From the NCBI GenBank assembly GCA_963799845.1, contig CAWCYI010000005.1, positions 1-64,000 on the forward strand: a DNA stretch of 64,000 nucleotides, in the 5' to 3' direction. Source of the stretch: an uncultured Nitrososphaerota archaeon (GTDB taxonomy: Archaea > Thermoproteota > Nitrososphaeria > Nitrososphaerales > CADDZS01). Shown here piece by piece: positions 1-64,000 of the stretch. The stretch's first letter is position 1. Each line of letters starts with the position of its first letter. The translations under genes and the position numbers were made by a program. The notes below the pieces were generated by a model, which worked only from the letters and a program-made list of their open reading frames with translations, did not search any database and was not told the DNA's origin.

Positions 1-463
1 TCGTTGTCGTTATAGGAAAATGCTGAAAGAAGTTTCTCAGCAGATACCAAGCGGAAATTATCTTCAACCCAAAGCAGGCAGCCAATCCAATTCAAGAGGT
101 AGAACTTCGCTTGCATTTCTCGGCTAAGCTTCCCCTTCTCATAGAGCTCGTCCATTTAAGCCTGGTTCTTTTTCAGCTTCACTCGGTTCACTTCGGACAA
201 TTCGATTCGCATGTTGCTCATGTCACGACTTTAATTTCTGAGTTGAAACAACAATCTATATGACGATACAAAGGTTCTGGAAAAGGCTCATAATACAGAT
301 GTGTATTACATGCTGACGACCAGCCCGCTTTGCTTGAAAACTTGTATCAAAATGTCTCGGAGATCTCTTGTGGCATTTGCTACACCGCCAATAGAAGTAT
401 GTCAAGCGCGCTCTTGCCCGATTCCGTGAGGGGTAAAAACAATTACGTGTGGCTTAAAAAGTT

Positions 464-499
464 AATAGTCGCAATTATCGCAACAATCGTAACAATCGC
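464..499 (+). repeat. Four tandem imperfect 9-mers, possible operator or iteron
   Basis: AATAGTCGC AATTATCGC AACAATCGT AACAATCGC, just after the TATA-like CTTAAAAA (453-460). Confidence 0.6.
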
Positions 500-570
500 G
501 CATAAATCTAAAAGGAGTTTTGTCGTTGGCGTTGCTCGAAGAATCGTTGGTGCAGCATGAAACACCGAAA

Positions 571-741
571 ATGAAGAAGATACTTGTGGGAAAAGCTACG
601 AGTAACCCTAAGAACAGGACGCTCAAGATTTCAATACCTGCAAAGATGGCGGACTGGGCGGGGATAGAAGTAGGCGACTATGTTAGCGTCGAGGCAATTT
701 ACAAGGGAAATAAGAAGAAGATACTCATCGAAAAGGACTGA
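571..741 (+). CDS. AbrB/MazE/SpoVT-family DNA-binding protein
   Basis: TLKISIPAKMADWAGIEVGDYVSVE fits the swapped-hairpin pattern I.IP...A...GI..GD.V; ATG at 571 preferred over the track start at 520. Confidence 0.8.
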   Translation: MKKILVGKATSNPKNRTLKISIPAKMADWAGIEVGDYVSVEAIYKGNKKKILIEKD

Positions 742-816
742 GCGTGGATTCGCGAGGGTAAAAACAGTTTCTTTATCGCCTAAAGGGGGCATTAAGGAAA
801 TAATACAAAAACCTTA

Positions 817-1029
817 ATGGCTTGGGTAAAAGTGCGAACAGGCGGTCACAAGCGGTGGCAACACAACCGGCGGTGGCAAGTAGCGCGCGCGCAATCGGCG
901 GCAAATTCTGCTGGCACGGGCCTCTCTGATATAACTCGGAAGAACTTGGTATCTGAAATCAAGCCAACATTATCCCGCCGGACGAAGCGAGGAAAATCCA
1001 CGGTCAGTCCTCTTACGACGCGAACATGA
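817..1029 (+). CDS. Small basic hypothetical protein
   Basis: 70-aa Arg/Lys-rich ATG ORF after an AT-rich leader; no family recognised. Confidence 0.35.
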   Translation: MAWVKVRTGGHKRWQHNRRWQVARAQSAANSAGTGLSDITRKNLVSEIKPTLSRRTKRGKSTVSPLTTRT

Positions 1030-1108
1030 GCGCGCGCGCGCGGGATATGGTTTTCGCGATCTATACCCTCTGTGGAGAAGATTTCAAGAAAGATTACAGG
1101 ATGCAAGA

Positions 1109-1276
1109 ATGATCGAGACAGAGGTTTTGAAAAATCCGATGCTCTGCAAGCGGTGTGAGATTAGTTTCAACAGATGGGATCCCAAGGCGAAAGAGTATGC
1201 GATCTCTGGACGGGCCAAGCATGAAGGCGAGGGCGTTTCCGCCGAGACTAGCTTAGGAATCAATTTTCAGTACTAG
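1109..1276 (+). CDS. Small CxxC-containing hypothetical protein (55 aa, below the ORF track cut-off)
   Basis: Hand translation MIETEVLKNPMLCKRCEISFNRWDPKAKEY...NFQY*; ends 15 bp before the next Zn-finger ORF. Confidence 0.35.
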   Translation: MIETEVLKNPMLCKRCEISFNRWDPKAKEYAISGRAKHEGEGVSAETSLGINFQY

Positions 1277-1291
1277 TTTTTTCTTTAGGAA

Positions 1292-1492
1292 ATGCAAATC
1301 GTAGTTGAGGAGGAACAACGGTCAAAGCTGCGGACCCTTTCCGTTCTCGAATGTCCACACGCGACAGAGTTTCGAGTTTTCGATTACTCAGAGTGTCAGG
1401 AAATCTGCTCAGTTTGCGGAAAGGTAATAGGTACTATCAGTTACTCGCCTCTGGATCATTTTTTGTGGCTTTGGGCATCGGAAGAAAACTGA
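1292..1492 (+). CDS. Small Zn-ribbon protein
   Basis: CPH...CQEICSVCGKVIG, similar to a TFIIB-type ribbon. Confidence 0.55.
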   Translation: MQIVVEEEQRSKLRTLSVLECPHATEFRVFDYSECQEICSVCGKVIGTISYSPLDHFLWLWASEEN

Positions 1493-2205
1493 GGCAGCCG
1501 CTAAAACTAAGATTCAGTCCACTGCGCGCGCGCACTGCGCTGCGGGGAAGCTTGAGGGAAATTTGCCCTCAAGCTCCGCAGCCAAGAAAGTCAGAGCCAA
1601 TCGACCTGTGCGTAGCGTGGCCACTAACCAACAAGATCAGAGTACGAGCAATCGGCGTGGTCAATTCCGGTAGGACATTTTTTCTTTTCCTTTATGGCGA
1701 CTCCACCAGCTAGCAACAAGAGCATTGTAACGGGAGTCGATTCATTCCAAGGGATTTCTCAAAGGATAAGGAGAACGGGTAGACAAACCCTACAGCGAAA
1801 TTGGATCAGATTACATAGACATTGGAGCAAGATGCGTAAGATGTGGTAAGAACTACAAAACTGAAGAGGTTAAGTATGCGTTCCAGCGCGGATTCAATTT
1901 TTTCGCAAACCCTCTGTAATTTCGATGGATTCAGAAATCAGATTTTCGAAATTATTTAGTGCCAGTGTCAACCCGTCTAAGCTTGAACATCAACTTCTTG
2001 TTTTTCAGATCAAAGCTGGACTTTGCCAATACAAGCTCCTTTCCGTACAAATCTTCCAATATCTTTGCACCGGCGCCTCCCAACGACTGGTTGACGGCGG
2101 CCTTTGATAATCAGGTACCTTGAGCTTTACTCCTAGTTCGAAACAAAATTAGCTCGATTAACTAAAATCCTCATAATTGAGACGCCAAAAGAGAGCAACA
2201 ACGTA

Positions 2206-2440
2206 TTGCCAGTCTCAGTGAGAACCAATTTGCATATTCCAGTGCTCAAAATTCTAGCTGACTCTCCTGGAGAGTCACTTTCTACCGCAGAAGCTATCAA
2301 ACAGGTCTCGAATATTTATGATAAGACGAGTGATCGTGAAAGCCGCCCTAACATCGTCACGACAGAATATCGTCAATCTTAGAACGAGGTGGCCTAGACT
2401 CGATATGGTGAACGAAGGGAGAATTGACGGCTCCAGCATC
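2206..2440 (+). pseudogene. Frameshifted remnant of an Mrr N-terminal (wHTH) domain
   Basis: HIPVLKILADSPGESLSTAEAIKQV in one frame, NLRTRWPRLDMVNEGRIDGS in another; resembles the Mrr_N pattern P.L..L...W.R..L...G.I. Confidence 0.4.
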
Positions 2441-2529
2441 TACCCATCGATTTCCCGTGTCAGAAACACAGGCAGACCCCAGAGAAGCAATAGGGCAACA
2501 AATACTGATTCTCTGAGCTTGGAAACACT

Positions 2530-2826
2530 TCATCCGACTAATGTATCTTGTCTCAATATGTACTCACGAATTATTTCTGGGACATATAGCACTTGAAGAC
2601 CTAACTTTTCCGATTTCGTCCGGGATTTGCGATCGCTCGTTACTAGTGTGATTTCTACTCCTTCCATTTTGCGACTTTGAATGAATGCGCGTATTTCATC
2701 GTCGTTGATATCCCTATTCTTTATCTTGTTCCCGTCGATCCATTCATGAACAGTTCTGCAATCGATCCCCTTATCCCTCAGCAGTTTGGCTAAATCCTCT
2801 ATCATCTCATCTGCCAAGTATTTCAT
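2530..2826 (-). CDS. PIN-like (Mut7-C/DUF5615-type) ribonuclease domain protein
   Basis: KYLADEM..LAKLLR.KGID, DDEI, LVTSDR acidic PIN motifs. Confidence 0.8.
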   Translation of the reverse strand: MKYLADEMIEDLAKLLRDKGIDCRTVHEWIDGNKIKNRDINDDEIRAFIQSRKMEGVEITLVTSDRKSRTKSEKLGLQVLYVPEIIREYILRQDTLVG

Positions 2827-2853
2827 GATCCAACTATCTCATTAACCATTGAC

Positions 2854-4671
2854 CTAGCGTTCGATGTGCAGGTTTGACCTTAGACGTTCCTCAGCGTTCG
2901 GTGCATGAATCGGGATCGGGACTCCCTGAAGTCCGGTGGCATCGTGACTCACGACCAACCAGTCGCCCTTTGAAAATCGGAAAGTCTCGCGCATCATATC
3001 GTCCGAAAGACCAAACGCGTCGGTGACTCGTTCCCTATCAGATTGCCTCGGTAGCCGACTGACGAAATAGGTATGAGGCTGGGCAAGGATCGAGGTGTTA
3101 AGATATGTGACTCTTTGCGTTGCGATGCACACGCCCATGCCAAACTTTCTGCCCCTTCTGGCAATAGTCTCCACTGCTTCGGAAGATTTTTCGTAGGATT
3201 CTTTAGGTTGCTGAGGAATGAATTCGTCCGCTTCGTCGAAAACAAAAAAGTTGAGCGGGGTAATTAGACCATGTAGTCGTCTCTCATCGTACATACGCAT
3301 ACAAAGCCAATTAGAAAACTCTCTCAACTGATCAGATTGTGATGCAATTACAACATACAAACTGTTATTCCCATCATTGTTGAGCTCGCCAACCAATCTC
3401 GGAAGATAGGTTTGCATAGTAGTCGGGACTTGGTCAGATTTCGACTTCTTGCTATCTTTGAAATCTTCTACGAGAAGTTTTGCTGCGTCCTGAACTTTAT
3501 CAGGAAGGTCAGCTATGTCCTTCTCAAGCTCGGTAACTATCTGACTAATTGTCTGAGAGTTGAGTGTTTGGCTACCATATTTATCTAGGACTTTTGCGGC
3601 CCATTTTTTCAAATGATCTCGATCCGCTTGGCTTTTTCTACGATCTGATATCACGCCGGCTACGGCAGACTTCTCGAATACAGAGTTACCTGTTTCGCTC
3701 CCGAACTTCATGTAGAACTTGATCTTGTCACTTTCCAATAATTTCCGAATGGCTGGCAGGAAATCTTTTTTCTTAGCCCTCAGACCTTTTGGAAGAAGAA
3801 TGTGATTAAGAAGCGCAAGCTCGGCAGCGGGACGTTTTGATTTATCACCTTTCAAGTATTCAACAACGGGACCAGGAAGTGTCTCTTCCCCGATTACAAC
3901 AAGTTGACCCAACCTATTAGGTGCGTTGTTTAGTAGTTCATCCATCAAAAGTGTCAGATATTCTCCCATCAGGTCAAATAGCACAACCTTAACTGATTCC
4001 CCTGTATACGAGAGCATGTTGCTGACAATAGAGCTCAGGAGATTGGATTTTCCAGTCCCAGTATAGCCGAAAATACCAACGTGTGTTTTGATCAAGTCTT
4101 CAATGCGAGCCTCGATAGTTACGGATTTTTCACGCGTTAAGCTCCCAAGCTTGATTGTTGAATTCGGTGATAGATTTTGATTGTAAATTCGAGAAACAAT
4201 AGCAGTGGAGAGTAACCTCACTTCTTTGCCTGGCATAGGTGTTTGCGATTCTGCCGTTATAGAAATGGAGCTCGCAGCTGGCAGAATGGGTCCATTTGGA
4301 TAAGAAATCGAAATGTCAGTCGGGATTGCAAGACATCTGATTTTTGTTGCAGCTTCTGTGGATGTCGTAGCCTGCGTACTCCAGTCTTCAGAAGCCGATT
4401 CAGCTGCTTGCTCTAAGAACCCAGGGTATCCTTCCAAGTCAGATCCTAGTGCGAAATGAGCAGGCAATACTTGGATGATTTCGAGTACGCTGTTGTTTGA
4501 GGTTGTAGCATCAGTCGCGAAATTTGGGACAGCTACAAGATCACCGGGTTTTAAATTAAGCATCAGTTCCTGTGTGTAAGGAAACCAAAGTTCGTAATTA
4601 AACCCGGTCATATTGTCCAAGGATATCTTCATCAGTCGGCCCGAATAGAGCCTGAACAATTCATCGACCAC
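2854..4671 (-). CDS. herA: HerA/FtsK-family (DUF87) ATPase
   Basis: Walker A HVGIFGYTGTGKS, LFDLMGEY, Walker B FVFDEADEF, ARRGRKFG, IATQR; N-terminal HAS-barrel-like region. Confidence 0.9.
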   Translation of the reverse strand: MVDELFRLYSGRLMKISLDNMTGFNYELWFPYTQELMLNLKPGDLVAVPNFATDATTSNNSVLEIIQVLPAHFALGSDLEGYPGFLEQAAESASEDWSTQATTSTEAATKIRCLAIPTDISISYPNGPILPAASSISITAESQTPMPGKEVRLLSTAIVSRIYNQNLSPNSTIKLGSLTREKSVTIEARIEDLIKTHVGIFGYTGTGKSNLLSSIVSNMLSYTGESVKVVLFDLMGEYLTLLMDELLNNAPNRLGQLVVIGEETLPGPVVEYLKGDKSKRPAAELALLNHILLPKGLRAKKKDFLPAIRKLLESDKIKFYMKFGSETGNSVFEKSAVAGVISDRRKSQADRDHLKKWAAKVLDKYGSQTLNSQTISQIVTELEKDIADLPDKVQDAAKLLVEDFKDSKKSKSDQVPTTMQTYLPRLVGELNNDGNNSLYVVIASQSDQLREFSNWLCMRMYDERRLHGLITPLNFFVFDEADEFIPQQPKESYEKSSEAVETIARRGRKFGMGVCIATQRVTYLNTSILAQPHTYFVSRLPRQSDRERVTDAFGLSDDMMRETFRFSKGDWLVVSHDATGLQGVPIPIHAPNAEERLRSNLHIER

Positions 4672-6568
4672 TGTGATCTCTTACCTCTCGAAAAGTCCTA
4701 GCAAGTGGCTTGGATTTCAACACTACTCCGCTACTCTTAATCATTTTTTGAGCCCATTTTTGGCTGAAACTCTTTGCTGCCCAATCCGCAATGTGTAATG
4801 GCTCAGGATATCCGACAACTTCCGGGAATTTATTTTGACACAGAATTGTTAGAATGTTCATGACAATTTCTTGTCCCACATTCGCTTCGGCGGCAGAAAT
4901 GTCAAGCAACGGCTTTATTTTTCCAAAACTTGGAGCACCATCTATTTCAAGCTGGTCACAGAGTTTCTCGTCGATTTTGGGCATAAGGATTCTGTCAATG
5001 AAAAGAACATGACTGTACAAAGGTTGAGAACCAGCTGTTATTCCCGTTCCTCTTCTGATGTAAAACTGACCCAAAGACCTCGCGAACATCCGTTCCGGAG
5101 CGACAAAATTGCGTCGTCCGCCAGTTATCCTAGGCTGTTTGCCTGCTTCAGAATAGAGATGAACCGTTACAAAGGTTGAATCGTAATCCACGGTGCTCCA
5201 TGGGGCAACCATAGTTTGATCATATTCTGCGATCGGTTCTAAGGTGATACGATCGGTCCAAGGAAGAACGACCGGAGTAAATTTGTACTTTCCCAAATCT
5301 TGCATTACACCCAGGTAATTTCGTGTGAAGTATCTCTGTTGAGAGTCTTTCACAACACCAACAAAGAATATTCCTTTTTGCCAACAGAGCTCAATTACAA
5401 GCCTCAACCCTATGCCAATGAGAAAACTAATGTCTTCAGGTGATATCCACCGTTTCCGCTTAAATTGAAAGGAACCTTCCTGAACCTCATTTTCGTAAAG
5501 AAGCATCTTGTCATCCTTCAGGTCGAATAGATTGTGACAAAAGTCTTTGAAAAGAGAAGATACAAAGGACCAACTGCTTTCTGCAATCGGTGTCAATTCC
5601 ACAGTCTCAGAATTTCGGTCGGCAATTTCTTGGTGGACTAGAAATTCATCAATTATTCTCAGAGCCTCTTCTCTTTTCACTCCGGAATCAGCGGCCAGGG
5701 TTGTAACGGAGATGGGTTTTTTGTCGGCAGAGCTAAATAGTTTGTAGATGAATCTTCTCTGTAATGCTAGATAACCTCCGTTGATCTGAGCAGCGGGAAC
5801 ATCAAGTTCATTGTTGTAAGGGTGGGAAGAGGCAACATACGCATCCGTTTTTGTCAGGACCCGGCCAGGGAAAAGACTTGAAGTTCCATTCGTTGAGAAC
5901 TTGTTTCGTATTATTGGAATATCTTCCGCTTTCTCACGGACCCATTGATACTGCAGGCTTATTGACTGATCCCAGAGAATAATGTCGGGGTGCTTCTCCG
6001 ACGAAGCTTCTTTGAATGCCAAATAAATCTCGGCCAATGACATCAGTCGAATGTCAAGATTTGATAGATCGTTCCGATCTTCCTCAGAAGTAGCGAAAGA
6101 AGCTAAAGCCCTCGGATCATTTTTAGTAACATCACCTTCCTTGGTCTCAGTTTCCGAAATATCGCTAACAACATCTCCGAACTCGGCAAAAGGAATGGGG
6201 ACATAAGCGGTTATGCTTATGTCATCGGACAAGTTCTGCTTGCTATACACTACTCGAGGAACTTTTTCGAATCTAATTTCTCCGGGTATCCCAAACGCCA
6301 CGGCGAAGAATATGGCATAGTCTGTGAGCGTGTCCTTGAAGGGGTGACCATCGATTGCTACAAAACGTACAGTATCCCTGCCTAATCTTTTCCTCAGGAG
6401 ATCTGAAGCTTCATTACGAGATGCATGTCGCCGTATCAATGATACCAGAAAATCGTTGTAGAATGTTTTCGCGTTGCCAGCTCGCTCTCGATATAGGCCT
6501 TCATATCGCTTTTGTGAATTCTCAAGTGCTTTTCGATATGAAGAGAGGAGTTTCGATATCTCGGACAA
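4661..6568 (-). CDS. nurA: NurA-family nuclease with a probable wHTH insertion
   Basis: FVAIDG, IILWDQS, GVVKDS and GYPEPLHIAD motifs; overlaps the herA start by 11 bp. Confidence 0.82.
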   Translation of the reverse strand: MSEISKLLSSYRKALENSQKRYEGLYRERAGNAKTFYNDFLVSLIRRHASRNEASDLLRKRLGRDTVRFVAIDGHPFKDTLTDYAIFFAVAFGIPGEIRFEKVPRVVYSKQNLSDDISITAYVPIPFAEFGDVVSDISETETKEGDVTKNDPRALASFATSEEDRNDLSNLDIRLMSLAEIYLAFKEASSEKHPDIILWDQSISLQYQWVREKAEDIPIIRNKFSTNGTSSLFPGRVLTKTDAYVASSHPYNNELDVPAAQINGGYLALQRRFIYKLFSSADKKPISVTTLAADSGVKREEALRIIDEFLVHQEIADRNSETVELTPIAESSWSFVSSLFKDFCHNLFDLKDDKMLLYENEVQEGSFQFKRKRWISPEDISFLIGIGLRLVIELCWQKGIFFVGVVKDSQQRYFTRNYLGVMQDLGKYKFTPVVLPWTDRITLEPIAEYDQTMVAPWSTVDYDSTFVTVHLYSEAGKQPRITGGRRNFVAPERMFARSLGQFYIRRGTGITAGSQPLYSHVLFIDRILMPKIDEKLCDQLEIDGAPSFGKIKPLLDISAAEANVGQEIVMNILTILCQNKFPEVVGYPEPLHIADWAAKSFSQKWAQKMIKSSGVVLKSKPLARTFREVRDHSGR

Positions 6569-6795
6569 GTTTCAACGCGATGGAGTCTTCTACAATCATT
6601 TATTATTTGTCTTGAACCACCTGTCAATCGAAAAGCGAGTACTGTTCTCGATGCCGGTAAATGGAATTCTGACGTGCGCAATCAGTTGTAATGAAATCAT
6701 GCGAAGAAGAGAAGAAGACTTGGTACAAGTAACTGTTTGGTTTAGGTCACAGAGGGATTACTTCCCAATTGGCTCGATGAATTTTAGCCCAATTT

Positions 6796-6927
6796 TTACA
6801 CTTTAACAAATTCCATTATTCCTACATACGAAGCCTTGTTTAACTCTTCTTCCATAGCTTTGCTAATTTCATCATACGCTGCATCTTCGTCATCTTCTTC
6901 GATTTCAACTTCGACTGGAAGCGTCAA
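6796..6927 (-). CDS. Very acidic microprotein (43 aa) upstream of nurA
   Basis: Hand translation from TTG: LTLPVEVEIEEDDEDAAYDEISKAMEEELNKASYVGIMEFVKV*; 14 of 43 residues are D/E. Confidence 0.45.
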   Translation of the reverse strand: MTLPVEVEIEEDDEDAAYDEISKAMEEELNKASYVGIMEFVKV

Positions 6928-7084
6928 AACGCCAATCTAGTTTTCAACTCTTCAGAATGATGCGTTACACTCGGTAAGATCAAGTATTTTGACTTATCAC
7001 GCGACGGTTGAAAATGATACTGTGATTCTAGCCCATTGGTGTACTTTTTATTCAGAGAATCCTTGAACCGGATATGTATTCGAA

Positions 7085-8089
7085 TTGCCTTACGAACAAA
7101 AGACTGTCCCCGTTTCCTCGCTTGTCTTGGACAAAGATAATCCGAGATTTTTTGAACTCAAAGAACTGAAGGGCCGTACAAAACTTTCGGATCAGGATCT
7201 AATGGAGGAACTCTCTCAAGATCCTGACATTATCACCTTGATGAAGTCGATAAAGAGATCGGGGGTCAAGGATCCTATATGGGTAAAAAAACAGGAAGAC
7301 GGGAAGAACCTAGTAATTGAAGGAAACAGAAGAACGTACATTCTTAGACAGTTGCTCGAAGAAAAGGCAGCGCCACCTGATGGGGTCCACTATGACGTAG
7401 TTGATGCCCAAGTATTCCCAGTAGATACTTCCGAGACGGAACTTCTTTTACAACGAGTAAGACTCCAAGCTGGCAAGAAGGACTGGGGTGCTTTTAACGA
7501 GGCTCTGGCAACTTACGAATTGCGAAACACCTTGAAACTTGAAGAGCTAGATATCTCTACCGAGCTTCAAATTTCTATAAAAGAGGTTAGAGATAGAATT
7601 GACAATGTAAAGCAGTTTAAGGCGTACGTAAAAAAGACCGGAGACGCCAATCCGCGCAGGTACTCATTTTTCGCAGACGCCCCAAAGAGGGTTCGAGATT
7701 GGTTCAATGAAGACTCAAAGAACCTTTCTACTTATTTCGAGCTGGTTGCTCCAAACAAGCAAGGATTCCAAAGGATAAGATCGGTAGCCACGAAAGGCGG
7801 ACTTCGAGATTTCGCGACTGTGCTTGATAATCCAGATGCATTGAAGGGTTTCCTCGACGATGACGAAATGACGGTCGAAGATGCTCTTCAGATAACGAAG
7901 GAAAATGATATCACTAAAGAAATGCCCTGGGTTAAGAGAGTCGGCGTGCTCGCCACACAATTCAATGCAATGAGTGAAGAGCAAATTGAAAGATTGAAAG
8001 AGGAAGACAAGATTGTTCGCAGCATAAAGAGACTCTCCCGGGCGTGTGAGTCAGTATTGCAAAAGATAGGGTCGCCGAGTGAAGGCTGA
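7085..8089 (+). CDS. ParB/Srx N-terminal-domain protein
   Basis: LVLDKDNPRF, SIKRSGVKDPIWV, VIEGNRR, followed by an HTH-like segment. Confidence 0.8.
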   Translation: MPYEQKTVPVSSLVLDKDNPRFFELKELKGRTKLSDQDLMEELSQDPDIITLMKSIKRSGVKDPIWVKKQEDGKNLVIEGNRRTYILRQLLEEKAAPPDGVHYDVVDAQVFPVDTSETELLLQRVRLQAGKKDWGAFNEALATYELRNTLKLEELDISTELQISIKEVRDRIDNVKQFKAYVKKTGDANPRRYSFFADAPKRVRDWFNEDSKNLSTYFELVAPNKQGFQRIRSVATKGGLRDFATVLDNPDALKGFLDDDEMTVEDALQITKENDITKEMPWVKRVGVLATQFNAMSEEQIERLKEEDKIVRSIKRLSRACESVLQKIGSPSEG

Positions 8090-8870
8090 ATCTGATGGTC
8101 AGCTTGTCGAATTCTTAGATTATCTGACCAAAACCAAGATTGTCGACAAGAGACAGGTTCGTTTCAGTAGAATCAACGTTCTCAAAGAAATTAGTCGTTT
8201 TTTGGAAGAAACTCGCAATGTTGGAGATTCCTTACTCGTTTTCGAGTCTTGGGAACCGAACCTGCGAAATGCACTCTTAGTTTCGGAATATTCGTTCCAA
8301 TTTAACCCCTACACGGAAGAGCTAGTTGTTCAATGGGTTCCCTCTTGGAACAATATTGAGTGGGCAGCCGAAGTAAGGAATAAGAATCTCACGAGCGAGC
8401 TAGCCGAACGGATTACTGCGCTAACTCCTTTTGAATTCGAGAATCTCATGCATCAAATATTTTCGAGGGTAGCATGGGCTGAAAACGTCAAAGTGACCGG
8501 TAGGAGCAGTGATGGAGGAATAGATTTTGAGGGCATGTTCATTGAAAGACAATCCGGCTTGAAATCCTCATTGTATGGTCAAGCAAAACATTGGAAGTCA
8601 AAAGTCGGATCGGAAACAATCCGCACCTTTATTGGATTCGTCGCAGTGAAAGAAACTTCGAAGTTTCGTTCTTCGGTAGGAGTGTACGCCTGCACCGGAG
8701 GTTTTAGTGAGGAGGCACAGAACGCGATCAAGAAGTCTTCTTTTGTAATACTGCCCTATGATCTTTCTCGGATGGTGAAGGAAATGATCGAAAACAACAT
8801 CGGCGTCGCGGAAGTTGAGACGCACGGGAAGAAACTGGACCTAAACTTTTGGGATGAACTTGAAATATAA
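8079..8870 (+). CDS. Mrr-type restriction endonuclease
   Basis: LTPFEFENL...TGRSSDGGID...QAKHW...VG...IRTF matches the Mrr catalytic D...QxK pattern. Confidence 0.85.
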   Translation: MKAESDGQLVEFLDYLTKTKIVDKRQVRFSRINVLKEISRFLEETRNVGDSLLVFESWEPNLRNALLVSEYSFQFNPYTEELVVQWVPSWNNIEWAAEVRNKNLTSELAERITALTPFEFENLMHQIFSRVAWAENVKVTGRSSDGGIDFEGMFIERQSGLKSSLYGQAKHWKSKVGSETIRTFIGFVAVKETSKFRSSVGVYACTGGFSEEAQNAIKKSSFVILPYDLSRMVKEMIENNIGVAEVETHGKKLDLNFWDELEI

Positions 8871-10485
8871 CGGAATCAGGCCAGCGGGTTACCAATTGGT
8901 CCCACTGACCAAGATTCTTGTAAATGGCCTCAATGGGGTCCTCATTGCCGATGGTGTTGGCGTTGGAAAGACGATCTCATCCTCCTATATCGCGTCATAT
9001 TCATCGTTGAAAATTGGAAAACCTAGTCTAGTCGTGTGTCCACCGGGCCTTATCCAAAAGTGGTTGGAGGAACTTCGCAATAAATTTGGAATAACCTCAT
9101 TTCCAATAAGATCGAATGAGGATTTGTTCACTGCTAAAGACGAGGCAGTTCATCTGCGTCGCGGAAAGCCCATCGTCTATGTAATGTCTAATTCTGTATT
9201 GAGCGTTGCAAATGTTCGGAATTGTCCTTCTTTGGGGGCAATCCTTTTCGATGAAATCCATACGTATCGCAACTTCAAAGCACAATGGTTTTCGGCAGCT
9301 AAAGGATTCTCTACTAGAGCAGAATTCAGAGTTGGGCTGAGCGCGACTCCAATCAACAATTCTCTGGACGACCTTGTATCCGAATTGAACATATTGCTTC
9401 CCTCATTTTCTTGGGAAGCTATCCAAGCGACTGTTCAAGAGCTTTGGGCGAAGGACCCAAATCGACTTACTTTCCCACTCGTTACCCGATTTACAAAGGA
9501 AAAACTTGGAATTCATTTTGCCAGTCGGAAAATCACTACACGCATTGTAAGATACCCTGAGGCTTACGTCCGAGCAGTGAGAAAAAAGATCAGTGAAATT
9601 CAGTCTCATAGAGAAAGATCTTCGATTTATGAGGTGATAACCTACTATCGCATGGCAGCAAGCAGTCCTTACTGCTTTGAGAAAGCCCTACACATCGAAC
9701 TCGATTCAGAATCTGATACCAAAATGAAGGCATTGATTGAGATTCTCGCTGAAATGAATGTTATTACTCAATGGTTGATCTTCTGTGAGTATGAAGAAAC
9801 GGTAAATTTTCTTGCGGATAATCTCAGTGACTGGACTGTATTCAAAATGACGGGAAGTACGCCAGTTTTCGAAAGAGATGAAGTGGTTCGAGCTTTTCGT
9901 TCGACTCCTCGCTCACTTCTTATCATGACATCGGTGGGCTCCGAGGGGTTGGATTTTCAATTCTGCCAAGCTCTAGTGAACTACGATATGCATTGGAATC
10001 CAATGAGAATCGAGCAAAGAATTGGTCGCATCGATCGTCTCGGTCAAGACAAAGATGAGGTATTTGTAGTGAATCTATTGGTATCTGAGAGCATCGATGC
10101 AAGGATACTTGGAGTCATGAAAAGAAAATTGGGAATAATTATGAATTCAATCTTCTCGATAAGTGAAATCTTAGGAGACGTCTCATTAGTTGCGCCTCCC
10201 AGTCAACCCAACCTATTTGATCAATCAACGTTAGATTTTGAATTGAAAGAAAGCAACGAGTTTATGTCGATGATAAAGAATAACCGGAAGTTGGGGAATG
10301 AGGATTATGAAATCTTGTCTGCTATTAATGCCGAATATTGTCTCCCGAACAATCTGATCGAAGTTGCTAATATGCAGGGAGAAGAGATTCCTTGGACAAC
10401 AAAAGGAAAGGTCTGGGAATCATGGCTTCATGAAATTCAATTGGCAACAGATGAACTCAGGCAATTGTTTCTCTACTATTCTTAG
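8854..10485 (+). CDS. SNF2-family (SF2) helicase/ATPase
   Basis: LIADGVGVGKT, FDEIH, LSATPINN, SEGLDFQ, NYDMHWNPMRIEQRIGRIDRLGQ. Confidence 0.92.
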   Translation: MNLKYNGIRPAGYQLVPLTKILVNGLNGVLIADGVGVGKTISSSYIASYSSLKIGKPSLVVCPPGLIQKWLEELRNKFGITSFPIRSNEDLFTAKDEAVHLRRGKPIVYVMSNSVLSVANVRNCPSLGAILFDEIHTYRNFKAQWFSAAKGFSTRAEFRVGLSATPINNSLDDLVSELNILLPSFSWEAIQATVQELWAKDPNRLTFPLVTRFTKEKLGIHFASRKITTRIVRYPEAYVRAVRKKISEIQSHRERSSIYEVITYYRMAASSPYCFEKALHIELDSESDTKMKALIEILAEMNVITQWLIFCEYEETVNFLADNLSDWTVFKMTGSTPVFERDEVVRAFRSTPRSLLIMTSVGSEGLDFQFCQALVNYDMHWNPMRIEQRIGRIDRLGQDKDEVFVVNLLVSESIDARILGVMKRKLGIIMNSIFSISEILGDVSLVAPPSQPNLFDQSTLDFELKESNEFMSMIKNNRKLGNEDYEILSAINAEYCLPNNLIEVANMQGEEIPWTTKGKVWESWLHEIQLATDELRQLFLYYS

Positions 10486-10507
10486 TTTCTTCCGGAAGGT
10501 CCGAGAA

Positions 10508-11506
10508 ATGAGAGCTTCGACCGTTGATTCGAGGGATATCCCCCAAGCAGACTTATTGCAAAAGGTGATCAAAACTGTTGAAGCTGTATCCGACGAAAGG
10601 GATTCCTACCAAGAGATCGCTAACTATCTTGGAGTAGTAGAGAGACAGGGAAGATACTATAGGAGGGCTGCAGAATTACTTGAATTCATCGTCCCCGCTG
10701 GAGTGGGTTGGAATTCTTCGATAATAACTGAACTTGGTAAAGAAATTCTGATTGCGGACGAATCGGTCAGAAATAGAATACTAACTAAGCAGATTCTAAG
10801 GATTCCTGTGATTCAAGGGGTTATTGCGATGCTAATAGGTTCTGATTCTTCAGCGAATAAGACCGATTTAGCTACCGCCATAAGGATATGGTCGGGAACG
10901 ACAGAAATCATGGCCAAGCGACGTTTGGTAACAGTTCTTTCCTGGCTCTCTACGGTCGGGTTAATCGAGAGAGACAACCGTGATGTGATTCTCATCGCAA
11001 AACCGCAGCAATTGGGACTCCTGCGACTTTCTGATATCGAACTTCCAATACTTCCTAAAATAAATGACGTTAAGTTGTTCTCTGCTGCGGTTAGAAAACT
11101 AAAGGAATCTCGTTTCGAAATTAGGCGAGAGATTCAACGAGCTTCGAAGGATCGCTCAGGACCCGAGCACGAAAAACTAAGAGATCTTCTGGCATCTAGA
11201 TTGTGGACATCTGGATCATATTCGTTATGCAATGATTTCATTGACCTTGCCGCAAGATTTGATCAGAAGGATTACTTGTTTGAGGTAACGATCAGTGATT
11301 TGCGAAATAACTACACGCCAAGTGAAATGTTTCAATATTTGGAGGGTGACAACGAGCTAGAATCACTTACTGCTGGGCTTGTGATTTGTTCGGATAAGAC
11401 TGAAGGATCTGAAAGACCAAACGAAAAAGGTCGAGCAGTGATTTGGCCCTCTAATGACGGAAAATTCTCTGTTAGCCCTAGCAGCAACAATCTACCATTC
11501 CTTTGA
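10508..11506 (+). CDS. wHTH plus PD-(D/E)xK restriction-endonuclease-like protein, probably inactive paralogue
   Basis: IPQAD...ERQGRYYRRAAELL N-domain; C-terminal IDL...YLFEVTIS lacks the Lys of ExK; ATG at 10508 preferred over 10364. Confidence 0.7.
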   Translation: MRASTVDSRDIPQADLLQKVIKTVEAVSDERDSYQEIANYLGVVERQGRYYRRAAELLEFIVPAGVGWNSSIITELGKEILIADESVRNRILTKQILRIPVIQGVIAMLIGSDSSANKTDLATAIRIWSGTTEIMAKRRLVTVLSWLSTVGLIERDNRDVILIAKPQQLGLLRLSDIELPILPKINDVKLFSAAVRKLKESRFEIRREIQRASKDRSGPEHEKLRDLLASRLWTSGSYSLCNDFIDLAARFDQKDYLFEVTISDLRNNYTPSEMFQYLEGDNELESLTAGLVICSDKTEGSERPNEKGRAVIWPSNDGKFSVSPSSNNLPFL

Positions 11507-11611
11507 CTTTGGAATAGCTGATAATTTATGAGGATATGTCCAGACCGCTAGTATCTCTTTGTTCTTAGAATATTAGAAGAAGAACGAACTTCTTAATAGC
11601 GATGCGTAAAC

Positions 11612-12514
11612 ATGCGGACGCAGGATATCGTGCCTAAGTCGCAGGTTGAGCAGACAGTAATCCAACAACATTTGGACGATTATAGACCACTGAAAAAACC
11701 GTTCCTCAAATGGGCGGGAGGCAAGGCGCGACTCATAGACGAGATAGCGTCCGTGATGCCGACTAATTATGAAAAATATGTTGAACCTTTTCTTGGTGGT
11801 GGATCGGTCTTCTTTCGGTTGTGCAACGGAAGGTCGATTCTTTCAGATTCTAATACAGAATTAATGAATTGTTACAAAATTGTCAAGTCGAAAGTTGATG
11901 ACCTGATAGTTTCTTTAGACTTCTTCAAGGGTATGAAGTATGACGAGAAAACTTACTACGATGTTAGGAAATTAGACGAGAAAGACTTGTCTGAAGTTGA
12001 CAGAGCGGCTAGATTCATCTATCTCAATCGAACGGCGTATAACGGACTCTACAGAGTAAATCATTCAGGGCAATTCAATGTGCCCTTCGCCAGATACAAG
12101 AGTTTGGCTTTACCCTCTGATAAAATTCTTACAGAGGCAAGTGACGCGCTTAGAAGCTCAAAATTGATTTGCGCAGATTTTGAAGAGGTCTTACGAAAAT
12201 ATTCGGAGTCCGATGATTTTGTTTTTCTGGACCCCCCATATCCTGCCGTCAGCAAATATTCAGATTTTAATCGTTACACGAAGAATTTTTTCACTAAGGA
12301 TGATCATCGTAGACTTGGCAAACTCGTCCTAGACTTGGATGATAAAGGATGTAAAATCGTTATAACGAACGCCGAACACCCTTTGATTAGAGAAATATAT
12401 TCGGACGATAGGTTTGTGATAAAGACAGTTCTTGCGCCGCGATTCATAAATTGTAAAGGAGACAAAAGAGGAAATGTCCCTGAGTTACTCATCCGAAATA
12501 AATGGACTAATTAG
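11612..12514 (+). CDS. Dam-like N6-adenine DNA methyltransferase (M1)
   Basis: KPFLKWAGGK, EPFLGGGS, YNGLYRVN..GQFNVP, FLDPPY. Confidence 0.95.
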   Translation: MRTQDIVPKSQVEQTVIQQHLDDYRPLKKPFLKWAGGKARLIDEIASVMPTNYEKYVEPFLGGGSVFFRLCNGRSILSDSNTELMNCYKIVKSKVDDLIVSLDFFKGMKYDEKTYYDVRKLDEKDLSEVDRAARFIYLNRTAYNGLYRVNHSGQFNVPFARYKSLALPSDKILTEASDALRSSKLICADFEEVLRKYSESDDFVFLDPPYPAVSKYSDFNRYTKNFFTKDDHRRLGKLVLDLDDKGCKIVITNAEHPLIREIYSDDRFVIKTVLAPRFINCKGDKRGNVPELLIRNKWTN

Positions 12515-13529
12515 CGAATCTAACTTCCCACCGACTAAGTTCATGGGAAGCAAGCAGGCTTTACTTCCTTTCATATTCGAACACATAGGTAAGCTGAAAT
12601 TTGACACTGTTCTTGATGCCTTTTCGGGTTCTGGATGTGTGGCATACGAATTCAAACTACTTGGAAAGACCGTGACAACCAACGATTACTTGCATTTCTC
12701 TTACACAATTTCCAAGGCGTTGATCGAAAATAACAACTTCAAGCTGGATGACAAGTTTCGTGACGTTATCATGCGCGAGCGAAAAGACGCGGACACCAAG
12801 GTTCGAGATAATTATGAAATTTACTTTTCGAAATCGGAGTGCATGTTTCTAGACTCCCTGTGGAAAAATATTTCAGAAATTGAGAACGAATATCTTCGTA
12901 GCATCGCAATCGCCGCTACATGCCGCGCCTGTCAAAAGCGATACCCACGAGGCATATTCACCGTAACTCAAGGAAAAGGAAAGGATGGAAGAAAGGACTT
13001 TCGAACCAACCTGCGACAGCACTTCAAGAATGCGCTCCAATTGTACAATGGAGCTGTTTTTGATAACGGGTGTCGCAATGAGGCATTATGCATGGACACA
13101 TTGAAGATGGAAAAAAGGGGCTTCGATCTCGTTTATTTCGATCCGCCATATTGGAGTCCATTCTCAGACAATGACTACGTGCGTCGTTATCACTTCGTCG
13201 AAGGATATTCTGTCTATTGGGATGGTTTGAGCATCAACGAAAAAACGAAGACGAAGAAGTTCGACTCGTATTTCTCGCCGTTTTCGAAATTACAGAACGC
13301 GAAAAATGCGCTTCGAACCCTTTTTGACAGGTATTCCGACTCGATTCTCGTCGTCTCTTATTCTTCGAACAGTTCTCCCGACAAGACGGAGCTTTACGAC
13401 ATGTTGAGTGACGTGAAGAAGGACGTGAAAGTTTTCGAAAAAGACCATACTTACTCGTTTGGAAACCAAGGATTCCGAAAAGGAGACAATAGAAACCGTG
13501 TTCAAGAGTACCTTTTTGTCGCACAGTAA
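12474..13529 (+). CDS. D12-class N6-adenine DNA methyltransferase (M2, FokI/NlaIII-like)
   Basis: KFMGSK, DAFSGSG, YFDPPY, DYVRRYHFVEG, VSYSS; exact start uncertain. Confidence 0.92.
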   Translation: MSLSYSSEINGLISESNFPPTKFMGSKQALLPFIFEHIGKLKFDTVLDAFSGSGCVAYEFKLLGKTVTTNDYLHFSYTISKALIENNNFKLDDKFRDVIMRERKDADTKVRDNYEIYFSKSECMFLDSLWKNISEIENEYLRSIAIAATCRACQKRYPRGIFTVTQGKGKDGRKDFRTNLRQHFKNALQLYNGAVFDNGCRNEALCMDTLKMEKRGFDLVYFDPPYWSPFSDNDYVRRYHFVEGYSVYWDGLSINEKTKTKKFDSYFSPFSKLQNAKNALRTLFDRYSDSILVVSYSSNSSPDKTELYDMLSDVKKDVKVFEKDHTYSFGNQGFRKGDNRNRVQEYLFVAQ

Positions 13530-13541
13530 TGGGCAGAGATA

Positions 13542-14567
13542 TTGTCGTTAGATACAGCTGGTTATCCTCAAGCAGACAAGTTAGAAAATGTAATTCTCAC
13601 CGTAGAAGCTATCAACGAAGGTTATCATTCTGATCGAGAAATTGGTATCCAGCTGGGATTAGAACGTGGAAGATCATACGACGAAAGACAAGGAAGATAC
13701 CATCGAAAAGCAACTGAATTACTTGGTCTGACGAGGCGCGCATCGGAAAACCATTCGGTTGTCACTCAATCTGGTACTGTGTTTCTACGGAGCGACCAAC
13801 AAACAAGACGCGAGATGCTTACAGAAAGGGTGGTCAATCTTCCAGTTTTCAGAAATATTTTGGCAATGCTGGAAAGTTCGGGTGGGCGGACGTCCACTAC
13901 ATCAATCGAAAATTCACTAAGAGTTATGGCAGATACCACAGCATCGATGGCGCATCGACGACAGCAGACAATGACCTCGTGGCTAAACGATTTAGGCATA
14001 ACAAGAAAAACAGGTAACACGGTCATTCTTGAAGACATTCCTGCTTCAGTGCAGAGTATAGAAGTTCCTGACATCAACATTCCCGTTTTACCGAGAGCGG
14101 GTGACTTGAGACGTTTTGAGGAAGTCAATCGAAGAGTATCTTTAGCGCGTGAAACAATTATCCATCGAATCGATGCTGCTCTGATGGAACGACGAAATGC
14201 AACCCATCAGAGACTCACCAATCTGATGTCCGCCAAAATACGTCGAGCTGGCGCAGTGCCGACCTACAATGGACTAATCGACTTAGCTACTCACATTGAG
14301 AATCATGACTACATCATCGAAGTGAAGTCATCTGTAACAAGAATGCGAAATCAAATTCGCCGAGGAATTTCGCAACTTTACGAGTATAGGTATCTCCAGG
14401 GGCTACCTAACGCGAGGCTCGTTCTATTCATAGAAAGACAATTGGATCGAGAAGACCGTTGGATGCTTGATTATGTCATACATGATAGAGGTATATGCAT
14501 TGTTTGGGATGATAGGGAAAACGAATTGTTCACTTTAGATGCATGCGAAGACCTGCCTTTTCTGTAA
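13542..14567 (+). CDS. wHTH plus PD-(D/E)xK restriction endonuclease, apparently active paralogue
   Basis: YPQAD...ERQGRYHRKATELL; catalytic IDL...IIEVKSS and QIRRGISQLYEY. Confidence 0.8.
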   Translation: MSLDTAGYPQADKLENVILTVEAINEGYHSDREIGIQLGLERGRSYDERQGRYHRKATELLGLTRRASENHSVVTQSGTVFLRSDQQTRREMLTERVVNLPVFRNILAMLESSGGRTSTTSIENSLRVMADTTASMAHRRQQTMTSWLNDLGITRKTGNTVILEDIPASVQSIEVPDINIPVLPRAGDLRRFEEVNRRVSLARETIIHRIDAALMERRNATHQRLTNLMSAKIRRAGAVPTYNGLIDLATHIENHDYIIEVKSSVTRMRNQIRRGISQLYEYRYLQGLPNARLVLFIERQLDREDRWMLDYVIHDRGICIVWDDRENELFTLDACEDLPFL

Positions 14568-14873
14568 CAAATACCGGGTTTACTCTGATGAAATTGATTG
14601 CTGCTAGGATGCTGCTGGTTCTTCAACTTTAATAATTCGTAAAATTCGTACCTGCCCGCACTTGAGGGTGCGTATGAGGATGTCTAGCAAAAAGAAAAAA
14701 TCTGAAAAACCAAATGGGAAACCAGCTGACCCGTTTAAAGGAAAGTTCACAGAAATTTCTGCCATCCCGGGCAGTACAGTAGTTCCGAATGAAGAAGGAA
14801 AACGACTTGTTTACTAAGGATGGGTCTTATGACTCTCATATCCGTCTAGGAGACATCGAAAATGGCATCGAAA

Positions 14874-15317
14874 TTATGATCGAGTGATGAAGAAGGCGCC
14901 AATGAAGCGACTGAATTTCTCAATCTTTACGGTTTCAACTATAAGGTAATGCCGGGGACATAGATCAACGGTTTTGCTCTGCCTCAGAGATGTCGACGCC
15001 TTGCCATTATCAGACAAAGAGATTCTGTAAATTAAATCTCCCGTAGATATTTTCCAAGCACTTTTCCAGCTCATGCCGGGCTGGGATCGATAAAGCTGTC
15101 TTGCGACTTGGCAACCAGAGAAATTAGGTATCTCAGCCACAAATAGATATTCGGAATCTGGGTTGCCATAGCAACCATGAAAGAAATCATACTCCTCAGA
15201 CGAACCATCTAGATTCCACCCGCGTTTCTTCCGTATCACCTCTTCCAGTAAGTTAGTAATATCGGTGGCTTTTGGAGTCTTTGATCTTATCCAAGGAATC
15301 ATCAAATTTTGATTCAT
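14874..15317 (-). pseudogene. Possible truncated uracil-DNA glycosylase-superfamily protein
   Basis: GCYGNPDSEYLFVAEIP resembles the UDG G.GN....L.FVGE.P motif; the C-terminal third looks non-homologous. Confidence 0.35.
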
Positions 15318-16113
15318 TTTGCATCAGGGTGAAATCTCGCAGGATTTTTGATTAACTTTCTGTTTGACTTGTTAACTCTGGTTCGATGATGGAAGAAGAA
15401 AGAGAACCCAGGGATGAAATAAAAGAGTCGGAGCTATGACAAGAGAACTTACTGAGCCCATTTGTCGAGTTGGGATATGATGAGGCTGACTCTCAATAAG
15501 AGGACCGAGGCGACACATATTACAGAGAAGGTTCTTGATCATTTGAAGACTCAACTTGAGAAATAATAGCTTGACTCCATTGCTTTTGAGGTAGTCAAAA
15601 TCCCATTTTGATAACTGAACAAAGTACTCGATCGCCGGTATGAGGCATTGATTCAGGTTCTAGAATTGGATTATTTAGGTCGATTTCGGGCAAAAACTGT
15701 AGAGTCACGAGAATGTTAGAGGCATGACACCCTGTAACGCTCTCCAGGCGTCTCGACCTGCTGTTAGATTATGTCGCAAGCGTCTGAGTTTCATCAAGTT
15801 AGCAACACAAAGGGCTCGGTTGCGTACGCTAAGAATCACGAAGGAAATAGGGAGCCCTTGAAAAAAGTGAGGCACAAAAGATCCTCGACATCTTGAGCAA
15901 GCGCTTCGTAAAGGCGAACTCTCAGGAATGTGAGGTAAACGCTATTCTAGACTTAAGATAGAGAGTTGGCGCTCCTATTCCCAAATCTCAAGAGCTCACC
16001 CAGGATCTTCGCATCAGCTTTGTCATTTTTTGGATCGAACCAGAGCCTGAGAATTGGACCAGGGGAAAGATAGAGATAGAACGCGGAGAAAAAGGAAAGG
16101 GAGATTAGCCCGG

Positions 16114-17506
16114 CTAGAGCTGACCCCACTTTTTGAGATAGTACTTTGTTGCTTCGTCTATCTCCTTGTCTCGATCTTTGTACAGAAGCTTCCCCGATTC
16201 CGGGTTCATGTCGATTGAGACTCTAGCCATATACGGAAGCAATCGGATGTTTTTTGAACCTCTAAACCCGTTCGGATTGAGATAAGCGAATTTCGTAATC
16301 TCGTTAGAGTGATTGATGAACACGTTGTTCGGTGGCAAAAAGAACACGGGTTCTTTGTCAGCTCCGTAATTCCCTTCTTGAATCGCTATCCCGTAATCAG
16401 TCTTCAAAGTACGCTTTGTATTTTGATCTGTACTTGATGAAGCGTGGACTTTGGAATATTCAGGAACTTGTTTTTCAGACTCTTTAGTTTCTGATTCCTG
16501 ACCGTCTTTTGTCTTTTCACCGAGTTTATTTTTGGAATCCTCGTTTCCCTTTCCGACCGCGATCTTTCCCTCTAGGTACAAGTTATGGTCTTTCATGTAG
16601 GCTTTGAGAAGATTGGAAAATGAACGGGTCAGAAGATCGTCAGCATGAGTTAGTGATTCTTCTTTCTTTGGGAATCTAGTTATGTACGTTTTTAGAGAAT
16701 CCATCAGAGATTGATATGCCTCATCTCTCTTCAATTCTTGTCTCGAAGTAGTAGGCGTTAATTCATCGTAGTTTAGCCATCCGGTGAATAGACGATTCGG
16801 GTCGACAAGTACCTGACAGATGTAGACATGCTGAACGTACAAATCTACAAATCCGACCATAGTATCTGAGACTTCGAGGTTTCCGGTAACTATTCCATTC
16901 TTTCCAATTTTGAAAAGAAGATTTTCTTCAGTATCCATCTTGACTTTTAACTTAGTACCGTTCAAAATTATCTCTGCGCCTTTTGCTATCCGCAGGCCGA
17001 AATACCTTTTGATATATTTGGCAAGCTCATCTATCGGCGGTACTCCTTCGGGATTCAGTATTATAATACGAGTACCTTGATGATCAAGATAATATCCCCT
17101 TTCCTTTTCATCCACGACAAAACCCTTTGCCGTCATCGAGATTTTTCGGTCAATATGGCCGTTGTTAGAAAGATAGTCGACATGTTCTTGGAGTCTAAGG
17201 AGAGATAGCTTTCCTAATCCTTTCCTTCCGATTGTATCTTGGTTTCTTGTTGTCTTTCCGTACTGACCGTATTTCCTGAACGTGTCTAGATCTTCAATGC
17301 CTTTTCCCCAATCTTCAAAAATTACTTCTTGTAAGGAAACTTCAAGCTCTATCTTGATGCATCTATCGCCTTCACTTTTGTCTATTGGTTCATCGAGAGA
17401 GTTTGAAATCGCTTCTCGGAAAGATTCCAAACTAGAAGGGTAGAGGTTAATAGCTGAATTCACGGATCAGATCGTCTCCCGGTATATGCTCTAATGTAGT
17501 AGGCAA
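16114..17506 (-). CDS. GHKL (MORC/Hsp90-like) ATPase
   Basis: REAISNSLD, EDWGKG, IGRKGLGKLS, GTRI; a one-base indel near 17450 would join the upstream TTG frame (PTTLEHIPGDDLIREFSY) to NLYPSS. Confidence 0.85.
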
Positions 17507-17510
17507 TTTT

Positions 17511-17744
17511 TTACTCCCTCTTCCCTTTCTTTGTATTCCGAGCCACGATCATATGAGCTGGAACATTCGTCTTTTCAATTTCTTCCGAAATAACAGCTAC
17601 TTGATGCTGATTTTCGGTTTCATGCGGTTTCTCTAATAGTTCATCAACGAGAAGTCTTTCCCAAGTTTTGTTTCCTTTTATCTTGAGAAGCTTCTCGAAC
17701 TTTTCATTCTCAAGAGTTAGGAATATCCTTCTTACCATTGTCAA
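17511..17744 (-). CDS. Ribbon-helix-helix/antitoxin-like regulator
   Basis: RRIFLTLENEKFEKLLKIKGNKTWERLL beta-alpha-alpha pattern; directly upstream of the GHKL gene. Confidence 0.6.
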   Translation of the reverse strand: MTMVRRIFLTLENEKFEKLLKIKGNKTWERLLVDELLEKPHETENQHQVAVISEEIEKTNVPAHMIVARNTKKGKRE

Positions 17745-18238
17745 GGCTCAACGATAGTATGATACTATCATACATAGAGTTAATATCGTCTTTGGTAGAC
17801 ATAGATGTCTCCCGTGAGAAAAAATTGAAAGGGATCTGTCCAAAGTGCGGAAAAGAAGGTACAATCGTAACTTATGGACATCCAGATAGACCAAATGATC
17901 AAAGATACATGACCTTCAAACATTATGAAAATGGCAAAAGTACTGATCACTATGCTGGTAGAGCGAGAAGCGAACAAGAGTTTTTCAAAACTTTGAGCCA
18001 AGAAGGAAATGGTAAGAAATCGAGCATTGATTTTCAAGAACAGCTAGGGGAATTGTGCGCTGAGCTTCGTCAATGGCTTTCAAGTTACGGCCCTAAGACA
18101 TCTTTGCGAATAGGCGTGATAACTAACAATCTTGACAGAATACTTACCAAGTACGAAAAAATTGAGAAAGAGGGAACAGTCGACAGGTTCACCGAAAAGT
18201 CTACCAAACCCCAGAATCTATCGAGAAAGGAAGGATAG
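17738..18238 (+). CDS. Zn-finger protein of archaeal mobile-element type
   Basis: CPKCGKEG...RYMTFKHY...DHYAG; true start probably downstream of 17738. Confidence 0.6.
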   Translation: MSRLNDSMILSYIELISSLVDIDVSREKKLKGICPKCGKEGTIVTYGHPDRPNDQRYMTFKHYENGKSTDHYAGRARSEQEFFKTLSQEGNGKKSSIDFQEQLGELCAELRQWLSSYGPKTSLRIGVITNNLDRILTKYEKIEKEGTVDRFTEKSTKPQNLSRKEG

Positions 18239-18243
18239 AATGC

Positions 18244-18456
18244 ATGACAGCCGGCTTATATTGGGAAAAACGAACATGCGAGAATTGCACACAAATCAAA
18301 CGGTGTTATCCGGTTGATCTCCTTGTCCCCGTTGTATTGAAGTTTAAGACTTTTTGGTACTGTGCGAAATGTTGCAAAATCTTGAATCAAACAATTGTCA
18401 AGAACGAAAGATCGGGTTCTTTCGGAATCAGAGGCAAAAGATTGAGAGCTGTATAG
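18244..18456 (+). CDS. Small Cys-rich Zn-finger protein
   Basis: CENC...C...YCAKCC; 5 bp after the previous ORF. Confidence 0.55.
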   Translation: MTAGLYWEKRTCENCTQIKRCYPVDLLVPVVLKFKTFWYCAKCCKILNQTIVKNERSGSFGIRGKRLRAV

Positions 18457-18601
18457 TCATATTTTGCTCATCCCACGAAGGTTAACAAAAATTTTATCTC
18501 ATAGCAAGTTACCAGTTCCCACTGATTTCCACCCCTACAACTTTTTGCTCATATTCTGTGGAAAGATGGAGAAATATTAGACCGTTGTTGCTTCGAAGGG
18601 C

Positions 18602-19564
18602 TTGCTCTTGAATCGCATGTTCTTGAGAGACAAGTACGCTGGAACGTTAATCGGGCTTGCATGCGGAGATGCTCTTGGAGCGCCGATCGAATTCATGCGC
18701 CTGGGTACCTTCAACAAAGTGACGGAGATGATGGCAGGAGGGCCGTTCAATCTGCCTGCGGGATACTGGACCGATGACACTTCTTTGGCACTTTGCCTAG
18801 CTCAGAGTATAATCGCGCGCAAGGGTTTCGATCCCGTCGATCAGTTGCGAAACTACTTGCGCTGGTACGAATCGGGATACATGAGTAGCAACGGAAAGTG
18901 CTTTGACATCGGAAACACTACAAGAGAAGCTCTTGAAAGATTCCGAGCCGAAACTCTTCCCTACCCAGGTCCAACGGAGTCGAATCGCGCCGGAAATGGG
19001 AGTCTCATGAGATTGTGCCCAGTTCCGATGGCTTTTCTGCAGCAGCCCGAAGTTGCCATTCGATTGTCAGGTGAGAGTTCGCGAACAACACACGATTCTG
19101 TGGAATGCATCGACGCGTGCAAATATTTGGGGGCTTTACTTGTAGGTGCCTTGAGTGGTGAAGAAAAGCAAAATCTCCTATCCCCCCAATATGAACCAGT
19201 TCCCGGACTCTGGAAGAAAAACCCGTTGACTGCAAAGATTGCGAAAGTTGCGAACGGTTCATTCAGAGATGGCAACCATTCTATTCGAGGAACAACCTAT
19301 GTTGTTGACTGTCTCGAGGCGGCTCTCTGGGCCTTCGACAATTCAAATACATTCGAGGAGGGCTGCATAAAGGCGGTGAATCTAGGAGAAGATGCGGATA
19401 CCACAGGAGCCGTTTATGGTCAACTTGCGGGGGCATTTTACGGCTTGAAATCGATTCCGGTCCGATGGATTGACAAAGTCACCAAATTATCGAAGCTAAA
19501 GGGAATTGCAAATCGTCTTGATAAGCTAAGCTTTGATTGTTTGATCGATTTATCCATTCAATGA
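18602..19564 (+). CDS. ADP-ribosylglycohydrolase (DraG/ARH family)
   Basis: GLACGDALG, WTDDT, AGNGSLMR, TTH, NLGEDADTTGAVYGQLAGA. Confidence 0.95.
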   Translation: MLLNRMFLRDKYAGTLIGLACGDALGAPIEFMRLGTFNKVTEMMAGGPFNLPAGYWTDDTSLALCLAQSIIARKGFDPVDQLRNYLRWYESGYMSSNGKCFDIGNTTREALERFRAETLPYPGPTESNRAGNGSLMRLCPVPMAFLQQPEVAIRLSGESSRTTHDSVECIDACKYLGALLVGALSGEEKQNLLSPQYEPVPGLWKKNPLTAKIAKVANGSFRDGNHSIRGTTYVVDCLEAALWAFDNSNTFEEGCIKAVNLGEDADTTGAVYGQLAGAFYGLKSIPVRWIDKVTKLSKLKGIANRLDKLSFDCLIDLSIQ

Positions 19565-19780
19565 ATGTCTGTCAGTTTTTTTAGTTGGTTAACTAATCAA
19601 AATTGTGATTCGAGATTCTTATGTTGTTTGAACGCCGAGACACATTTTTCTCTCGCTTGCGTCTCAACTCGACTAATCCTTTTTCCTGAGACGCAGCTTA
19701 CTCCAAGATAGTCAAGAAAACTCATTTTCTTAGAGGTTCGCTCCTTCTTGGACAAAAAGAGGTGCTGACTTGTTAGTTAC

Positions 19781-21382
19781 TTAATATTTTTCTACTTTTC
19801 CGCAGTTCTTGCAAACCCGGCCATCTTGCGGATTGTTCACTTTGTCCCATATTACTGTGTATTCCCATTCTTCGTGTTTACAACTAGAAACATTTGATTC
19901 AATTCTTTTTTCAGTTATTTTTCCATCGACTATCGCCAATAATCTCTGAACGGTTCCTCTCGTCTTTTCATCATCAATGTATGAAAGCACCTCAAGATCT
20001 GAAGGAACTGGTAATCCAAATCTCTTTGATAAAATGGTCTTGACAATCTCAAATGTGAACCTATTCATGGGATCGACTTTTCCTCGAATCATCCATTCAC
20101 TTATCTCGTCAGCCAATTCCTTCCGCTTCAGAATATCCAATGAAATATTTGTAATTGGCTCCCTCAATTCTGCAAACTCCTCGTCACGATACACATCGAC
20201 AATAGTTTTACGTACGTCTCGATGATCAACAAAGCTTGCGTCAATTGTGAGACGATCTCGTTTCCAAGTTTGGCTTAAAGCTAGTATGCGAATTATTGAT
20301 CTTAAGAATAGTCGAGGATTGAAGCGTCCACCTCGTTTCGTGCGATGTGAAAGACTAATTATGAATTCTCGCGTGAACGGTGTTAACTCAAGAGAATAGT
20401 CGGGTCTTGAAAATGACAAGATACCCCTTGTCATTTCTATGATGTCTTCATCAGAAGGATTCGGAAACTCGATTTTTTCAAGGCTCCCTTTGATAATATA
20501 GTATCGTATTTTGATATTAGAGCTCCTTAGTCGTCTATCTACCTCTGTTCTGAAAGTGAGTATGAATGAAATACGGTGATCAGCTATTACATCTAGTAAG
20601 TATTGGTCAAGCCTATACTGACTTACTGATCTCCAATCCTCCGACTCATCTATTACGAGCATGATGTGAATACCGGCTTTGAGGCATACTTCCCTGAAGA
20701 CCTCAAAGTCTCTCAAGTTCTTTCTTGGCGATCTAAACAGGGCATTGAATGAATTCAGAAACTCTAAGGAAGCGATTGGATAAACAAGCCGTCCGAATTC
20801 ATAAGCGAAATCGTAATCGACCTTCCCTGGTAGATCGTCATGGGTCGCGAGATTCTCCACGTATCCAGATAATGCCCTAGATAACCCATCCAAGTCGCTC
20901 TGCTGATGAGTAGGAATAAGTTTTCGGTTTGGACTTCGTTCGAGCATATCGGCCGCAATTTTTTGAAGTATCTCGTGAAGTGATTCTAACCTTAACTCAT
21001 GAACGTCCTCTTTCTCGCCTCGCGTTGGGTCCCACGTAATCGGAAGGCCGTTTGCTACGGTATAATCAAGCAAGTCCTTTGGAGAGGTCGGCTTTTCGCA
21101 GTATAGCGCTAAAATTCTATTCTTACCTACTTCCATCTGGGGTTCGTTGAATAGGCTCGAATTCAGAAGATAGCAAAGATTGTAAAGCAGTGTTGACTTG
21201 CCTATACCCCAATACTCGTTGACGAATCCGTTCACTACGTTTCCAGTTCTGATTTGAGTCGTTAACTTCTCGGCAAGAGATGAAATTCTTCTATCACTGC
21301 CATATGCTTTGAGGGTATAGTCGCCGAGAAAAAGTGGAATGTTTCCTACTAAGTGATAATCGCTCCAAGTAAATTGGTTCAA
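19781..21382 (-). CDS. P-loop AAA+ ATPase, paralogue B, with C-terminal Zn ribbon
   Basis: Walker A EYWGIGKST, Walker B LVIDESEDW, FNPRLF lid motif, terminal CKH...CKNCGK. Confidence 0.8.
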   Translation of the reverse strand: MNQFTWSDYHLVGNIPLFLGDYTLKAYGSDRRISSLAEKLTTQIRTGNVVNGFVNEYWGIGKSTLLYNLCYLLNSSLFNEPQMEVGKNRILALYCEKPTSPKDLLDYTVANGLPITWDPTRGEKEDVHELRLESLHEILQKIAADMLERSPNRKLIPTHQQSDLDGLSRALSGYVENLATHDDLPGKVDYDFAYEFGRLVYPIASLEFLNSFNALFRSPRKNLRDFEVFREVCLKAGIHIMLVIDESEDWRSVSQYRLDQYLLDVIADHRISFILTFRTEVDRRLRSSNIKIRYYIIKGSLEKIEFPNPSDEDIIEMTRGILSFSRPDYSLELTPFTREFIISLSHRTKRGGRFNPRLFLRSIIRILALSQTWKRDRLTIDASFVDHRDVRKTIVDVYRDEEFAELREPITNISLDILKRKELADEISEWMIRGKVDPMNRFTFEIVKTILSKRFGLPVPSDLEVLSYIDDEKTRGTVQRLLAIVDGKITEKRIESNVSSCKHEEWEYTVIWDKVNNPQDGRVCKNCGKVEKY

Positions 21383-21388
21383 GTTTTC

Positions 21389-22958
21389 TCAATAATTCAA
21401 ATTGATACTATCAAATGGTCTCATTAGAGTCCTTACGAGCTCTCTTGCAGGCTGATAGCGAGAAGGAATCTCTCCTAGCGCAGTGAAAAAAAAGAGACGG
21501 CTTGCGAATCTTAGAATCCTTGGAAATAGTGAGTGCGAGAACCTGATCCATTTCTTGCAAAGAGAGGCCAATCCTAGATGCTAAAAGGAACCTGAAGTCT
21601 GGAAAATAATAGGCCCCCTGAGAGTCACGGAATCGAGAGGGTCCCTTGAACATATCGAGAACCGATTGTGCCACAAACTCTGTTTTTACCGGTGCCTTGC
21701 TGGCAATGAAAACATTAGATTGGCAGTATGACTCGGGGCCCACCTCGTCATGATAGACTGAATAATTAAAGTCGACAATCTCGGAGTTCGGAAGATTATC
21801 CTGAAGTGAGAGTATGTTCTTCCTTTGTCTTGCAGTTTGTAAGGTATCGTCGTCCACAAAGCGCTGAAGGAATGAGTAGTGGCGCATAGTCCTTTCTCTT
21901 TTGGACGTCGGCCAAGAATTGTATTCTTCCAAGTCATTAATATTTGATAGATGAACCAGCGAATTAGTCAACCATGAAGCGAAAGCATAATTTTCGATTA
22001 AGCGAATAGAACCTGAGCTCGCATGTCTGAGGTAGGTTTCTAGGACGGGACCAAAAAAAGCAAAACCCAGTCCAGGTCCTTTTAGGGCGTTAGATGCGAT
22101 CAGGCTGTTGACGCTACAAGAGCCCTCTATTTTTTCGTAGAACCGAATATTGTCATCCAGAGTTCCCGGCCTTGCATCAACGGGTGATTCCCAAACCTCA
22201 TGTTCTCTTTCGAATTCTTCCAGAATTCCTAATACACTTGCAACCTGAGAAAATGATAATTGTTCACGTCTTAGAATGATTCTTCCCACCTTTTCGATAT
22301 CCTGGCCATTTGTGATCTTCTTCATTTCTTCAGCAAGCAAACCGTTCCCAATAATTGTGAAGTAACCGTTGGAATAGTCAGCAAGACCTAGCTGAATCAG
22401 AGCTCGTCCGAATTGGTTCTCCCCAAGCTTTCCCCTAACTTCTGCCGTCAGATTTGGATTCTTAAAGCCGTCTAGGAGAGCCTTGCATTGAGCGGCTTTG
22501 TAGCGAGCATAGTTTTCGCCGATACCGTTCGTAGAGGAAGCCGTGAGTTGGCCTGTATCGATGAGTATGAATGTGACCAAATCAGAACTTAGCGGATGAC
22601 AACAGTACTTGGGCGAGTTAGAATCACCAACAAGAAATGTGATTCTTCCACGAAAAGGAATATGGTATTCAACAAATCCCGAACGCTTATGCCAAGCTTT
22701 CGCATAATCTTGCCAAGCGGAAGAGATGAGATGAGGTACTAGTTTCCCCTTTTCGGATCGATAAAGACTTGTTCTTAGAAGAAAATACTCCAACGTTCTA
22801 TGAGATCTTATTTTCTCTTGAACGGAAATAATACCCGCTTCTTTTTCAAGTTCCGGAGAAGACCTCAAAGACTTTATGTCAATTGGTTCATTTCGATTTT
22901 TATCAAGAAATTCAGAAAATTTCTTTGCGTCAATCTTTCCCAACATTGCCCGAACCAC
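21389..22958 (-). CDS. Hypothetical protein with probable wHTH segments
   Basis: 515-aa ORF tightly spaced between the two ATPases; LIQLGLADYSNGYFTI and FPDFRFLLASRIGLSLQEMDQVL look like wHTH parts; likely one-base indel near the T8 run (~21490) moves the true stop to 21389. Confidence 0.7.
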
Positions 22959-22964
22959 AGGGTC

Positions 22965-24365
22965 TCATTCTGCTCTGTCACTTTGGAATATCTCTGCGGT
23001 TTGGTTCGCAGCTTTCAATGCATCCGCGATAATTCGAATAACTTCGTCATTCTCCAAAATCTCTGCTGTCAAGGCAGGTGAGGTGCGAGGCCAAGACCGG
23101 CTCTTGTCAAGAATGTTAACTAGAGCACTCACAAAAGTTCTAGGATTGAACGTTTCTTGACCTCTCCGCGTTTTCTCCGCAAGCGCTTTTATGAAATCAT
23201 CAGAAAGGGGGAAAGCCGATTCTTTTCCACTCCTTGCTGTGCTTAGAATCCCTTCCGTAAGTTTCTTAATATTGTCAAACGACATTTTTCGCATTTCCAG
23301 ACTGTCCAATCTTTCGTAAATAGTCTGGTATGTCCCTAGGGCCGAAGTCGAAGCTATTTTGTCCAATACTTCTGTTCTGAACACAAGAACGAGAGAAACA
23401 TATGATTCTGCGTCAACTACAAGATCATGCAAATCTCTATCAATTTTATCGCGAACAACTTGGTTCCAATCTTCAACTTCGTCAAATACGATAAGAACAA
23501 AAGTATTCGTCGCTCTGAGAAGCTTTTCAAAGGCTAGGAAGACCCTAAGATTCCTTTCTGGTGTATCGAACAAAGCCTTTCTGGCTGCTAGAAAGTCATT
23601 CGAGTTCAATGGGAAAAGTAGTTTTGGGAATTGTTGCTCAAAGGTCTCCTCGCTTACCCTCAAATTTCCTTTCTTCATTTCCATAGAAGTCATTAGCGTT
23701 CTAGCATAATATCGCATAAGTTCGCCAGCTTCGCTATAGGTTTGATCATTTTTTTGCTGAAGTTCGTCAATTCTTTTCATAAATTCTGACGTCTTCAATG
23801 AATCCAGAGATACGATTTGATCGAATAGTTCCTTGCGCGACACTGCTCCTCCCACGGCCGCATCTACCAAACCCTTCTTCTTGATCTCGTGAATAGACTT
23901 TCTTAAGAACACAAAGGCTAACTTTCTAAGCGATTTCTGAAAGAGCTCAATTCTGAGCTCTACAGCTTCATCTTTCGGACGATTTAGATCCCACGTTACT
24001 GCAAGACCATTTTCGTAGCTTCGATCTAATAATTTGGTGCGTTTCTCAGGTTTCTCCTGAAAGAACGCTAGAACATGTCTGTAAATGCCTTTTTCAGGTG
24101 ATTCAAGTTCGTCACCAAAGAAGAGGCGATCATTGATAATGTAACAGATATTGTAGAGGAAAGTAGACTTGCCACTACCCCAGTAGGCAACTAGCTTCAT
24201 CAACATCCTAGTGGACGATTTCGAGTATCGTGACACATTATTTAGAAATTCATTAATCTCATCGTCTCGTCCGAATGCCCGTATAGTATAATCAGCTAGC
24301 GAAATAGCTGGTTTTCCGTCCATTTCGTAATCCTTCCAAGTCCAATCGTGCTTCAGTTCCGACAT
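22965..24365 (-). CDS. P-loop AAA+ ATPase, paralogue A
   Basis: Walker A AYWGSGKST, Walker B IVFDEVEDW, FNPRTF lid motif. Confidence 0.82.
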   Translation of the reverse strand: MSELKHDWTWKDYEMDGKPAISLADYTIRAFGRDDEINEFLNNVSRYSKSSTRMLMKLVAYWGSGKSTFLYNICYIINDRLFFGDELESPEKGIYRHVLAFFQEKPEKRTKLLDRSYENGLAVTWDLNRPKDEAVELRIELFQKSLRKLAFVFLRKSIHEIKKKGLVDAAVGGAVSRKELFDQIVSLDSLKTSEFMKRIDELQQKNDQTYSEAGELMRYYARTLMTSMEMKKGNLRVSEETFEQQFPKLLFPLNSNDFLAARKALFDTPERNLRVFLAFEKLLRATNTFVLIVFDEVEDWNQVVRDKIDRDLHDLVVDAESYVSLVLVFRTEVLDKIASTSALGTYQTIYERLDSLEMRKMSFDNIKKLTEGILSTARSGKESAFPLSDDFIKALAEKTRRGQETFNPRTFVSALVNILDKSRSWPRTSPALTAEILENDEVIRIIADALKAANQTAEIFQSDRAE

Positions 24366-24421
24366 TCTGATTGGTCAGCTTCGGCAACGGTTATTTGGCC
24401 TCGATAATAAGCGTTGGCAAT

Positions 24422-25810
24422 ATGCCAGTCGAATTGGCCTTCTATGGAGGAGTCAATGGAACTATCGGTGGCAATGCTATCGTGGTCAAGACCGTCTTCG
24501 ATGGCAAAGTTCGACAATACCTGTTTGATTTTGGAATCCCGCCGCGCGAATATGGGCTTGCTCTGTCTTTGGGATTAGACCAAAATTGCAGCCTAGACGA
24601 TTTAATCCAGATGAAGCTAGTTACCAGATTTGAAGATTTTAATTTCAGGGCATGCTTCATAACTCACGCACACAAAGATCACTATCTCGCTTTGCCTGCA
24701 TTGTTTAACTCCAAGAGCAGACCGCTCACGATTTGGGCGAGCAAGACCACATCAAGAATAATAAAACAATACTTCAACAAAATTGAATTTACAGAGAGCA
24801 TTCTGCATTCTGATCCGATTGCAGCGGGACAGTATTATCAGGATCTACATTCGGAATTACCGGGAGGATTTTCCGTAGTGCCCTATCCGGTCGATCATGA
24901 TGTGCCTGGTGCTTGTTGTTATAGTGTTTTGACTGACAAATCAATGATAACATATACTGGTGATTTCAGAGATCATGGACCTTTGAGCAAACTTATGTCA
25001 AGACAGTTCTGGGTCTATCTGAATGACATCGCTAAGAGCAGAAATAGAATTTTGATCACAGAAGGAACCAACTACGGCCTTCCTTATTCTCATTGGTCCG
25101 ATGAACACTTTCAGGACAGAATTCGAGACATTTTAGAGGTTTATTCCGATGAATTGATTGTTTTTACGCTTGATAGAGATGGAGTTTGGGATTTACTTAC
25201 ATGCGTGAAGGCGATTCTATTTTCCCAGCCAATCACTAAGAGAAAGATCATCGTAAGTCAAGAAATCATTACGTTCTTATCTAAAGTGGAGCAATCATTT
25301 GTAGATGATTATGCTCATGTGATTGATGGAATGGAAGCAAACTGTACGACGTACCTTAGAAGGGACAAATTTATCGTTGTGAATCTTAATTCAGAGGATC
25401 GCGCCCAAGGCTTACTAAGGGAGATTGCGAAATCGCCAAGCGATTTTATCATAATTGCGACAAAAAAAGATTCAATGCGGATAATGAGGGGAGTGTCTAT
25501 GTTTCAAACCAGGCCAGGCGGGTGCTGCGTAATGAGTTTTTCAAGTGGGGACGAGGATCCCGAGGAGAATTTCGCTCATCAATTTGCTAAATCTGCTGCA
25601 GACTTGGGCTACTCTGTTGAGAGAACCAACGCTCCCGTGAGAGGTCACATATCACCTCACAAATTGTTAGATGTCATTCAAAATTTACGCCCCAATAAGA
25701 TCTTCATAGTGCATACGCTATCGCCACTTGGATTGCAGGATTTTATCTTGAGGCATACGAATGCGGAAGTCATAGTTCCAAGTCTGAATACGCCGATGCA
25801 AATAGAATAA
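24422..25810 (+). CDS. MBL-fold beta-CASP/RNase J-like hydrolase
   Basis: FYGGV..IGGN, FDFG, THAHKDH, DHDVPGA, YTGDFR, ITEGT, GHIS, IVH; ATG at 24422 preferred over 24371. Confidence 0.88.
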   Translation: MPVELAFYGGVNGTIGGNAIVVKTVFDGKVRQYLFDFGIPPREYGLALSLGLDQNCSLDDLIQMKLVTRFEDFNFRACFITHAHKDHYLALPALFNSKSRPLTIWASKTTSRIIKQYFNKIEFTESILHSDPIAAGQYYQDLHSELPGGFSVVPYPVDHDVPGACCYSVLTDKSMITYTGDFRDHGPLSKLMSRQFWVYLNDIAKSRNRILITEGTNYGLPYSHWSDEHFQDRIRDILEVYSDELIVFTLDRDGVWDLLTCVKAILFSQPITKRKIIVSQEIITFLSKVEQSFVDDYAHVIDGMEANCTTYLRRDKFIVVNLNSEDRAQGLLREIAKSPSDFIIIATKKDSMRIMRGVSMFQTRPGGCCVMSFSSGDEDPEENFAHQFAKSAADLGYSVERTNAPVRGHISPHKLLDVIQNLRPNKIFIVHTLSPLGLQDFILRHTNAEVIVPSLNTPMQIE

Positions 25811-26193
25811 TACCATATCCTGTTTGGTATCAACTGTAAGAATTTGCTCGGAATAATTTGCAGCGAAAGCATGGTGGTCAGTTTCACTAGCTACGAAAGC
25901 TAGCACATTCTTGAGTCTCATGCTTTTCTAAGATCGTAGAAAGTGGCATCGCCTAAGCGAAAGCTCAGCAATTGATGAACTCAGAACAAAGAAGGACAAA
26001 ATTCGGATTAATGAATTGGAGCTTGCTTTGGAGAAATCTCAAAGCGAACTTACCGTCTTGGGAGTCGAAGTCTTCGATCTTAAAACTTCGATTGAGATTG
26101 CAACAGAAAGAAGATGAATGATATTCTGTGATTTCTTGCCTGTTACCAAAATCCGTATGGCTTAAATGGATTGACGAGTGTTAAGTATATTTT

Positions 26194-26472
26194 ATGTCAG
26201 AAAACACCCAGTATGGCAGACCGAGATTTCGAAGAGGATCGTCTTTCCGAAGGGGAACGGATTCTCAAAAGATAGATATTCGTGTAAACATTTTCGACAT
26301 CCCCCCCAACGTTGAGGAAACTGTTGTCGAGAAAGCTCCTGAAAAGAAAAGCATCTCGGATAATCTGAAAAAACTTATCCCGAACGAAGTTGAAGTCGGA
26401 ACACCAATCTATTCTCCAGTTGCTGCTAAGGCAACTTGGCGACTTAAAAGCGACAATGATTTCGCTCTCTAA
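26194..26472 (+). CDS. Hypothetical protein
   Basis: 92-aa ATG ORF with plausible composition; no family recognised. Confidence 0.5.
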   Translation: MSENTQYGRPRFRRGSSFRRGTDSQKIDIRVNIFDIPPNVEETVVEKAPEKKSISDNLKKLIPNEVEVGTPIYSPVAAKATWRLKSDNDFAL

Positions 26473-26555
26473 CTTTGTTACTTTAAACGGGGGAGGGAGC
26501 TGGCTTCCTGTCTTCTCAAGGTCACGGTAGTGAGTGCTTCGGGGGCAGTCAATAA

Positions 26556-26792
26556 TTGACTACCGAGGCGTTACTGCTAATCAACGTGGATGCGGGGACC
26601 CAAGCGCAGTTGACCAAGGAGTTGAAATCAATTCAAAAAGTCAGGGAGGTCTATCTCACGTATGGAGTATACGATTTTATAGTAAAGCTAGAGGCCGAAA
26701 CTCAGGAGGAGCTCAAGGAAGTTATTACTTATCAAATCAGAGCGCTGCGAAACGTTAGAACAACGCTTACAATGGTTGTTGCAGGGAAATGA
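26556..26792 (+). CDS. Stand-alone Lrp/AsnC ligand-binding-domain protein
   Basis: ALLLINVDAG...VREVYLTYGVYDFIVKLEA...IRAL.NVRTTLTMVV. Confidence 0.9.
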   Translation: MTTEALLLINVDAGTQAQLTKELKSIQKVREVYLTYGVYDFIVKLEAETQEELKEVITYQIRALRNVRTTLTMVVAGK

Positions 26793-26853
26793 AGACTGAA
26801 ATCAATTCACCAGTCTCACTGAAATAAAGTACTCAGGAAGATGAATCCCTTCA

Positions 26854-27051
26854 TTGACTCTGATGGTGGCTTGTCAAAACTGTGGTCATCCCTTTCCCTC
26901 TAAAGTCATTCAGCTTTCCAGCAAGGAGTTTCAACTGCGAAAATTTCCTCACTTTATCGAGGAATCTAAAAGATACTCTGAGACGTGTCCTAAATGCAAC
27001 AAGGTCTTTGAATACTATCTAGATAATTTCTTTTGGAAAGATCATGTGTGA
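26854..27051 (+). CDS. Small Zn-ribbon protein
   Basis: CQNCGHPF...CPKCNKVFEY. Confidence 0.65.
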   Translation: MTLMVACQNCGHPFPSKVIQLSSKEFQLRKFPHFIEESKRYSETCPKCNKVFEYYLDNFFWKDHV

Positions 27052-27525
27052 AAATTAAAGCCTTTCTCGCTTGTCGAACTACTATTGAACGGGATTCCCT
27101 CGGTACCATCCGATCCGATCTCACACTGGTAGCGAGGATTCTTTCCGGAGATTGATGAAAAAGTCAGTGATCAGGCTTGTAGCATTGAACGAACCGCATA
27201 GCGATCAGCTTTTGGGGGCTGTCAAATCTCATCAGCTAGAGCGGTCAGCGATCAACTCCTGAGATTTGGGTTTTTGATATGGAAGAAAAATGATAGGTAG
27301 CGGAACTCGGATACAGGTTTTCCCGCAAGCAAAGTTTTGGGATACTTTTGGGCCTCTTATGCCGCAGAGTCTGATACAATAGAAGAAATAGAAGAAATTA
27401 CTTCAGCGCGTGAAGGTGAGACGAAACGCTCGAGAATGTCAGTTCTTCTCTTTTGCCTTAGGGACCGGATTCTTAGCGATTCCTTATAGTATAAGCTAAT
27501 ATTTCGAGTTTCTTCTCGCAAGCTC

Positions 27526-28986
27526 ATGAGATTAGTTATTCCTGCTATTCCGATTCACCAAAAGGAAGGTACCGAAGTTTATCTTACGAAACTAAGCGTC
27601 GAGCACATCAAGAACTTGATCGAAGAAAAGCAACTCGTTTCTGATACGTACAATCCAGATGTGGAGCGAGGTTTCCAGAGACAGCTCGATCCGGAACGAA
27701 TGAGAAAAATCTCCAACTTTCTTGAGAGCAAATTCAAGATAGTACTTCCTATAATGCCAACCTCCGTAGTTCTCTCCTCCAGAAAGAAAAACACGGAACC
27801 GCTAAAATACAAAGATAACAACCTAATCATAGGTGATGACGCCGTTCTCTATGCTGTTGATGGTCAACACAGACTCTTCGGAGCCAAGCAGCTTAAGGAC
27901 AATAGTTACGAATTACCCGTGACAATTGTAAACGGTCTAGATGAACATCAGGAAGCAGCGCAATTCCTGGTGATCAACAGTACACAGAAAAAAGTTGAGC
28001 CATCACTTCAACTTAGAGTACTTTTCTATGCTGACAAGAAGTTAATGGAGACTTTGATCGAGGAAATCAAGAATGTTATTCCTTGGCAATCGTGGAAATT
28101 GGCGGCCTTGAAAATTGCTATCGAATTAACGTTAGAAAACGATCCTGACAATCCTTGGTACAAGCTCGTAAAGCAACCAAATGATCCGTCCGACGATTGG
28201 AAACCGATCAAAGAAGGTAGTTTCGTAGACAGCTTCAGGAGAATGACAAGCGAAGATAATCCAGTTTCTGAAATGGAATCCGATAAGAAAGTCGCCCATT
28301 TGAAGGAATACTGGAACGTAATCAGAAAATTGTGGAGCAGACCATTTGACCAAAAGGAAATGTCAGATTACATTCTTGTGGCGCCATTCGGAGCGGGAGT
28401 CTTCAACACACTCTTCCCCAGCGCTATGGCATTGAAATCTGTAACGAAACAAAGCCTTGAAGAACTTTTGACACCGATTGCTAATACTTATCCAGTCAAA
28501 AGCTGGAGGAGAAAGGGAGAACTAAGCAGAAGTGGCAGCTCGCAACAAGCATACAAAGAGACGGCCGAGGATTTCATATGGAAGATATTTCCGAAACTCG
28601 ATTATTTGGACGAAGTGACATATGACAAAATACGGGAAAAATTCTACAATCTGCGATGGTTAGTGGATGAAGCGTATAATGCCCTTTCTCCGTTGCATCT
28701 AAAGTCAGCGGATTATTTGAAAACAGAAAAAGGGAAATTCAAACGGGCCTGTTATGTTCTAGTAGATTTGGACGAAGACGGAGATGCGGGAATTTATGTC
28801 GGACAGACAAAGACAGTCGAGAGTCGGCTAGGCGCTCATAACAAAAAATTCAATCTATACCACATCGAAAAATGTGAAAAGGACGAAGAAATGAAACAAC
28901 TTGAAGCTGCATTATACCATCTCGTAAAAAAGACCGTAAGAGAAAACACCAATCATCCAAACGCCGACTTTTGTCCGTTTTGTTAA
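27526..28986 (+). CDS. DGQHR (DndB-like) domain fused to a C-terminal GIY-YIG nuclease-like domain
   Basis: GFQRQLD..R, PTSVVLS, VDGQHR, QFLVINSTQKKV; C-terminal CYVL...YVGQT...RLGAH...LE...ENTNHP..CPFC. Confidence 0.85.
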   Translation: MRLVIPAIPIHQKEGTEVYLTKLSVEHIKNLIEEKQLVSDTYNPDVERGFQRQLDPERMRKISNFLESKFKIVLPIMPTSVVLSSRKKNTEPLKYKDNNLIIGDDAVLYAVDGQHRLFGAKQLKDNSYELPVTIVNGLDEHQEAAQFLVINSTQKKVEPSLQLRVLFYADKKLMETLIEEIKNVIPWQSWKLAALKIAIELTLENDPDNPWYKLVKQPNDPSDDWKPIKEGSFVDSFRRMTSEDNPVSEMESDKKVAHLKEYWNVIRKLWSRPFDQKEMSDYILVAPFGAGVFNTLFPSAMALKSVTKQSLEELLTPIANTYPVKSWRRKGELSRSGSSQQAYKETAEDFIWKIFPKLDYLDEVTYDKIREKFYNLRWLVDEAYNALSPLHLKSADYLKTEKGKFKRACYVLVDLDEDGDAGIYVGQTKTVESRLGAHNKKFNLYHIEKCEKDEEMKQLEAALYHLVKKTVRENTNHPNADFCPFC

Positions 28987-29109
28987 GTTCAGGTCAAGAG
29001 AGTATTCGGCATCGAGCAATTCCTCCAACTTCAGAAGTTTGCAGAAAGCTAGCATCTCCCCTCAGATGGAACAAATCTTCCAGCAGCTAGCTGGTTTTTG
29101 TTGGCTGCA

Positions 29110-29580
29110 TCAAAAATTACCTTTCAACAATACTTCGTAGTCTTGATGTGACAAGTCAATTTTCTTATTAGGAAATCTAGCAACAACGGCATTCGATATT
29201 ATCTGACCCAGACTCACGAGCTTAAAGGAGTTATTTCGAAGATCGATTAGTAGGACAGCAACTTTGAAGCCCATGCTGTGAAGAGCGTAACCTTTCATAA
29301 ATTGCGGTATTGTAACCTTGAATTCTCTATTTCTGTGATTTGCTCTAATTTGTTCAGAGCTTTTTACCTCGATGAGCCAATGAATTCCTTTCCGAACACA
29401 ATGAAAATCGAAGGAAGATACAAGCCGTATCCAAGGCCACGTGGAAGATTCCATTCGGTCGACCATCTGTTCTCGATCCGGAAAATGAACTATTGCAAAT
29501 TCTTTATCAGTCAATATGTGTCTCGCTATTTCTTCTTCTCCTCTGTTTCCGATTTTCCAGTATTCCATTCCTTTGTACAA
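29110..29580 (-). CDS. PD-(D/E)xK nuclease (DUF3883/NOV_C-like)
   Basis: GNRGEEEIA...FDF...LIEVKSS...VTIPQ; true start near 29568-29580 rather than 29691. Confidence 0.7.
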   Translation of the reverse strand: MYKGMEYWKIGNRGEEEIARHILTDKEFAIVHFPDREQMVDRMESSTWPWIRLVSSFDFHCVRKGIHWLIEVKSSEQIRANHRNREFKVTIPQFMKGYALHSMGFKVAVLLIDLRNNSFKLVSLGQIISNAVVARFPNKKIDLSHQDYEVLLKGNF

Positions 29581-29615
29581 ATCTACGTCACGCCGTCTAA
29601 GTTTACGACATGAAG

Positions 29616-30077
29616 TCAATGAGTTGGAGCGCCGCATTGGGAGCAAGTGTTGTTTCTGAAGATATCGATAAGAGCCCCGCAGTATTTGCAAGGGATCTTA
29701 ATGATCTCTTTCTCAATTACGATAGTGGGAGAGATCGTGCTTGAGACAGGGATTCGGAGATTATTGATTTTAGTCACCCATTGTTCAGGGATCACCGCTA
29801 TATTGAAAGTGATTTGAGTTGTCCCAAATCCATTATTCGCATTCTTTGTCGTAATTAGAAGCTCCTGACCGCCTAAACGTGCATGCCTTGCGTTAACAGT
29901 TGTAACATCTCTAAGAGTAACGCCAAACTGATTAAATTTCTTGTGAATAACGCCTTCTCCATATTCAAATAAGATTCTCCTGTCAGTTAAGTAGAGCGTT
30001 CCCTTACGCCCTAGGAACGCAGCGATAGTTTGATCAATTTGCCTTTCTCCTTCAGCTAGGACTGGCAATAAGTTCAC
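29616..30077 (-). CDS. PH/GRAM-like domain protein with C-terminal Zn ribbon
   Basis: GTLYLTDRRILFE...WVTKIN; CKYCG...CSQCGAP. Confidence 0.75.
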   Translation of the reverse strand: MNLLPVLAEGERQIDQTIAAFLGRKGTLYLTDRRILFEYGEGVIHKKFNQFGVTLRDVTTVNARHARLGGQELLITTKNANNGFGTTQITFNIAVIPEQWVTKINNLRIPVSSTISPTIVIEKEIIKIPCKYCGALIDIFRNNTCSQCGAPTH

Positions 30078-30086
30078 TTACGACTT

Positions 30087-30413
30087 CTAGTTGAGCGGAG
30101 TACCGCATTTGTTACAGAATTTAGATCCTTCATTTGCAGAAGCCCCGCAATTATGACAGAATCTTCCGCTTGCTGCTTGAGGCGAGTAAGGTTGAGCTGC
30201 TGACAAATTAGTTTGTTTTTCAATTAATTTCGTACACATTAAGAAAGAGCCAGACTGAATAGCAAGAATGAATTGGGTTCCGCATTTCTGACATACCGCG
30301 TCTGGCTGGGCAATTTCTAACACATGACCTCCGCACTTTGGACATCTAGAACGTTTCAAGGCTAGCTCGAAATCCGCTCTTTGCTTCACTAATTGACGGT
30401 TATAGCGAGACAT
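30087..30413 (-). CDS. Double Zn-ribbon protein
   Basis: CPKCG/CQKCG and FCHNCG/FCNKCGTPL. Confidence 0.8.
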   Translation of the reverse strand: MSRYNRQLVKQRADFELALKRSRCPKCGGHVLEIAQPDAVCQKCGTQFILAIQSGSFLMCTKLIEKQTNLSAAQPYSPQAASGRFCHNCGASANEGSKFCNKCGTPLN

Positions 30414-30616
30414 TCAAAGAAAAGTGAAATTAAGAAACGTTATTCTTTACGAATTTAGCATCAAGAGTTGAAATCTTAGTATCACAAATACTTAGTACTT
30501 CAATCAGAATACAACGTGACGTTTGAAAAGGCAAAGGTGACCCACTTCCTTGATAAGAGCCAGATGATTCTCACTGCGGATCCTAAAATTGTGAAGCTGT
30601 CTGCTCATGGCATCGT

Positions 30617-31474
30617 TCAATTTTCCGTGTGGATCGAAGCCTCATTTTCATCAAACTTCCGTAGAAAAAGATCGGCGATTTCTTCAGGGTTTTTCTTTGC
30701 TGCGTCTTGATAGTTAATATTGGCACTGAGGCCGGGAACTATTACTCCCGAGAATCTTACTGGCAAAATATACTCGCCAGTCTTCAACTGTTTCGCCAAT
30801 GCACTCCTGCGCTCATGAGAGGTCCACATTTTCTTGATATATTCATCTGAAACAAACATAATACACCAAAGGGATTTCGCACTGAACACATCATCAAAGT
30901 ATTCTGCCATGTCTTTCCCCCACAGTGTCGCTTCTTGTTCACTATCTCGAAAAATTCTGAGTTGTTGTTTCTTCTCCTTCAAGTGTTTGTAAACACGTTC
31001 TACGTATTGCTCTTGCTCTCTTGCGTACGAAAGAGCAACATCGTAAACTATGTTTCTCGGCAGAATATCCGATGGTTCCCAAGTTGTGAGCCCGAATAAG
31101 TTCCCAATTTTCTTCACAAAGCTTTGAATGACAAATCTCTCGTTGGGATTCTCAATTCTTTCAAAGATGCCAGGCGCATCGCTTAGAAAAGATGCGAGCA
31201 ATTGTTCGCCATAAGCCGAGGATGAGGAAATGGATGTGAGTTGAAATCCTTCGCTTTTTCGTTCCAACAACAAGGCAGAGGAAGGAAATCCTGATCGTTC
31301 TATTATATCTCCGTTAGTAAGTTCCAAATTGAAAGGAGTTATTGACTGAATTTTCTTTACTGCATCAGTAAGAATAAAGTTGTAACCTTTGGGGGCTAAT
31401 ATAGCACTGAGCTCAGAAATTGTAAGCTCCTTCTTAGATGGAATCAGTAACCGACTATCAATAATCAATGTCAA
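30617..31474 (-). CDS. TIR-domain protein with an uncharacterised N-terminal domain
   Basis: YDVALSYAREQEQYVERV, IFRD, FVSDEYIKKMWTSHERRSA (catalytic Glu position retained), YILPVRF. Confidence 0.9.
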   Translation of the reverse strand: MTLIIDSRLLIPSKKELTISELSAILAPKGYNFILTDAVKKIQSITPFNLELTNGDIIERSGFPSSALLLERKSEGFQLTSISSSSAYGEQLLASFLSDAPGIFERIENPNERFVIQSFVKKIGNLFGLTTWEPSDILPRNIVYDVALSYAREQEQYVERVYKHLKEKKQQLRIFRDSEQEATLWGKDMAEYFDDVFSAKSLWCIMFVSDEYIKKMWTSHERRSALAKQLKTGEYILPVRFSGVIVPGLSANINYQDAAKKNPEEIADLFLRKFDENEASIHTEN

Positions 31475-31476
31475 AA

Positions 31477-31842
31477 CTAGCCCACCACGTACGAAGAAGA
31501 TTCCACTATGCTACGCCAGCTTTCGTGCAGAGCCGGAAAGTTGATCACTAGGATGAGGTGTTCCGAAATGCACCGTTCCACATCATTCGGACTAATACCA
31601 CTTCTTTCAAGAATCCGACTGTAATCGGAAACTCCTTGCCAGATGATATTCTCATATTTATTTTTGACTTCGTTGAGGGCAAAAGGATGCAGGATATTTG
31701 CAGCGAGAAGAAGATTCGATGCTTGTACCCACTCACCGCCGAAGGATCCGTGCAGTGAGTATATCCCCACTCTCGCATTCATATCGAGAATGCTTTCAAA
31801 AATCGAAATTTGGTAAGTATTGTTGGCTGCTCGGAGCATCAA
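31477..31842 (-). CDS. Hypothetical protein co-oriented with the TIR gene
   Basis: 121 aa; stop lies 2 bp before the TIR start. Confidence 0.6.
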   Translation of the reverse strand: MMLRAANNTYQISIFESILDMNARVGIYSLHGSFGGEWVQASNLLLAANILHPFALNEVKNKYENIIWQGVSDYSRILERSGISPNDVERCISEHLILVINFPALHESWRSIVESSSYVVG

Positions 31843-32580
31843 TTTGCTTTAACATGTTTGGACATTTTTAAATCGTGATATTCAAATTAAGAAAAGATTT
31901 ATTCAGAATAGGCTGTTTTCCCGCGGGGTGCGCGGCCGTCGCACGAGGAGGAGAGAGGTAATGTAGCTCTTACTGTAGGTCAGGCGTTGGGAACTGCGCT
32001 TGTTCGTAGGCATAGTATCGCCACGCAATTTTTTTCCCTCTGCTGTAATGGTACAGATTTTCATAATATCGGCGATGAATGGATTGTCCTGATTGGCGAA
32101 AAGAATGATAAGAAAATCACGTAGAAACCATCGAGAAATGAAAGTAACGTATAATCAGGAGAAATATCGTCAGTGCCTACTTTGTTCAACGGAACAGGAA
32201 GTAAGTCTCATCATTTCAGTAATTATGGAAATTTACATGGGAGGCAAATGGATCTGATTCTCAATAACGCCCCAGATGAGCAACGTAGAGAGTTAAGTGA
32301 ACAAAGCGGCATAGGTCAACAAATCCTAAATGACATAAAGAACATTGCAGAAATAATGAAAGCTACCTACACACAAGAAGGAAATCGTCGAAAGCGAACA
32401 ACATCCACATAATAAACCCCGAGAGGAAAACGGAAGTGATATACTTCGGGGGAGAATCTGGAGGTTTGGCCTCTTGAATCTGACGGGTATCATGCTGGGG
32501 AAGTTCGAATAGGTCCTTTCATCTTTGAGATCAAGTTTACAGTTGGTAATCGAGTCCACCTCAGCAGGGCTCAATCGGAA

Positions 32581-32850
32581 ATGGCACGAGTGAAGAAGTC
32601 GAATTATTTTGTATTGGTTATCGAAGATGCTGGGACCATCCATGATGCATTGCAAGAAGTAATAGATCTCCAAGAAGTGCAACCTGAAATAATTTCGCTA
32701 ATAGACGCTAGTTCCCCTTTTATTCCTGATATTTATTCAAAACTTGCTGTATTCCCAAACCCAGACGAGGTCGAGGCAGATATCGACGGTTATTGGGTAA
32801 AGAGAAAACTTTGGGAGGGAAAGGCGACCGTCAGCGATTGGCTTCGTTAA
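32581..32850 (+). CDS. Hypothetical protein
   Basis: 89-aa ATG ORF with globular composition. Confidence 0.45.
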   Translation: MARVKKSNYFVLVIEDAGTIHDALQEVIDLQEVQPEIISLIDASSPFIPDIYSKLAVFPNPDEVEADIDGYWVKRKLWEGKATVSDWLR

Positions 32851-33061
32851 AGGGATGAAAGGCATCCAAGAAGATGCAGGTAGAAATTGAGCTCGAGATC
32901 GGGATCAGAAAGGAATCCATTCAGAAGTCGTTGAGTGCCGCAATAGAGACTAAACACTGACACATTTTTTTGCTGGATTCGATTCCATTTTGGCGTAACA
33001 GCTGGCCCAATCCCAAAGCAGATAAATCATGCACGACGCGTAGGAAGAAGAGTGATCACCT

Positions 33062-33388
33062 ATGTCCGACTTTGACACCATCACCATTCCCCTTTGGTCT
33101 GAGTACCGTGTTTGGATCTCTGGTGAAGCCGACACGACAACAACCGGTGAGAGACGCCGAACACGTAAACTCACCCTCAATCAATACCGTACATCCGATG
33201 AGAAGGCTAGGTTTCTCAAAGCGTTCGAATCTCGTCACATGCGTGATCGCATCATCGATGAGAAAACAGCTCTCAAAGAAATTAAGACGTTCTCAATGTT
33301 TCCAGAAATTACGTTAGAAAACAAAGAAGGACAAGAGGCGTCGATCGTATTCACCGATGAAAAACGTACTGGAGCCGCGAGTGAGTAG
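33062..33388 (+). CDS. Hypothetical protein
   Basis: 108-aa ATG ORF with globular composition. Confidence 0.5.
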   Translation: MSDFDTITIPLWSEYRVWISGEADTTTTGERRRTRKLTLNQYRTSDEKARFLKAFESRHMRDRIIDEKTALKEIKTFSMFPEITLENKEGQEASIVFTDEKRTGAASE

Positions 33389-33743
33389 AATGACAAGAAC
33401 GGCAAACCTCGTTCTATTTACCATTACGCTAGGGCAAAAAGTCTAGACTCTGATTTCGTGGACAGTTTTCGCGATGCATTGAAACAAATCAAGGAAAGTC
33501 CGACGATCTTCCCTGAGTGAAGGTATCCGTTCCGTCGCCTTCGATCAGGACTTCATTCAGAAGAGATTCCGTGCGATAGCCCAAAGAAAATGGGGAAGGT
33601 AACACAAAAAATCCCCATCGTTTCTTCTCGTAGATTCTCGTCAGATATTGAAGTTGACCTATACTATTATTCTTAATCGATTTGCTATCCTGACCCAGAG
33701 TATGCCCGCATGTTTTAGTATTAGCTTTTGAATAATCAGTTTA

Positions 33744-34070
33744 GTGTCATTTGCAGACGACAGGGGATTCAACGGCGAAATCTCTCGGTGCATTGAGAAA
33801 GCCCTAGATTCGCTCGGCGAGGGTGTGAAGCAATCATTCTACTTCCAGATCAAAGAGAAATATGATCTTCCGAAAGAACAGTTTGCAAGCCGACCAACCG
33901 AGATTATCGAGCATCTTGAGGAAATACTTGGTCCAACAGGTTCATCGGTGGTTGAGCGGCTGATCGTGAGAGAAATCCGAAATATGTTTGGTCTTGAGTT
34001 TCGGGAAAATGTGAGTTTGTCCGAAGCTATTCAACAAGCAAGAGCGAGATTTCTGAAGGTCTCAGATTAG
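33744..34070 (+). CDS. NitrOD5/DUF3227-like archaeal protein
   Basis: IEKALDSLGEGVKQSFYFQIKEKY...RP..IIEHLEEILG..GSSVVERLIV. Confidence 0.7.
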   Translation: MSFADDRGFNGEISRCIEKALDSLGEGVKQSFYFQIKEKYDLPKEQFASRPTEIIEHLEEILGPTGSSVVERLIVREIRNMFGLEFRENVSLSEAIQQARARFLKVSD

Positions 34071-34255
34071 AATAGATTATTATCGACATTCTAGGCATAT
34101 CTTACCTTTGCCGCAAGCATGGTTCCAACCTGATGGCCAATCTGCTCAGCGGCAGAACATCATTTCGTTTTTCATAAGAAAGGATTTCGGCTCTCTATAC
34201 TGAACTCATAAAGAATAACGTTCCCAACGTTGAAATTCGATTTAGACTTTGTAGA

Positions 34256-35782
34256 TTGGTTTCAGTCGGAGCTATCGCAGCGATCGTCTTGCTATCAATT
34301 GGGCTAGGCGTGGCTTCATACTCTTATGTTGTTGCTTCTTCTAACGTCTCTTCACTCAGAGCTTCTTTATCGACCGAACAATCTCAAGTAACGTCCATCC
34401 CAGATCATCCTTTTACAACCACATTAACGTCTGATTCTACAACTACAGTAACCTCTACGTCCACAACTACAGTAACCTCCACTTCTACAAATACAGTAAC
34501 ATCAACTTTAATGAATGCAATACAAATACCATACCATGTCTCGCCTACTTCCAACACTTCTTCCTCTACTTCACAATCAACCACTTCGTCTGCCTCACCA
34601 TCTTGCGGAATTTACTCCACACCACTCAATAATGGCCCATACTTCCCACTCCCGCCAGCGGAATCAGCGTGGTTTTCAATAATTTCTTACAGTCAAGGCA
34701 CTCAACTCTCATTCAATATCGGGTCTAACACAAGCCTCACAGTGCAGGTCTTGGACTCGGCTCAGTTCTCATCGTTTCGATCCGGATTGGCATATGGATC
34801 AATTTACTCTCTCTGCAGCAACTCAGTTTCAGGTACTGTAGAACTGCCCGGAGCAGGAGATTATTACTTACTAACTACAAACGACCAATCAACTTCGGTT
34901 AGGGTCTACTACAGCTATTCCACAAGTCCAGTAGACATTCACTCTCTGAATGCGGTTCCAATCGCCACAGGCATTGCTGACTATGGTGTGGAGAACAATT
35001 CCGGTGTGTTGTCAGCTTACAAGGTTGCGGCAAGTCAGGTTCTTGCTCAGGCAACAATAAACTCCATCGGAGCCTACAACTCTTCAGTCAATTCGTATCT
35101 AGCGACATTGCAGTTGAACTTGGATCTCAGCGTGAATACGACGAGCGGGACTCAGGTGTTTTGGTTGCAAAACATTGGTTTCTTCCAAACGAATAAAAAT
35201 TACATGAATTTCGCTAACGAAATTTGGAATTTCTCGACGGAACACAGCACGCTCAGCAACTCGACCATTTCGGGAACAGCGGGCGACAATATCTCAAGGG
35301 GGACTCTCGCTTCCACATCAGGCTTCGGAACTCCATACTCTTTCCCTTTTACATTCGATTTTTTTACGAACGAGTCAGTTGTATCTAATGGAGTCCAAAT
35401 AATGATGGGTTACCAAATCTCAAGAGGGGCGCCTCAGGCAGAGGGAGTTTATGACACGATACAAATCAAGATAGCGGGAGTTACAGGAGCCGCCCTCACA
35501 GTCGATGGCTTTTCATTGCTCCCAACTGGTAACCTCAACGAAGCTGAGCTTGTCTTTGGGGGCCCGCCGGGTGGTATTTCCACTACATTCACATCAATGA
35601 ACTCATCTCTTGGCATGCAGTATATCCTGATCAATGGTGAGGTCACGCAACCTCAATCACTCTGGGAGTTCGGCAGTGCGACAGCGGAGGGCGCTTACAA
35701 TCTTCAAACAAATCTTGTGAATGGGACGCCTGTGGTAACAATTGGAAGGGTGGACTTTTTCCAAGACTACCTGCTTGGTTAA
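34256..35782 (+). CDS. Thermopsin-family acid protease, membrane-anchored, with Ser/Thr linker
   Basis: PIATGIADYG, LQLN, FWLQN, NEIWNFS, AELVFGG, FGSATAEGA; N-terminal TM helix. Confidence 0.88.
   Translation: MVSVGAIAAIVLLSIGLGVASYSYVVASSNVSSLRASLSTEQSQVTSIPDHPFTTTLTSDSTTTVTSTSTTTVTSTSTNTVTSTLMNAIQIPYHVSPTSNTSSSTSQSTTSSASPSCGIYSTPLNNGPYFPLPPAESAWFSIISYSQGTQLSFNIGSNTSLTVQVLDSAQFSSFRSGLAYGSIYSLCSNSVSGTVELPGAGDYYLLTTNDQSTSVRVYYSYSTSPVDIHSLNAVPIATGIADYGVENNSGVLSAYKVAASQVLAQATINSIGAYNSSVNSYLATLQLNLDLSVNTTSGTQVFWLQNIGFFQTNKNYMNFANEIWNFSTEHSTLSNSTISGTAGDNISRGTLASTSGFGTPYSFPFTFDFFTNESVVSNGVQIMMGYQISRGAPQAEGVYDTIQIKIAGVTGAALTVDGFSLLPTGNLNEAELVFGGPPGGISTTFTSMNSSLGMQYILINGEVTQPQSLWEFGSATAEGAYNLQTNLVNGTPVVTIGRVDFFQDYLLG
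34436..34507 (+). repeat. Three copies of a 24-bp coding tandem repeat (STTTVTST linker)
   Basis: TCTACAACTACAGTAACCTCTACG / TCCACAACTACAGTAACCTCCACT / TCTACAAATACAGTAACATCAACT. Confidence 0.85.
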
Positions 35783-35974
35783 AAAATTTAGTAGACTCCC
35801 GATCCAAGGGGTAACATAGGACTAAAAGGATCTGTCGTTCTATTCGTCGAGCAGATTGCCGTGCCTGAACAAATGCTTCTTTTGGAGATAATTTTTTCAG
35901 TTCCTCGCCGGCAGCATTTTCCCAATTCAGGAGAAAAAGACATGAAATCTGTTTTTTGAATCAAGCTGGTAACT

Positions 35975-35990
35975 AATCCCACCGGGCCCA
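35975..35990 (+). mobile_element. tRNA-3'-end-like 16-mer, candidate att site at the island boundary
   Basis: AATCCCACCGGGCCCA resembles the T-loop end, T-stem and acceptor stem of archaeal tRNAs; no 5' tRNA half precedes it. Confidence 0.5.
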
Positions 35991-36374
35991 AACCTAGTCA
36001 GTTGAAAGCCATGTGATTTTGGACAGTAAATTCGTGCTAAAATCCCAGAATCCCGCACTCACGAATGACCATCAGAATTTATCCAAACAGTAACCGTACA
36101 TTGACACCAGGATAGGAATGAAAGGCCCACACCTTTGGATCTCCTTGTTTTTGACCGACATTCGCAATTATCATAAAAAACGGGCCCACGGGGGGCCCTG
36201 ACCCACGACCCTCAAAACAAGAAGGCCCGATATCATGGTCAGGTGTCGGTCAAGAGTCCTATTGTAGTACTCATGATCTTTCCAAAAGGAGTTATCAAGA
36301 TAGCATTCAAAAATGGTGTTGCATTTAGGACACGTCTCGGCGCGCGATTAATCACTTCCGAAGCCCAAAAAACA

Positions 36375-37128
36375 TTACGAAAGAAGCTTCACTGCGCGGT
36401 CAGGGTATTCCGTGGTTAGCCCATCAGGCTTCAGAACATCAATAGCTAGCCTAATGTCAGCTATTTCATTGAAGGTCCAGCTGTTAAGTGCGAGTCCCGA
36501 AGAGTGAATGGTTTCGATCTCCTCGGCTGTCAGTGGGTCGCTCGCATCAAGTAGGTTACATCCTATCTCCTTCGCAAGAGGAATAAAATTGGACATTTCC
36601 CCTTCAAAGATTATTCCAGTTGTGGCTTCGGGAGCAATTGACCTAACTTTTCTAATTGCATCGACATCGAAAGATGTGATTTCGCAGTTTCGGAGCGCTG
36701 AATGTTTCTTCAGCATTTCAATTACTCTTCCTTCAATTCCGTCGTAAACGCTTGATCCATGTTTGATTTCCAAATCAAACCCCACCTTGTCCTTGTAGGT
36801 CAAAATCACCTCTTCCAAGCTGAGGTATCAATTGGCGATCATGACGTGCTCCAAACTTTGCAGCCGCATTCAGTTTTCTCAGCTCTTCAAACATCTTATT
36901 CTTGACTTCACCAATCCCGTCTGTAGTTCTCTCTAGAGTCCCATCGTGAATCACAACCGGCACATCGTCTTTGGATAGATGCACGTCAAATTCTATCAGA
37001 TCAGCCTTCATCTTGACCGCAAGATCAAAGGACGCGAACGTATTTTCTGGTTCGTATCCGCAAGCCCCCCTATGCGCTATGACGAGGGGCCTCTTACCTA
37101 AACGAAGGATTTCCAAACTCACTCCCAT
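36375..37128 (-). CDS. Glycerophosphodiester phosphodiesterase (frameshift near 36815)
   Basis: IAHRGA..PENT, IEFDV, VIHD, then LEIK...WTFNE...DGLTTEYPD in a second frame. Confidence 0.9.
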
Positions 37129-38155
37129 TCACCTTCGAAGCTGTCGGTTCATACTCAAGTCTTTTGGCGAAGTGGCACGCGCTGGAATGGTTCGGCAAGA
37201 TTTCCAATAATTTAGGCTCTTCAGTCCTGCATATTTCTTCGGCATAATGGCAGCGTGGATGAAAGGCGCATCCTGAAGGGATATTGGTCGGGCTCGGTGG
37301 CTCTCCTGTAATTTCGACGGCCAGAAGATTCTTTTTCTTCGGGTCCGGAACGGGAAAGGCCTCCATTAGCGTCAACGTATACGGATGGAGTGAATGCGAC
37401 AGGACATCATCTGTAGCCCCCACCTCGACGATTTTCCCCGCATAAAAAACCACGATCCTATCGCAAAGAAATTTCGCAAGCGAGATGTTGTGGGTGACAA
37501 AGATGTACGTCAGGTCGAACTCTTGCTGAAGTTCAATCAACAGGTTGATCACTTGCGACTGGACTGCGATATCCAAAGCACTTGTCGGTTCATCTAGTAG
37601 CACGATTGACGGTCTTGAAGCAAGAGCCCTGGCGATACTCACTCTCTGCTTCTGACCACCGCTGAGTTGGCTTGGATACTTGTCGAGGTACTCCGATCCG
37701 AGACCGACTCGTTCTATCGATCTTTGCACTCTCATGTCGACCTCCCTAGCGGACAGGTTAAGCATGTACAGCGACTCAGCTGCAATTTCGTGGACTTTCA
37801 TCGTTGGGTTCAGAGATGAATCTGGATCTTGGAATACCATCTGAATTTTCCCTATTGGTCGCTTCACTAATTTTCCATTGCTGAAGTAGGGTGTGCCATC
37901 AAAGAAAATTTCTCCATCGTTCGGTCTGGAGGTCATAGTGATGGCTCTAAGCAGGGTCGTCTTACCGGAACCACTTTCTCCAACAACACCCACCGTTTCT
38001 CCGCGGAACACCTTCATGTTTACTCGTTCAACGGCTCGCACGAGGTGCTTTCTCTTGATTAATCCTCGACCAGTGCTGACGGTAAATCGCTTGGAGACGT
38101 CCCTAAGCTCAAGAAGCGGCGTCTCGTTGGAATCAGTAAAGGGTACATCTGACAA
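37094..38155 (-). CDS. oppF: Opp/Dpp-type ABC ATP-binding protein (OppF-like)
   Basis: GESGSGKT, LSGGQKQR, LDEPTSALD, HPYT, GCAFHPRC. Confidence 0.93.
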   Translation of the reverse strand: MSDVPFTDSNETPLLELRDVSKRFTVSTGRGLIKRKHLVRAVERVNMKVFRGETVGVVGESGSGKTTLLRAITMTSRPNDGEIFFDGTPYFSNGKLVKRPIGKIQMVFQDPDSSLNPTMKVHEIAAESLYMLNLSAREVDMRVQRSIERVGLGSEYLDKYPSQLSGGQKQRVSIARALASRPSIVLLDEPTSALDIAVQSQVINLLIELQQEFDLTYIFVTHNISLAKFLCDRIVVFYAGKIVEVGATDDVLSHSLHPYTLTLMEAFPVPDPKKKNLLAVEITGEPPSPTNIPSGCAFHPRCHYAEEICRTEEPKLLEILPNHSSACHFAKRLEYEPTASKVNGSEFGNPSFR

Positions 38156-39297
38156 AGTGGTTTTTGGTCACCTCAACATAATTTAGATCTGACTTCACGC
38201 AGATCTCTTTCGCAAACCTGCATCTGTCATAGAACTTGCAACCCTCTATTTTCTTTGATAAATCTGGAATCGATCCGGGAATTGTTTCGAGTTTTCCTTC
38301 TTTCGACTTCGTCCCTCTTGGATAACACCGAATTAGTCCCTGCGTGTACGGATGGAGGGGATTAGAAAACAGCTCGTCTGTTCCGGCCTCTTCCAAGACC
38401 TTTCCCGCGTACATGACTACTATTCTGTCCGCCACCTGCGCTGCAACTCCGAGGTCGTGAGTAACCATCAGAACTGCCGTTCCAGTCTCGTCAGCTCAGC
38501 TTCCGCACGAGTTTCAGAATTTGGGCTTGCGTCGTAACATCGAGTGCAGTCGTGGGTTCATCAGCCAGCAAAAGTGAAGGGCTTAGCGAAAGTGCCATTG
38601 CGATCATCACTCTCTGTATCATTCCTCCGCTCAACTCGAACGAGTACCTCTCCGAAACCCTCTCCGGGTCTGGGATTCTAACGGCACTTAACCATTCAAT
38701 GACCTCGCTATGAACTTCATCGGATCTGAAATGTCTCTGAATTCCCAACGTACCGATTCGGGAAGAAATGAATCCACTACGATCCACGTCCACCGCCCCA
38801 GGTGACCTATCGTGAATCACGACATTCATTTGCTCTCTGTTCTCGCGAATCCTGATTGCTTCCGCCATTTGGTCTCCGATCCTTCTGACTGGAATGAGGG
38901 AGCTTAGAGGCTCTTGAAATATCATGGAGACCTCGGTCCCTCTGAGGCTTGTCATTTGATTGTTAGTAAGTTTTGTAATTTCTCTGCCTTTGTAGAAAAT
39001 GCTACCCTCGACATTCGCATAGGGAGGTAGGAGACGCGTAATAGCGAGTGCGAGCGTACTCTTACCGGAACCCGACTCGCCGACGATTACGGTAAACTCC
39101 TTCGGCTTCATTTCGAATGATACTCTATCGAGCGCAAGAACGAGACTTTTTTCTACTCTATAACTGACAGAGAGATTCTCCACCCTTAGTAGATTCTTCT
39201 CGGTCTCTATTTGCTCGGTCGCCAGTCCTTCTACACCCCAATTGCTTTTGCGATCTTCGATGTGACACCGGGCGAACCGATCGCGATAATTTTCCAC
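38133..39297 (-). CDS. oppD: Opp/Dpp-type ABC ATP-binding protein (OppD-like; frameshift near 38480)
   Basis: GESGSGKS, LSGGMIQR, ADEPTTALD, then VTHDLG...HPYT in a second frame. Confidence 0.9.
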
Positions 39298-39866
39298 TTC
39301 TGGCCGTTACGTTGAATCGCAGTAATCGTCGCCTTTTCCGGCACCAGCGCGTAGCTTGAAAATTCATCTTCATCGATCTTCAGCACATGTGCTATCGCAG
39401 CTCTGATCACGTCCGCATGTGTCACTGCTATTACTGCCCCTCCGTCAACGGAACTCATGAATTTCTCAACTCGCTCGGCTACTGCGGAAATCCGTTCTAT
39501 TTCGTGCTTATCCAAGTCAGAGTAGAGTTCAATCTCCTGCTCGATAGACGGGACGACCGTTTCATTCGCACGTCCATGATCCCTCTCAGTGAGCAGCTCC
39601 TGCAATTGAGGAGATAGACCAAGCGCCCTCGAGATTATTTCCGAGGTCTCTATTGCCCTCACCAAAGGACTCGTGTAAATCCTCTTGATAGGCTGAGACG
39701 ACAATTCTTCGCTCAGTCTTTCTACCTGTTTTCTACCCCGTTCCGTCAAGTGATACTTGTTCCTGTCCACCGTGAGTAGTTTCAAAATATTCGATTCACT
39801 CTCGCCGTGTCGAACGAAGAGGATGGTAGTGGTTTGCTTTGCTTTCTTCTTCTCCTTCAACCTCAT
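39231..39866 (-). CDS. Histidine phosphatase (phosphoglycerate mutase superfamily)
   Basis: VRHGES, TSPLVRAIET, VTHADVIR; ATG at 39866 overlaps the oppC stop. Confidence 0.88.
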   Translation of the reverse strand: MRLKEKKKAKQTTTILFVRHGESESNILKLLTVDRNKYHLTERGRKQVERLSEELSSQPIKRIYTSPLVRAIETSEIISRALGLSPQLQELLTERDHGRANETVVPSIEQEIELYSDLDKHEIERISAVAERVEKFMSSVDGGAVIAVTHADVIRAAIAHVLKIDEDEFSSYALVPEKATITAIQRNGQKWKIIAIGSPGVTSKIAKAIGV

Positions 39867-40735
39867 CGACCTCTTTCGACTTGGAGCGCGGCCCTTAGCC
39901 CGTCTCCTAGCAGACTGAACCCTGCCGCGACAATCATTATTATAGCCGCGGGGATCAGTGAAAGCCATGGCGCCCTTAGTAGATAATCTTGGTATTGTGC
40001 AATCATAGCTCCCCAATCGGGGTTCGGTGGCCTCACCGCAAGGCCCAGATAAGACAGACCCGCGTAGGTAAAAACTACAGTTCCCACATCTAGCGTTGCG
40101 TAAACAAGAAGTATCGGAATTGATACCGCGATTATGTGTCGGACAACAATCCTGTAACTGGGAACTCCTGAAATCTTCGCCGCCTCAACATAATTCGCCC
40201 CCGAAAGGCGCAGCGCTTCTCCCCTTGACAATCTTGCATATTGAGGCCACCAAATTACCGACAATGCCAGCATTACGTTTACAGGACTGACTCCGAGGAT
40301 CACTGTCACAGCAAGGCCGAGGATCAGAACAGGGAAAGTGAAGAAGACGTCAGTCACTCGCATTAAGGCTTCGTCATACAAGCCGCCCTTGAATCCTGCA
40401 AAGGATCCAATAATGCTACCCACTGACAGTCCCACGAATACAACGACTACGCTAACCATCGCATCGTTTGGAGCACCGGCAATAATTCTGCTAAGCAAAT
40501 CCATTCCCAGATCAGTGGTTCCGAACGGGTGTAAGGCACTAGGAGGCGCAAGGACCGGTCCGACGAATGTCTTCAGCGGATTGTAGGGCAAAATAGCATA
40601 TCCACCGATTGCTTCGACTAGGGAAATCGCGAAGAAGCTTGCTACAATACCAAATCCAAACTTTGTCTCTTTATTGTACCTGATAAGCCTCCAGATCGTC
40701 CTACCTCTGCCGCTGGATCTTTTCCTTTGGAGCAA
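39863..40735 (-). CDS. oppC: ABC permease (OppC-like)
   Basis: HPFGTTDLGMD, YVEAAKISG, LSYLGL...PDWG. Confidence 0.92.
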   Translation of the reverse strand: MLQRKRSSGRGRTIWRLIRYNKETKFGFGIVASFFAISLVEAIGGYAILPYNPLKTFVGPVLAPPSALHPFGTTDLGMDLLSRIIAGAPNDAMVSVVVVFVGLSVGSIIGSFAGFKGGLYDEALMRVTDVFFTFPVLILGLAVTVILGVSPVNVMLALSVIWWPQYARLSRGEALRLSGANYVEAAKISGVPSYRIVVRHIIAVSIPILLVYATLDVGTVVFTYAGLSYLGLAVRPPNPDWGAMIAQYQDYLLRAPWLSLIPAAIIMIVAAGFSLLGDGLRAALQVERGR

Positions 40736-40736
40736 A

Positions 40737-41753
40737 TTAGGCGTACCTCACTCGTGGGTCGACAAGCGAGTAAATTATATCAGCAGTAAGATTGGTGATT
40801 ACAATTATTAGAGCGAAAACCAAAGTCACTCCGAGTATGGCAGGATAGTCAAACGCAAGAGTCGCCGTGACCGCGAATTGCCCCAGACCCGGATATGAAA
40901 AAATATTCTCGACGAAAATTACCCCACCAAATGTCGCTATCGAGAGTGTTGAAAGGAGACTCACCAGTGTTAGTATAGCGTTTCTGAAAGCGTAGCCAAA
41001 AATCACCCCGTTCTCTGAGACGCCTCTCGAGCGCGCGGCTCTTACAAAGTTCAGATTGAGTGAGTCGAGTATTGATGAACGCAAGACCCTAGTCGCAATT
41101 CCATAGAGGCCCAAAGAAAGGGCGAGACTCGGAAGGATAGCATGATAGAGTAAGCTCCAGAAGGCCGCCCAGTCTCCATCAATTAGGGCATCGAGCATGG
41201 GAATCCCGGTCACTGTCTTGGGAAGTGCTATCGTTATGTCGATTGGTTTTGATGTCGGAAATATAGGAATGAAGAAGGCGAAGACGACGATCAGGATGAG
41301 TGCAATGAAGAAGGACGGCGCCGCCCAAAATACAAAGTAAACGATTCTTATGATCTTGTCGGGAATCTTGCCCGAATATTTTGCTGAGAGTAATCCACTG
41401 GCGATAGTGAATACTATCGTAAACAACATTGCCAGCATCCACAATTGGAGGGTATAGGGAAGCTTCTGCGCTATCGCCGTACTCACTGGCTCTCCTGCAG
41501 TGAGAGAATATCCCAGCTGTAGGTGGGCAAGCCCATTCAGATAGTAGAAGTACTGTATGTAGACTGGGTCCTTGAGATGATATTCACTCGTATAGAGCTT
41601 GACCAATTCCGGACTGGGAGGTATCTTTCCAAGAAAGGTTGCGAGCGGATTTACTGGTAGAAGATGAGCTATTGTGAACGTGATGAATGTAGCGCCCAGA
41701 AGCACCAGAATAGAGGTTCCAAACCTTCTAGTGAGAAAAGTTAGAAACCCCAC
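40737..41753 (-). CDS. oppB: ABC permease (OppB-like)
   Basis: FVRAARSRG, VENIFSYPGLG, DIIYSLVDPRVR. Confidence 0.92.
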   Translation of the reverse strand: MGFLTFLTRRFGTSILVLLGATFITFTIAHLLPVNPLATFLGKIPPSPELVKLYTSEYHLKDPVYIQYFYYLNGLAHLQLGYSLTAGEPVSTAIAQKLPYTLQLWMLAMLFTIVFTIASGLLSAKYSGKIPDKIIRIVYFVFWAAPSFFIALILIVVFAFFIPIFPTSKPIDITIALPKTVTGIPMLDALIDGDWAAFWSLLYHAILPSLALSLGLYGIATRVLRSSILDSLNLNFVRAARSRGVSENGVIFGYAFRNAILTLVSLLSTLSIATFGGVIFVENIFSYPGLGQFAVTATLAFDYPAILGVTLVFALIIVITNLTADIIYSLVDPRVRYA

Positions 41754-41827
41754 CGCTTCGAATCACCGTTGCGGAGGATTTCCAATTCCCAGCATCGCAG
41801 GAACTTTTCTGTTTCAGAGACGGGCAA

Positions 41828-43835
41828 TCATTGAATTGTGTTGATTAGAGGCACGTCTGAGACCCCTATTAGGTTCGGCTCGATGAAATAGCTGTGTACG
41901 TAGTTTAGATTGTAGGCGTAAGATCCGTCAATGAGGGGATACTGTGCCGCAAATAGCCATGCATACGGAGCGTCATTGTATATCTGCTGCTGAGCTCAGC
42001 TGCAATTGCTGGAGGATGGCGGTTTGGTTGTCGCTCGTTGCCATCAAGTTGACTGCCTGATCTACGATTGGATTGTTGTAGATCGCAAAGTTTCCGTTGA
42101 ATGAACCGTTGGTCACGAAGCCACCCCAGAAATCTGTGGGAGCCAAATAGTCCGGTGCAAATCCAGCCGGCGGTGTGAAGGCCATCTCATTAACAACGGA
42201 TGCATTCTCTGCTTCTATGTAGTAGGGGTTGTAGTAATTTCCCCACACCGAGTGAGGCACTACCTGAAGACTGAGAGTGATCCCTATTTGGGCAAGATCG
42301 GCCTGGATGAGTGTTGCTGCCGGCTCTTCCCAGCTTATTCCATTCTGGTCAATTTGGAACGATATCGTCGGAACACCTTTGCCGTTAGGATACCCAGCTT
42401 GAGTCATTTCTTGCTGTGCAAGAGTTAGGTTGAATTGATACGGAGGGAGGTTTCCAGGATCATAGTACGGGCCGTAATTGGGTGATTCGGGACCCATGAA
42501 CTGGACGCCGTGCCCAAAGGCTATTTGTTGGATTAATTGCGAGTAATTTATCGCGTGCACGACTGCTTGCCTGATCAGCGTAACATTAAACGGGAAAACC
42601 AGGTTGTTCATGTTGAGGAAAACAAGCACTGCCGGGTACTTTGTGTTGACGATACCGTATGCGGGATTGTTCTGAATAAGTTGGAAATTGCTAGTAAAGA
42701 GCGAAGCCATTTGAACCTTATTCGTGGTCAAATCTATGTATCTCACGGTGTCACTTCCGCCTACGTAGATGATTACATTCTTGAAGTGTCCTGGGTCATT
42801 CTCTGCATTTCCCGCAATCTGCGAACTGGTCAAGTTGTTGCCCCAGTATGTCGGATTCTTTGAGAATTCCACAAAGACCCCGTTTTGTAGATTTGAAATT
42901 ATGTAGGGGCCTGTACCGGGAATCGGATTTGTATTGAAATACGAATTTATGGTGGTTGGATTGCCGGGACCTCCATGCTGCAAAACATACATCGAGTCGA
43001 ATATGATGCCTTCGTATCCGGCGAGAGTGTTAAGCAGGAATAGAAATGGTCCAATCATTCTAAAGTTAATAGAGTATTGTCCGGTCACGTAAATTGGGAG
43101 ATTTGAGTTCTCCATTATACTCAAGACTTGCTGGGATGGGCTAGCTATTCCGCTCTGGTTAATTAGGGCAAATGTCGCAGGGCCAACATCTATCGACGAA
43201 GTATTGAACAAGTTAATTCCAGCCCAGAAGCTGGATGCGTTACCTGAGAGATACCACCAGTAGTACATCTCAGTCCAGACCTGATACGCATTGAACGGAC
43301 TGCCATCGGAGAAAGTAACGCCCTGTCTCAGATTGAATGTGTAGGTCGTTCCATCAGAGGACACGTTCCAGCCAGTTGCAAGGCTTGGCAAGAATTGTGT
43401 GACTCCTTGATTTTGCTGTGCTGTGAGGTTGACATTGACGAGAGTCTGATACATTGCTCCCTCCATCCAATCCGGATAGGGGTCTCCAAAAACCGCGTAC
43501 AGCTGGTTTACGGCAGGACCAGGATATCTGTAATCATCAATGCTGAGAGTATCATTGGGTAAAGAAGATGAAGATGAAGAACTTGAAGTGGAAGAACCTG
43601 AAGAAGAGGAAGTTGCAGAATTACTCGAGCCACCGGTCGTTACCGTGGACACTGATACGTTGGTTACCGTCGTCGTATTGGGCGCACCCGTAGTAGCAAC
43701 TGTGGAGACAGACACATTGGTTACTGTCGTGGTGTTGTGAACACCCGTAGCGATCCCAACTGCGGCGGCCGCTATGATAACAACGATGACAATTACAGCA
43801 ACCGCAAGTACAGTTGTGCTTATGCGAACTTTCAA
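41828..43835 (-). CDS. oppA: ABC family-5 substrate-binding protein (OppA-like; frameshift near 41995)
   Basis: PSLATGWNVSSDG..YTFNLRQGVTFSDG, GTGPY; C-terminus QQIYNDAPYAWL...NTIQ* continues in another frame to 41828. Confidence 0.9.
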
Positions 43836-43870
43836 AATGACTCTCGATTTCGACCTCGTTACAATCCATT

Positions 43871-43918
43871 TCTTAAAAATAACCTACTTACTCTAAATAA
43901 CCTATTTACTCTAAATAG
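43871..43918 (-). promoter_or_regulatory. TATA-like box plus 18-bp tandem repeat upstream of the ABC operon
   Basis: + strand AAATAACCTACTTACTCT AAATAACCTATTTACTCT AAATAG (43877-43918) adjoining minus-strand TTTTTAAGA about 40 bp before the oppA start. Confidence 0.6.
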
Positions 43919-44267
43919 AACCGGTTGCGCTCTCTCAGTACTGCTTTTTGATAACGGTGGAACATCAAGATACCTCACTCAATGAAGATGTCTGTGTGAC
44001 TAGGATCTTTTAATTGCGTCGGAACTTTTTATCGGTGGTAACAAAATCTGATTGGGTTCAACTCTGTCGATCTCTTCTTCTTTCAACACACGTCTGGCCA
44101 GATCTTCGACCTCTTGAGAGGCAAGTAGAGCTTCCTGTTGATTGCCGAGTTTGGGAGTGGCTTGCCATAGGTCAATGCTTCACTTTTGCAATGTCAAAAA
44201 GTAACTCGAGGGATCGAAAAGCAGGAAGAAGTACCCGGAAGTTCGGCAGAAGCACGCGGCCAGAAGT

Positions 44268-45461
44268 CTATTGATTCTTGAGGTACTCAGCAAAGAGTGG
44301 ATGGAATATGCTGTACTTCCCTCGGTCAGATCGTACCAAGAGCTCCTCATCCTCCAGCCTGGCGAAGAGCCGGGATGCCCCCTTGAATTGACTGAAAGCG
44401 CCGGGTGAGACCAATTTGGTGTCTTTCTTTGCGATCTCAATTAGCAGTCTTCTCTCGGTGGGCGAAGCGTGTTGGAACTTTTGTGCGAAGATTTGCCGTC
44501 CAAGTAGAGCCTCTATCCTCGGCCAATTCTGAGTGAAGGATCCAACGTCCACTGACTTCACTTGTCCGAGCATGTTCAACAGCTCGTGCATTGTGAACAT
44601 CAGCAAGTATGGATGACCGCCTGTCTTCTCCAAAATCACCCTAATTGTTTCATCGCTGACTCTTACATTACTGGCAACGGATTTCAAACGTATCTCTACA
44701 GCCTCTTTCGCATCTTCAAAGGCAAACATGTTCAGATCTATCGGCCTAAAGAACCGCCCAAGCGGCTCTGCAACTTCGGCTATATCGGTAAAAAGGAGGG
44801 TGGGGGCTGTAATGATTAATGAATAATTGCACTTGCGATTCACCAATTCCTGAAAAGTAGTTCTGAGTGTTAGATATGCTGACTCCTCTTTATGTAGCGG
44901 AAAATAATGCAGGTCGTCAAGCATAATGAAAGCAATTTGCGTTCCGGATGGTGCGAGGTGCTTATTCCACAGTACTTGGAGGGTGTCCAACAGTCTCGGT
45001 TTCCGTTCCTCAGGTTTTCTTGTTGCCCCGACCGGGCCCAAGTTAAGACTTATTTCCCATTTTCCGAGTTCCGCTTTGATCTTCTTCGTTATTTTCCCTG
45101 AGGATGTTAGATTCGATGGGATGTCCTGGAGAAAGTCAGAGGTGAACCTCTCCCAATTTTGGCATGATTCGGGAGACAGTGCGAAATAGATGCAAACGCA
45201 CTTTATCTCCTTCTGAAGGTCTTCGATAACCACTTGTCTGAATTTGTACAGAACGGACGTCTTCCCTTGTCCCCATGTTCCAAGTATTGCATAGTTTACA
45301 GGTGTAGGTATCTTCAGTCTCCCGGAGTTGATAGCCATACGTCTGAAATCTCTCAACTCCGTTTTTCTGTCCGCGAAGTATTCGGGCTGTGCGGGTTGCT
45401 GCGGGGAAAACGGGTTCAAATTGTCATTCTTGTCATGATCGTCATTTGGCAACCTAATCAC
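44268..45461 (-). CDS. AAA_16/archaeal ATPase with C-terminal wHTH
   Basis: NPFSP, FADRKTEL, GTWGQGKT, MLDDLH, TGGHPY, RGKYSIFHPLF; real start may be TTG at 45419. Confidence 0.88.
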   Translation of the reverse strand: MIRLPNDDHDKNDNLNPFSPQQPAQPEYFADRKTELRDFRRMAINSGRLKIPTPVNYAILGTWGQGKTSVLYKFRQVVIEDLQKEIKCVCIYFALSPESCQNWERFTSDFLQDIPSNLTSSGKITKKIKAELGKWEISLNLGPVGATRKPEERKPRLLDTLQVLWNKHLAPSGTQIAFIMLDDLHYFPLHKEESAYLTLRTTFQELVNRKCNYSLIITAPTLLFTDIAEVAEPLGRFFRPIDLNMFAFEDAKEAVEIRLKSVASNVRVSDETIRVILEKTGGHPYLLMFTMHELLNMLGQVKSVDVGSFTQNWPRIEALLGRQIFAQKFQHASPTERRLLIEIAKKDTKLVSPGAFSQFKGASRLFARLEDEELLVRSDRGKYSIFHPLFAEYLKNQ

Positions 45462-45617
45462 ACCTCGTTGAGTCTATATCGCTGAATCTTGGCTATGCCG
45501 CGACAAGTTCTATGTATCAGCCTGCCTCCATAGTAGACTCCTTCACCAGGGTAGACCTTGCGCCCACAAATTGCACAAGTTTTGTAACCCATGTCATTAT
45601 TGTCATGATTGTCATTT
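45421..45617. repeat. Two 27-bp blocks of three 9-mers each (45421-45447 and 45591-45617)
   Basis: TTGTCATTC TTGTCATGA TCGTCATTT versus ATGTCATTA TTGTCATGA TTGTCATTT (24 of 27 identical). Confidence 0.75.
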
Positions 45618-45659
45618 TTAAGGCCACTGGGGATACAGTCCTGAACAGGGAGATAACAC

Positions 45660-46627
45660 TTGAATTGCTTGTCTTGCGGAAGAGGAGTGTCGATTCCTGA
45701 GGCAACTTTCTGTCCTTATTGCGGAACAAAGAATCTTACTGAAAAACCACTTGACCGCTTACAGAAACTTAAGTTAAACATAGAAAAATCTGGATTCCCA
45801 CTTGAATTGGATGTGAATGATATTCTCGAAAAGAGAAAGTGGACAACTACACCTAGTTTCTATTTTGTCGATGATGATTCGGGCAAACTTAGGGAGATTG
45901 ATAACTATGCATTCCCACCTCAAGATGACATTCTGAAAAAGATGATTCAGCCTGTGTCGGTAAGTGTCAATCTTCTCGTTGAATGCAAGAAACTTGTGAA
46001 TGAAGCGGTAGTTATCTTTGGAATGAACAAGAAAGTTGTCACATACTATGACTTTCACGGACAAATGCAAGAATTTCCTGACATCATAGAAAAGAGACAA
46101 AGAACTGGAAATCCTCTGAAAGAGTTTGATTTAGGGTGGTTCCTCGGACATGATGTTGGCTTTCATTATCAAAAATTGGCAGGAGATATCGGTGTAGACT
46201 CACGGGATGAAATATGATAAACCACCGAAGGAAGAAGAGGATGAATTGGTCTATGACGGGATGATGAAACTTGTAAAAGCCCAAAGTTATGAAGTCGGGC
46301 AAAATATCATGAGACAGAAGGAACTTGCCCACGGGTATTATCCGTTATTTTTTACATTCCTTACTCTCGTAATTGATGGAATGATTGTATATTCAAAGAA
46401 TGGAATTGAACCGAAACAAATCCAACACGGAATCGCAAGCATCGGAAACAGGCCCAACTATTACGGTGAAGTTATGGGGGCACTTGATTGATGTTGTTAC
46501 GAAAGATTACTTTGAAGAATATTTGAAACTCCTTGAATATGAAACAGAAAAACTTGTTTCACGCCTCGAAGGAAAGAAAGGTGATTTGACAGCATTCTTG
46601 AAGAAACCAGACCCGAACGTTTACTGA
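45660..46627 (+). CDS. Zn-ribbon plus PD-(D/E)xK nuclease-like protein (two frameshifts)
   Basis: CLSCG..FCPYCG; KSGFPLE...REID...LVECKK; continues through ORFs 46207-46491 and 46385-46627. Confidence 0.65.
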
Positions 46628-46938
46628 TTCAGATCTTGATTAACTCTAATCGCGCAAAACTGGTCTAGAGACAGCTGCGATAGTCGCGATCATTGCAAAT
46701 AACGGGCCTGCAGCTTGTTACACGCTAAAGTCTAGAATGAATGTCAACGGTCAGTAATCTGATAACTCAAGGCGGTGTTCATAAAATAGACGATGGTTAT
46801 TTCCTTAGTTTTCACGGAAAAGAACGACTAAAGGAATCCAAAAAGTAAGTTAGTCTTAACAGTCCGAAAAGTCAATCCCTGACCACTAAAGTAGGTAATA
46901 TCTATTCGCAATACCAGCCTTTGATTTGATCGCACGAA

Positions 46939-47049
46939 TTGGCGCCGATTTCCCAAAGAATCATCTTAATCGTTGTACTTACACTAATTGTAATAGTCGT
47001 AGTAGTCGTTTATCGCGCCTTGAAGGGTGAAAAATTAACGAATCTGTAA
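46939..47049 (+). CDS. Single-TM microprotein (36 aa)
   Basis: Hand translation from TTG: MAPISQRIILIVVLTLIVIVVVVVYRALKGEKLTNL*. Confidence 0.4.
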   Translation: MAPISQRIILIVVLTLIVIVVVVVYRALKGEKLTNL

Positions 47050-47637
47050 TTATCCACAATCCCTGACCGCTTGCTAACATGCCGTCGCCAAGTCTGAAAA
47101 CTGAAATTTCTCACCGTTAAAATTCGGTGTTCAAGGCTTGGTTTCTGGATTTGGCTTTGGATTCAAAACGTGGAATCTATTAATGTCGAATAGAATGCTG
47201 ATCAATGTAACCACGCCGAACAAGACAAAAAGCACGGGGATGGCTTGCACATCCTCATTCCTTTGAATAATAAGATAGGAAATGAGTGAGAATATCGCCG
47301 TAATGATGCAGACCCTCAGCTATGAGGTCACTTCTAATGTTCATCGTGGAAAAGCTGGCTTCCTTGAGTTTATATCAAGTTGTATTCTCTTTAAGCGGCG
47401 GGGTCGCTCCATTGCTGCATTCTGTATTAGGGTCATCAATTTGTTAGGTCGCCCCTCAACTTTGATTCAGGCCTTCTCTGCCAAGGTGTTAGTTTTCTAA
47501 TCTCATATTTGGACTGGAAGTGCCACCGGAAAACTTAAGGCCTCAAATCACCACGAACCGAACAGCGGCAGAAAAAAACTGTTTGAGCGAATAGAACCCA
47601 AAAATGAATAGCATATTACACTATTCTTAGATCGGAC

Positions 47638-47877
47638 TCAGACAACAGTCTGTTCGATCCAGTTCACTACATTATCGCAGCATACAAAACTAGTATTCTT
47701 TATTCTTCCTTCTTGAGTCACAGATAGGGATATCGGAGCTTGACACTCCCTGTGGTTTGCCGCCCTGCAATTTTCACAAATGATATTGGATCTAGACATA
47801 TTACTTGCTCCATTGATTCCGGTTGCTCTCACGTTTTGGTGAAATGAACTTGAGATGTTTGACATAGACTTGTTCAT
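47638..47877 (-). CDS. Small Cys/His-rich hypothetical protein
   Basis: CENCRAANHREC...VCCD. Confidence 0.4.
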   Translation of the reverse strand: MNKSMSNISSSFHQNVRATGINGASNMSRSNIICENCRAANHRECQAPISLSVTQEGRIKNTSFVCCDNVVNWIEQTVV

Positions 47878-48121
47878 TTTCTTTACAACATTAATTGATA
47901 GCGCTAAACTGACGCAAAGAGATTACGCTATAATCGTTTGTCAGCAGAGGTACATCAACTCATGATTTCAATCTATTTTCAGATCTTGAAAACAATCTCG
48001 AATCAAGAGATGAAATTATCTCTTCAAATGATGATGAATCTCGTTTAGATTTGTTTCTCATTCGAATGGCACCGGCAGGATTCTTCATGACCCTCTGCTT
48101 TGCATGAAGGCGACGAGATGG

Positions 48122-48935
48122 CTAGACCCGACCCTGAGCCGCTTGGATCGCGGGCTCGTCTCCTCCGGGACCTCGGAGCACGTACGCCGCGACGACCGCC
48201 AATAACGCTCCGGCGATCGGACCAACTAAGTAGACCCAGAAGTGAACGAAGTTCAGGAGAATAGATCTGGTCCGAACGACCGAGCAGGGTTCATCGATGC
48301 ACCGCTGATCGGGCTCCCCCACAGGCCTGCTAACGCTATGTATCCCCCCACCGCCAGCGCGGATAGTGGACCCACGTTCTGCGATTTAGATGCCGTTCCA
48401 AGGATTGTGCTTACCAGTCCGAGAGTCAGCACGAGCTCCTCCATCATCGCCTGGAGGTCTGAGACTCCGGTCCCCGGTTCGGTCGCCCCCAGCATCCCCG
48501 CTCTGCCGAACATCAGCCAGAGGAACACGCACGCGACGGTTGCGCCTAGGAGCTGGGCTGCAATGTACCCGGGAACCCGCTTCCAGGGAAAGTCCCCCCG
48601 CGCTGCGAAGCCGATGCTAACAGCCGGGTTGAGGTGGGCTCCCGACACCGCGCCCATGAACAAAATGATGGCCATCACCATGACGCCGGGCGCTACGACG
48701 GCCGCTACGCGGCCGACCATCCCTAGGCTGACGACGTTTACCACATCGGCTCCAGCCGCAACGAGGACGAGGAAGAACGTACCGAAGACTTCACCGAACA
48801 ACCTCCGCCACTCTAGTCGGGGATTTTCGAAGTCTTTTCGGTTGAGCTCGTACCACCACATGTATGCTTCGCCAACGAATTCTAGGATTCCACGAGAAGG
48901 GCCTGGTCATACATGGCGGTATCCTTGTCAGTCAT
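48122..48935 (-). CDS. Aquaporin (MIP family; frameshifts)
   Basis: SGAHLNPAVS and GASMNPARS; WVYLVGPIAGA in the next frame. Confidence 0.92.
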
Positions 48936-49061
48936 GTTTTTCCTTTGAGGGACTCCTCCCCTCCGCTCATTGTTGGGACAATTATTGTTTGTTGAGAGGC
49001 CCGAACCGAACGACGTTAAAGGCTTTACAATCGTACTGGCGGTATCTTGGAAATGTAATAA

Positions 49062-49541
49062 TTGACCGTGGAACTGATAATCCTCAGGCATGGTGAAACT
49101 GGGAATCGTGCACGCGGTCTTACTGCCTCTGGAAGGAAGAAGATGGAGGACGCAGCGAACTCCATTAATGATCTGAAGCTTCAAATTCATAAGATCGTAA
49201 CTAGTCCGCTAACTAATGCCCGAGAGACCGCCGAGATCGTTGCCAGGGTGTTGAACAAGCAAAAGGATCTCGAGATCTGGGACGAACTGAAACCGGAAGC
49301 TGAAACGGCTGACCTGTATCGTCGGCTATCGAAATTCAAAGGGGAGTCGTCCATCCTTCTCGTGGGCCACGAACCTTACCTCAGCAACATGATTAGCGAG
49401 TTGATCTCAGGTGGTAAAAGGAGTCGAATCCTCCTGAAAAAGGGTGGAATGGCAAAGGTCGTCATCGATTCCCTCGCGCCGAAGACCTCGGACGAACTTA
49501 GGTGGCTGCTCACTCCTAGACAGATCAAAAAGATCTCCTAA
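49062..49541 (+). CDS. sixA: SixA-like phosphohistidine phosphatase
   Basis: ILRHG, TSPL, LVGHEPYLS, LKKGG, LRWLLTP. Confidence 0.85.
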   Translation: MTVELIILRHGETGNRARGLTASGRKKMEDAANSINDLKLQIHKIVTSPLTNARETAEIVARVLNKQKDLEIWDELKPEAETADLYRRLSKFKGESSILLVGHEPYLSNMISELISGGKRSRILLKKGGMAKVVIDSLAPKTSDELRWLLTPRQIKKIS

Positions 49542-49594
49542 TTCAGAGACAGATTGATGTTGAACGGATCTGACGGCGTCAGTCCATTGAACGA

Positions 49595-50415
49595 CTACTT
49601 GATGGTGATCGAATCGAGATTTTTGGCCTCTGGTGGATAATGCAAGTCCATATCTTCCAGTGTTCTCACAATGACTGTTGAGATAATAACATCTCGAAAC
49701 CAGTCATGATTTGCCGGTATGTGATACCAGGGAGCCCATTTTGTGCTGGTTTTTTCCAAAGCATCCTCATACGCCTTCATGTACTCCGACCAGAACTCTC
49801 GTTCCGGCAGGTCATGTATACTGAATTTCCACCTCTTTGTAGGATGTTGAGACGATCTTGCAGTCGCTTCTTTTGTTCGTCTTTGTCAATATGCAAAAAG
49901 AATTTCAAAATGACCGTACCTTCTTCCGTCAGCGATCGCTCAAAATCGTTGATCTCTTCGTACCGGCCTTTCCAGACTTCTTCAGGGACTAGCTTGTGAA
50001 CACGAGCGATAAGTACTCCCTCGTAATGACTGCGGTTGAATATGACGATCTCACCCTTGCCAGGTACCTGCGTGTGAACTCGCCACAGGAAATCGTGGTC
50101 GAGTTCTTCTGGAGTGGGGACCCCGAAATGCGCGACGCGCACGCCTGATGGATTCACTCCCTCAAAGACACGTCTAATCGTACCATCTTTGCCGCCAGTG
50201 TCCATCGCTTGGAGAACGATTAGCAACTTGTGTTTGTGCTCGGCGTAAAGCTTTTCTTGGAGTTCTTCCATCTTCCGAGTCAGTTTCTCCGATTGTTTTA
50301 GAGCATCTTCCTTCTTTCCATCGAAACCTGACGTGTCGCTGGGATTCCAGTGATTCAGGCGGACCTTTTGCCCCGGATGGATTCTGTAGCGTCTGATGTG
50401 AGAGTCGGCTGTCAA
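49595..50415 (-). CDS. ppk2: Polyphosphate kinase 2 (frameshift near 49830)
   Basis: LQAMDTGGKDG, HDFLWR, FNRSHYE, KFFLHI; APWYHIPANHDWFR in the second frame. Confidence 0.92.
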
Positions 50416-50515
50416 TCTGTATCACAGTTTTTGCAGGCGAGTTTCTTATCTGTTTTGTGAGCAAAGACCGCTTCATGCTGCGACATCACCAGGGTACTGA
50501 GGCAAGAGGGTTCTG

Positions 50516-53387
50516 TTAGAATTGACAATCGTCAACGATTGCTTGAGGAAAAGTTGGAGGATAGAGATCAGTCATCGGGTTCAAGACCTGACCGCACGGG
50601 CAGGAGGCATTTGCGTTTCTTTTCAGCTTCGAATCGGCGATCTTGTGCAACTGATCGACGCGTTTGTTGACCATCGAGCTCACCTTGTCCCTGAGTTTAT
50701 CTGGAGAGATGTTCTTGCCGCGCAATGCTGCGACCTGACCCGCGAGCGATTTGTCTCCCAGCATCCTGAACCAGTTTTCAAATTCTCCCTCTTCAACGTG
50801 GAACCTGATGGAAGAGGGCTCGATTGTCTTCATAGTGGTGGCGAGTTCTTCCAAGACTTCTTGACATGACATTGAGAGGTTGCCCGTAATCCCTGTAGAA
50901 AGTAAAGGCCTTGTCGGGCGCTACAGTTCTGAGCACAGTGGTTGCCTCGTCTCTTCCAACTTTCCCAACCTCGCGATTCTGTAACTTATAGAATCGAACT
51001 TTGGCAAAGTCTTGAACGACAAAGGTTGCTAATGCATATCCCCATACTATCGCCGCTAACTCCCACCCCATGGCGTGCAAAAGAATGCCGTAAACTGTGA
51101 TTATAGTGGCCGTGAGGCCTGTGTCAGTATTACTGCAAGGAACACGGGCATCGCTGGCCTTACAGACCAGAATGGTCCCTTTGTACGGGACACAAAGAGA
51201 GCAAGATGCCCGCCCACGGACAAGTTCAGATATATGAACGACTGGAGAACAAGCAGATTCAGATGCAAAACGTCCAGCCCGATGATGAGCATTCCGAAGG
51301 AAGACACCGTCCCGATGCCTCCCAGAAATGATGAAATTTCCAAGAGCTTCCGCATGTTCCACTTTTCGGGCTTTTTGGAAATCTTGACATTGTCGTATGC
51401 TATCGTCATGATGGGCATATCGTTGAGGAGAGCCAGTAACACAATCATTAGGGCGGTGACCGGATAGACTGAACACGATGATTGAGAGCGAAATGAAGAA
51501 CAGCACTCGGATCGTTTCGTTGATCCGGTAGATCGCGTAGTTAGTCATGCGCTGGAATATCTCCCGGCTCGCAGTCACGGCGTCGATGATCACTGAGAGT
51601 CCAGGCTTCGTCAGGACTACGGCTGCGGCAGACTTTGCAGCGTCAGTAGCCCCGGCCACTGCTATCCCGCAATCAGCCTTCTTTAGGGCGGGGGCATCGT
51701 TCACGCCGTCTCCGGTCATGCAGACGATGTGTCCCTTCTTTTGCAGAAGTTCGACGATATGGTACTTGTTTTCCGGGAAAACCTCGGCGAAACCGTCGGC
51801 TTTCTCTATTACCGATTCCGCATCGCTGTCTGACTTGTTGAGGATGGACGACGATGTAACAATGTTCGTGCCCAGTCCCACCTCCCGACATACTTCCTCG
51901 GCTATGGCCACGTGGTCGCCGGTGACCATCTTCACGGTTATCCCCATCGACTCCGCGGTTTTGATCGTCTTCGCCGAATCATCACGTGGCGGGTCGGACA
52001 GCGCTATGAGCCCGACAAACTGCCAGTTCTTCTCGACATCGGTTCTGGCCACACCCAGGGCGCGATAACCCTTCGTAGCGAAACTATTGACATCCTCATT
52101 AACGGCTCCCTCGACCCCCTTGTCGTGGAGGAGAGACAAGACCACCTGTGGTGCTCCCTTTGTAACCTGAAAGGCGTGGCCGTCTTTGTCTTCCGCCGTG
52201 GCCTCCGTTCGCTTCGACACGGGGTCGAACGGCTTGAAGGAGGAGACTTTGTAACTTGATATTGAGGCGGACATCCCGTCCAATGTCTTGGCTTTCTTTA
52301 TGATCGCGTCGTCGTATCGGATCCTTGTCTTCCTCCCTTGAAGCGAGGGTCGAGTAAAGCAGGACGTCGTTCACCGTGTATTCTTCGAAGGTCTTTACTT
52401 CACCGACTGTCAGCTCGTTTTTCGTGATGGTGCCCGTCTTGTCAGCGCATAGAATATCCACGCCGGCCATCTCATCTATGGCGATGAGCTTGCTGACTAT
52501 GGCTTCCTTCTTCGCCAGCGCGGATGCTCCCACAGTCATGCAGACAGATAGGACTGCGGGCATCGCCGCAGGGATTGATGCGACGATCAGAACCAGTCCG
52601 AACTGGAGGATTTCGAGTGGCCCTTCGTGACGGAAGAGACCGATGACTGAAACTATCGTTACCATGACTGCGGCGAGCGCGATTAGATAATCGCCGATCC
52701 TGACTACCGCCCCCTGAAAATGGCTCTTGGTCTTCGCTTTCTCAACCAGCTTAGTTGTGCGTCCATAGAAAGTGTTCATCCCGGTGGTAACTACAAGGGC
52801 GTTCATCTCGCCCTGTCGAATGATCGAGGAGGAAAAGGCGACATCTCCCGGATGTTTCTCCACGGGCAATGATTCTCCGGTTAGGGCAGATTCATCAATC
52901 TGGAGATATGCGCCGCTGACAAGTTTGTGTCTGCGGGAACGATATTCCCGAGGCGTAGTCGTACCTATGTCTCCGGGAACGACTCCTTTGCAGGTAAGTA
53001 GGTCCACTTTCCGTCTCGCAGAACTTTCGCAGTGAGCGCCAGCCTCTTTTTCAGTCACTCAATCTCGTTGCTCGCCTTGCGCTCCTGCCATGACCTAACA
53101 ATGACGTTTACCACCAAGAGCGCGCTGATGATTACGAGGTCATCCCAGTTCTGTAGAAATGCTGAGATGATCGCCGCCGCTTCTATCATCCCTGGGATGG
53201 GTCCCCAAAAGTAGAGGAGAAAAGCGATTATGGGAGAGCGCTTCTTCTGGGTTATCTCGTTCGGTCCGTATTGCTGGAGTCTCTTGGCAGCTTCTGAAGA
53301 GGAAAGCCCTTTTTCAGTGGCTGCAAGTTTCTTGAACAGTTCTGCGACCGGAGGATCCTTTTCCTCAGAGGGAGAGATGCTACCCAA
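50516..53387 (-). CDS. P-type IIIA proton-efflux ATPase with a C-terminal DUF5752-like domain (several frameshifts)
   Basis: LTGES, IPAAMP, CADKTGT, KGAP, MVTGD, TGDGVNDAP, LNDMPIMTIAYD; tail FTFYRDYGQP...FHVEEGEFENWF. Confidence 0.88.
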
Positions 53388-53479
53388 GATGCTTCCCCTT
53401 ACGATGTTGCGGCTGTCTCACTAACCCGACACATGTTGGGCTGCCCCGAGTCCCGACCGGGACATGGTAGAATACAGCG

Positions 53480-53878
53480 TCAGGCTTGGCGGCGAAGCTG
53501 TAAACTCTCCTCGCCCACTGGGGTTGGCATCCCCTCACGGTGTCTATCGCGTAAGCCGTGTAGACGTACGCGTCCGCGAGAACAACCCGCGCGGAGGAGT
53601 GGAAGGACGTTTCTCATGTAACGGTCTGCGAAATAGGTCGCTTGCACCAGGCTTAGCGTGGTGGGCGTGAGAAGGGCTTTCTTCTTTGTTTTCGGAGTCA
53701 TCTCTTTCAGAATAGCAGAGGAGTTCCATTCAGTGTTGAAAACGAGCACGCTGAGATGGCGCAGCCACTTGTCGAGCAAGTGCAGTTGAGTTGACTTGCC
53801 AGGGCCGTCTATCCCCTCTACAGGTATCAGTTTCGCCCTCGGCCTGCTTCGCGCGCCTAATCTACTCATTCCGTTCAT
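53480..53878 (-). pseudogene. Truncated thymidylate-kinase-like gene
   Basis: VEGIDGPGKSTQ, TEWNSS, LTPTTLSL...FADR; similarity is lost after ~85 aa. Confidence 0.7.
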
Positions 53879-54635
53879 AGTTCAGACCTCTAGACAGTGT
53901 GACAACTACACTCCCCAAACATCCCTCAAACGTACGCCTAATCATTTTGTAGGATCACAAGGTGGCAGTCGAAAATGCTATTCCTTGCTATTGCAGATAA
54001 GCACACTTGACCACGATGCATTGTGATAGGAGGTATTTCTGGATAAGACGTATGTCTCTGGCATTTGAAGCACGGACGGTATCGGATTGTAATCGAAATT
54101 AACGATTGAATTGTTTCAGTCACGGAACACATCACCTCTGTAGTAGCGTCATTTGGTTGAAGATATGAAAGCGAGCTGCTCAAGTTATGCCAAAATATTG
54201 ACGCAAACCAATCACTTTTCGGCTCTAAAACAAAGAAATCGATATGGAATGGAGACATTTTTTGGATAGATTGACCGATAAGCATCCGGTTTTCCTTTTT
54301 CATCACTTTACTGGATTCCTAGATGCACTTTCTAGTCATTTCCGAACGAATATGCACAATGTTTTGCCAGCATCAGAGCAATAGTCGAATCGCTAACTTT
54401 CATCGTACTTTGGCGTTTTGCACTTTTGTGTCTTGTGCGTAATGGTATCTGTGATGCATTCATCCGGAAAACGGTCAAGCCAACTCTTTGCACCTAGGCA
54501 AGGATGTTGGCGGAGGTCTCCGCTATTTGGAGAAGACGCTTTTGTTGGAATGAAGTAAAAGCAGTCGAACTCGACCATTTTACGGTGAAGTATAGTGAGA
54601 AACGAAGATCCGACTAAAGGAAGTGGAAGTGAATA

Positions 54636-54791
54636 ATGGAATCAGGCATAATCGGGTTAGGGCGCATTTGTGCAACCATTGCCCGTAGCCTCGATCACAA
54701 TGGACACGTGGTCGTCCATAACCGCGCCGAGGAGAAGGTCACGGGCGCACGACTGGAGCCGCCGACGGTATCGTCATCAGGCTCGAACTGA
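54636..54791 (+). pseudogene. N-terminal fragment of a 6-phosphogluconate dehydrogenase-like gene
   Basis: MESGIIGLGRICATIARSLDHNGHVVVHNRAEEKV Rossmann-type start, then an early stop. Confidence 0.55.
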
Positions 54792-54833
54792 TGAGTTCGA
54801 AGATTAGGTCCGGAAAAATTCGGGGCAGAAACC

Positions 54834-57376
54834 ATGAGCAAGGAAAGCCACGTCAGCCACCCAATTCACCTTGTACACACAGAAGTTAAGGGGTTCGATT
54901 CCCTCGCGGAGCTTGCCCTGGACATGCGGTGGTCGTGGAACCATGCCACCGATGGAGTGTGGCGCACGCTTAATCCTATACTTTGGGAGTCACTCAAAAC
55001 CCTTGGGTTGTCCTGCAGAAGGTCTCGCGGGAACAGCTCGGAGCATGTGCTCGCCGATCCAGTTCCACAGACATTTGATAACCTTCTGCAAGCCAAGCGA
55101 CAGGCGTCCGAAAAGCCCGCATGGTTTCAGCAAAGACGTACCAAGCTCACTTAACCTGCGTGGCGTATTTCAGCATGGAATTCACGTTGAGCGAAGCGCT
55201 GCCCATCTACTGGGGGCTCGGCAACGTCGCAGGTGAATCAGCTCAAGGCCGCCAGCGACTTGGGCGTGCCGGTCGTTCGAGTGGGTCTGCTCTACCAACA
55301 GGGCTATTTTCGCCAAGTGATTGACATGGACGGAGCGCAGCAAGCTCTTTACCCGTACAACGACCCTGGACAGTTGCCGTACGTGCCGGTGCGCCGCCCT
55401 AACGGAGAATGGTTGCGGTTGGAGATTCCTTACCTGGTTACTCGGTCTGGCTGCGCGCCTGGGAGGTCCAGGGCGGGTCGAGTCAAACTCTACCTGCTCG
55501 ATAGCGATGATCCTGCAAACATCCCTGCTAATCGAGCGGATCACAAGTGGGCCTATATGGGGGCGGACCGGAGTTGCGCCTCAAGCAGGAACTGCTTCTC
55601 GGAATTGGCGGCTGGCGGTTGCTACGCGCCTTGGGCATCAAGCGAGAAGGTCTGTCACCTGAATGAAGGACACGCAGCCTTCGCTACGCTGGAGCGCGCC
55701 CGAGATTTCATGGAAGAAACCGGACAGCCGTTCAAGGTCGCGCTTGCCGTCACGCGAGCGGGAAACGTCTTCACCACGCACACGGCGGTAGCCGCTGGCT
55801 TTGATCGTTTCAATCCAGATCTCGTCAAACAATTTCTTGGATGGTATGCAGAGAATACACCTCCGCGTGCACTCCGCGATTTGTTCGCCCTAGGCCGCCA
55901 GAATCCGAACGACTCGTCGGAGAGTTTCAACATGGCCTATCTGGCAATCCGAGGAAGTGGTTCTGTGAATGGCGTGAGCCGCTTACATGGAAAAGTCAGC
56001 AGACAACTCTTTGAACCTCTTTTCGCCCGCTGACAGGGGACGAAGTGCCGGTCGGGCACGTGACCAACGGAGTTCATATGCCGAGCTGGGACTCAGTCAG
56101 GCTAACGATACTCTGGACGGAAGCCTGTGGAAAGAACCGTTGGCTGGAGCCAGCGGAAGATCTGGAAAATGGCATTCGCCGTCTCTCCAACTCTAGGCTC
56201 TGGCAATGTCGCAACGATGCCAGCAAGTCCCTTGTAGAATACGCTCGGGATGGTTTCTGCGGGACGCTGGCCGCCTCCGGCGCGTCGCCCGATGCAGTGG
56301 AGGAGGCGAAACATCTATTAATACGAATGCTTTGACACTGGGCTTTGCGCGGCGCTTCGCGACCTACAAGAGACCGAACCTGCTTCTGCACAACCCAGAG
56401 CGACTGCTTCGCTTATTGAAAAATTCCGAGCGTCCGGTGCAACTCATCATCGCTGGGAAGGCGCATCCGGCGGACCAAGCGGGGCAGGATCTAATCCAGG
56501 AATGGGTGCATTTCATCCGGCGACCCAGACACGCTCACATGTGATATTCCTCAGTGACTATGACATGCGTTTGAGCGAGCAATTGGTGCAGGGCGTGGAT
56601 GTTTGGATCAACACGCCGCGCCGGTCCTGGGAGGCGTGCGGAACGAGCGGCATGAAAGTGCTAGTCAACGGAGGCATCAATCTGTCGGAATTGGACGGCT
56701 GGTGGGCGGAAGCATACACGTCTGAAGTGGGGTGGGCAATCGGGGACAGGGTTCGACGCGTGACGATCCGGTCTGGGACGCGGCCGGAAGCCGTAGCGCT
56801 TTACGAGCGACTTGAGCGGGAGGTCGTCCCGGAGTTTTATACTCGCGACAAAGACGGCGTTCCCGCTGCATGGGTTGCGCGGATGCGAGAAAGCATGGCG
56901 CTATTGACACCGCGCTTCTCCGCCCACCGCGCAGTGCGCGAATACACCGAGCAACACTACCTGCCGGCTGCTACCGCCTATCATTTGCGCAGCGACAATA
57001 AAGGGGCAATGAGCAGGCAAAATGGTCGATTGGCAGCACAATCTGGAACAGAAATGGGTCGCGCTACACTTTGGCGAAGTGAAGACTGAGACTCGTGACG
57101 GACAGCACGTATTTGAGGTTCAGGTCTTCCTCAACGACCTCGACCCCCAGGCAGTGCGGGTAGAGGTATTGCGCGAGCGGGCAGCGACGACGGTCCTCCA
57201 GTTCCACGGCAGGAGATGAAGCGCGTTCGCCAACTAGCCAACTCATCGGGGGGCTACGTTTACACCGCGACTGTGTCAGCGACCGCCAGCCAGCGGACTA
57301 TACGGCGCGCATTATACCGCACTACGACGGTGTTGCGGTGCCTCTAGAAGTCAAACCCATTGTCTGGCAGCGTTGA
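54834..57376 (+). CDS. glgP: Alpha-glucan (glycogen) phosphorylase (many frameshifts)
   Basis: AYFSMEF, HLNEGHAAF, FTTHT, HVTNGVH, FARRFATYKR, AGKAHPAD, EACGTSGMK, ELDGWW. Confidence 0.92.
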
Positions 57377-59641
57377 ATCAACCTCCAACTGGAGAAGAAC
57401 ATAACACAAAAGGACCGAAGGGAATGCGACAGCCAGCAGGCAAGGAGGTGGGCACATTCACAGATCTGAATTCGTTTGAACGCCCTCTACGCGATTACGT
57501 GAATGATGTATCGGAGCAGACTGATGTCCGAGTTGGTGCGCCGTTGCCCTTGGGAACGTATGCGGTTGGCGAAGGGGTGAACTTTGCGTTGTTCAGCCGA
57601 CACGCGAGCCGTGTTCGGCTGGAGTTGTTTGATAATTCCGAAGATGCCACGGTCACCAGGTCATCGACATGGATCCCTCGCGCAACCGCACCGGCGACGT
57701 GTGGCACGTCTAGGGGTGAAGGGGATCAGGTCCCGGTCAAATCTATGCCTATCGAGTGGAATTCGGCCGTCTCAGACCCAAGGAAGGCCATCGTTTCAAT
57801 TTCAACAGACTTCTCCTCGGTACCCGTTTCGGGTCCCGCGATTTCACAACTGCCTCCGTGGGATTTTGCATTGGCACGTGGATACAACTCCTCGGCACCT
57901 GAGCAAGACTTGATTATCTCGAAGCTCGACAATTCTAGGTCGAGTCCGAAATGCGTCTTTGTCAACGAGCCCTTCGAGTGGAATGGAGATCGGCCACCTA
58001 GGCATCCGTGGTCGAAGACGGTCATTTACGAAACGCATGTTCGCGGCTTTACCATTCATCCAAAGTCAGGCGTGGACCATCCTGGAACCTACCGAGGCTT
58101 GATGGAAAAAATTCCCTATCTGGAAACCCTGGGAGTGACCGCTGTGGAACTGATGCCCGTGCAGGAGTTCAATGAAAATTCTATCACGCGCAGGAACCCG
58201 CAAACAAGTCAACCACTCAGGAATTACTGGGGATACAACCCGTGGCCTTCTTTGCACCCAAAGCTCCTACAGCAGTTCAGGAGGCGTAGGTCAGCAGAAG
58301 CTGGAGTTCAAGGAAATGGTGAAGTTCAAGCGCCGGGATCGAAGTGATTCTGGACGTGGTCTTCAATCACACGGCCAAGGGGGGACCAGGACTCGGTCCG
58401 ACATTCTGTTTTCGTGGGATAGATAACGCAATCTTCTATACGCTGGCGGACGACAAACGCTACTACAAGGACTACACGGGCACAGGGAACACCATCAATG
58501 CAAATAATCCCGTGGTGCGGGACCGCATCCTGGCAGCGCTACGTTATTCGGTCGGCCGAGATGCATGTCGATGGATTTCGTTTTGATTGGCCGCAGTGCT
58601 CGGTCGTGGACCTTCCGGCAACCTGTACGAATGCCCTCTTCTCGAACTGATCGCCGAGGACCCGATACTAAGGGATTCGAAGTACGTCGCCGAAGCGTGG
58701 GATGCAGCCGGAGCGTATGAGGTCGGAAGTTTCTCCGAACCCCGCTGGGGGTCGTGGAACGACAGGTTCCGAGACGAGGTCCGGCGTTTCTGGCGCGGCG
58801 ATGATGGAATGCTCGGTTTTTTTGCCAGTCGCATCTGCGGCATTGCCGACATTTATTCGAAGTCCGGCAAAGCCCCCAAGAGCAGCATCGATTTCAGCCA
58901 CCTGTCACAACGGCTTCACTTTGAACGACCTGGTGGCCTATCTCTACAAGCACAATGGACGCAGACGAAAAACAGCGCGACGGGACCGACGCCAACTTTC
59001 AGCCAGAACTACGGCTCTGAAGGCGAGACGAAAGACGCCGGGATCGAGACCCTGCGGAAACGCCAGATAAAGAACTTGCTTCTGACGCTGCTGATCTCGC
59101 GCGGGGTGCCGATGCTGCTCGGCGGCGACGAATTTCGCCGCACGCAGGGCGGCAACAACAATGCCTACTGCCAGGACAATGAAACCAGTTGGTTCGACTG
59201 GACCGATCTTGAACAGCATCAGGAAATTTTCCGCTTTGCCCACGGCATGATAACTTTTCGCCGCGCACATCCGCCTCTGAGTAAGGAACAATTCTATACG
59301 GTCGCCGAGATCCGCTGGTTCAGCCCGCAACAGGGATCGCCCAACTGGACCGACCCGGAAAGAAAAAAACCTCGCCTGCTTGATCCAGGAAAACGGACAA
59401 GACGCGCTTTTCCTGATGTTCAACGCTGGCACGAATGGAACCGACTTTGGTTTGCCGCCGCTGCAGCGAGGGTATCTCTGGGATCTAGCGGTAGACACAT
59501 CACGCTCGGCGCCGCAAGACTTGTCTGACGCAGGTGAGGAGGCGCTTGTGGCTAATTCAAAGACGTATCGCTTAGAAGCCCGCTCGAGCGCCATACTTCT
59601 GGCACGGAAGCAGGAATCTGCTGGGAGGGGGTTCCGTATGA
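57373..59641 (+). CDS. glgX: Glycogen-debranching enzyme (frameshifts)
   Basis: [66 protein letters not shown]. Confidence 0.93.
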
Positions 59642-61289
59642 ATCAACGAGCCTCCGGGATACTTCTCCATCTGACTTCCCTTTCTAACCCCTATCCCATC
59701 GGGTATCAGGCAGGCGGCAACTGTCTTTGCGGATTTTATCGCCAGAGAGTGGAAAGCGTTGGTGGCAGATGCTTCCCATCGGGCCAACGGAGAAAGAAAA
59801 TTCGCCCTATATGCCGCTGTCTGCATTTGCGGGTAATCCGTTGTTGGTGAGTCCTGATCGGCTGGTGGAGCAGGGGCTCCTTAGCCGCCAGGATATCGAC
59901 TCCCTTCTCCGCGGGGAAAGGAGGGGTGAACTATCCCGAAGCAGCACGTTTGAACTGCGATGGTTAAGAAGGGCATTCGAACATTTCGATAAAACGAGCG
60001 GCGGTGGCAGGCAAAGTGAATTCGACGCATTTGCACTCGCGGAATCTTTCTGGCTAGAGGATTTTTCGTTGTTCTCGGCAATCCAGAAAAAAGAGGGCAC
60101 TTCGGATTGGACCCGATGGAACCAAGAGTTGCGAATGCGCCAACCAGTCGCCGTCATTCGTGCGCAGAAAAACCTTGCCAATGAAATACGTTACCATCAG
60201 TTTGTCCAGTGGCAGTTCTCAGCACAGTGGAAAGAGGCTTAGGGCGTATTGCAAGTCCAAAGGAATCTCGCTGATCGGCGACATTCCCCTGTTCGTAGCG
60301 CACCAAAGCGCCGATGTCTGGCTCATCCCGGGCTTTTCAAACTGGATGAGGATGGAAACCCTACAGTGGTCGCGGGAGTACCTCCCGATTATTTCTCCAA
60401 GACAGGGCAGTTGTAGGGGCGTCCCCGTGTATCGCTGGGAGGCGCTTCAAAAGCAGAACTACAGTTGGTGGATCGAACGTCTGCGGACGGCTTTTGGACG
60501 GTTCGATATCAATCGGCTGGATCATTTCATCGGCTTTGTCCGCACATATGAAGTGCCTGCACAGGCCAAGACGGCTGTGAACGGGCATTACCAAATTGCT
60601 GGAGGCGCTTCCTTTTTCAAAACCGCTCGCCAAGCACTTGGGTCATTATTGATCGCTGATGATTCTGGGGTCCAGACACCACCGAAGTTATGGCGTTACT
60701 GGATCAACTTCAGATTCCCGGCACACGGGTCCTGCAATTCGAGTTCAGTTCAAGTCTTGAAGAGACTTCAGGACCGCCAGAACTGCATCCAGCGAAATCA
60801 GTAGTCTACACCGGAACCCATGATAACGACACAACGGCAGGATGGTATCGGAAGTTGACAGGAGCGCAACAGAAAATCTTGCAAAAACGACTGGGAGCAA
60901 ACAACCAGGGGGTTGTCTGGGCAATGATCGGTAAGGCGCTGGCATCCAGCGCCAACATAGCCATCGTTCCTGCGCAAGACCTCCTGGATCTCGGGTCGGA
61001 GGCGCGAATGAATTTTCCCGGAATTGCGAAAGGAAACTGGCAATGGCGCTTGAAGGATGGCGCGCTGACCCAGGAATTCGCGCAAAGGCTGCGAAATATA
61101 ACTTCAAGGTACCAGCGCCTAAATGAGGAGCAACCTCAAGTTCCTCGGTCTCAGGAAGATGACCCGATGCCACAGATCACGGAAGCGAGCCTATGAACTG
61201 TACAAGAACGACGAGGCTGCCAAGACGGACAAGCCGTCAAGGACTGGCTCGAGGCGGAACGGGAAATAAAGATGGAAGCGAAACGATGA
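59638..61289 (+). CDS. malQ: 4-alpha-glucanotransferase with a C-terminal DUF2934-like tail (frameshifts)
   Basis: RASGILLHLTSL, WQMLPIGP, SPY..SAFAGNP, IGDIP, RLDHFIG, YTGTHDNDT, RMNFPG...NWQWR; tail AYELY..RG..DG..DWLEAE. Confidence 0.92.
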
Positions 61290-61912
61290 CAATTACAACG
61301 CTGTTTCTGGATGTCGGCGGTGTCCTGCTCACCAACGGGTGGGATCATCATGCACGGAGACGGGCGGCGAAAACTCAAGCTGGATTCGACTGAGATGGAG
61401 GAGGATCGGCATCGCCTGACCTTCGAAACTCATCGAGGAGGGAAAGATTACGTTCGAAGAATATTTGAATCAAGTGGTCTTCTACAAAAAGCGAGCATTC
61501 ACCCGGGCTCAATTTCGGCTGTTCATGTTCGCACAATCGAAGCCTCACCCCAAGATCATAGAGTTAGTCTCTCAGATTAAGGTCCGGCATAAGATTGAAG
61601 ATACGCCGTGGTCAACAACGAAGCACGCGAGTTGAACAGTACCGGATTCGCGAGTTCGACTGAGAGGTTTTGTGGATTCTTTCATTTCCTCCTGCTCGGT
61701 CCATGTCCGCAAGCCCGACGCAGACATTTTTCACCTTGCGCTGGACATCACCCAGGCGCCAGCCCGGCGGGAGCATGTACATCGACAACACATCAATGTT
61801 TGTCCAGATCGCGGAAGGCATGGGGATTAGAAGCATTCTTCACACCGATTACAAGTCCACGTGTGCGAAACTGGCTTCGTTCGGATTACAGAACGAAGGA
61901 GCGATTCCATGA
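61286..61912 (+). CDS. HAD-family phosphatase (frameshifts)
   Basis: TLFLDVGGVLLTNGWDH, NNEARELN, RKPD, YIDN. Confidence 0.82.
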
Positions 61913-63120
61913 AACTCGCTAACCCATGCATCCTGACGATGAACGGCGGCTCGTCGAGCATCAAGTTCGCGCTGTTCGAGGTTGGTGACTCGTTCCGACA
62001 GGATTCTGGAGGGCGGGATTGATCGGATTGGACTGCCTAAAGCCACCCTGAGCGTGAAAGGCGTGAACCAGACGGAAAACTTTTCCCAATTAGTCACAGC
62101 GCCGGATCACACTGTAGCGGTAGGCGTTCTGATGAATTGAATGAGAAACAAATAGGGCGCGATGCGTTTGACGCAGTTGGTCATCGTGTGGTACATGGCG
62201 GTCCGAAGTATTACGAGCCGCAGCGAATCACTGCGGAAATGCTCACAGGTATCCGCGAGCTCGGTCCATTTGACCCCGAGCATCTACCGGAGGAGATCCT
62301 GTTGACCGAGGCGTTCCATCGCCGATTTCCTGACCTGCCACAAGTGGCGTGTTTCGACACGGCTTTTCATCATGACCTGCCGCGTGTTGACTCAGTTGCT
62401 CCCGATCCCACAACGCTACGAAGCGCAGGGCGTGCGGCGGTACGGGTTCCACGGACTTTCGTATGCGTTTCTAATTGGAGAACTCGCGCGCCTAGGAGAC
62501 CCGGCAGCAACAACTGGCCGGGTCATTATCGGCCACCTCGGCAATGGCGCGAGTCTCGCGGCGGTGCGTGACGGCAAATCCATGGACACAAGCATGAGTT
62601 TCACGCCGACCGCCGGGGTACCGATGAGCACCCGTTCAGGTGATATCGATCCCGGACTAGTTTGGTATCTGGCGCGTCCTGAAAAAATGAGCGCGAAGCA
62701 ATTCAACGAGATGGTCAATTTCCAGTGGAGCTGTTCGGGATATCGGAGACCAGTTCAGACATGCGTGACTTGATCAATCATGAAACGCCGAACGTGCGGG
62801 CGGCTGGAGCTTGTCGCCCTGTTCTGTTACCAGGTCAAGAAATGGAACGGCGCATTCGCCGCAGCGTTAGGCGGTCTGGACACGCTGGTGTTCGCTGGTG
62901 GAATCGGAGAGAACTCACCCGCAGTCCGCGCCCGGATTTGTGATGGTTTAGGATTTCTTGGAATCGAACTAGAAGAAGAGCGAAACGCGGCGAGTGAAGG
63001 CGTGATTTCCACCGCGGCCAGCCGTGTTGCGGTCCGCGTCATTCATACAGACGAGGAATGGATGATAGCCAAGACGGTTTGCTCAGTTCTTGGCCTTATG
63101 AGTAAGGAGAAATCGACCCA
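61909..63120 (+). CDS. ackA: Acetate kinase (frameshifts; end approximate)
   Basis: [59 protein letters not shown]. Confidence 0.93.
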
Positions 63121-64000
63121 GTGGAACCAAACACACTCACTCCGGAACTGCTCCACAAGATGGATGCCTACTGGCGCGCCGCCAACTATCTGTCGGTTGG
63201 CCAGATTTATCTCTACGACAATCCGCTGTTGAAGGAGCCGCTGGAACTGTCGCATGTGAAGCCCCTTGTGGTCGGACACTGGGGCACGGTTCCAGCAAGA
63301 TTCGTCTACGTGCACCTGAATCGAGTCATCAAAAAATATGACCTGGATATGTTTTACATCTCCGGTCCCGGTCACGGAGGTGCTGCTCTAGTGGGCAATA
63401 CTTACCTCGAAGGCACCTATAGCGAGATTTATCCTAACATCAGCCAGGACGAAGCCGGAATGAAGGCGTTGTTTAGGCAATTCTCGTTTCCCGGAGGGAT
63501 TTCCAGTCATGTTGCACCGACGACGCCGGGGTCGATACACGAAGGTGGCGGACTGGGATATTCGCTGAGCCATGCCTTCGGGGCAGCGTTTGACAATCCC
63601 GAACTGATAGTCGCCTGTGTTATCGGAGATGGTGAGGCGGAAACGGGCAAGCTGGCGACTTCATGGCAGTCCAACAAGCTTCTTGACCCGGTTACCGACG
63701 GAGCCGTCCTGCCAATCCTTCATCTCAATGGCTACAAGATCAGCAATCCAACTGTTCTGGCGCGTGTAAAGGAAGAGGAATTGGAGCAATTTCTACGAGG
63801 CTGCGGCTGGACGCCCCACTTTGTGGTGGGTGATGAGCCGGAAAAGATGCATGAACTCATGGCGAACACTATGGAAGTGGTAATCGAAGATATCAAGCGA
63901 ATCCAAAGTAATGCACGGAATAAGAACGACACTAGTCGGCCGCACTGGCCAATGATCGTTCTCAAGTCACCCAAGGGATGGACGGGACCGAAATTCGTTG
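63121..64000 (+). CDS. xfp: Phosphoketolase (runs off the window end)
   Basis: Hand translation from GTG 63121: [64 protein letters not shown]. Confidence 0.95.

Follow-up and report, generated by a model that had tools for sequence, protein, structure and literature searches.

The locus

The window, the whole 64,000-nucleotide stretch of archaeal DNA that was analysed, contains four genes arranged head-to-head around a short intergenic spacer. Three of them are tightly packed on the minus strand and face an MBL gene, as the preliminary description had proposed and as the ORFs confirm. The gene closest to the spacer encodes ATPase A (22,965-24,365, 466 amino-acids). It is followed after 6 nt by the gene of Mid (21,411-22,958, 515 amino-acids), an orphan multidomain protein, and after a further 28 nt by that of ATPase B (19,781-21,382, 533 amino-acids), a paralogue of A. 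The fourth gene, on the plus strand, encodes a beta-CASP MBL nuclease. Its longest ORF spans 24,371-25,810, with a TTG start and 479 residues. Homologues start aligning at residues 8-22 of this long form, and the protein starting at the ATG at position 24,422 matches their N-termini; this ATG is therefore the likelier start, yielding a 462-residue protein (24,422-25,810). The divergent spacer (24,366-24,421) is then 56 bp long and presumably is a shared promoter region. The distance of 56 bp first given between the two genes thus holds for the ATG start but not for the longest ORF, whose TTG lies 5 bp from the start codon of ATPase A. Measured from longest-ORF starts, the corresponding spacers at other loci are 33 bp (L003), 34 bp (L010), 37 bp (L008) and 65 bp (L002).

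Conservation of the cassette

Relatives of A, Mid or B were found at ten metagenome loci (L001-L010). Order and orientation of the complete four-gene set are kept at six of them (L001, L002, L003, L004, L008 and L010), while the other four are truncated by contig ends in a manner consistent with the full order: L005 retains the MBL gene, A and half of Mid, L006 and L007 the MBL gene and A, and L009 the end of Mid and B. At all nine loci holding A, the MBL gene is located upstream of it on the opposite strand. Relative to the window proteins, identity is 41-53% for A, 34-40% for Mid, 26-36% for B and 31-41% for the MBL protein. Recurrence in independent contigs whose proteins are so divergent takes the arrangement beyond chance, although the loci are not fully independent, as many may stem from related organisms and habitats. 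The search for homologous neighbourhoods thus bears out the co-occurrence of the four genes, which form one conserved module.

The gene set is not always complete, as illustrated by a Ca. Bathyarchaeia MAG (L020) with Mid and B but neither A nor the MBL gene. There, Mid is alignable only from residue 74, B is broken up over two ORFs, and part of an integrase gene lies directly beside them; this locus looks like a remnant of the cassette. The families of ATPase A (27 clusters, including itself), Mid and the MBL protein match in rarity.

ATPases A and B

ATPases A and B share 30% identity over 446 columns (BLASTP, E 6e-52), in agreement with the paralogy first proposed, and their alignment contains all the motif pairs on which that proposal was based: WTWKDY/FTWSDY, DYTIRAFG/DYTLKAYG, YWGSGKST/YWGIGKST, NGLAVTWD/NGLPITWD, DEVEDW/DESEDW and FNPRTF/FNPRLF. 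A adopts an ORC/Cdc6 fold: the AAA+ core and lid superpose on Orc/Cdc6, with Walker A and B motifs and a helical insert after strand 2. This insert is large and all-helical in the model, which does not contain a beta-rich insert after the AAA+ core. At the C-terminus, where members of this clade have a winged-helix DNA-binding domain, helices 389-459 were modelled within the whole protein, and a single structure, 1w5t_C, aligns through that region. The initial label of twin AAA+ ATPases therefore stands for the paralogues and is narrowed to ORC/Cdc6-clade AAA+ proteins with a large helical insert.

Walker B is kept in both paralogues. In B, Walker A and Walker B are intact, with G59, G61, K62-S63-T64 and I244-D245-E246 invariant among eight orthologues; its Cys-rich C-terminal tail is limited to the window's copy in the same alignment. 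More generally, the catalytic and ATPase motifs of the cassette are invariant in the orthologue alignments. As a counterpoint to a defence reading, ORC/Cdc6 ATPases are also the replication initiators of archaeal mobile elements.

The Mid protein

Mid carries an invariant His/Cys cluster and a YYPDFRF motif. The invariant residues (H99, C120-H121-P122, C412-x-S414 and P453-x-F455-R456-F457) are common to Mid and to the sister family described below. Winged-helix-like pieces are found as weak matches, and the assignment of Mid as the recognition subunit is a guess. Its relatives amount to 24 representatives among 1.84 billion, and the Mid profile has no match in a sample of 400 further genomes of the phylum.

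The beta-CASP MBL nuclease

The MBL protein matches Pfam Lactamase_B_2 (E 1.8e-8) and possesses the intact HxHxDH motif originally noticed, in the form HAHKDH. H82, H84, D86 and H87 of this motif, together with H159, D181, E214, H409 and H431, are invariant among nine orthologues. We take these residues to be MBL motifs 2-4 and beta-CASP motifs A-C, an assignment with which the alignment to 2az4 agrees. All MBL and beta-CASP motif positions known from RNase J, aCPSF, Artemis, Cas14 and EF2904 are therefore kept. Against the PDB, the profile matches EF2904 best (2az4, 5.3e-21), followed by archaeal RNase J (5haa, 1.4e-8; 5ws2, 1.5e-8) and Artemis (1.3e-7). The top NCBIfam matches are RNase J models, all far below their equivalog or subfamily cut-offs (TIGR00649, 36.7 bits against 400; RnjA, 37.3 bits against 820). 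The 25 proteins of this subfamily score at least 512 bits and the next relatives 84 bits, a separation of more than 400 bits, and its members are always paired with the ATPase operon.

Some sources name orthologues of this protein “mRNA degradation ribonuclease J1/J2”, a label that would fit a housekeeping role in RNA metabolism, with the MBL protein being the RNase J of the cell and the ATPases unrelated neighbours. This is highly improbable and already contradicted by the low TIGR00649 score and by two other RNase J-like genes on contig C4, which outscore it on the same model (78 and 100 bits against 37). The MBL protein is thus a beta-CASP enzyme, as first described, and not the best RNase J candidate of the genome. 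The lack of Mid from the sampled genomes of the phylum also argues against such a role, as does the distribution of the MBL subfamily, which equals the ATPases in rarity and is always next to them.

A sister cassette with different nucleases

A related cassette is found at L011, L013, L014 and L015, and partially at L012; the window's genome yielded no such cassette. It is organised as an ATPase, a 294-amino-acid PD-(D/E)xK-like protein with an invariant D..EAK motif, a Mid homologue and a Csx1 CARF-HEPN RNase (PADLOC, E 1e-42). Its Mid homologue aligns to Mid over 435 columns (hhalign probability 98.4%, E 4.8e-15), and its ATPase is likewise homologous (21-23% identity). The two cassettes therefore resemble each other in their homologous ATPase and Mid core. 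They differ in that the sister possesses a single ATPase, a CARF-HEPN RNase, a putative REase and a DpdA-like neighbour, as compared with two ATPases and a beta-CASP nuclease. A tree of 22 ATPases separates A (9 sequences, support 90/93), B (8 sequences, 69/84) and the sister variant (5 sequences, 100/100), and splits A and B from the sister variant at 100/100. The duplication that gave rise to A and B is therefore older than the dispersal of the cassette.

Defence systems are usually built in this way, with nucleases exchanged around a constant core. Csx1 depends on a cyclic-oligonucleotide ligand, and the sister loci contain no Cas10; a small-molecule signal might therefore be made or relayed by Mid or by the ATPase. 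The ATPase and Mid would in that case be the sensor core of a previously unrecognised immune family of archaea whose effectors are interchangeable, a proposal that we rate as rather unlikely. If true, it would provide a CRISPR-independent route to the activation of CARF effectors, built on ORC/Cdc6 ATPases.

Csx1 also bears on the substrate of the MBL nuclease. Its presence in the sister cassette, together with the RNase J models and the archaeal RNase J structures among the nearest relatives, makes it possible, if tentatively so, that the RNase J-like beta-CASP protein degrades viral or host transcripts, with abortive infection or dormancy as the outcome, much like Csx1 and like Cas14, the beta-CASP effector of type VII CRISPR-Cas described as a ribonuclease in the available part of PMC13069675. 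Conversely, the DNA nuclease Artemis is nearly as good a match, and the PD-(D/E)xK-like protein of the sister cassette would be a DNase. Duplex DNA is the typical ligand of ORC/Cdc6 ATPases and of winged-helix modules, which also disfavours RNA targeting. The substrate of a nuclease is in any case not revealed by its sequence.

Relationship to known systems

No family of PADLOC-DB v2.0.0 (2023) matches any of the four proteins at E<=1. The cassette is thus in none of the catalogues searched, in line with the preliminary description. Membership of BREX through BrxC/BrxD (PglY) is rejected: PF10923 matches A only, at 18.4 bits where 22.2 are required, and NCBIfam BREX_BrxD reaches 16.3 bits against a cut-off of 350. 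PF08665 (PglZ) yields a single 26-bit match in the whole genome, on contig C4, and none on contig C5, to which the window belongs, which agrees with the lack of pglZ first reported. PglX is likewise lacking in the cassette and its contig, and the BrxHI helicase in the cassette.

The resemblance to Ssp is closer. According to the available part of PMC10853773, SspC is a Cdc6/Orc-clade AAA+ ATPase paired with the triple-wHTH protein SspB, nucleases completing this association in defence. The cassette offers a counterpart in the ORC/Cdc6 fold of A and possibly in the weak winged-helix-like pieces of Mid, and at the level of folds the early comparison with Ssp is apt. None of the four proteins matches an Ssp model in PADLOC or NCBIfam, and a Pfam scan with general profiles detected no SspA or SspD sulfur-modification enzyme among the neighbouring ORFs. 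Unlike Ssp, the cassette has neither a cysteine desulfurase nor an SspD-type gene and combines two ATPase paralogues with a beta-CASP nuclease.

The same source, in the part available, predicts Orc/CDC6 conflict neighbourhoods: mobile operons with an Orc/CDC6 ATPase, a nuclease and a fast-evolving protein of 2-4 wHTH domains, often with HerA/FtsK (PMC10853773). One class described there has two Orc/CDC6 genes; the classes described either employ REase nucleases and harbor an inactive REase between the AAA+ core and the wHTH of the ATPase, or pair a KAP NTPase with a second Orc/CDC6 whose Walker B is broken. As compared with these descriptions, the cassette keeps both Walker B motifs, has an all-helical insert and a beta-CASP nuclease, and contains no KAP gene and no REase. 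The statement that this architecture cannot be named is accordingly softened: the exact cassette is in none of the catalogues searched, but related neighbourhoods of Orc/CDC6, multi-wHTH protein and nuclease are described in the portion of PMC10853773 at hand. The best reading is that the cassette is thematically related to SspB/SspC and to these predicted systems.

Flanking genes

Between ~2.8 and 31.5 kb, the window carries a defence island that includes HerA-like, Mrr, SNF2, two D12 methylase, HATPase_c_3, ADP-ribosylglycohydrolase, DGQHR+GIY-YIG and TIR genes. The neighbouring ARH, DGQHR and HATPase genes have no match in any locus. At L001-L010 the flanks vary, and most of their genes serve restriction-modification or defence of another kind: type I M and S genes (L002), an Eco57I-like methylase and an integrase (L008), HsdR and YgjP (L003), PLD-SNF2 (L004), Schlafen/AlbA_2 (L001), and a DUF6884 protein, a FokI-cleavage-domain protein, a BrxC/D-type ATPase and HerA (L010).

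Some of these neighbours suggest that the cassette might supply the restriction half of a system that tells self from non-self by modification, such as Dpd, Ssp, Dnd or BREX, with a variable DNA-modification partner (DpdA-like, methylase or DGQHR). A DpdA-like DUF6884 protein of 573-574 residues, of the 7-deazaguanine transglycosylase type (PADLOC DpdA, E 1.7e-86 for the L013 copy), is encoded after Csx1 in all three sister loci whose flanks extend far enough (L013, L014 and L015) and, at L010, directly downstream of the MBL gene on the same strand after a 155-bp gap. N6-methylase genes follow the MBL gene on the same strand at L008 (39-bp gap) and L002, and a DGQHR (DndB/DpdB-like) and GIY-YIG gene lies 1.7 kb downstream in the window; modification-linked Ssp, with its SspC-SspB pair, points the same way. 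This remains doubtful: the neighbour differs in every locus, being Schlafen/AlbA_2 at L001 and convergent unrelated genes at L003 and L004, three small unrelated ORFs separate the MBL and DGQHR genes in the window, and tblastn (1e-4) detected no DpdA homologue in the window's genome. Restriction-modification genes, moreover, sit beside anything in defence islands.

HerA/FtsK-type ATPase genes abut the cassette at L010, L004, L012 and L013 (in the window, HerA is 15 kb away), a likeness to the HerA/FtsK-containing neighbourhoods described in the available part of PMC10853773. They would also suit a module of ORC-like initiators and a processing nuclease, foreign to immunity, that serves an integrated archaeal mobile element in its replication, segregation or maintenance. 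The ORC/Cdc6 fold itself, the patchy and rare distribution, the integrase genes near the L008 and L020 cassettes, and an island G+C of 0.40-0.46 (2-kb windows, up to 36 kb), below the 0.47-0.48 of the two largest contigs (C4 and C6), fit this explanation, which is nonetheless unlikely. Searches of 72,556 plasmid records, 50,697 phage records and IMG/VR viral contigs detected no relative, and the flanking genes are of restriction, TIR and similar types, not element backbones. Furthermore, the cassette shifts between islands as a four-gene unit only, and its sister harbors a dedicated immune effector, Csx1.

Proposed function

The four genes are best explained, with a probability of about 0.6, as one module: a rare, horizontally mobile cassette of archaeal defence islands, acting as an NTP-dependent system of nucleic-acid surveillance and restriction. 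Judged by neighbourhood and domain content, its function is probably defence. The ORC/Cdc6-type paralogues A and B would assemble with Mid on nucleic acid, probably as a hetero-oligomer, and Mid may recognise the target by means of its winged-helix-like modules and conserved His/Cys cluster. The divergently transcribed beta-CASP nuclease, which may degrade invader DNA or transcripts, would then be licensed once ATP is bound or hydrolysed on foreign nucleic acid. We lean to DNA as the sensed substrate, and to either DNA or RNA as the target of the nuclease.

Archaeal immunity is poorly charted, and the cassette constitutes a compact, testable four-gene candidate built around an orphan protein family, with the sister cassette as a natural comparison partner equipped with different effectors. 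It would extend the involvement of ORC/Cdc6-type ATPases in immunity, as well as that of beta-CASP immune effectors beyond type VII CRISPR-Cas, and could show how ATPase cores are coupled to swappable nucleases.

Layout of the cassette

The cassette comprises three minus-strand genes, each a long ORF, encoding ATPase B (19781-21382, 533 aa), Mid (21411-22958, 515 aa) and ATPase A (22965-24365, 466 aa), with gaps of 6 and 28 nt between them. Head-to-head with these, on the plus strand, lies the gene of a β-CASP metallo-β-lactamase (MBL), whose longest ORF (24371-25810) starts from a TTG located 5 bp from the start codon of ATPase A. In tblastn searches, the alignment of MBL homologues to this long ORF begins only at residues 8-22, while the protein starting from ATG 24422 has its N-terminus level with theirs. 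This ATG is therefore the likelier start, and the true divergent spacer is most likely the 56 bp segment (24366-24421) proposed in the preliminary description. None of the four proteins has a match at E≤1 in PADLOC-DB v2.0.0 (2023 library), a check that the same description had called for. A look-up of sequencing runs returned no RNA run, and part of the window in two DNA runs from one study.

The cassette proteins

ATPases A and B share 30% identity over 446 columns (E 6e-52), and all six motif pairs on which their paralogy had been proposed are present in the alignment, confirming it. Pfam provides only sub-threshold matches for the ATPases (AAA_22, AAA_16 and BrxC_BrxD), and a profile of ATPase A retrieves Cdc6 alone from the PDB (E 0.12). 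The AlphaFold2 model of ATPase A (pLDDT 90.9, 28-sequence alignment) exhibits an AAA+ fold, with a helical stretch of ~150 residues separating strand 97-103 from the Walker B strand (288-294). Both paralogues look catalytically competent, since neither Walker motif (A or B) varies within the A family or among eight B orthologues. To note, the window copy of ATPase B harbors a Cys/His-rich C-terminal tail (C..H...CxxC, 19781-19880) that is absent from seven orthologues and may be a lineage-specific zinc ribbon.

Mid is an orphan: it has no match in Pfam or NCBIfam, its profile retrieves 24 proteins and no distant family from 1.84 billion representative proteins, and Foldseek analysis of its model (pLDDT 72.3) yields no match at E≤1e-3. 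ESM Atlas leads, belonging to unnamed clusters (best 0.89 for the whole protein and 0.79 for residues 300-500), were discarded, and a cysteine-protease reading of His99/Cys120 was dropped for want of fold support.

The MBL matches Lactamase_B_2 in Pfam (E 1.8e-8). The HxHxDH sequence, a later His and Asp, and residues E214, H409 and H431 are kept in nine orthologues; these are the MBL motifs, the last three being the three β-CASP positions. A profile of the orthologues retrieves, among solved structures, EF2904 (2az4, 5.3e-21), archaeal RNase J (5haa, 1.4e-8) and Artemis (1.3e-7). A role in housekeeping RNA metabolism is one, very unlikely, alternative. The NCBIfam RNase J models give the MBL 37 bits, for cut-offs of 400-820, and two other RNase J-like genes of the same genome, on contig C4, reach 78 and 100 bits on the RNase J model. 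The cassette MBL is therefore not the best housekeeping candidate.

Conservation and flanking genes

Searching metagenome contigs with the ATPase alignment gave 15 loci, ten of which (L001-L010) contain A-type, Mid or B-type relatives by tblastn. The complete cassette, MBL divergent from A-Mid-B, is found with the same order and orientation in six of the ten (L001, L002, L003, L004, L008, L010). The other four (L005, L006, L007, L009) end at contig ends, their remaining cassette genes agreeing with this layout, and the co-occurrence that had been proposed for the four genes is thus borne out. The MBL gene lies upstream on the opposite strand in all nine loci holding A, with spacers, measured between longest-ORF starts, of 33 (L003), 34 (L010), 37 (L008) and 65 bp (L002). 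Across loci, the cassette proteins are only 26-53% identical to those of the window; their likeness therefore reflects conservation and not recent copying.

The neighbours of the window's cassette have no counterpart in any of the metagenome loci (tblastn). Indeed, the flanks differ between loci and hold mostly defence genes: a type I methylase and specificity subunit (L002), an Eco57I-like methylase and an integrase (L008), HsdR and YgjP (L003), a PLD-SNF2 protein (L004), Schlafen/AlbA_2 (L001), and a DUF6884 protein, a FokI-cleavage-domain protein, a BrxC/D-type ATPase and HerA (L010). A less likely alternative is that the cassette is a restriction arm coupled to DNA modification. Directly adjoining the cassette in L010, L004 and L012 is a HerA/DUF87-family gene, which persists as a remnant in L013.

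A sister cassette

The distant ATPases of L011, L013, L014 and L015 (L012 being partial) display 21-23% identity and belong to a conserved operon of their own, for example L013:4381-11432, which encodes the ATPase, a 294-aa protein, a ~520-aa Mid homologue and Csx1. The ~520-aa protein aligns with Mid over 435 columns (hhalign probability 98.4%, E 4.8e-15), and both share the motifs CHP, C-x-SN and YYP-x-FRF. The 294-aa protein, whose profile has no PDB match at E≤10, has an invariant D..D..EAK pattern; by inspection, the D..EAK motif alone suggests a putative PD-(D/E)xK-like nuclease. Csx1 is a CARF-HEPN protein (PADLOC E about 1e-42; Csm6 HEPN in Pfam), followed in L013, L014 and L015 by a DpdA-like/DUF6884 fusion that in L010 comes after the MBL. 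No Cas10 is present in the examined flanks of L011-L015. An RNA-targeting abortive system is another, less likely, alternative for the window's cassette. As the Mid homologue and a distant ATPase are kept while the nucleases are different, ATPase and Mid form the conserved core, around which nucleases have been exchanged.

Rarity and evolution

The ATPase A, MBL and Mid families are equally small: the ATPase A search gives 27 clusters, ATPase A included, and the MBL search 25 proteins scoring at least 512 bits, after which scores drop to 84 bits. Among species-representative genomes, the ATPase alignment produces 600 pattern matches and no relative, the Mid alignment eight pattern matches and one relative (L020), and a sample of 400 further genomes of the phylum contains no Mid. 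One cassette homologue is named Candidatus Bathyarchaeia. L020, a locus of a Ca. Bathyarchaeia MAG, looks like a decaying cassette copy: at L020:3042-6696, Mid aligns from residue 74, ATPase B is split in two ORFs and an integrase fragment adjoins, with neither ATPase A nor the MBL present. A maintenance module of a mobile element is a further, less likely, alternative; plasmid and phage collections contain no cassette match, and none of the 112 and 122 pattern matches in IMG/VR viral contigs is a relative.

A maximum-likelihood tree built from every ATPase ORF of the window and L001-L015, 22 in total, distinguishes three groups: A, with 9 rows and support 90/93; B, with 8 rows and support 69/84; and the distant ATPases, with 5 rows and support 100/100. 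A and B together are split from the distant ATPases with support 100/100. Because the tree separates these three groups, the A/B duplication is older than the spread of the cassette, and the A and B subtrees exhibit broadly parallel branching.

The defence island

The cassette is located in a defence island (~2.8 to 31.5 kb of the window), after which come thermopsin and peptide-transporter genes. These genes, together with the homologue named Candidatus Bathyarchaeia, indicate an archaeal source. A HerA/DUF87-type ATPase (2854-4671, minus strand, 605 aa), 15 kb from the cassette, is of the same family as the cassette-abutting HerA of L010, L004, L012 and L013 (28-41% identity); its gene is overlapped by that of a 635-aa protein of no family (4661-6568, minus strand). 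The 7085-14567 block probably constitutes a restriction-modification-like system of its own: it encodes a weakly ParB_N-like protein, an Mrr-type nuclease and a SNF2 helicase, along with two D12-class adenine methylases and two DUF7226/AAA_assoc_C proteins. Within 16114-19564 lie the genes of a GHKL protein (HATPase_c_3) that weakly matches the restriction enzymes BbrUII/HgiDII, of a 166-aa unknown and, convergent with ATPase B, of an ADP-ribosylglycohydrolase (E 1.3e-76). On the other side, 26556-28986 encodes a 78-aa stand-alone Lrp/AsnC ligand-binding-domain protein, a 65-aa CxxC...CxxC protein and, after those, a 486-aa fusion of a DGQHR (DndB/DpdB-like) domain to GIY-YIG that looks like a single-gene nuclease candidate. 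A TIR-domain protein (30617-31474, minus strand; TIR_2, E 6.8e-13) occupies the right part of the island.

Further along, the G+C content is 0.46-0.49 from 36 to 46 kb, 0.40 at 46-48 kb and 0.51-0.57 from 48 kb on; regions of distinct origin may meet within 46001-50000 of this 65-kb contig. A P-type ATPase is encoded by two overlapping minus-strand ORFs at 50793-53058 (E1-E2_ATPase, 52099-53058; HAD hydrolase part, 50793-52283), which may result from a frameshift or an assembly error.

Relation to known systems and proposed function

By the membership tests applied, the cassette belongs neither to BREX nor to RNase J. In the portions of the sources available, the closest described systems include the pair of SspC, a Cdc6/Orc AAA+ protein, and SspB, a triple wHTH protein (PMC10853773). 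Also close are the neighbourhoods centred on Orc/CDC6 in the same source, where nucleases, HerA/FtsK and 2-4 wHTH proteins are combined, one class of these possessing two Orc/CDC6 genes, the second without Walker B, and a KAP NTPase (PMC10853773), as well as BrxD, described as a standalone ORC-Cdc6 AAA+ ATPase (PMC12839542). The cassette is set apart from all of these by its β-CASP nuclease, by having both of its ATPases intact, and by Mid, an orphan family. No description of an ORC/Cdc6 pair associated with a β-CASP nuclease came up in full-text literature searches or in passages of PMC12839542, PMC12988326, PMC4012209 and PMC10853773, whose supplements may list relevant neighbourhoods. Judged from these excerpts and the 2023 PADLOC library, the cassette can be considered a distinct form of a known, largely predicted kind of system.

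Two competent-looking ORC/Cdc6-type ATPases, an orphan multidomain Mid and a β-CASP nuclease with intact motifs are thus co-inherited in defence contexts. The ATPases A and B and Mid would form an NTP-dependent surveillance complex recognising foreign nucleic acid, which would license the β-CASP nuclease. We estimate at roughly 0.6 the probability that the cassette serves in defence along these general lines, and hold the mechanistic details to be much less probable.
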